A stretch of DNA of 31,025 nucleotides from a virus (taxonomy: Duplodnaviria > Caudoviricetes), in IMG/VR virus record IMGVR_UViG_3300020044_008050, positions 1 through 31,025 of that record, one strand, 5' to 3'. Below, piece after piece: positions 1 to 31,025 of the stretch (positions are counted from its first letter, which is position 1; each line of letters opens with the position of its first letter). Position numbers and translations under genes: made by a program. The notes below the pieces were generated by a model that saw only the letters and a list, made by a program, of their open reading frames with translations, made no database searches and was not told where the DNA came from.

Positions 1-807
1 CTTGCTATTAAGACGAACGGCACCCTTTGGTCATGGGGGGAAAACAATAGGGGCCAACTAGGCCAATTAGACCTCATAAACCGTTCCTCGCCAGTTCAAA
101 TAGGAGCAGTTACTAATTGGTCGCAGATTGCTGCCGGGGGTAATACAGGATTTGCGCTCGCCATAAGAACAAATGGCACTCTATGGGCGTGGGGTTACAA
201 CAGATTTGGTCAGCTTGGGATTGGAATAGCTTACAATGCGGGCGATCCGGCTGCCTCTTACGACGTATCAAGCCCGGTACAAGTAGGGGCGCTAACAACG
301 TGGTCAAAGGTAGCTGCTGGCAACAACCACGCTCTTGCCATTAAGACAGACGGGACTCTTTGGGCGTGGGGCAGAAATGCGGACGGGGCGCTAGGGCAAA
401 ACAACCTTATATATCGTAGTAGCCCAGTGCAAATTGGGGCATTAACCACATGGTCTCAGGTTTCAGCAGGGTCTTCGTTTTCCTTCGCTATTAAAACCGA
501 CGGTACTATGTGGAGTTGGGGGATGGGGAGCAGTGGCCAGCTTGGCCTTAACAGCACCGCCTACCGCTCCTCTCCGGTCCAAATTGGCGCACTAACTACA
601 TGGGCGCAAGTTTCAGGAAACAGTAGTGGCGCTCTTGCGATTCAAACGAATGGTACACTGTGGAGCTGGGGTCTTGGTAACAATGGCCGACTTGGCCTTA
701 ACGATATTGCCAATCGCTCTAGCCCAGTTCAAGTTGGGGGATTAACAACATGGCTGCAACTGCCCACTGGGCCTATGTCAAACTTTTCAATGGCGATCAA
801 AAAATAA
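1..807 (+). CDS. RCC1-repeat beta-propeller protein, 5'-truncated by the window edge (putative receptor-binding/tail appendage protein)
   Basis: Frame 1 is open from position 1 (LAIKTNGTLWSWGENNRGQLG...) to TAA at 805-807; the track shows only 427..807. It has ~50-aa repeats AIKTDGTLW.WG.N..GQLG.....RSSPVQ.G.LT.W. Confidence 0.88.
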   Translation, partial: LAIKTNGTLWSWGENNRGQLGQLDLINRSSPVQIGAVTNWSQIAAGGNTGFALAIRTNGTLWAWGYNRFGQLGIGIAYNAGDPAASYDVSSPVQVGALTTWSKVAAGNNHALAIKTDGTLWAWGRNADGALGQNNLIYRSSPVQIGALTTWSQVSAGSSFSFAIKTDGTMWSWGMGSSGQLGLNSTAYRSSPVQIGALTTWAQVSGNSSGALAIQTNGTLWSWGLGNNGRLGLNDIANRSSPVQVGGLTTWLQLPTGPMSNFSMAIKK

Positions 808-839
808 CCATGAACAACCCATCAGGCATGAGGTGCTAA

Positions 840-1985
840 ATGCCATCGTATAGCGGTGTTTGGACACTACAAGCTCAGATGCAGGCCGAGGCTGCGGGTA
901 ATTGGCCGAAGCCGCCTATTCAGGGGGGCATATGGAGTTGGGGTCAAAATACTAACGGCGCTTTGGGTATTAACAACACTGCTTCCCGATCAAGTCCTGT
1001 TCAAGTTGGCTCGTTAACAGATTGGTCTCAGGCAGCTGCTGGGACTCTTTTTACTATAGTAACTAAAGCTGATGGAACATTGTGGGCATGGGGCAAAAAC
1101 AACCAAGGTCAATTAGGTCTTGGTGATACCGTTTACCGTTCAAGCCCAGTCCAAGTTGGTGCTTCAACAGATTGGTATAGTGTGGCATGTGGAGGAGAGC
1201 TGTCGCTTGCTGTAAAAAGTAACGGCACATTGTGGTCATGGGGCGGGAATTCTAGCGGGGAACTTGGGCTAAATGATACAGCAAGTCGGTCCAGTCCGGT
1301 GCAGGTTGGCGCTCTAACAAATTGGAATCAAGTGGCTGCTAACAATAATGTTGCTGCTGCCGTTAAATTGGACGGAACTCTTTGGACTTGGGGGAATGGC
1401 GGGAGCGGACGACTAGGTTTGGGTAATAATGTTAACCGTTCCAGCCCTGTTCAAGTTGGGGGGTTAACAAATTGGTATGAAATAGCTGTTGGTAACGCAT
1501 TTATGGTGTCCACTAAAACAGACGGCACTCTGTGGGCATGGGGGGTAAACTTTAATTATGGTCAGCTTGGTTTAAACAACACAGTTGACTGCAGCAGCCC
1601 TGTTCAAATAGGTTCTTTGACAAATTGGTATAAAGTGACTGCGGGGAAAGAACATACAGTTGTAGTTAAAACAAACGGCACAGCGTGGGCATGGGGACGC
1701 AGTAATTTAGGGCAGGCTGGTCTTGGAAATACTACAAACAGATCAAGTCCTGCGCAAATAGGCGCATTAACTAACTGGTCAAGTGCGGCTGCTGGCGAAT
1801 ATCACAGTATTGCCATTAAAACCGACGGAACTCTTTGGGCGTGGGGGTATAACAGTTCTGGCCGTCTCGGCCTCAATGACACAGCCAGCCGCTCCTCGCC
1901 TGTTCAAGTTGGCGCACTGACTACATGGGCAAGGCTTCCAAGAATGTCACTCAGTAAAAGCTCTTTTGCTATCAAAACATCATGA
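840..1985 (+). CDS. RCC1-repeat beta-propeller protein (7 repeats), putative tail appendage
   Basis: 381 aa with seven SSPxQ-containing repeats, SD GAGGT upstream, and a short N-terminal SGVWTL...NWPKP leader. Confidence 0.9.
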   Translation: MPSYSGVWTLQAQMQAEAAGNWPKPPIQGGIWSWGQNTNGALGINNTASRSSPVQVGSLTDWSQAAAGTLFTIVTKADGTLWAWGKNNQGQLGLGDTVYRSSPVQVGASTDWYSVACGGELSLAVKSNGTLWSWGGNSSGELGLNDTASRSSPVQVGALTNWNQVAANNNVAAAVKLDGTLWTWGNGGSGRLGLGNNVNRSSPVQVGGLTNWYEIAVGNAFMVSTKTDGTLWAWGVNFNYGQLGLNNTVDCSSPVQIGSLTNWYKVTAGKEHTVVVKTNGTAWAWGRSNLGQAGLGNTTNRSSPAQIGALTNWSSAAAGEYHSIAIKTDGTLWAWGYNSSGRLGLNDTASRSSPVQVGALTTWARLPRMSLSKSSFAIKTS

Positions 1986-3751
1986 ACAAAACTCTTCACT
2001 TCCTCTCAGGCGTTCCCCGTTCAGGCTCAACAGTTCTAGCTGCAATCCTGAATCAGAACCCGATGACGCATGTATCCACTACGTCTGCGCTGGGTGCTGC
2101 TCTGGACGGTCTGGCTACGGCATGGCACCGGGATAACCTTCTGGTCAGCAACGACCCCGAACGCAAGAAGCTGGCTCACACAATGCGTGGGGTGATTGAT
2201 GCGTTTTACGAAGAAGTCCCGAAGCCCGTTGTTATCGACAAAGCCCGTAACTGGCCGATTCCTGTCATCATGCAGGCTATGGGGCAAGTCCTTGGGCACA
2301 AGCCCAAGATCATCGCAACAGTGCGCTCAATCCCTGACTGCATGGCTTCCTTCGTGCGCGTAGCAAAGCCCACTGACCTTGATGACTTCCTTGTCAACGG
2401 GTCGCTGGCAAACCACCTGAAAGGCTCCTACCAGACGCTCCAGCAGGGCTACGACTACGACCCTGAGTGCTTTCTGTTTGTGGAGTACGAAGACCTGTTG
2501 GCCGACCCCAAAGCTCAGCTGAGCCGTATCCACGCATTCCTCGACCTGCCCGACTTCAACTACGACTTTGCCAACATCGACGGCTCTACGGTGAAAGAGG
2601 ATGACGAGAACCTGCACGGTTACTCTGGCCTGCACGACATCAAGCCCGTGCTGGAAAGACAACACAACGACAGCCCCAAGGACGTACTGAAGCACCACTA
2701 CCCGCAGTTCTGTCAGCCTGAGTTCTGGCTGGATAGACCTCGCACCGTCCCCGATATCCACGACCTTGATCTGCAACTGGTGGCCTCGAAGATGGGTGAC
2801 TTTGCCGAAGGCTGGAGACTCTGCCAGAAGCTGGAGAAGGAAGAGCCTGATAATCACCGAGCGGCTTATAACCGTGGTTGGTATCTCTTGCGTCAGGGCC
2901 AGATACAGAAGGGCTATCAACTGCTGGATCGTGGTCGCATTGTTAACGTCTTTGGTAACGCCAAGCCTAACGTCCCGACTGTTGCGTGGGATGGTAAGAG
3001 CAAGGGCATCGTCATGCTCCACCTGGAAGGCGGTCTGGGCGATCAGATCCACCAGGTCAGGTACGCCAAGTCAATTGCTGATCGTGGCTGCAAGGTGATC
3101 GTGTCCTGCTCTGGCCCGCTGGCGTCCCTGTTCACCGATGTAGAAGGCGTGTCCGCTGTGATCCAACACGAAGCGAGCTTTGGTATTTACCACGACTACT
3201 ACGTGCAGGGCATGTCCGCTATCGTGCCTCTGGGCCTTGAACTGGACGATCTGTCGGGCAAGCCATACATCACCAGACCCAAGGCAATCAAAGCCCGCAG
3301 TAAGCGCATAGGACTCCGGTGGCAGGGGCAGTCAGCCTTCGAGGCAGACCACAACAAGAAGTTCCCCTACGACCTCATGTTCAATGCAGTGAAAGACGTA
3401 GACGCTGAGTTCATCTCCCTGCAACGTGACGAGGGTGCCGATTCCTGCCCGGCATGGGTTAAGCAAGTCCCGCTGGATAGCTGGGAAGACACCCGCCTGG
3501 CTGCGGCATCGTGTGATCTGGTGATTTCGGCGTGTACTTCCGTGAGCCATTTGGCTGCTTCGATGGGCGTGGAGACTTGGGTTGTAACCCCGGTAATGCC
3601 ATACTTCCTCTACGCGCTGGAGGGAGACACCTGCCCCTACTACGACACAATGAAGCTCGTCAGGCAGGAGGTGTTCGGTGATTGGACGGCTCCGTTCGAG
3701 AAGATTAAAGAGCGCCTTGGCGAGAAAAAAGCACTGAGGAGAGTCAAGTGA
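1982..3751 (+). CDS. Sulfotransferase + TPR + GT-B (GT9-like) glycosyltransferase fusion
   Basis: The N-terminus has the PAPS-binding loop GVPRSGSTVL, the 3'-phosphate motif ATVRSIPDCMAS and YEDL. A TPR-like segment (AAYNRGWYLL) follows. The C-terminal EGGLGDQI...RY, IGLRWQG, FISLQ and DLVISACTSVSHLAASMG motifs are typical of TPR-associated GT9-like domains. ATGA overlap with the upstream gene. Confidence 0.85.
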   Translation: MNKTLHFLSGVPRSGSTVLAAILNQNPMTHVSTTSALGAALDGLATAWHRDNLLVSNDPERKKLAHTMRGVIDAFYEEVPKPVVIDKARNWPIPVIMQAMGQVLGHKPKIIATVRSIPDCMASFVRVAKPTDLDDFLVNGSLANHLKGSYQTLQQGYDYDPECFLFVEYEDLLADPKAQLSRIHAFLDLPDFNYDFANIDGSTVKEDDENLHGYSGLHDIKPVLERQHNDSPKDVLKHHYPQFCQPEFWLDRPRTVPDIHDLDLQLVASKMGDFAEGWRLCQKLEKEEPDNHRAAYNRGWYLLRQGQIQKGYQLLDRGRIVNVFGNAKPNVPTVAWDGKSKGIVMLHLEGGLGDQIHQVRYAKSIADRGCKVIVSCSGPLASLFTDVEGVSAVIQHEASFGIYHDYYVQGMSAIVPLGLELDDLSGKPYITRPKAIKARSKRIGLRWQGQSAFEADHNKKFPYDLMFNAVKDVDAEFISLQRDEGADSCPAWVKQVPLDSWEDTRLAAASCDLVISACTSVSHLAASMGVETWVVTPVMPYFLYALEGDTCPYYDTMKLVRQEVFGDWTAPFEKIKERLGEKKALRRVK

Positions 3752-4962
3752 GCCAGAAATACCCCGGTGGTCTAATCACGAAGTCCCCGCCTGCTACTGT
3801 CGGCCCTGTTGATGGCGAGGGCGGCTCTGCGCCGGGTATCTGGACTCTGACTCAGGCGTTGGAGTTGAACAAGCAGAACCTGTGGCCGAAGCCTCTAATC
3901 CCAAGGCAGCTATGGGGCTGGGGCACTAACACCAACGGGCAGCTTGGCCTCAACGACACAGCAAACCGCTCGAGTCCGGTGCAAGTTGGTTCTTTAACTA
4001 ATTGGTCTATGATTGCGTCAGGACAATATCAGGTTTTAGCCACAAAAGCAGACGGCACACTTTGGTCTTGGGGGCGTAATTATTTCGGTGCGTTGGGTCT
4101 TGGAAATACTATTAACAGCTCCAGCCCCGTGCAGGTAGGCGCGTTAACAACGTGGTATCAAGTAGCTTCTGGCAACAACCACGCTCTTGCCATTAAGACA
4201 GACGGCACACTTTGGAGTTGGGGGTCAAATGCTCAGGGCCAGCTTGGCCTTGGGGATGTTGCAAATAGGTCTAGTCCCGTACAGGTTGGGGTGCTGACAA
4301 CGTGGTATCAATTAGCTGCTAGCAGATATATGTCTTTTGCTATTAAAACAGACGGCACGATGTGGAGCTGGGGTTATAACAGCGATGGTGAGCTTGGTCT
4401 TGGAAATGTTGCGTACCGCTCAAGCCCTGCTCAAGTTGGCACGCTAGCAACGTGGTCTAGGGTGGCTTCTGGGTTTAGCCACGCCGTTGCCATTAAAACA
4501 GACGGAACGCTCTGGAGTTGGGGGAGTAACAATCAAGGTCAGCTCGGTCTTGGAAATACTATTAACCGCTCCAGCCCAGTGCAAGTAGGCTCGTTAACAA
4601 ACTGGGCGCATATAGCTGCGGGCACTCGAGTTAACATTGCAATTAAAACTGACGGCACCTTGTGGAGCTGGGGGGCTGGCGGCAGTGGTCAGCTTGGTCT
4701 TGGAGATGTTGCGTACCGCTCAAGCCCGGTCCAAGTAGGGGCCCTCACTACATGGACTGAAATAGCTGTTGGCACTAGGCACGTTATTGCCAAAAATACT
4801 AGCGGCGCATTATGGGCTTGGGGGCTTAACAGCAGCGGACAGCTTGGCCTCAACGACACAGCAAACCGCTCCAGCCCTGTGCAGGTAGGCGCATTAACAA
4901 CGTGGTCGCGTCTACCAAAAATGCCTTCAAGCATATCATCCTTCGCCCTCAAAACACCTTAA
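3748..4962 (+). CDS. RCC1-repeat beta-propeller protein (7 repeats), putative tail appendage
   Basis: 404 aa, GTG start overlapping the previous stop (GTGA), seven exact 50-aa (150-nt) repeats, N-terminal YPGGLI...APGIWTL...LWPKP leader. Confidence 0.9.
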   Translation: MSQKYPGGLITKSPPATVGPVDGEGGSAPGIWTLTQALELNKQNLWPKPLIPRQLWGWGTNTNGQLGLNDTANRSSPVQVGSLTNWSMIASGQYQVLATKADGTLWSWGRNYFGALGLGNTINSSSPVQVGALTTWYQVASGNNHALAIKTDGTLWSWGSNAQGQLGLGDVANRSSPVQVGVLTTWYQLAASRYMSFAIKTDGTMWSWGYNSDGELGLGNVAYRSSPAQVGTLATWSRVASGFSHAVAIKTDGTLWSWGSNNQGQLGLGNTINRSSPVQVGSLTNWAHIAAGTRVNIAIKTDGTLWSWGAGGSGQLGLGDVAYRSSPVQVGALTTWTEIAVGTRHVIAKNTSGALWAWGLNSSGQLGLNDTANRSSPVQVGALTTWSRLPKMPSSISSFALKTP

Positions 4963-4977
4963 ATCAGGAGATACAAA

Positions 4978-5376
4978 ATGTTCTTTGTAAAAATTGTAAA
5001 CAACGAAGTAACCCAGTGCTGGGACACTCAGCCTCCCGCTGGCGAGTCCGGCTGGAAATCCGCCGTTGAGGTGCGCCCTGCTCTGACGCCAAACCGTCAG
5101 CAGTACACCAGCCACAGCTTTGACATCACCAAAGACCCTGTCGAAATTGTCTGGGGCGTCGTTGATATCACCCCCGAAGATCGCAAGGGTGGTATGCGCT
5201 CGCAGGCTGCTGCTGAGTTCCAGCAGGTTGTAAACGAGGAAATGCGCAAGGAAGTCGATGAGTTCCCTGAAACTCAGTACAACGCTGCTACTGTTGACGC
5301 TGCCCGTGTAGCCTTTGAAACGAAGGTCACTGCAATCAACGCAGCCACTACGCACGAAGAACTGGATGCGCTGTGA
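4978..5376 (+). CDS. Tail fibre assembly/chaperone-like protein
   Basis: 132 aa, strong SD AGGAG, directly after a fibre-like gene. The C-terminus AINAATTHEELDAL resembles Tfa/DUF4376-type endings. Confidence 0.55.
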   Translation: MFFVKIVNNEVTQCWDTQPPAGESGWKSAVEVRPALTPNRQQYTSHSFDITKDPVEIVWGVVDITPEDRKGGMRSQAAAEFQQVVNEEMRKEVDEFPETQYNAATVDAARVAFETKVTAINAATTHEELDAL

Positions 5377-6068
5377 GACTGAACTTCTCGTATGACATGA
5401 CACCATCGAAAGCCTACATCATCCGTGTAGTGGGTAATGCTGCCTCTGAAGAAAAGGCAGCTCGGTGTGCCGTGTCATGCGAGAAAGTAGGCCAGCCCTA
5501 CGAGTTCTGGGACGCCTACGATGGTTTAGCAGACGAGATCAAAGCACCTGCTCATCACAATCCGATCATGGACTGCATCAAGGTCACGGATCATTACCTG
5601 ACCCGTGGCGAAGTAGCGTGTGCCTTGTCCCACATAAGCCTATGGGCTAAGTGTGTACTGGAAGACAAGCCTCTGGTGATCCTGGAGCATGATTCAGTGA
5701 TGGTGCAGCCTTATACACAGCACGCTGTCTTCAACTCGATCTGTTACTTGGGATCGCACGAGCAGGTGAAACTTGGCTGGCAGGTATCTGCTACGCCACC
5801 CCACGCGACTGAGGGTGAGAACTACCACTTCATCTGTCGTGCCCATGCGTATGCAATTGATCCGGCTGTGGCGAAGAACCTGCTGGCCTACGTCATCAAA
5901 ATGGGTATCTGTACCTCCCTTGATATGCTGATTCGGGCTGACCTGTTCCCCATTCACCAGATGGGCATATACGCTTACAACGTGTTCGAGAGCAGAGAAG
6001 AAACTACCATCAAGGGCCGAGCCTTAGAGGGCCGGGCTACCAAGCGCAACGATAATTTGTTGGTGTAG
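5373..6068 (+). CDS. Glycosyltransferase family 25 protein
   Basis: GT25 motifs AYIIRV, FWDAYDG, GEVACALSHISLW, VILEHD and AHAYAI. GTGA overlap with the upstream gene. Confidence 0.85.
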   Translation: MRLNFSYDMTPSKAYIIRVVGNAASEEKAARCAVSCEKVGQPYEFWDAYDGLADEIKAPAHHNPIMDCIKVTDHYLTRGEVACALSHISLWAKCVLEDKPLVILEHDSVMVQPYTQHAVFNSICYLGSHEQVKLGWQVSATPPHATEGENYHFICRAHAYAIDPAVAKNLLAYVIKMGICTSLDMLIRADLFPIHQMGIYAYNVFESREETTIKGRALEGRATKRNDNLLV

Positions 6069-6077
6069 GAGTAGATC

Positions 6078-6320
6078 ATGGAAATCGAAGAAAACACTCT
6101 CCGCCAAGTTATCCGCGAAGAGATGAAGTCAGTCCTGCGCGAGATTGGACTGCATGACGACGATGCTGGAACCGATGTCCGTGATTTGCGCACCCTGATT
6201 ACTGACTGGCGCGGGATGAAGAAAACCATCTGGCAGACTGTGGCCCGTGCCGGGACGATGTTCGTGCTTGGCCTTCTGATGTTTGGTGCGTGGACTAAGA
6301 TTAGCGGAGGTGACGAATGA
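6078..6320 (+). CDS. Small membrane protein with one C-terminal TM helix (lysis region)
   Basis: 80 aa, SD AGGAG, hydrophobic AGTMFVLGLLMFGAW segment. Confidence 0.65.
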   Translation: MEIEENTLRQVIREEMKSVLREIGLHDDDAGTDVRDLRTLITDWRGMKKTIWQTVARAGTMFVLGLLMFGAWTKISGGDE

Positions 6321-6679
6321 GTGACGAGAATCCCGAACGCTACGAGACAGCAAAAGAAGTGGCCGGCAAAGCTATCGGCAAGTACGGCCTGGCGTACATC
6401 ACAACCATCGTGTTGATCGGTGTCGGCTCGTCCTACTTCCTGACTGAGTCTGCTATCACTGCCGTGATGACCATGGTTGGTGGTGCGTTAGTCGCGCTTA
6501 TCAACATGATGAATGGCATCGCTGGCACTGCCGAGAAACCTGAGCGTCCTGAGTTTGAAGTGATCCAGCACCTGATTGCCAAGCTGGCAGAGAAAGAACC
6601 CCCGATGCGCGTTGACGTTGAAGAAGGCAAGGTCACGGTGCGCAAGGGCGACGATATTACGACGATGAAGGCGGAGTAG
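6317..6679 (+). CDS. Two-TM membrane protein (holin-like, unproven)
   Basis: 120 aa with two hydrophobic segments (GLAYITTIVLIGVGSSYFL; AITAVMTMVGGALVALI), SD GGAGGT and an ATGA overlap. Confidence 0.6.
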   Translation: MSDENPERYETAKEVAGKAIGKYGLAYITTIVLIGVGSSYFLTESAITAVMTMVGGALVALINMMNGIAGTAEKPERPEFEVIQHLIAKLAEKEPPMRVDVEEGKVTVRKGDDITTMKAE

Positions 6680-6684
6680 GTGTT

Positions 6685-7161
6685 GTGCTCGATCCCATCA
6701 CAGCGTTTGCCACTGCCTCGGCGGCGTTTAATTTCGTCAAACGGGCGGTTGAAGCTGGCCGGGAAATCGAGGACGTAGGCTCGCAGCTGGGAACCTGGTT
6801 CAGTGCGTGCGCCGACCTCAAGCAGCATGAAGAGGAAAGCCGTGATCCTCCATTGTTTAAGAAGCTGCTGAACAAAGGCTCAGTCGAGCAAGAGGCGATG
6901 GAAAACCTCATGCGACGCAAGAAAATAGAGCAGCAGGAGAAAGAGCTTCGTGAGCTTATTGTCTACCGGTTCGGTGTTGAGGCCTACCGCGAGATGATGG
7001 ATGAGCGCAAACAGCTTAAGGAGGGCAGAGCACGTACTGCCATGCTCCAGCGCAGACGTAGGGCCAAGACTATTCAGAACGCAATCGCGGTGGTCTTGAT
7101 CGTTGGAATTTTTGCAGTACCAGTTGCAGTATCAATGTGGTTACTCGGAAAGGTTGAATAA
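6685..7161 (+). CDS. Coiled-coil protein with a C-terminal TM anchor, function unknown
   Basis: 158 aa, GTG start, MLDPITAFATA N-terminus, charged helical middle and a hydrophobic C-terminus after an Arg cluster. Confidence 0.65.
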   Translation: MLDPITAFATASAAFNFVKRAVEAGREIEDVGSQLGTWFSACADLKQHEEESRDPPLFKKLLNKGSVEQEAMENLMRRKKIEQQEKELRELIVYRFGVEAYREMMDERKQLKEGRARTAMLQRRRRAKTIQNAIAVVLIVGIFAVPVAVSMWLLGKVE

Positions 7162-7163
7162 CA

Positions 7164-7655
7164 ATGCTAACTCTACTCTCTACACTTGCCAGCTTTCTAA
7201 CCGGCGGCTTGCCCAAACTGCTTGAACTGTTCAAAGATCGTGGCGATAAAAAGCATGAGCTTGAGATGATGCGCATGTCCGTCGAGCGCGAGATGCAGAT
7301 GGCAGAGCGTGGCCTGGTTGCCCAGCAACGGATTGAGGAGATCCGGGCAGACGCAGCAATGGCTCAGGCTGCCGCTTCTGAAAGGCTGGCTCTGTACCAG
7401 CACGATACCGATATTGGCCAGGGCGCTCCTAAGTGGGTCATCGGCCTTCGAGCCTCGGTACGTCCGGTCATCACGTACTGCATGTTTTTCATGCTCTGCT
7501 TGATCAACGCATTCGGCTGCTGGTATGCAGTTAAACAAGGAGTTCCGTTCTATGATGCGCTGGGCGTGTTGTGGACGGAAAATGATCAAGCCTTGTTCGC
7601 CTCGATAATAGCATTTTGGTTCGGTTCGCAGGCTTTCGGCAGTGCGCGTAAGTGA
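7164..7655 (+). CDS. Holin of the 3-TM GTA-holin-like type
   Basis: W...LRASVRPVITY and FASIIAFWFGS motifs; lies immediately upstream of, and overlaps, the endolysin. Confidence 0.7.
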   Translation: MLTLLSTLASFLTGGLPKLLELFKDRGDKKHELEMMRMSVEREMQMAERGLVAQQRIEEIRADAAMAQAAASERLALYQHDTDIGQGAPKWVIGLRASVRPVITYCMFFMLCLINAFGCWYAVKQGVPFYDALGVLWTENDQALFASIIAFWFGSQAFGSARK

Positions 7656-8139
7656 CGTTGGCAAGCAGCTCATCAAGGACTTCGAGGGCGTCCATCGGCG
7701 CCCTTACTTGTGCCCGGCAATACTGTGGACAGTGGGTGTGGGAAGAGTCCTGTACCCGGAGCAGAACAAGCTCAAGATACCCGAGCGCAAAACCTACCCA
7801 CTGAAGCCTGAGCATGATAAAGCGTGGTCTGATGAGGCAGTTAATCTACTTTTTGATGCAGACCTCATTAGGTTTGAGAGCGGGGTTTTACGATATTGTC
7901 CTGATAGCGTTACTAGCCAAAGCCAGTTTGATGCCCTGGTTGCCTTTGCCTTTAACTGCGGCCTTGGCTCCCTTCAGGCTTCTACTCTCAGCCGTCTGTA
8001 TAACGCCGGGGATATAACGGGTGCAGCAGCGGAGTTTCCAAAATGGAACAAGGGCGGGGGCAGGATATTACCGGGACTGACCCGGCGCAGGCTGGCGGAG
8101 CAGGCGCTGTTCCTGAGCGGGAATCCCGCAGCGATTTAA
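7642..8139 (+). CDS. Endolysin, GH24 phage lysozyme
   Basis: IKDFEG...PYLCPAILWTVG (E-x8-C-x5-T), QFDALVAFAFNCG and FPKWNKGGGRILPGLTRRRLAE motifs. Confidence 0.93.
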   Translation: MRVSDVGKQLIKDFEGVHRRPYLCPAILWTVGVGRVLYPEQNKLKIPERKTYPLKPEHDKAWSDEAVNLLFDADLIRFESGVLRYCPDSVTSQSQFDALVAFAFNCGLGSLQASTLSRLYNAGDITGAAAEFPKWNKGGGRILPGLTRRRLAEQALFLSGNPAAI

Positions 8140-8270
8140 TTGCCACCAGGCTCGGGATATGCAGCCAGTGTCCCAAGCTGACCGATGTCAGTGTCTGCCG
8201 TGAGTGTGGGTGCTACATGCCGGTCAAAGTGCTGTTCAGGGGTGTAAAATGCCCCTTGGAACACTGGTAG
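8043..8270 (+). CDS. Small Cys-rich (probable metal-binding) protein, DUF6171-like
   Basis: RLGICSQC...CRECGCYMPVK...CPLEHW pattern. The start is uncertain: the upstream ATG lies inside the lysozyme gene, giving a 97-nt overlap. Confidence 0.6.
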   Translation: MEQGRGQDITGTDPAQAGGAGAVPERESRSDLIATRLGICSQCPKLTDVSVCRECGCYMPVKVLFRGVKCPLEHW

Positions 8271-8276
8271 ACCTGA

Positions 8277-8305
8277 TTGTCGGGTCAAACCCTATTGGGT
8301 ACAAT
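8277..8305 (+). promoter_or_regulatory. Sigma70-type promoter
   Basis: TTGTCG (8277-8282), 17-nt spacer, TACAAT (8300-8305), in one of the few intergenic gaps, upstream of the tail/internal-virion operon. Confidence 0.6.
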
Positions 8306-8358
8306 GATTTAACCGCGGAAGCTGCACGAGCCTCCATTCACCGATCCCGGAGACTGGA

Positions 8359-8556
8359 ATGGCTTGCGCGTACATGATCACATGCCCCACCGGCAAGTCT
8401 TACGTTGGCGTCACGTCAAATTTGACCCACCGCCTGCGAGAGCATAAAAGCAAGTCTCGCCCTCCCGTCAACTGCTTGCTTTGCAAAAAGGCAGTCCCGG
8501 TCCACGTGCTCAAGCGCCACTTTGCTGCATTTAGCGCGAAAGGGGGTGCAAATTGA
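8359..8556 (+). pseudogene. Internally deleted GIY-YIG homing endonuclease remnant
   Basis: AY-x9-YVG..S.L..R...H N-terminal GIY-YIG motif joined directly to a CxxC...H tail. Only 65 aa, with no room for the catalytic Glu helix. SD GGAGA is intact. Confidence 0.65.
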
Positions 8557-9185
8557 GTTATGTCATGACATACAGCTCGCTGCTGGAGGATCTGCGTCGA
8601 TACCTTGAGCGCGGCTTCACTGAGCAAAGCGATCCTATCGTGTTTGAGCAGCTGCCCAGGCTAATTGCCCTGGCAGAGCGCCGCATCGCCACCGAACTCA
8701 AACTGCAGGGTTTTATCAGGGCCATGAATGTTACCCTGCCTGCCGGGGTGGCCGTCCTGCAGAAACCCGACCGCTGGCGCGACACCATCTCCATCACTGT
8801 CAACGGCACCCCCATCTTCACCCGCTCGTATGAGTACCTGCGCAATTTCTGGCCCGATGAAGCAGAAACCGGCCAGGTAGAACTGTACGCGGACTATGAC
8901 TACCAGCACTGGCTGTTTGCAGGCACCCCTGCCGTCAATACGCCGATGGAGATCCTGTATTACGAACTCCCGCAGCCGCTGGACGACGCCAACGAGCAGA
9001 ACTGGCTGACCAACTACGCGCCCAACCTGCTGCTGTACGCCTCGCTCCTTGAGGCCACCCCATTCCTGAAGAACGATGAGCGCATCCAGACCTGGCAGGC
9101 CATGTACGACCGGGCAGCGCAAAGTACGTCGGGTCAGGACATCCAGCGCATCATCGACCGCTCGGCCACGAGGACTGACGCATGA
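8553..9185 (+). CDS. Head-tail adaptor / tail tubular protein A-like
   Basis: 210 aa with MTY..L...., I.LAERRI..EL and NWLT.YAP.LLLYASLLEA.PFLKNDER...W motifs of podophage adaptor proteins. Start is TTG at 8553 or ATG at 8565. Confidence 0.75.
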   Translation: MSYVMTYSSLLEDLRRYLERGFTEQSDPIVFEQLPRLIALAERRIATELKLQGFIRAMNVTLPAGVAVLQKPDRWRDTISITVNGTPIFTRSYEYLRNFWPDEAETGQVELYADYDYQHWLFAGTPAVNTPMEILYYELPQPLDDANEQNWLTNYAPNLLLYASLLEATPFLKNDERIQTWQAMYDRAAQSTSGQDIQRIIDRSATRTDA

Positions 9186-10369
9186 CAACCTATTCCGATG
9201 TGTTTGGCGGCGCCAATATCTACCCAGCCGATATTTCGTATCGGGCGATCAGCCTGACCGCCAACGTCACCCTGAACTGGCCGACCGAGGCAGCGGCGTC
9301 CGGTAATTTCACCGCCAGGATCATGGATGTCACCGAAGACCAGGCTGGTCGAGTAATCAAGCTGCCCCCTGCCAACGAGGCTGGTGTTGGCGAGACCATC
9401 CTGTTCAACAACCTCGGATCCTACAGCTTCATCGTCCAGAACAACGCTGGCACGCAGATTCTGAGCGCAGCGGCTGGTACGGCCTGGCAGATTTACCTGT
9501 CCAACAACGGCACTGCAGCCGGAACCTGGCAGGTGTTTCAGTACGGCGCGTCAATCTCTGCAGCCAACGCCTCAACCCTGGCTGGAACTGGCCTGAAAGC
9601 CATCGGTACGGCCCTGTCCACCGCCATGCCGGTGAATACGTTCAACAGCAACTACACGGCTGGTACGTCCGACCGGGCCTTTACGTTTATCTGGACTTCG
9701 AGCGGGTCTGGCACCCTGACGCTGCCGGATCCTGTAACGGTCGGCAACGATTGGTTCATCGTGCTCCGCAACGCCGGTGGCGGCAACATCACGGTGACCC
9801 CAGGTGGCACGGCAACCATCGACGGGCTGGCGACACTCGCCTACCAGCCGGAGGAGTCGTCCATCATCGTGACCGATGGCGTGAACTTTTACACAATCGG
9901 CCTTGGCCAGCCTGCGACGTTTGCGTTCGATTACACATCCATCAGTATCGCAGGCACCGGCAACTACACTCTCGCTGGTAGCGAGCTCAACAGGATTGCC
10001 TACAACTTCACCGGCCTGCTGACTGGCAACCGTAATGTCATTGTGCCAAACACTGTCCAGCAGTATTGGGTCACCAACTCCACGACCGGATCCTACACCC
10101 TGACGGTCAAGACCTCGGGCGGGACTGGCATCACCATCTCTGCAGGCCAGCGCGGCATTTTCTACTGCGACGGGTCGGACGTTGTCGACGCGGATACCTC
10201 GACCATCTCGCTGCCGGTAGCTATCAACCAGGGCGGTACTGGCGCCATCACGGCCTCCGCTGCCAGGATTAACTTGGGCGCCACTACGGTCGGCGAGGCA
10301 TTGTTTACTGCGGCGTCTCAGTCGGCTGCTTGGGCGGCGCTCGGAACGCTCTCCGGAGGCACGTTCTAA
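9182..10369 (+). CDS. Virion structural protein, tail fibre-like
   Basis: 395 aa, rich in T/G/A/N beta-forming sequence, with the C-terminal fibre motif LPVAINQGGTGAITASAARINLG. Lies between the adaptor and nozzle genes. Confidence 0.7.
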   Translation: MTTYSDVFGGANIYPADISYRAISLTANVTLNWPTEAAASGNFTARIMDVTEDQAGRVIKLPPANEAGVGETILFNNLGSYSFIVQNNAGTQILSAAAGTAWQIYLSNNGTAAGTWQVFQYGASISAANASTLAGTGLKAIGTALSTAMPVNTFNSNYTAGTSDRAFTFIWTSSGSGTLTLPDPVTVGNDWFIVLRNAGGGNITVTPGGTATIDGLATLAYQPEESSIIVTDGVNFYTIGLGQPATFAFDYTSISIAGTGNYTLAGSELNRIAYNFTGLLTGNRNVIVPNTVQQYWVTNSTTGSYTLTVKTSGGTGITISAGQRGIFYCDGSDVVDADTSTISLPVAINQGGTGAITASAARINLGATTVGEALFTAASQSAAWAALGTLSGGTF

Positions 10370-12199
10370 ATGCCGATCCAGACGGTCGTCATAGCCTCCA
10401 AACCCGGCATCAAGCGTGATGGGACGGTGTTTGAGGGTGACAACTACACCGACGGCCAGTGGGTACGGTTCCAACGCAACCTACCCAGAAAAATTGCCGG
10501 ATACCGCTCGGTCAGCAAGTACCTGACCGAGATTTCGCGGGGCATCAGTGCCTGGACCCAGCAGGGTCTGCAGTACGTCCACAGCGGCGGTGAGAGCACG
10601 CTGGAGCGGTGCACAATTGACGCTGCTGGCAATACCTCCATCATCACGGATCGCACGCCCGGCGTAGCAGCAACCGGCTCTGTGACCCTTACAGGCGGTG
10701 CCAGCGGATCCGTCGACACGATCACTGTCAACGCAGTGAACATCATGTCTGGCTCGGTGGCGTACACCACCAGCCTGTCCAACACAGCGACCCTGGTGGC
10801 AGCAAACATCAACGCATTCTCGTCGGCCTACGATGCGGTTGCTGTCGGGGCTGTCATCACCATCACCTCCACAACTGAGGGCACCGGCCCCAACGGCTAC
10901 GTCGTGGCTGCAACCACCACGACCATCACGACCAGCACGACCAACATGGCCGGCGGCGAGTCTCCGCTCATCGACAGCGCCCTGAACCAGTGGATGTTTG
11001 ATTTCCAGTACGAACCCAGCGCGGCCCAGAACTACCTGATCGCGCACGTGGCGCCCAACCTCGAGTGCGTGTGCAACGACCTTGGTGGCCAGATCTTCTA
11101 CGGTGACGCCCTCGGGACTGCCAAGCTGCAGGAAATCGCTCTGCCTGCAGGCATGAACGCAACAGGCGGCATCGTGGTGCTCCACCCCTACCTTGTGTAC
11201 TACGGCACCGATGGCATGGTTGGCTGGTCCATCCCTGGTGACCCGACCGACCTGACAGGCTCTGGCAGCGGCCAGGCGCGTCCCTGGAGCCAGAAGTTCA
11301 TCAAGGCCATGCCACTACGCGCAGGTGCAGGAAACGCCCCAGCGGGCCTCCTGTGGGCCTACGACGCGGTCATCAGGATGTCGTTCTCTGGTGGTGCTTC
11401 CGTGTTCCAGTTCGACGTTATTGCTACCGAGACCTCAATCATGTCCCCCCAGTGTGTGGTGGACTATGACGGCGTGTTTTTCTGGTGTGGTGTGGACAGG
11501 TTCATGATGTTCAACGGCGTTGTCCGTGAGGTTGAAAACACCCTCAACCTGAACTTCTTCTTCGACAGCATTACCCCCGGCAACAGGCCCAAGGTCTTTG
11601 CGTTCAAGGTGCCTCGGTTCGGCGAGATATGGTGGTGCTACCCCAGGGGCGATGCGACCGAATGCACCCACGCGGTGATCTACAACGTCCGCGAGAACAC
11701 CTGGTACGACACTCCCCTGCCCAACTTTGGCCGCAGCGCAGGCGTCTACAACAACGGCCTCCTCGCCCCCATCTTGACCGGCGTGGTTCCGACCGATGAT
11801 GGGTACAAGGTCTGGCTGCATGAGAAGGGCACCAACGAGATTGACGGAATCAATCTACAACCTATCAACAGTTTCTTCACAACCGCTGACCTGTCGGTGG
11901 TGGCAACCCAGAGCCTGAACGCCAAAGTCCGGGTGATGGGTGTTGAGCCTGATTTTGTACAGTCTGGACCGATGACGCTGCAGGTGAGTGGCCGGGCCAA
12001 CGCTCGAGCGCCCAACGTGGTGAGCACGGTGTTTGAGTTCCCAGAGTCTGCCTCGCAGCCCTATGAAGAGATCGTCATGCTCAAGGAACAGCGCCGCGAG
12101 TTGCGCCTGACGTTTACGTCCAACGCGATCAATGGCGACTACCAGATGGGCCAGATTATTGCCCAGATAGATACTGGCGATCACACGGTGCTGGGATGA
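10370..12199 (+). CDS. Tail nozzle / tubular protein B (P22 gp10-like) with an inserted Thr-rich domain
   Basis: 609 aa with PGI.RDGT...Y.DGQWVRF...P.KI.G at the N-terminus and FFW.G...F..F.G and FGEIWWCYP....EC...VIYN..EN.W propeller motifs. Position in the tail cluster agrees. Confidence 0.7.
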   Translation: MPIQTVVIASKPGIKRDGTVFEGDNYTDGQWVRFQRNLPRKIAGYRSVSKYLTEISRGISAWTQQGLQYVHSGGESTLERCTIDAAGNTSIITDRTPGVAATGSVTLTGGASGSVDTITVNAVNIMSGSVAYTTSLSNTATLVAANINAFSSAYDAVAVGAVITITSTTEGTGPNGYVVAATTTTITTSTTNMAGGESPLIDSALNQWMFDFQYEPSAAQNYLIAHVAPNLECVCNDLGGQIFYGDALGTAKLQEIALPAGMNATGGIVVLHPYLVYYGTDGMVGWSIPGDPTDLTGSGSGQARPWSQKFIKAMPLRAGAGNAPAGLLWAYDAVIRMSFSGGASVFQFDVIATETSIMSPQCVVDYDGVFFWCGVDRFMMFNGVVREVENTLNLNFFFDSITPGNRPKVFAFKVPRFGEIWWCYPRGDATECTHAVIYNVRENTWYDTPLPNFGRSAGVYNNGLLAPILTGVVPTDDGYKVWLHEKGTNEIDGINLQPINSFFTTADLSVVATQSLNAKVRVMGVEPDFVQSGPMTLQVSGRANARAPNVVSTVFEFPESASQPYEEIVMLKEQRRELRLTFTSNAINGDYQMGQIIAQIDTGDHTVLG

Positions 12200-12429
12200 T
12201 AGCTGTCACTCGACCAACCTACATGAAATTGGGGGATTGGGCAGATCAGATGGTGTACGAGCTGGAAACCTACGGGCCTTTCAGCAAGCTGTTGGATGAG
12301 AATAAATGGCAGGACTGGGGGGTGCAGTTTCTGGCGCCGCTTGGCCTGGGTGGATACAACATCGCCAACCCCTACCAGTTTACTGACTGGAGGTTGTGGG
12401 CAGAGTACGTGGTGGGAGAACTGGCATGA
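12196..12429 (+). CDS. Small Trp-rich tail-cluster protein
   Basis: 77 aa with ATGA overlaps on both sides and a WQDW...NPYQFTDWRLWA motif. Confidence 0.65.
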   Translation: MIAVTRPTYMKLGDWADQMVYELETYGPFSKLLDENKWQDWGVQFLAPLGLGGYNIANPYQFTDWRLWAEYVVGELA

Positions 12430-14087
12430 TGCAGGGCTACGAGCGCAGCAAGGTCAAGGTTGGCGAACGTCCGGCCATTGAGGAGGAGCGGGAGATTTAT
12501 CTGCCCGACGAGTACCGCATGGGTGCGCCAGATCGCATGCCTATGATGGTCCGTGCGTTCGACCCTGACCGCGAAGGCTCTATGATGGGCTACATGACCT
12601 ACAAGAAGGGTGGCCTGCACAAAGCTGCCAACCAGGTCCGCAGTGCTGGTCGCCATGACGACACCATGCTCATCCATGTGAACGAGGAAGAGTTCCAGAA
12701 AATGCGGGAGATGTTCGGGGATCCGATCATGAACCCCGAGACCGGCCTGCCTGAATACGGGTTCTTCAAGAGCCTCAAGAAGGCATTCAAGAAGATCGCG
12801 CCCGTGCTCAGTGTGGCCGGCATGTTCGTCCCGGCCCTAAGCGTTGTTGGCAAGCTGGCGTCCGGTCTGGGGAAAATTGGTGTCACCAACGCGGCTCTGG
12901 CAAACACTCTGGCCGGCGCGGCAGTTGGCGGAGTCACTGGCGGGAAGAAAGGCGCCATCATGGGAGGCCTTGGCGGCTTTGCGTCGTCCCCCGGCGCAGC
13001 ACGCCAGATTGGCTCCATGGTGCCCGGTGTCCAGAATGAAGCCCTCCAGACGGCCATCGGTCGTGGCGTCGTTGGCGCTGGCGGTGCTGCCCTGACTGGG
13101 GGAGATCCGCTCTCCGCTGGCTTTACCGCCGCCGCTGCCGGGTACGGCGCTGACCAGTTGGCCGGCTCGCAGTTCGTCCAGCAGGGTCTGAGGAACAGCC
13201 CCTTGCTGCAGCAGGCGGCTCTGGGTGCGGCTCAGGGGCTTAACGTCGCAGGCCAGACTGGTGGTGACCTTGGCAAGGGCGCGTTGATTGGCGGTGCCTT
13301 GGGCGCGGCTACAAGCGCAGCAGACTCGGCTCTGGCCAGATTCAAGGGTGGCGACCAGGGTACATTCTCAGCAGTGCCGCAAGAATCGCCCCTACAGACA
13401 GCCCAGACCGGGCTTCCTGCAGCACAGGGCATGTCCCCGGCCACACAGGCTCCCATGACTGCGCAGATTGGTGCTGCCATGGCCCCAGTCATGAGCAACC
13501 TACTGTCCCGCCCAGAGGCCTCTATGGTCATCTCGCAGGCATCTCAGGTGGCAACCAAGGCAGAGGCCGTCCAGGCAGCCGCTGCTCTCGGTGCCAACCC
13601 TGACACGCGCCCTGTCTACGATGCCATGTCCAACTTCAAGATGTGCGACAACGCCCCGCATTTTGGTGCGTGCTTCTCGCAGAACTTTGGCACGTTCATG
13701 AACTCCATCAGCCAGAACTCGCCGAAACTGGGCGCCCCGATGGCCGCTAAAACTGGCGGCCTGGCACGGTATGCACAAGGTGGCTACGCCTCTGGCGGCT
13801 ACGCTTCAGGCGGTATGCCTGGTGTTGCATCGAGCATGGTTGAGCTGGCCGTAGGTGGTCCTGGCGATGGGCAGGACGATCAGATCCCGGCCCTGCTGTC
13901 GGATGGCGAGTTCATCATCCCGGCAGACGTAGTATCTGCGCTCGGATCCGGCTCGACCGATGCTGGCTCGAAAGCGTTGTACGACATGATCCATAACGTC
14001 CGTGGCTCTTACCGTAAGGCAGGGGTTAAAGACATTCCGCAGAAAGCGAAATCGCCTCTGCAGTACATGAAAGCGAGGGCCAAATAA
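12426..14087 (+). CDS. Internal virion (ejection-type) protein
   Basis: Likely start is ATG at 12426, overlapping the previous stop. Motifs GR..DTMLIHV...NPETGLPEYGFF, a Gly/Ala-rich hydrophobic middle, and C-terminal GPGDGQDDQIPALLSDGEFIIPADVVSALG. Confidence 0.65.
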   Translation: MMQGYERSKVKVGERPAIEEEREIYLPDEYRMGAPDRMPMMVRAFDPDREGSMMGYMTYKKGGLHKAANQVRSAGRHDDTMLIHVNEEEFQKMREMFGDPIMNPETGLPEYGFFKSLKKAFKKIAPVLSVAGMFVPALSVVGKLASGLGKIGVTNAALANTLAGAAVGGVTGGKKGAIMGGLGGFASSPGAARQIGSMVPGVQNEALQTAIGRGVVGAGGAALTGGDPLSAGFTAAAAGYGADQLAGSQFVQQGLRNSPLLQQAALGAAQGLNVAGQTGGDLGKGALIGGALGAATSAADSALARFKGGDQGTFSAVPQESPLQTAQTGLPAAQGMSPATQAPMTAQIGAAMAPVMSNLLSRPEASMVISQASQVATKAEAVQAAAALGANPDTRPVYDAMSNFKMCDNAPHFGACFSQNFGTFMNSISQNSPKLGAPMAAKTGGLARYAQGGYASGGYASGGMPGVASSMVELAVGGPGDGQDDQIPALLSDGEFIIPADVVSALGSGSTDAGSKALYDMIHNVRGSYRKAGVKDIPQKAKSPLQYMKARAK

Positions 14088-15460
14088 TGGGCGGCTTGTT
14101 TGAGGGTAACGTACGCCAAATTCCGTCAGGGTCTGAGACCACTGGCAATCAAACTCCGGCTTGGTATCAAAATCTCCTGTACGACCAGATGATGGCCGCA
14201 CGGACAGCTGCCTCGCAGTCGTTCGAGCCGTATGCGCTGCCTCGAGTGGCAGGCCAGACTCCCGACCAGACCGCAGCCTACCAGTCTGTCCGCCAGAACA
14301 TCGGCGCGTACCAGCCATCGTTTAATGTGGCCATGAAAGGCACCCAGTCACTGGCAGGGGAAACCCCTGGCGTTACGTCTGGCGTGGGATACATGCAGGC
14401 AGCTGCAGGGTACAACCCCATGCTCACCCAGCAGCCCTACGTCAACCAGTCTGCAGCAGAACTGGGTAACGCCCTCAAGCAGAATGCGTTCAACGTCGCA
14501 GCACCGTCGACCTACCAGGCGATGGGTATGTCAGGGTATGACACTGCGTCCCCCTACCTCAACCAATCGAATGCGCTGGGTCTTGGCTCGGCCCAAAGCT
14601 CGGCCCCCTTGGTTCAGGAATACCTCAACCCTTACAACACCGCGGTCACCAGCCAGATCGCCGGCCTTGGCGCCCGTAATTTGCAGGAAAACTTGTTGCC
14701 TGCAGTGTCCGACCAGTTCATCCGCGCTGGCCAGTTTGGTGGATCCCGCATGGGTGAGTTTGGCCAACGAGCACTGAGGGACACCCAAGAAGCGATACTA
14801 CGCGAACAGAACACAGCCTTGCAGCAGGGCTACGGCCAGGCGCTGGGTGCGGCTCAGACCGACCTGCAGAGACAGCTACAGGCTGCCCAGCAGCAAACCC
14901 AGCTTGGACAGACGGCTGGTGGTCTCACCCAGGCGCAGCAAGACATTCTGATGCGTGGCGGCTCCAGCTTGGCAGGCATTCGCGCCCAAGACTTGGACCG
15001 GATTATGCAGGGTGCGCAGCAGTATGCTGGTCTTGGTCAGCAGGTCGCTGGCGCCACTCAGCAGTATGGTTCAGCTCTGCAGAACATCGGCCAAGGCATC
15101 GGCAGTCTCAGTCTGAATGAGGCCCAGCGTCAGCAGAGTGCTTTGGGTCAGCTTGCGGATCTCGGCATGAACCAGCAGCGCATGGTTGCCCAGGATGCAG
15201 CTGCACTGGAAGCCATCGGCCAGTCCCAGCAGGCGCAGAAACAGCGTGAACTGGATACAGCCTACCAGCAGTTCCAAGATCAGCAGAGATACCCGCAGCA
15301 AATGCTGGACTGGTATCAGGCGCAGCTTAAAGGCACTGGTCAGTATCTGCCGTCGACAACAACGCAATCGGGTTACACTACGCAGATTGGCCCGTCGCCG
15401 TTGTCACAATTGGCCTCTGGCCTGGGCGCTTACAAAGGCCTCACCAGCCTGAACGATTAA
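14087..15460 (+). CDS. Gln-rich internal virion (ejection/DNA transfer-type) protein
   Basis: 457 aa, Q/A/G-rich and helical, with YLNPY, GQFGGSR and AYQQFQDQQRYP motifs. TAATG overlap with the upstream gene. Confidence 0.7.
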   Translation: MGGLFEGNVRQIPSGSETTGNQTPAWYQNLLYDQMMAARTAASQSFEPYALPRVAGQTPDQTAAYQSVRQNIGAYQPSFNVAMKGTQSLAGETPGVTSGVGYMQAAAGYNPMLTQQPYVNQSAAELGNALKQNAFNVAAPSTYQAMGMSGYDTASPYLNQSNALGLGSAQSSAPLVQEYLNPYNTAVTSQIAGLGARNLQENLLPAVSDQFIRAGQFGGSRMGEFGQRALRDTQEAILREQNTALQQGYGQALGAAQTDLQRQLQAAQQQTQLGQTAGGLTQAQQDILMRGGSSLAGIRAQDLDRIMQGAQQYAGLGQQVAGATQQYGSALQNIGQGIGSLSLNEAQRQQSALGQLADLGMNQQRMVAQDAAALEAIGQSQQAQKQRELDTAYQQFQDQQRYPQQMLDWYQAQLKGTGQYLPSTTTQSGYTTQIGPSPLSQLASGLGAYKGLTSLND

Positions 15461-15471
15461 GGAGAGCGGGT

Positions 15472-18051
15472 ATGACCACTTTGAGTCCAGGTAGTTATGG
15501 TGGCGATGTCTCAGCCTCCGTTATTGTGTATGGGCCTGACGGCAAGATGTACCCCAATCCGGCAGCCGCAATGGCAGCTGGCGTAACGAATTACACGATG
15601 ACGCCGCCTGCCACTACTGGCACCGCTCCGGTAGCAAACATCCCGACCTACGGATACGAACTGCAACGGATGATGCAGCAGTACGGGGTGAGTGCTCCGG
15701 TGGCTCCGCGCACCTCGGACCAGAAGCTGCTTGATCAGTATTTCTCAAAACTGAACACACCCATGTACGAGCAGCCCAGCGGCAACGCACTGTTCAACAA
15801 GTACCTCGACATCGGTATGGGCAAGGTTGCTGCACCCTCTGGCCCGATGACCGATTTCTTCCCAGGTCAGGCTGTGTGCCCAGAGGGTCAGCGGTATGAT
15901 CCTGTGACCACCAAGTGCGTCAGTGTCACCGCGCCTGGTGGCGTAGCAGAGGCTGGACGAATCACCACCGGCACGCCGAACATCGGTGGCAACCAGTGCC
16001 CTCCCGGATTCAATTTCGACCCGGCAACCCGCAGCTGTGTGCCGACACCGATCACCGGCATCCCTGTGGACAACAGGTCGATCAGTGAGCAGCAGCCAAT
16101 GCCGACCTGTCCGCCCAACACCACGCTGGACCCGGTGAACAGGATCTGCATACCGAAAGGCTGCCCTGCCGGGTACGAGATGGACGCAAGCGGGAACTGT
16201 GTGGCCAAGTCCATGCAGGTGCCGTGCCCGCCCGGTTTCACTCGCGATGCTGCCAGTGGCGCGTGCATTCAGGATGAGGTTCGGGGGCCCGGAAGTATAA
16301 CTCCAGAGCCTATAACTCCAACTCCAGAGCCTATAACTCCAAAACCTATAACTCCAGAGCCTATAACTCCAAAACCTATAACTCCAGAGCCATGCCTGCC
16401 CGGCTACGTCCGCAATAGTGCCGGAGCATGCGTGCCGGATCCTGAGCAGGTCGCACTGGTCAACAAGTATTATGGCAAGGGCGCTGGCGGGTACGACCTG
16501 TACTCTGCAGTGCAGAAAGGCGACCTGAATCTCAACGTGGCGCGTGATGTGATCGGTGCCGACGTTGTGGATCCGTGGCTGTCCAAGGCCGTCGACCCTG
16601 ACAAGACCTTCAGCTCGTGGGCAATTCAAAACCTCGCCACGCAGCGCGACAATAACCAGCAGGCCACTGGAGGCTCGGGAGCAGAGAAGCTGTTCGACCT
16701 CTACCAGCAAGGCTCTGTTGGCCTGGGAGAGATTGAGGACGCGCTTGGCAAGACCAAGGTGCAAAACTGGATGAAGGCGTACAGGCCCGATGCGTATAAG
16801 AGCGCCTACGGTCTGGCAGAGGGAGGCCGAGTGGACTTTGACAGCATGGTGAAAAAATACCAGGTCGGCGGTCTGAACCGCATGTCCGGTTTCAATCCAA
16901 TGGTCATGGGCCAGCAAGAGGAAGACCCCTACACGCCTCCGATGTTCATTGAGCCTGGCCTGCGCGACATGATGGATCGCTACGACATGCGACCCGAGCA
17001 GATGATCCGCTCTGGCTCGATGGCCGCAGCCCCTGCAGCCGCTCCGTCCATCACGGCTCCACAGTCCATGGCTACACCCCAGCCCGGCATGATGTCGGCC
17101 CGTGAGCGGTACGATGAGGCTGCTGGCCGCCTGCGCAGTACGATTGAAGAACTGAGCCAAGCGGCGCCCTCAAAAGGCCCGTCCAAGGCTGAGATGTATT
17201 TCCGTCTTGCTGCAGCGTTCGGTCGTCCAACCGCGACCGGCAATTTCTTCGAGAGCCTCGGTGAGGCAGGACAGGAGATGGCTCAGTACAAGGCCGAGCA
17301 GCGTGCTGCTGAATCGTCGTCTGCAGAACAGCGTCGCAACCTTGCCCTGGAACTGGCCAAGTTCGATGTCACACAAGCGAAAGACCTCATGCAGGCGGAG
17401 CGCGAATTGATGTCGGCACAAGGCCCGTATGGCAAACAAGCTGCAGATGAAGGCCTCGTTCGTGGTACGCCGGCATTCACAGCGCGTGTTCAAGAGTTGT
17501 CGGAGCAGGCGCTTGAACAAGAGCGACTGAAATACGCGACGCAAGTGTTGCGCGAAGAACGCTTGGGGAGCGCAATCCCCGCCGGAATGCAGGCTCGAGC
17601 AGCTGAAAAAGCGGACATTATTGACGCATCAAATACGGCGCTCGCAACGCTACAAGAAGCACTGCGTATAAACCCAGTGACGTATGGTGGTGGCTGGAGA
17701 GAGTTTACTGAGCGAATGGCCACGGGTGATTTTGATCCCGACAGTCCACAGGCAAAAGCAACCGCAACCCAGGCAAATTTGCTTGAGCGCGGAGCCTTGC
17801 AGCAGTTGAAAATTATTTTCTCTGGTGCAACGTCTGATCAGGAAAGCCGTATGCTGCTTGCAATGGAGGGTCTGGGAAGTGTCTCGCGTGATGTTCGAGC
17901 AGATATTATTCAAAACTCAATCAGCCTGATTGAGGCAAGAAAACAAGGTGCTGAAAAAGCGTTGAGCGATATTCAGGGACGCCGCTTTGCAAGCTATGGC
18001 GACATTGGTATAGAAGGTACTGAACAAGAGGGTATGGGTAATGGCGAATGA
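15472..18051 (+). CDS. Internal virion protein with Cys-rich repeats and a C-terminal helical region
   Basis: 859 aa, SD AAGGAG, six C-P/L-x10-11-C units, an ITP(E/K)P linker, LAEGG and YQVGG motifs, and a helical C-terminal half. Confidence 0.65.
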   Translation: MTTLSPGSYGGDVSASVIVYGPDGKMYPNPAAAMAAGVTNYTMTPPATTGTAPVANIPTYGYELQRMMQQYGVSAPVAPRTSDQKLLDQYFSKLNTPMYEQPSGNALFNKYLDIGMGKVAAPSGPMTDFFPGQAVCPEGQRYDPVTTKCVSVTAPGGVAEAGRITTGTPNIGGNQCPPGFNFDPATRSCVPTPITGIPVDNRSISEQQPMPTCPPNTTLDPVNRICIPKGCPAGYEMDASGNCVAKSMQVPCPPGFTRDAASGACIQDEVRGPGSITPEPITPTPEPITPKPITPEPITPKPITPEPCLPGYVRNSAGACVPDPEQVALVNKYYGKGAGGYDLYSAVQKGDLNLNVARDVIGADVVDPWLSKAVDPDKTFSSWAIQNLATQRDNNQQATGGSGAEKLFDLYQQGSVGLGEIEDALGKTKVQNWMKAYRPDAYKSAYGLAEGGRVDFDSMVKKYQVGGLNRMSGFNPMVMGQQEEDPYTPPMFIEPGLRDMMDRYDMRPEQMIRSGSMAAAPAAAPSITAPQSMATPQPGMMSARERYDEAAGRLRSTIEELSQAAPSKGPSKAEMYFRLAAAFGRPTATGNFFESLGEAGQEMAQYKAEQRAAESSSAEQRRNLALELAKFDVTQAKDLMQAERELMSAQGPYGKQAADEGLVRGTPAFTARVQELSEQALEQERLKYATQVLREERLGSAIPAGMQARAAEKADIIDASNTALATLQEALRINPVTYGGGWREFTERMATGDFDPDSPQAKATATQANLLERGALQQLKIIFSGATSDQESRMLLAMEGLGSVSRDVRADIIQNSISLIEARKQGAEKALSDIQGRRFASYGDIGIEGTEQEGMGNGE
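16297..16392 (+). repeat. 15-bp coding tandem repeat ATAACTCCA(G/A)A(G/A)CCT
   Basis: Five full units plus 9-nt and 12-nt partial units (96 nt in total), encoding ITPEP/ITPKP. Confidence 0.95.
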
Positions 18052-20209
18052 ATACTTTAGCCCCTTGCAAGAAGTTGGGCGGGCACTTAAAGAAAACGCG
18101 ATTGGCGTAGGTCGTGCTGCTTTGGGTCAAGGCCTTGGCATGAGCTGGGGCGATGAGGCTGAAGCCAAAGCGAGGGCGGCGATCACAGGAAGGCCGGTAG
18201 AAGAAGAGCTGGCACAAATACAGCAAGAGTATGCCGAATATGTCCGAGCACACCCTACTGCCTCGGGTGTTGCCGAATTTATAGGCGCTGCGTTGCCCGC
18301 TGCAGCTGCCATGGTGAATCCGTTTAGTGGGCCTGTGGCAATTCCTACTGCGACAACCACGTTGGGGCGATTAACGTCGCCGCTGATGCGTATTGGGCAA
18401 GGAATAAAGCGATGGTCTGGCGCAGGCAAGGAAGTTGGCAAGCGCACACTGGCAGAGAACGCAGTGCGAGGCGGTGTTGCTGGTGGCGTTGAGGGCGCAA
18501 TTAGTGGAGCGGGTACGGCAGACAGCGGCATGAGCAACAGGTTAATGGGCGCTGGAGTTGGTGGTACGTTGGGCGCCGGGCTTGGGCTTGGTTTTGGTTT
18601 TGGGATACCGTTCGCTGGCGCTGTGGCGCGAAGAGTGGGTGACATTTTTCCGGGAGAAGAATCTATAAAAGAAGGTGCTGCGCGACGGATATGGCGATCT
18701 CTTGGCCCCGTGTCTGTAGAAGAAATGGAGCGCAGGATGAAAGAGGATGCGTCGATGGGCGTGCCCTCATTGCCGATGAACACATCTCGCGGCACAGTGC
18801 GTGAGGCTGAAACCATGGCCCAGAGACCGCGAGAGAGCGCCAACATCATAGGCGAGGGGATAGGCAAACAGCGTGCAGGGGTGCGTGATCGAATCACGGG
18901 GCAGGTTGCAGGCCAGTTGGCGTCTCCAAGATACTTTGAAGAGTCAGAGCAACTTGTAGAAAACTTAGCTAACCGCGCACGGCCCCTCTACCAGGCCGCG
19001 GAAGCAGTCGGCGAGGTCACCGATCCTGTAATTCTGAACCTGATGCAACACCCGAAGATTAGGGAGGCGTATTCGCTGGCACGCAATGCGGCAAACATTC
19101 GCAAGGAAACGGCGAAGGCGTTTGGAGAAGACCCTGCGGAATTTGATTTGGCTCGAATCATGCAGCCGACCGGCCAGTTTGATCCGGCTGCCGTCCAGGC
19201 TTTGCGAGATATGGGTATCCCAGAAGAAGCAATTCCGAACTACTTGTCTCGCGCAGGTAGTTCGGCGATGGAGATGGTTGAGACCGTTGTTCCTGATGTC
19301 AAAACGCTCCACCAAATCAAGCTCGGTCTTTACAACATGGTGGAAGATGCGTATTCGTCCAACAACAAAGCCAAGCGCGAATCGGCAAGGGCGTTGGAAG
19401 AACTATATGATAGATTCCTTGAAAGGTTTGACGAAGTTGTTCCTGAATATGCACAAGCACGGAAATTTTATTCCGACCAAAAAACGGTTCAGACGTATCT
19501 TGACAGCGGATACAACAACTTTTTGAAGCTAAAACCGGAAGAACTAACATCGCTGTGGAAAAATATTCCCGATGAAGGCGCGGAAGCGTTCAGGATTGGG
19601 GCGGCACGAGCACTAACTGGATTGGTCACAGGGCCGTCAGCAAACCACGACTACGCAAACAGATTGATCGGCTCGCCCGATATGCAGAAAAACCTGAAAA
19701 CCATTTTCCCGTCCGAGTCGCAGTACAACTTGTTTATGGCAGCACTGGGCCGCGAGAGTGAAATTTACAATCAAGCAATGAAAGTATTGTCGGGATCACA
19801 AACGGCATCACGAATGGCTGCCGCTGCTGATTTTGAAGAGGATCCTGTTGCAATTGCGGCGTCTGGCTTGGCAAATCAAAACTTCAGCGCAGGCTTAGTC
19901 AACTCGGTTCTCAACTGGATGTCATCGCGCAGAATATCGGATGAAGTAGCCGACCAGGTAGCAAAATGGCTGACATCAAGCGATCCAACAGAACTTGCTG
20001 CCGCGATTAAGGCGCTGGAAAAAACGGTTCCAGAGATGTCTAGGGCGAGCGCAGCGATTGCTGGCGGGGTTCCGGCTGGAGCGTTGGGCGTCATGACGGG
20101 GTCAGAACAAAATTCAGACCGCGGGCAACGGGCCGAAGGAATGGGCTTTGGCGCAGAATCAGAATTATCCGAAGAAGACCTGCGGGCGCTACTGGAAGAG
20201 TTCCAGTAA
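18041..20209 (+). CDS. Large internal virion (ejection-type) protein
   Basis: 722 aa with GQGL..SWGDEAEA, Gly-rich hydrophobic segments and a helical body. It is the last gene of the + strand operon. Confidence 0.65.
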   Translation: MANEYFSPLQEVGRALKENAIGVGRAALGQGLGMSWGDEAEAKARAAITGRPVEEELAQIQQEYAEYVRAHPTASGVAEFIGAALPAAAAMVNPFSGPVAIPTATTTLGRLTSPLMRIGQGIKRWSGAGKEVGKRTLAENAVRGGVAGGVEGAISGAGTADSGMSNRLMGAGVGGTLGAGLGLGFGFGIPFAGAVARRVGDIFPGEESIKEGAARRIWRSLGPVSVEEMERRMKEDASMGVPSLPMNTSRGTVREAETMAQRPRESANIIGEGIGKQRAGVRDRITGQVAGQLASPRYFEESEQLVENLANRARPLYQAAEAVGEVTDPVILNLMQHPKIREAYSLARNAANIRKETAKAFGEDPAEFDLARIMQPTGQFDPAAVQALRDMGIPEEAIPNYLSRAGSSAMEMVETVVPDVKTLHQIKLGLYNMVEDAYSSNNKAKRESARALEELYDRFLERFDEVVPEYAQARKFYSDQKTVQTYLDSGYNNFLKLKPEELTSLWKNIPDEGAEAFRIGAARALTGLVTGPSANHDYANRLIGSPDMQKNLKTIFPSESQYNLFMAALGRESEIYNQAMKVLSGSQTASRMAAAADFEEDPVAIAASGLANQNFSAGLVNSVLNWMSSRRISDEVADQVAKWLTSSDPTELAAAIKALEKTVPEMSRASAAIAGGVPAGALGVMTGSEQNSDRGQRAEGMGFGAESELSEEDLRALLEEFQ

Positions 20210-20232
20210 CACCCCTGGTGTTTAGACCGGCG

Positions 20233-20988
20233 TCAGGAGACAGCGCCTGGGAAGTAGTTCTTGGCCGCCTGCCAGTATTCCAAAAGGCTCGTGAACATCT
20301 TGGAGTGCTGGTAGTGGCTCATGCTGTCCCAGACATGAACTGCGACCTTTGTCACATCAACCCTGTCCACGAATACTGAAGCGCGGATGGGGTTGCCGAC
20401 CGCCTTACCCATGGCGTAAGCCGACAGCTGCATCCCGTGCTCATCGTAGACCAGCTTTGACGGATCCGATGTGTCGAGGTTGTCCTTGGTTTTGAAGTCG
20501 ACGAAGATTCCTGACTCGGTGTAGAGGTCGATCTTGCCGCCAAAGCCCAGGCTGTGAGCAAAGCTACTCTCCGCGATCCACTCCTCGCCCGGCCACCGCT
20601 CCTCCAGGGCCGCTCTGACAGCGTTGTAGGCGTCTGATTCAAACCCGGTAGAGAACCCCAGCTCAATAGCCGCATGGATCTCTGTGCCCCGTTCTGCGGC
20701 CTTCAGCCCCTGTTCTCGTGCGTCACGCTTGGCTCGAGCCATGAAGTCATCCAGGGATTCGTCTTCAAGCCGTGGAAGTGTCAGGGCAGCCAGCAGTGCC
20801 TGGTCGATTTTCCAGTTCTCCAGGCCTGGTGCTGCAGCCACCTTGATGATGCTGGTGACCGAGGGGTATAGGTTTAACTGCCTGGCGTCCCGCAGTGTGG
20901 TGGCCCGTTCGTTGCCGTTCTTGCCGATGATGGTGTAGCGGGGGTTTCCCTCGGCGTCGTACCAGTGTGTGCTTTCTGCGATGCTCAT
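20233..20988 (-). CDS. PD-(D/E)XK exonuclease
   Basis: The true start is probably ATG at 20988 (SD AAGGAG, ATGA overlap with the MTase stop). Motifs PSVTSI, RGTEIH, E...GFGGKID...DFKT and QLSAY. Confidence 0.85.
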   Translation of the reverse strand: MSIAESTHWYDAEGNPRYTIIGKNGNERATTLRDARQLNLYPSVTSIIKVAAAPGLENWKIDQALLAALTLPRLEDESLDDFMARAKRDAREQGLKAAERGTEIHAAIELGFSTGFESDAYNAVRAALEERWPGEEWIAESSFAHSLGFGGKIDLYTESGIFVDFKTKDNLDTSDPSKLVYDEHGMQLSAYAMGKAVGNPIRASVFVDRVDVTKVAVHVWDSMSHYQHSKMFTSLLEYWQAAKNYFPGAVS

Positions 20989-22151
20989 GCTTGCTCCTTC
21001 AGGTGGTTGTGAATTCGTTTGCCAATCCATGCCACTACCGGCACGGCCCAGCTGTTTCCAAGTGATTTGTATCGAGGGCCGTCCGCTGCCGGCTTGCCGC
21101 GATGTGGCACCAGTGTGTAGCCATCTGGAAACCCCTGCAGGCGTTCGCACTCTGTTGGGGTCAGGCGGCGCACTTGCATTGATTGAAACATAATCGGGAT
21201 CTCGTCGCCCGTAACCGAGCGCCCTTTACGTAAAGTATGCGTGCTGCCGTCTTGGCTGCTGATCGGATCTTGTAGGAGATGGAAGGCCACAATCGGTGCC
21301 TCGTGATTGCAGGTCAGGGTAGGACCACGGTCAAATGCGATTTCAGCTTCTGCTTGGCCATGCGCCATCGTGACAATTTGCAGTGACTCATTTTCGTTGT
21401 TTACTGGCTGCAATCCTCCAGTGCACTCAAAATCTGTTCCGAGCCCGCCGCCGCCTGTAGTGCGACTGCTAATTGTTCCGGCAACTGCTTCCCCCGCTTC
21501 TCTGCTCGGCGCAGTATCCCGGCGCACGCCGTCGAACTCAAAAAGAACTTCGCCGGGATCAAACCCGTTTCGAGCACTTGAGACAACAAACACACGGCGG
21601 CGTCGTTGGGCCAAGCCAAAGTATTGGGCATCCAGGACGCGCCACGCTGCTGTTCGGCGTTCCCCAGAAACACAACCCGCATCCGGCCAGCCGTCGGGCG
21701 CATGCAGTGGCTCATCACCCCCGCATAGTTGTGCGAGGAAGCATCCGAAGGCGTTGTCTTTTGTGCTAAGAACTCCGGGGACGTTTTCCCAGAAGACGAT
21801 GGAGGGCTGTTCGCCTCGATCATGTCGAATATCGTCAATTGCATTTGCTATCTCGCAAAAGGTGAGTGAAAGGTTGCCCCGAGCATCATCGAGGGACTGG
21901 CGCTTGCCTGCAACACTGAACGCCTGGCATGGGGTGCCCCCACAAAATATATCGGGCGCCTCAACTTCGCCAGACCGGATCATGCCCGGCAGCAATGTCA
22001 TGTCGCCCAGGTTCGGCACATCAGGATGATGATGGGCCAGCACGGCAGACGGAAAGGCCTCAATCTCGCTGAACCAAGCAGCCTTCCAACCAAGCGGATT
22101 CCACGCAGTAGATGCCGCCTCGATGCCGCTACATACAGATCCGAATCTCAT
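20985..22151 (-). CDS. C5-cytosine DNA methyltransferase (main polypeptide)
   Basis: Motif I variant SVCSGIEA, motif IV GGTPCQAFS, VI WENVPG, VIII QRRRRVF, RRLTPTECERLQGFPD and motif X YKSLGNS. Confidence 0.93.
   Translation of the reverse strand: MRFGSVCSGIEAASTAWNPLGWKAAWFSEIEAFPSAVLAHHHPDVPNLGDMTLLPGMIRSGEVEAPDIFCGGTPCQAFSVAGKRQSLDDARGNLSLTFCEIANAIDDIRHDRGEQPSIVFWENVPGVLSTKDNAFGCFLAQLCGGDEPLHAPDGWPDAGCVSGERRTAAWRVLDAQYFGLAQRRRRVFVVSSARNGFDPGEVLFEFDGVRRDTAPSREAGEAVAGTISSRTTGGGGLGTDFECTGGLQPVNNENESLQIVTMAHGQAEAEIAFDRGPTLTCNHEAPIVAFHLLQDPISSQDGSTHTLRKGRSVTGDEIPIMFQSMQVRRLTPTECERLQGFPDGYTLVPHRGKPAADGPRYKSLGNSWAVPVVAWIGKRIHNHLKEQA
21401..21844 (-). CDS. Nested alternative-frame ORF, M.EcoHK31I beta-polypeptide-like partner of the methyltransferase
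   Basis: 147-aa ORF wholly inside the MTase gene on the same strand in another frame. It ends in LSQVLE...P.KFFLS..ACAGILRRAEKRGK.LP..L..AL, a pattern I recognise from C5-MTase-associated polypeptides. Confidence 0.65.
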   Translation of the reverse strand: MQLTIFDMIEANSPPSSSGKTSPEFLAQKTTPSDASSHNYAGVMSHCMRPTAGRMRVVFLGNAEQQRGASWMPNTLAWPNDAAVCLLSQVLETGLIPAKFFLSSTACAGILRRAEKRGKQLPEQLAVALQAAAGSEQILSALEDCSQ

Positions 22152-22447
22152 CGTCCATCTCCGTCAACAACGTTTGGCATAACTGGACGCGCCCTCATAG
22201 CAGCCATGATCGCATCCACTACAGCCGCGTCCTCTGGCTCCCAGGCGTATTTGCTTTCGATCAAGAGCATGATGGTGTGTATTGCCTTGTAGCAGTCTTT
22301 CTTGCCAGCGCCATCGGCATGCCTGGTGATGTACTTGACTGCGGTGTGTTGGCAGGCATCGAGCCTGTTGGCCATGCTGTATTCCATAGGCTGGATGGCC
22401 AGCTTCTTGTAATGATTTCCGCCAATCTGTGTTTCACTGGCTTTCAT
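22148..22447 (-). CDS. DUF3310 (SaV-like / T7 gp1.7-related) protein
   Basis: Start is ATG at 22447 behind SD AGGAGG. Motif QIGGNHYK...IQP.EY......AVKYITR.....D..KA. Confidence 0.8.
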   Translation of the reverse strand: MKASETQIGGNHYKKLAIQPMEYSMANRLDACQHTAVKYITRHADGAGKKDCYKAIHTIMLLIESKYAWEPEDAAVVDAIMAAMRARPVMPNVVDGDGR

Positions 22448-23159
22448 TTCCCTCCTGCGCGGTAACGTACTGGCGGTGCGTCTTGCGGTTGGCTGTGTAG
22501 AAGTTGCTGGCAGCAAACGGGATGAACACATCATCAATTGGGACGAACTCGCATTCCACCCGGCGGCGCTCGTTGTTGCGCCAGAACTTCAGGTACTGGC
22601 CACCGCCCAAGGGGAGCTGCGTGGTCAGCTGCTCAAGCTCAGACCGGAAGGACTGCATCTGCTCGGTCAGCTGCCAGTTGAGGAAGTCAGCCTTGCGCTG
22701 GGCCTTATCCAGCTTGCCCGACGTCTTCTCGCCGTACATCTTCGTGCGGACAGGCCCATTCGGGGGCATCAGCTCTTTCATGACTCGAGCGGAGAAGTCC
22801 ACGCAACCTTCAATCAGCATCGGGTGGACAATCTTGGTGGCGCCAGAGAACTGGGCACCACCAGGCGCATCGTCACCCATACCAGTGCGGCGCAGGCCTT
22901 CCTCGTACAGCTTGTCGCGCTTCTCGCGGGCCTTCTTATCGAGTTCGATCTTGTCCAGCAGGTCGTCAACGATGGTGGTCAGGACGGACTGGTCAACCTC
23001 GTCGACGATGTTGGCAAAGTGCTCTTCGCTGCGGGCGAGGGTGCTCTCACCATCGTCCAGCGAGACAATTGCGCCACCGTCTTCGGTGTCCTCAACGTCC
23101 GAGGCCTGCTCATCCATTTCGATGAACTCTTCGTCTGCATCTGTACGGTTCTCTGCCAT
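22434..23159 (-). pseudogene. Portal protein, N-terminal 241 aa only (truncated)
   Basis: An acidic N-terminus is followed by portal motifs D...R..R...YEEGL, HPML.E..VDF.AR...EL.P..GPVRT, FLNWQLTEQM, LPLGG and EFVPIDD. The frame ends inside the start of the DUF3310 gene. Confidence 0.75.
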
Positions 23160-23161
23160 GA

Positions 23162-23323
23162 CTACCTCGTGGGGGATTCTTGTGCAGGCAGCCGAAACAT
23201 TTCCGGCATGTCTGATTCATCCAGGTCTTCGGGAATATCACCAAAATACATGAGGTTCAGGTAATTTTCTCGTGTCAAGGGAATTCCTGCTTCACGCATT
23301 GCGACTATCGTTTCATCGTCCAT
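23162..23323 (-). CDS. 53-aa acidic protein absent from the ORF track
   Basis: Manual translation gives MDDETIVAMREAGIPLTRENYLNLMYFGDIPEDLDESDMPEMFRLPAQESPTR*. It overlaps the end of the giant gene by 11 nt, ends 2 nt before the portal start and fills the gap exactly. Confidence 0.75.
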   Translation of the reverse strand: MDDETIVAMREAGIPLTRENYLNLMYFGDIPEDLDESDMPEMFRLPAQESPTR

Positions 23324-26300
23324 ACCATGCCGGCAGTTCAATGCCGCCTCCTATGTCTAGTAATTGTTCTCGCGTTTCGCCGCCAGTTATTCTGCCGAGC
23401 CTGTATTGATTCATCGCGTTTGCCACTTCATCTTGTAGCAAGTCGCTACGCTTGCTTTCAGGACTGTACAGGCCACGGATTGCTTCCCATGTGATTGACT
23501 GCATAGCCCTGGGATCAGTCACGCCACGCTCGGCAGCCGCTCGGCGTACAGCATCTGCATACAGCCCATACGTGCCACGCGCCCCAGTTAAGTTGCTGGA
23601 TGACGCGCTGCCCAAATTGTGTTCTACCTCTGGCGATGCTCCAGACAGCGGGCGCATCAGCGCAGCAGCCACGTTATGGGTATCCGATGTTACGCTTTGG
23701 CCTGTGTACGGGTCGACGATGTTATTGTAAAAGCTGCGCACCTTGTGCATTTCCCCAAGCATGCGGTTGATGTTTTCCATGGTTGGGTCTTGGAATATCG
23801 ACAACGCTTTTGCAATTTCCCTCAACGACCCCCAACCAACTTTGGCCTCGTCGCCCTCACCGGTCTTGCTGGAGCCGATCACATTCCCCAGCGGGTCGAC
23901 GATATTATACCCCCTCGGATTGTATGCCTCATCGTACAAGCGCAGCCACACTGCTTTTTTAAGAGGCGAATCCAGTTCATTGAGAGACCGATCCTTGATC
24001 AAATCCACAATCGCTGCTGTCTTCTCATTGAACCCGCCTTTTGGCTTGTCAATCAGATACTGCGCCCTGCGCGCCATTTCTGGACTGAATCGGAAATCGC
24101 CGTAGTTATTCGCGATTTCCATGACGCGGTCGCCCAAGGATATGTTCTTGAACCAGTCCATCTGCGGCGAGAGCGAGGCATATACCCCAGCAGCGCCTTC
24201 GATGGGGATCCCATACTTGGTAGCTGCCTCATCGGCGATTCGGTTTGCCCCTTCGTACCAGCGCGATGACATGCGGCGCACATCCTCCGGCACCTGGTCA
24301 TACAAGAACAGCAGGTTCTCCACGGCTTGATCGCCCAACAGGCCGAACACGCTTTCCGGATCTGTCGGCGCCGAAACTGGGTAGTTTGCGTATTGCGACA
24401 TGGTCTCAGCTTGCTTGCGCATTTGCTCTGGCGACTGCCTGATTACATCCACGCCAATGGTTAAGGATGGATCGTATGGATCGCCTTCAAATTTCGTTGA
24501 TGTCGGTACTCGCTCGGACACCTGCATGCCAGTGCGCACAGAGCGGTTCAGGAACTCGCGCTCGGCAGGGGTCAGGTAGTCGGCATCAGGCGTTTCTGCG
24601 CGTGGCACATCCTTTCCTGGTCCCTTGGGCGGTGTCGGCAACCCACCCTTTGCCAGTTTCTGCGGCTCCATCAGCTCGTTGACCATGGACTCGATTCGAG
24701 CGGGATCGTATACCGGACCGCCCTCTGCCTTAGTGACTACTGGTCTTTTGCCAGACCTGCGGATTGCCTCGTACATGGACTCGCCAGGTTCTGGACGGAA
24801 GTGCAGCATCGGCATATTGCCGGGGGCCAGGCGCGGATTGTCCTTAGACTGGTACTTCAGGGAGCCATACGGCATCAGGTAGGCATCCGTGTCGCGCAGT
24901 CCTCTGGCCCATGTAAAGTCACCAGACAGCATATTGCTAACGGGGTCAACCATTCCGCTGCGAAGACCCTCTGACAGGATGGACTCTACCCGTTCAGCAC
25001 TGCCTGGACGGATGTCCTGGTGTATTGCAAGGTGCGGCGCGATCAGGTCAAAGTCTTCTTGCGTCCAGGTCTGCGGGTCAGCTTCTGCCGCACGCACCAG
25101 CCGCTCTAGCTGCTCCGTAGAGCCTGTTGAGGGGAACCCCAGTGCCTTGGCCTTCTGTTGCAGCGTTAGCCGCCCAAGGCCTCCCTTGCTCATTTCGACA
25201 GCACCACCATCGGCGAACCCAAACCGCGGCGGTTCATAGCTGAAGCGGCGGTCAACAGGACGGGCGGGTAACTTCGCGGTCAGCTCCCTGGTTGAAGGCA
25301 GGTCGATTGCAGCGTTGCGACGCAGCATCTGCATAAGGTCGTCGTAGTCAATTTGTGCCTGGCGTTCAGCGGCCTGCTCGCCTGGGTTGCTAAATGCTGC
25401 GCGACTAGCACCGCCTAAAAGTGTACCCAAGGCGTAGTTGCTCAGTTTTGGATTGACAGTTGGCCCAAAGTAGTCAAACGGCAATGCAATCATGTCGCCA
25501 ATGGTTTTTGCTGTTAATTTGAGCATTTTTGCCTTTTGTGCCGTTGGCAGCGGGCCTTGTCCGAACATTTCACCACCGGCCAATGCAAATTGGCTGGGCA
25601 CGCTCAACGTATCAGCTGGGCCAAGACCACGCTTTTCTAGCATTTGATTCAACAGATCATCATAGGCCTGGGATGCGTTTGCCGATCCTGCCATCATGGT
25701 TGATGCGGCATCGCGTACCGTTTCTGGTATCAACATTTCACGAGCAGCAGCCCCGCGCTCAGATACCTCTTGCATTCTTTCTGCTGCCATTGGAGACAGG
25801 TATTCGATGCCACTGCGCAGGGCGCCAGCCCCAAGGGATCCAAGGCTGCGGAATGTTTGCGGCAACGCTGCAACACTTAACGCCAGCCCTGACATGCCAT
25901 CTTCGTTTGGCGTGGTTTGCGTATCAAACGCAGCGATCAGGGCGTTTATGGGGTCTGGCGCGTATCGAGCAACCAAATCGTCCCACGTGAGCGGGACTCG
26001 GCCACCGGGATTTGCTTTTAAGAAATCGTCTTCCACAATACCACCCTCTTTCATGCCTGGCGCTTGCTCATCACGCAAGAGCTGCAGGAGATAGTCATCA
26101 TACTCGGCATCTGTCATGTAACGCTGCTGGGGTTGAGGCCTGCCAGAGAATTCACGGGTCGCGTCTCTTAAGCGGGCGTTGTTCAGTTCCTGCACATCGA
26201 TCCAGTTTTGCGAACGAACGAAGTCTTGGACAAACGGGACGTATTGATCCACCGGAGCGCGATTGCCCTTGCCCTTGATCTGGATGATCCTCTGGCGGTT

Positions 26301-29300
26301 GCCAAGTAGTTTTGCTGCCTCTTCCGCAAAATCACTGGTGCTCTCCAGGTACTTATCAAACCACTCGTTGCGATCAGGGATCTCGCCCTGCTCACGGAGC
26401 CGCGGCTTCAGGGCATTCCAGTATTCGTTGAAGTCAGCCTCTTCCGGGTGGAACTCGGGCACAGCCTCAATCGTGACATGGGGCATGCCTTGGGCATCTC
26501 GAAGCGAGTAAATGCGCGACGCTCCCGACATAACCGAATCACAATACCCGCCGACACAATGACCCATGGTGTCTCCCTCGTACTTCAGGGCATCACCTAC
26601 TGCACGCTCTGCCCAGCCGCGTGAGGTTATAGTGCCGTCAGGCATTCTGTAATCACCGCTGTTGAGTCTCTCCCAGCCTTCGGGAATGTCGGCATCCGGC
26701 GTAATCTGCACCCAGCGATACCCCTCAGGATATTGCTTCACCAGCTGCGTTGCTGGGTTTGTGGCAAATTGCGCGCTGGCCGCTGCCATTTGCTCTGCGC
26801 GGTACTGGTTGATCTTGCCTACCAGCTCGGATGCCTGGGGGAATGACATGCGCTGCAGACTCTCTGGGCGGATCTGCAGGTTTCGAGGCAAGCCCGCTTC
26901 GGCGCTCATGGCATTCATCAGCTCGTCTCTGAGGTGGCGAATGTTCAGACCCGGCTCCTCCAGCGTACCTGGGCGCAGGCCCATGTAGATTGGCGTCTCA
27001 GGGTCGACGCCTTCCAACCACTGGTTGCGCTCTTTCCACCACTGAGGCACAGCTCGAGCAGGCTCGCTGTACGGCCCAATCTCCCGCGGGGGCCAGACGT
27101 CCGACTGGACATGCCTGGTAGACAAATCACGCATGGGGTCAAACTCAGTGCCAAAATCGCGCTTCAGGTACTTGGTTGCAGTGCCGCCCAGCCAGGCGTT
27201 CAGTGCAGCTTTGCTCTGTACACTTTCCATGGCCTTTTCGTACGTTGCACGGGCTTCCGGCGATGAGGCCTGAAAATCGGGGCGTGACATTACCGATTGC
27301 AGCTCTTTCATAGCCTCCTCAACGCTCATTCCATGCTGGCGCGCTTGGTATGGCCTCATTTCCTCTTCGACCACATCCTTCAGCCACTGCCGCTGGGGAG
27401 TAGGCAAGCCGCCTTTTGCAAACCGCTGTACTTCATAGGCCTCATCATCGTAAGGCTCGAACTCGTACATGGGATCCAGCAGGTCGTCGACCATCTGGTT
27501 GATGCGGCTGGGGTCGTAGACAGGGCCGCCGTCTTTTTTGGTGATCACCGGGTTGGCAGGGTCAAAGGCGCCTTCGTTGCCGATGGCTGATTTGATCTGA
27601 GTTGGGCGAAAGGCCACAAAATGGCGTGTGTTTTTGTCAATCCCTTCCATTGTTGACCCAAACCGTTTAGCGACAGGATTGTATTGAATTCCGTCATACC
27701 CAGCGTGTTCGAATGCTCGTTGCAACAAATCCATTTTTGCAGGCGAATCCACAAATGTTTCTGGGTTGAGACTAAGCTGACCTTTCACCAAATTGATGAT
27801 GTCTTCCGCATCAAGAGCGCCTTTCTTCGACCGCTGCGCTTCTTGAATGAAGCGTTGGGCTGTCATGTAGTCCACGCCACTTTTTGGTATTTCTTCAAAT
27901 TCTGCAGCCGCCTTTGTGAACCCTTCCAGAAAATTGGCAAGACTACCATCCTGAATTGAAAAGTTTGTTGTGTCTTTTCCGCCAATTATTAAAGGATTTT
28001 TTATTGCAAGATGCACAGGATATACGACGCCCTCATTATCGGTTTTTCCTGTCAAATCAACGCCAAGGTTTTTGAATTTTTCAATGTTTGCGTAGTTTTC
28101 GGATGCGTCTGCCGGACTAGATGTGAAATAAAATCCTTTGCCCAACATGCCTGGCGTTGTTTTCGTTCGATCAAATTTATCAATGTCGGAAAATCCACCG
28201 AAAAACACCCGTAGTGGGTTGTCCTGCCTATCACGCACCTGGCTCTCACCAAACCAGTTCTTGAACTCTGGGGTGTCTGTCACCCGTGCCTTGTCTGCAA
28301 GATCCGTAGCTGCTCTCCCAAGACCACCCCTGCCAAACTTCGCTGGGCCGCCTTGTTTCTTCCCAAGGCCAGTCTCTTGTGCGGCCTCTGGGGCAAACCT
28401 GGCGTAAACACTGCGGACATCAGACGGGTCGAGGAAAATGATGCTCTCGCCGGTCTCGTAGGCTCCGGGCGAGAACTCAATACGCTCCATCTCGTTCCGG
28501 TACTTGTTGTACAGGGCAGCCTCTTCGGGATCGAGGTAGGACAGCGGGTCACGGGGGTGCAGGAACGCTTCAATTTCCTGCTCTGTGGCGCCAGGTTGTG
28601 GAGCCTGGGGGCGCATGCTCAGGCTCTTCTGGTACAGCGCGTCGGCATCGCGGGACAGCTGGTCAAGTCGATCCTGGTACTCCGGCAGCAGGTTGGTAAG
28701 CTCTCCGTAGGCGTTTTCGTGCGTGTTGGGGTAGACAATTTGCCGGAAGCCCTGGTCACGGAGGTTTTGCCGGATTTCGGCCAGTGCCATGCGGTTTTCT
28801 ATGCTGTCCAGCCAGTCCTTTGATTGTTTCCCTGGGTATGCGTTTTTCTGAAGGTCAACGTCGTCAAACAGGGTGTGCATCCAGCCTTGTCCGCGCAGCT
28901 CAGGGGCAGTGCGCATATCCAACAGCGTGGTGTAGGCGTCCTTGAATTCGCCGACATCGGGCATCCTGAGCGTCTTGCCAGGCCTGTAAGCAAGGGGCAG
29001 CACGTTGGTGGTGTCGATGTACTGGCCTTGTTCTCTGCGCTCTTGCAGCTTGGCCTCGATAGCCTTGTCGAGGGCGCGGTTGGCCGCTTGGGTTGGCGTG
29101 CCAGCGTGTAGTCCAACGTCGGTGTAGTTCAGGTCAATCTCGTCCCACGGGGTGTCGGTGCTGTGGTAGACGATGTTCGTGAAGCCCTGGTCGATGGCTC
29201 TCTGGATGCGGTCGCGCTCTGTGGGGGACATCTTGGGCGACTTGAGCTTGTCGGCCATCATCGAAGCGTAGCGATTCAGACCGCCTTTGCCGAATTTTTT

Positions 29301-29327
29301 GACTTGCTTGCGGGCGGCGCGTTTCAT
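23313..29327 (-). CDS. Giant polyvalent protein (ART-PolyVal-like x2, PcfJ-like GNAT, possible third ART-like, HhH-glycosylase/DUF7178-like modules)
   Basis: 2004 aa. Module 1: YHST...GLHAG...IVYPN..E...IFLDPSDVRS. Module 2: PEFKNWFG...GFYFT...VYPVHL.IKNP...GYDGI...VAFRPTQIKSA.GN.G.FD. Module 3: EGDTMGHCVGGY...IYSLRD...QIKG. Last module: WY..AN...YASLSPQ.DW...HKVRSFYNNI...VTSDTH...MQSITW. Confidence 0.8.
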   Translation of the reverse strand: MKRAARKQVKKFGKGGLNRYASMMADKLKSPKMSPTERDRIQRAIDQGFTNIVYHSTDTPWDEIDLNYTDVGLHAGTPTQAANRALDKAIEAKLQERREQGQYIDTTNVLPLAYRPGKTLRMPDVGEFKDAYTTLLDMRTAPELRGQGWMHTLFDDVDLQKNAYPGKQSKDWLDSIENRMALAEIRQNLRDQGFRQIVYPNTHENAYGELTNLLPEYQDRLDQLSRDADALYQKSLSMRPQAPQPGATEQEIEAFLHPRDPLSYLDPEEAALYNKYRNEMERIEFSPGAYETGESIIFLDPSDVRSVYARFAPEAAQETGLGKKQGGPAKFGRGGLGRAATDLADKARVTDTPEFKNWFGESQVRDRQDNPLRVFFGGFSDIDKFDRTKTTPGMLGKGFYFTSSPADASENYANIEKFKNLGVDLTGKTDNEGVVYPVHLAIKNPLIIGGKDTTNFSIQDGSLANFLEGFTKAAAEFEEIPKSGVDYMTAQRFIQEAQRSKKGALDAEDIINLVKGQLSLNPETFVDSPAKMDLLQRAFEHAGYDGIQYNPVAKRFGSTMEGIDKNTRHFVAFRPTQIKSAIGNEGAFDPANPVITKKDGGPVYDPSRINQMVDDLLDPMYEFEPYDDEAYEVQRFAKGGLPTPQRQWLKDVVEEEMRPYQARQHGMSVEEAMKELQSVMSRPDFQASSPEARATYEKAMESVQSKAALNAWLGGTATKYLKRDFGTEFDPMRDLSTRHVQSDVWPPREIGPYSEPARAVPQWWKERNQWLEGVDPETPIYMGLRPGTLEEPGLNIRHLRDELMNAMSAEAGLPRNLQIRPESLQRMSFPQASELVGKINQYRAEQMAAASAQFATNPATQLVKQYPEGYRWVQITPDADIPEGWERLNSGDYRMPDGTITSRGWAERAVGDALKYEGDTMGHCVGGYCDSVMSGASRIYSLRDAQGMPHVTIEAVPEFHPEEADFNEYWNALKPRLREQGEIPDRNEWFDKYLESTSDFAEEAAKLLGNRQRIIQIKGKGNRAPVDQYVPFVQDFVRSQNWIDVQELNNARLRDATREFSGRPQPQQRYMTDAEYDDYLLQLLRDEQAPGMKEGGIVEDDFLKANPGGRVPLTWDDLVARYAPDPINALIAAFDTQTTPNEDGMSGLALSVAALPQTFRSLGSLGAGALRSGIEYLSPMAAERMQEVSERGAAAREMLIPETVRDAASTMMAGSANASQAYDDLLNQMLEKRGLGPADTLSVPSQFALAGGEMFGQGPLPTAQKAKMLKLTAKTIGDMIALPFDYFGPTVNPKLSNYALGTLLGGASRAAFSNPGEQAAERQAQIDYDDLMQMLRRNAAIDLPSTRELTAKLPARPVDRRFSYEPPRFGFADGGAVEMSKGGLGRLTLQQKAKALGFPSTGSTEQLERLVRAAEADPQTWTQEDFDLIAPHLAIHQDIRPGSAERVESILSEGLRSGMVDPVSNMLSGDFTWARGLRDTDAYLMPYGSLKYQSKDNPRLAPGNMPMLHFRPEPGESMYEAIRRSGKRPVVTKAEGGPVYDPARIESMVNELMEPQKLAKGGLPTPPKGPGKDVPRAETPDADYLTPAEREFLNRSVRTGMQVSERVPTSTKFEGDPYDPSLTIGVDVIRQSPEQMRKQAETMSQYANYPVSAPTDPESVFGLLGDQAVENLLFLYDQVPEDVRRMSSRWYEGANRIADEAATKYGIPIEGAAGVYASLSPQMDWFKNISLGDRVMEIANNYGDFRFSPEMARRAQYLIDKPKGGFNEKTAAIVDLIKDRSLNELDSPLKKAVWLRLYDEAYNPRGYNIVDPLGNVIGSSKTGEGDEAKVGWGSLREIAKALSIFQDPTMENINRMLGEMHKVRSFYNNIVDPYTGQSVTSDTHNVAAALMRPLSGASPEVEHNLGSASSSNLTGARGTYGLYADAVRRAAAERGVTDPRAMQSITWEAIRGLYSPESKRSDLLQDEVANAMNQYRLGRITGGETREQLLDIGGGIELPAWYGR

Positions 29328-29344
29328 GGGCTGCTCCGAGGGAA

Positions 29345-29692
29345 TAGTACCCGCACTCTATCACGGGTTGACTGTGCAATAAATCCCAGTGGTTCATACG
29401 TTTTCTCCAGGCATAGTGACCGACCCTTCCCCTTTAAACCCCATCACAGGTGCCATATAGGCGGGTACTAAGTCGCGAGACTTCAGACTTCTGGTGCTCG
29501 CCACCCGAGGGCGATACTCCTCGGATGTTCCTCCGACCAACAGGCCGGAAATAACCCTTTCTTGGGGACTTGCTCTCGTTGACGGTCGTGGGTATCCCTG
29601 AGCAAGTATTCATGGCGTCCGGTTAAAGCCCTGCCGAGGCATAGCACATGAGTTTCGGTCAGTTGGCAACACACACCGCCAGAGGAAGCGGT
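29345..29692 (+). ncRNA. Candidate structured RNA (unassigned family)
   Basis: Dense stems in an intergenic region: TAGTACCCGC/GCGGGTACTA, AAGTC-GCGA-GACTT, CCGAGG/CCTCGG, ACTTGCTC/GAGCAAGT, GGCCGGA/TCCGGTT and GCCGAGGC/GTTTCGGT. The G-U pairs and the GNRA loop favour the + strand. Confidence 0.4.
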
Positions 29693-29721
29693 CGAGGTTG
29701 GCGTTTTGTGACAAATTGGTG

Positions 29722-29751
29722 TTGCAACTAATGGACACCAATAAGTACAAT
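29722..29751 (+). promoter_or_regulatory. Sigma70-type promoter overlapped by an inverted repeat
   Basis: TTGCAA, 18-nt spacer, TACAAT. The inverted repeat ATTGGTGT/ACACCAAT (29714-29742) brackets the -35 box. Confidence 0.5.
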
Positions 29752-29791
29752 TTGGACAACATCGGAGCTTAGCCCTCCGGTGTCCGCTCCT

Positions 29792-29830
29792 CAAAGCCCT
29801 CAGATTTCGCGATCTGGGGGCTTTGTCTTT
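29792..29830 (+). terminator. Intrinsic terminator-like hairpin
   Basis: CAAAGCCCTCAGAT-TTCGCG-ATCTGGGGGCTTTG, a 14-bp stem with one G-U pair on the + strand, running into TTTGTCTTT. Confidence 0.65.
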
Positions 29831-29896
29831 CAGGAGCAGACATTTGCCAGCATCTTAAGCTGGCTGATTATGACTTACAACCCCTGCCGTAATCGG

Positions 29897-29929
29897 TTTG
29901 CGACAGCGACAGTTGCGACATTTGCGACA
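29897..29929. repeat. Four GCGACA direct repeats
   Basis: GCGACA at 29900, 29906, 29915 and 29924; three copies read TTGCGACA. Confidence 0.8.
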
Positions 29930-29933
29930 CCTG

Positions 29934-30194
29934 TCAGCAGTTCCATGCCCGCAGGCTTTTGTTGATCCGGCTGTTGGGATCTTTCTTCGTCTTCTCGCTG
30001 GTGTTTTTCGCCTTCATGCCTTCCATCCGAGCACAGAACGACTTGCGTCTGGCTGCGTCCTTATCCGTCTTGGGCTTGGGCGCCGGGGGCTTCAGGTTCA
30101 TGCCCTCTGCCTTTGCCGATGCCCGGCCCTTTGCGTTCAGGCCGCCCTTAGGGTCTTTGCCTTCCTTCCGGGTCCACGCTGGTGACTTTGCCAT
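29934..30194 (-). CDS. Small basic protein, DUF6321-like
   Basis: 86 aa with AW.RKEGK.PKGGLNAKGRAS...RRKSFCARM.GM...DPNSRINKSLRAWNC; SD GAGGAG. Confidence 0.75.
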   Translation of the reverse strand: MAKSPAWTRKEGKDPKGGLNAKGRASAKAEGMNLKPPAPKPKTDKDAARRKSFCARMEGMKAKNTSEKTKKDPNSRINKSLRAWNC

Positions 30195-30195
30195 C

Positions 30196-30375
30196 TCAGG
30201 TGCTCCTCTTCTTTGCCTTGGCCGCTCTCATGTTGTCCACAAGGTTTGGGTAGGGTCTGCCTGCAGCCTCTGCTGTGCGCTTGGCTGCGGCCTTCTGGGC
30301 AGGTTTCAGGGGCTTGCTTGCACCCAGGTCTTTTGGCCTGGACTTGTCCCATACAGGTTTCTTTGCTTTTGCCAT
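30196..30375 (-). CDS. Small Lys/Ala-rich basic protein
   Basis: MAKAKKPVWDK.RPK...AGRPYPNLVDNMRAAK. Start is probably ATG at 30375 behind GAGG; the track uses GTG at 30387. Confidence 0.7.
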   Translation of the reverse strand: MAKAKKPVWDKSRPKDLGASKPLKPAQKAAAKRTAEAAGRPYPNLVDNMRAAKAKKRST

Positions 30376-30383
30376 ATCGTGCC

Positions 30384-31025
30384 TCACTGTGCGTAGGGGT
30401 TGACCACGGTCTGTTGTGGGGTTTGAGCGTCGTCATCATACCTGTTTGTACGGGCCAGCGTCAGATACCCCAGGTCGCGAATGTATCTCAGGGACTGGGT
30501 CAGGGTGTCGATGTAGTCGTCGTGCTCTGCGTTTGGGAACCGCGAGAGCTGGGTCATCATCGCGTCAGCCCATGTCGGCCAGGTATCACCACGCTTGGAC
30601 TCGGGGATCCACACCAGACCAGCATCGAGTAGGGGCGTGATCATGTGGGCACGGCTGATCTTGTCAGCAGCGCCTGGATTGTACTCGGCCACCACTATGC
30701 GAGCCTGCGCCAGATCCTGCAGCAGTGACTGGCCAGAGCCTTTCTTCTCGATCAGGCATAGGTCAGGGCTTCGAGCCTTGTTGGTAGGGTCGGTTTTATC
30801 GCCGGCATATTTCGCAGTCCACTCCTTGATCACCCTCGCCCTCAGATCAGGGTACTCCAGGTGATCGTGCCAGGCGTCGATGAGCATGACGTTGTAGCAG
30901 CCCTCCCAAAAGAACAGCCCCCAGACCGAGCGCGCTGCAGGGTCGTTGTGGGTGTCCTTCGTGAAAGCGGTGTCGTAGGACGGCAGGATGTATTCGATCG
31001 GGGGCAGGGCTTTGTGGTTAGGCCA
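30384..31025 (-). CDS. terL: Terminase large subunit, C-terminal RNase H-like nuclease domain (5'-truncated by the window edge)
   Basis: The frame is open from 31025: SYDTAF...ND....VWG, IEKKGSGQSLLQDL, DKISRA and FPNAEHDDYIDTLTQ. Confidence 0.92.
   Translation of the reverse strand, partial: WPNHKALPPIEYILPSYDTAFTKDTHNDPAARSVWGLFFWEGCYNVMLIDAWHDHLEYPDLRARVIKEWTAKYAGDKTDPTNKARSPDLCLIEKKGSGQSLLQDLAQARIVVAEYNPGAADKISRAHMITPLLDAGLVWIPESKRGDTWPTWADAMMTQLSRFPNAEHDDYIDTLTQSLRYIRDLGYLTLARTNRYDDDAQTPQQTVVNPYAQ

Follow-up and report, generated by a model that had tools for sequence, protein, structure and literature searches.

The 2004-aa product of ORF 23313-29327 (minus strand) of an uncultured lake phage is, on the evidence of sequence comparison, a chain of six interchangeable modules linked by copies of one short peptide (Table 1). 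This tag is not particular to the 2004-aa protein: throughout the phage lineage it apparently occurs on proteins of several classes, probably internal to the particle; the ten motifs of the protein are evidently degenerate copies of the lineage-wide form, [FYM]-A-x-G-G-x-V. No earlier description of the tag was found in the literature searched, in which subscription papers are thinly covered. The best explanation, to which we give about an even chance, is that of a maturation site: cutting before A-x-G-G would free injected modules.

Modules and genomic context

As proposed in the preliminary description of this DNA, the 2004-aa protein belongs to the phage polyvalent proteins: the domains ART-PolyVal (aa 366-588), PcfJ (aa 913-955) and DUF7178 (aa 1666-1755) are combined in one chain, each within a single module, and the gene lies between terminase and portal, near head genes. 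The earlier assignments of modules 2 and 3 to the ART-PolyVal and PcfJ-like families hold. Module 1, described as ART-like, can be linked to this family through its homologue P0004 (E 2.5e-4 with a local ART profile and E 0.095 with Pfam ART-PolyVal) but itself gives no direct match to either profile. The remaining attributions were not borne out: in module 4, labelled Gly/hydrophobic, none of the 19-mers is strongly hydrophobic (best Kyte-Doolittle mean 0.94); module 5, labelled short ART-like, matches nothing in family and profile searches; and module 6, thought to be HhH-like, matches DUF7178 only and no PDB sequence. Module 6 has 2714 relatives at E<=0.001; a viral-contig scan with this module gave no match, and a metagenome scan with the entire protein gave only distant ART relatives. 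An AlphaFold2 model of aa 1-1097 built without an alignment was discarded (pLDDT 38).

All ten Gly-Gly motifs are present where they had been reported. The pattern by which they were recognized, which was fitted to the 2004-aa protein itself so that the relatives provide the independent test, matches 10 times compared with 0.26 times per shuffle (5000 shuffles, maximum 3); 11 further Gly-Gly pairs in the protein fall outside the pattern. The exact Ala form is seen in four of the ten motifs, the other six having G, S or K at the Ala position, and predominates in the relatives. The motifs lie at module borders, as claimed, but the bracketing by pairs is incomplete: only one motif stands at the junction of modules 3 and 4, and a closing motif is lacking in module 6.

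The window, i.e., the whole 31,025-nt stretch analysed, is probably a chimera with the joint at ~22450; given this, ejection-like protein 1 may come from another genome copy. The C-terminal domain of this protein is common to siphophage tape measures. The counterparts of ejection-like protein 3 in complete relatives contain one or two motif copies each. The predicted portal gene shows no PHROG or Pfam match.

Table 1. Features of the window and of the 2004-aa protein
Feature	Positions	Strand	Remarks
Terminase large subunit, C-terminal part	30384..31025	-	Runs open off contig end
2004-aa polyvalent cargo protein	23313..29327	-	Terminase-portal interval; counterpart locus in relatives encodes motif-rich proteins of 250-2250 aa
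Motif 1, F-G-K-G-G (GG aa 15)	29280..29294	-	Near N-terminus; retained in P0001-P0003
Module 1 (aa 17-327), probably divergent ART-PolyVal	28347..29279	-	Via homologue P0004
Motif pair 2+3 (GG aa 326, 334)	28323..28361	-	Lake contig joint at 28345
Module 2 (aa 336-601), ART-PolyVal	27525..28322	-	Pfam PF18760, E 6.9e-18
Linker with motifs 4+5 (GG aa 600, 639)	27408..27539	-	Homologous to linker 24642-24731
Module 3 (aa 641-1096), PcfJ-containing	26040..27407	-	Pfam PF14284
Motif 6, single (GG aa 1095)	26040-26054	-	Terminates module 3; sister L002 diverges right after
Module 4 (aa 1097-1375), no family	25203..26039	-	Partial homologue in L002
Motif pair 7+8 (GG aa 1374, 1382)	25179..25217	-	Sequence pattern
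Module 5 (aa 1384-1537), no family match	24717..25178	-	Family searches
Linker with motifs 9+10 (GG aa 1536, 1561)	24642..24731	-	Recurrent swap point
Module 6 (aa 1563-2004), DUF7178	23316..24641	-	Widespread in giant phage proteins
Portal gene	22434..23159	-	Ends at ~aa 236 at probable assembly junction; identity via annotated relatives
Ejection-like protein 1	12396..14087	+	Four motif copies (12600, 13770, 13785, 13800); C-terminal domain 13800-14084
Ejection-like protein 3	15472..18051	+	Single motif copy at 16813

Distribution of the tag in the lineage

The enrichment of the motif in related genomes is pronounced: the strict form of the tag occurs in 172 copies in 74 cargo proteins encoded between terminase and portal (3.5 expected) and in 41 copies in 14 small basic proteins (0.5 expected). 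It is absent from 67 portals, 29 terminases, 33 capsid proteins and 38 scaffold-like proteins. The residue that precedes the tag Ala is Tyr or Phe in 96% of 108 lineage tags, and V, A or I is found at position +2 of the Gly-Gly. The capsid protein contains a conserved, looser look-alike (32 loose matches in 33 proteins), an observation that counts against a cutting site.

The class specificity of the tag, which is found in cargo and small basic proteins but not in portal and terminase, is also what would be expected of an uncut docking or loading signal that binds the portal, the scaffold or an ejection-protein domain, with more copies providing for tighter loading into the procapsid. The presence of 10 tag copies within the 449 aa of one small basic protein fits such a multivalent binding tag equally well, and in 32 of 49 cargo proteins the last tag stands 12-60 aa short of the C-terminus, so that cutting there would release little. 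Docking nevertheless leaves unexplained why tags are found between all modules of one chain, and appears to us a possible but less probable explanation than cutting before A-x-G-G.

The distribution of charges in the tags bears on another interpretation. The adenovirus protease and ASFV pS273R are encoded cysteine proteases that recognize a Gly-Gly motif in virion precursors and cut at or after Gly-Gly. By comparison with these enzymes, the preliminary description read the motifs as a bracket code, with K/R in opening and D/E/Q in closing motifs, processed by a protease of the same type after Gly-Gly. The two classes are genuine within the 2004-aa protein, where the charge split is true of all four motif pairs, but they are not conserved: in relatives, it is found in seven of 33 distinct pairs and reversed in four, most having an acidic residue at both positions, and the sister P0106 has canonical A-x-G-G at the corresponding positions. 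Pfam searches of 135 ORFs selected from two complete relatives (G001 and G004) detected no adenovirus/ASFV-type protease, and the only mapped cut found at a similar motif, that of T5 pb2 discussed below, precedes the Ala in the available account rather than following Gly-Gly. The Gly-Gly motif is common to these systems and the window protein, whereas an encoded cysteine protease and a cut after Gly-Gly are unsupported for the latter, which makes the bracket code highly improbable.

Module borders and cassette exchange

The proposal that the motifs mark module borders is upheld. None of 147 tags falls within any of 51 Pfam stretches, compared with 15.6 expected, whereas for other Gly-Gly pairs the count is 34 of 469 (43.8 expected). 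Furthermore, 50 of 159 homology ends are located <=20 aa from a tag (null 25.3 +/- 4.2). Among the contig joints listed within the gene, five of 11 have ends <=16 codons from a tag, a zone that amounts to 13.5% of the gene (sequencing-run rows of small share were left out). Sister phages and lake contigs lose, gain or exchange modules at tags: P0001 retains module 1 and motif pair 2/3, followed by an unlike module, and one contig of run X4 skips module 2 (822 nt skipped). The tags also show how wild phages trade anti-host enzymes as cassettes.

Such exchange, which is directly seen, is compatible with the tag being a mere flexible hinge and recombination handle, a gene-end remnant without any protein partner. 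This alternative seems rather improbable given that the tag is also present in the small basic and ejection-like proteins, which are not cassette arrays, that its residues are conserved in a position-specific manner (the Tyr/Phe and V/A/I preferences described above), and that the same pattern recurs in crAss001 cargo protein 1, lambda gpH and T5 pb2.

Peptidases and the ejection-protein domain

No head protease was identified by Pfam among the 135 selected ORFs of the two complete relatives, many of which have no family; the only peptidase-related match is the S74 chaperone of a tail fibre. This result is favourable to docking. Within the cargo proteins, HExxH is absent from the 2004-aa protein and from all 52 dereplicated lineage relatives, and neither has a Pfam match to MPTases. 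Conversely, among 52 giant relatives of module 6, HExxH is present in 41 and two or more strict tags in only one. The tag apparently occurs where the built-in metallopeptidase is missing, although the closest sister, P0106, carries an HExxH string, which counts against this pattern.

A small D/GE-bearing domain with an invariant Asp and Glu and a match to PDB 8zdo_S is located behind the tag in ejection-like protein 1; in the 2004-aa protein, none was seen after any tag. Among cultured relatives, Caulobacter phage RW has one tag in its ejection-like gp066c. A profile of the domain gives lambda gpH a weak score (E 0.007, five sequences searched) and T5 none. The structural model of the domain (pLDDT 58) has no Foldseek match, and its VIA matches do not exceed Z 3.6. 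There is no profile match to the crAss001 gp45 domain; for the C1 domain of the crAss cargo protein 1 family (PF25725), an atlas lead of 0.83 is the sole link to the ejection-like protein, with no profile or fold match, and this portal-binding C1 domain is absent from the 2004-aa protein. An S24/S26-type Ser-Lys peptidase was considered for the ejection-protein domain and dropped, the candidate Ser not being conserved.

Predicted packaging and processing

Packaging of the 2004-aa protein is likely, considering the gene position, the wall hydrolases in relatives, and the presence of the tag on ejection-like proteins and crAss001 gp45. Relatives at the cargo locus add SLT, PBECR5, CHAP and tail-lysozyme domains, and the wall hydrolases among them (SLT, tail-lysozyme and CHAP) fit virion cargo. 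Under the maturation-site explanation, the protein would be packed into the head and delivered to the host as separate 17-52 kDa pieces. Cutting of the chain is likely because T5 cuts its ruler protein just before a peptide of the same pattern; the cut would be placed directly before the tag Ala, analogy with T5 pb2 being the sole guide to both cutting and register. Speculatively, the cutting agent could be either a host protease or the D/GE-bearing domain behind the tag in ejection-like protein 1 and tape measures. With tags in pairs, a module could be freed with little linker left, and homologous DNA would be at hand for the exchange of cassettes.

Little is understood of the way in which small phages with short tails select large enzyme cargo, load it and eject it. 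A tag of five residues offers a sequence test for hypothetical proteins that ride in the particle and a handle for loading foreign proteins.

Comparison with known systems

In T5, the cut in pb2 has been mapped after R1127 (PMC10038345). This residue is followed by A-E-G-G, one of two A-x-G-G sites in 1219 aa, so that the cut falls exactly before the pattern, which docking leaves unexplained. The Arg before the tag Ala differs from the Tyr/Phe that prevails in the window lineage, and because of this difference the T5 cut is possibly made by an unrelated enzyme. Among 18 head and tail proteins, the strict tag was found in lambda gpH only, a protein known to be trimmed, with two copies in the trimmed C-terminal part. 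A cut at F733 would give 79.8/12.5 kDa, compared with the published 78/14 kDa and an estimated position at ~residue 710, which counts against this site; the cut site and the enzyme are called unknown in the available text of a 2025 paper (PMC12617516). In tape measures, the tag is followed by a domain apparently related to that of the ejection-like protein of the window, which the 2004-aa protein lacks. T5 and lambda have long tails and a single cut in a tail ruler protein, whereas the window lineage has an SU10-type adaptor and a short tail, and its putative head cargo protein contains up to ten tags.

In crAss001, gp45 is a virion cargo protein according to mass spectrometry and cryo-EM, and its portal-bound density begins at residue 425 (PMC10172136), which is the Ala of A-F-G-G. 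There are eight A-x-G-G sites in the 842 aa of gp45, and the resolved segments fall between tags. Only one of the four published density borders is exactly at a tag, borders 214 and 552 being 7 residues after and 8 before one, which counts against a correspondence. Bayfield et al. interpret gp45 as one uncut, channel-forming chain (PMC10172136), and the A-F-G-G residues lie within the portal-bound segment as delimited in the accessible text, which agrees with docking. Re-matching of the published crAss001 MALDI peak lists, in which trypsin autolysis peaks and some weak peaks were left out and the comparison did not include the portal or the further proteins preceding gp25, assigned gp47/gp50, gp49, gp44, gp26, gp25, gp32, gp36 and gp29. 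By contrast, gp45 did not rise above the decoy level in 13 virion gel bands from 15 to >300 kDa; this speaks weakly against docking since the motif-free gp46 was likewise not found. No enzyme modules are reported for gp45 in the accessible text, whereas the window protein has enzyme-like modules.

It is conceivable, albeit unlikely, that one old signal cut before A-x-G-G is common to the T5 and lambda tape measures, the cargo of crassviruses and the polyprotein cargo of these abundant lake podoviruses, the tag-following domain of tape measures and ejection-like protein 1 being the missing protease or reader, which would act on itself and in trans and replace the built-in MPTases of other polyvalent proteins. 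If so, lambda gpH would be cut between F733 and A734, and crAss001 gp45 would be present as separate fragments in the head and the tail instead of one chain; the tag yields these exact predictions.

The T4 capsid targeting sequence and the A-x-E sites of SPN3US and phiKZ are short prohead-address peptides that double as protease sites (PMC5694885). According to the available text, these are propeptides at the N-terminus, which an encoded prohead protease cleaves after Glu, whereas the window tags recur within the chain and terminate in Gly-Gly, with no N-terminal propeptide-Glu arrangement and no such protease found in the ORFs searched. Finally, polyvalent proteins are predicted to be packaged, and their processing has been attributed to zincin MPTases carried in the chain itself (Iyer et al. 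2017, PMC5512222); the term 'GG motif' has no occurrence in the available text of that work. Compared with the MPTase-bearing subtype, the window protein is devoid of HExxH and carries a repeated junction tag instead.

Domain architecture of the giant protein

All ten Gly-Gly motifs described previously in the giant protein are present at those sites in the translated ORF (aa 15, 326, 334, 600, 639, 1095, 1374, 1382, 1536 and 1561), next to 11 further Gly-Gly outside the motif pattern. The original pattern yields 10 matches compared to 0.26 in the shuffled protein, which is no independent test because it was fitted to this very protein. The domains detectable with Pfam, namely ART-PolyVal (aa 366-588), PcfJ (913-955) and DUF7178 (1666-1755), are each contained within a single module, i.e., a segment between motifs. 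The ART-PolyVal and PcfJ labels of modules 2 and 3 stand, and module 1 is ART-like only via the homologue P0004. For module 5, previously labeled short ART-like, no family was found, and the HhH-like assignment of module 6 is not borne out, DUF7178 being the Pfam match there. One element, also present in relatives, occurs twice as a linker, at aa 597-645 and 1533-1567. The giant protein is a polyvalent protein, an already known kind. Between this gene and a DUF6321 gene, a stretch of about 600 nt holds no gene that is convincing.

Features of the window discussed in the text
Feature	Position	Strand	Size or content
Giant cargo ORF	23313-29327	(-)	2004 aa
Ejection-like protein 1	12396-14087	(+)	4 tag copies
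Second small domain of ejection-like protein 1	12600-12760		near N-terminus
Domain behind tag in ejection-like protein 1	13800-14084		C-terminal
Ejection-like protein 3	15472-18051	(+)	1 tag copy
Region next to giant gene	29327-29930		no convincing gene
Broken portal and DUF3310-like gene	22434-22460		junction
RCC1-like/sulfotransferase-TPR region	427-4962		
GT25 glycosyltransferase	5373-6068		

Distribution of the tag

Among non-identical proteins of 80 loci, the tag, searched for as [FYM][AK][EDKRSQ]GG, has 172 copies in 74 cargo proteins (the motif-rich proteins of the terminase-portal locus), where shuffles predict 3.5, and 41 in 14 small basic proteins, where they predict 0.5; these proteins are interrelated and many are truncated, so that the counts are not independent. 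In this census, tags are absent from 67 portals, 29 terminases, 33 capsid, 38 scaffold-like, 36 GroES, 32 197-aa, 25 176-aa and 17 adaptor proteins as well as 159 ORFs upstream of the terminase, and 232 unclassified ORFs contain 11. The tag, with the consensus [YF]-A-[EDK]-G-G-x-V, is lineage-wide and class-specific. A conserved, looser Gly-Gly look-alike is found in the capsid protein (32 loose matches in 33 proteins, e.g., aa 70 of L002:8783-9697).

In six complete relatives, the tag is also found on ejection-like proteins; in the window, it is present in ejection-like proteins 1 and 3 and in none of the 11 other ORFs tested. Ejection-like protein 3 contains a Cys-rich repeat region, with short Pro-rich tandem repeats ahead of the tag. 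The second small domain of ejection-like protein 1 is also encountered inside cargo proteins of three loci (L009, L025 and L032), directly behind a tag. Downstream of a capsid gene, L085:29302-30651 encodes a 449-aa basic protein with 10 tag copies, the counterparts of which carry DUF6496.

Tags as module borders and swap points

The claim that the motifs lie at domain borders is upheld in relatives: in the 39 of 52 dereplicated cargo proteins that have Pfam stretches (51 stretches after merging overlapping SLT families), none of 147 tags is inside a stretch (15.6 expected); for other Gly-Gly, the count is 34 of 469 (43.8 expected). Of 159 alignment ends (identity of at least 70%), 50 are no more than 20 aa away from a tag (null 25.3 +/- 4.2, with 43 as the highest value in 3000), and the excess is weaker within 40 aa (61 vs 43.9 +/- 5.0, null maximum 63). 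The sister contig L002 matches the window until just beyond motif 6 and then diverges; the related protein P0001 retains module 1 and the paired tags, followed by a different module; and the alignment with the closest sister, P0106, covers modules 1, 3, part of 4 and 6, leaving modules 2 and 5 unmatched.

Contigs from four sequencing runs, labeled lake water or metagenome, point the same way. Among the 15 of 18 joints listed, 11 touch the giant gene, and in five of these the ends are at most 16 codons from a tag, a zone that makes up 13.5% of the gene: module 2 is skipped once (822 nt), modules 4 and 5 together twice and module 6 once, and 546 other letters are found at motif 9 in the remaining case. 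Two further joints have one end 14 codons from a tag, and four are inside modules. Single joints may stem from other phages because the shorter side spans just 30-46 letters in four of the five tag-edge joints, with a likeness threshold of 88. The tag marks module borders and swap points; that it is a mere hinge at these borders appears rather improbable.

The preliminary description also divided the motifs into opening and closing classes by charge. This grammar fails in relatives: among 33 distinct tag pairs, 7 have D/E/Q followed by K/R, the order seen in the window, 4 show the opposite order and the majority are acidic at both positions; 4 of the 7 window-like pairs end in a copy belonging to a small domain. 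An adenovirus-type bracket code, for which adenovirus and ASFV are the models of Gly-Gly-type processing, is very improbable.

Possible function of the tag

The leading reading, by analogy and at about even odds, makes the tag a maturation site with the cut in front of its Ala. Such cuts would yield pieces of about 36, 29, 52, 30, 17 and 49 kDa (computed for cuts at Gly-Gly; a cut before Ala shifts them by four residues); the freed pieces would exit the head in succession, and the repeated tag DNA would serve cassette exchange. An uncut docking tag, a somewhat unlikely possibility, would account for the high copy number in basic proteins and for C-terminal copies; in 32 of 49 proteins, the last tag is no more than 60 aa from the end. 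Docking and cutting are compatible in one signal, as in the T4 capsid targeting sequence (PMC5694885).

The register of the putative cut before Ala has parallels elsewhere. In T5 pb2, which has two A-x-G-G sites in 1219 aa, the cut mapped by Linares et al. after R1127 (PMC10038345) is directly followed by one of them, the tag-like A-E-G-G, i.e., it is a cut before Ala. For JBD30, an Arg-C-type cut was proposed by prediction only (PMC11445458), a caution that cleavage behind Arg in T5 could have a different origin. The proven virion cargo gp45 of crAss001, read by its authors as uncut, contains 8 A-x-G-G sites; its portal-bound density begins with the Ala of one such site (residue 425), and its tail-bound helix 214-245 lies between two, with an exact tag match at only one of four density borders, residue 425 (PMC10172136). 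Neither gp45 nor the tag-free gp46 rises above decoy in any of 13 published crAss001 gel bands (PMC6235969). Among 18 head and tail proteins, only lambda gpH contains the strict tag, at 733 and 778; a cut at 733 would give 79.8 and 12.5 kDa, and the published estimate for the fragments is about 78 and 14 kDa (PMC12617516). The resolved part of lambda gpI (L115:14773-15444) begins at residue 134, at Gly-Gly, probably a matter separate from the tag.

No head protease was found among 135 selected ORFs of the 260 listed for the complete relatives G001 and G004. In ejection-like protein 1, the tag is followed by a C-terminal domain that is also present in siphophage tape measures (PDB 8zdo_S). This domain contains invariant Asp and Glu, is often duplicated in homologues and yields no fold match; it is a candidate reader or protease of the tag.

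Genomic context

Relatives, retrieved via the portal, share the gene order terminase, large variable genes, portal, GroES-like, scaffold-like, 176-aa, 197-aa, capsid, small basic protein, tail (apart from GroES, capsid and terminase, the genes are named by their place in the order or after annotated relatives). The cultured phages nearest to L002 are Caulobacter phages RW, GB2A, RLK and KcrB (capsid 82.5%); CRP-901 and HTVC023P follow with 40-44%. A short tail is indicated by an SU10-type adaptor and a PHROG DNA-ejection match. Two complete relatives, G001 and G004, encode anti-defence proteins, Acb2/Tad1 and Tad2-like (L088:3976-4221, L095:18906-19415).

The window, a 31-kb virus record, is probably an assembly chimera at 22450, since its portal stops at about aa 236, the portals of L001 and L002 (98% identical) extend further, to 828 aa in the case of L002, and none of the listed contig pieces crosses this position. 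The window ejection genes may therefore derive from another genome copy; in complete relatives, cargo and ejection genes are found together in the same genome. At the junction, the broken portal adjoins a DUF3310-like gene, and head genes face tail genes, unlike in complete relatives. At that end of the window where the contig starts, a sulfotransferase-TPR gene is surrounded by three RCC1-like repeat proteins, two of them complete and the third truncated by the contig start, and a GT25 glycosyltransferase comes next.

Comparison with known polyvalent proteins

Cargo relatives contain SLT, tail lysozyme, CHAP, ART-PolyVal, PBECR5, PcfJ and DUF7178 domains, and the wall hydrolases among these would fit delivery from the particle. 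For polyvalent proteins, Iyer et al. predict packaging and processing by a built-in zincin metallopeptidase, MPTase (PMC5512222). MPTase-type proteins contain HExxH in the chain, whereas the giant protein has a junction tag instead: HExxH is absent from it and from 52 cargo relatives. Conversely, among the best 150 module 6 relatives, 41 of the 52 that are at least 1500 aa long contain HExxH and one has at least two strict tags. The junction tag in place of the MPTase is a variant of polyvalent proteins, of which no printed description was found in the incompletely covered literature. To this, the window adds population evidence for module swaps, an exact cut register open to test, before Ala of A-x-G-G, the failure of the charge grammar and the contrast with HExxH.
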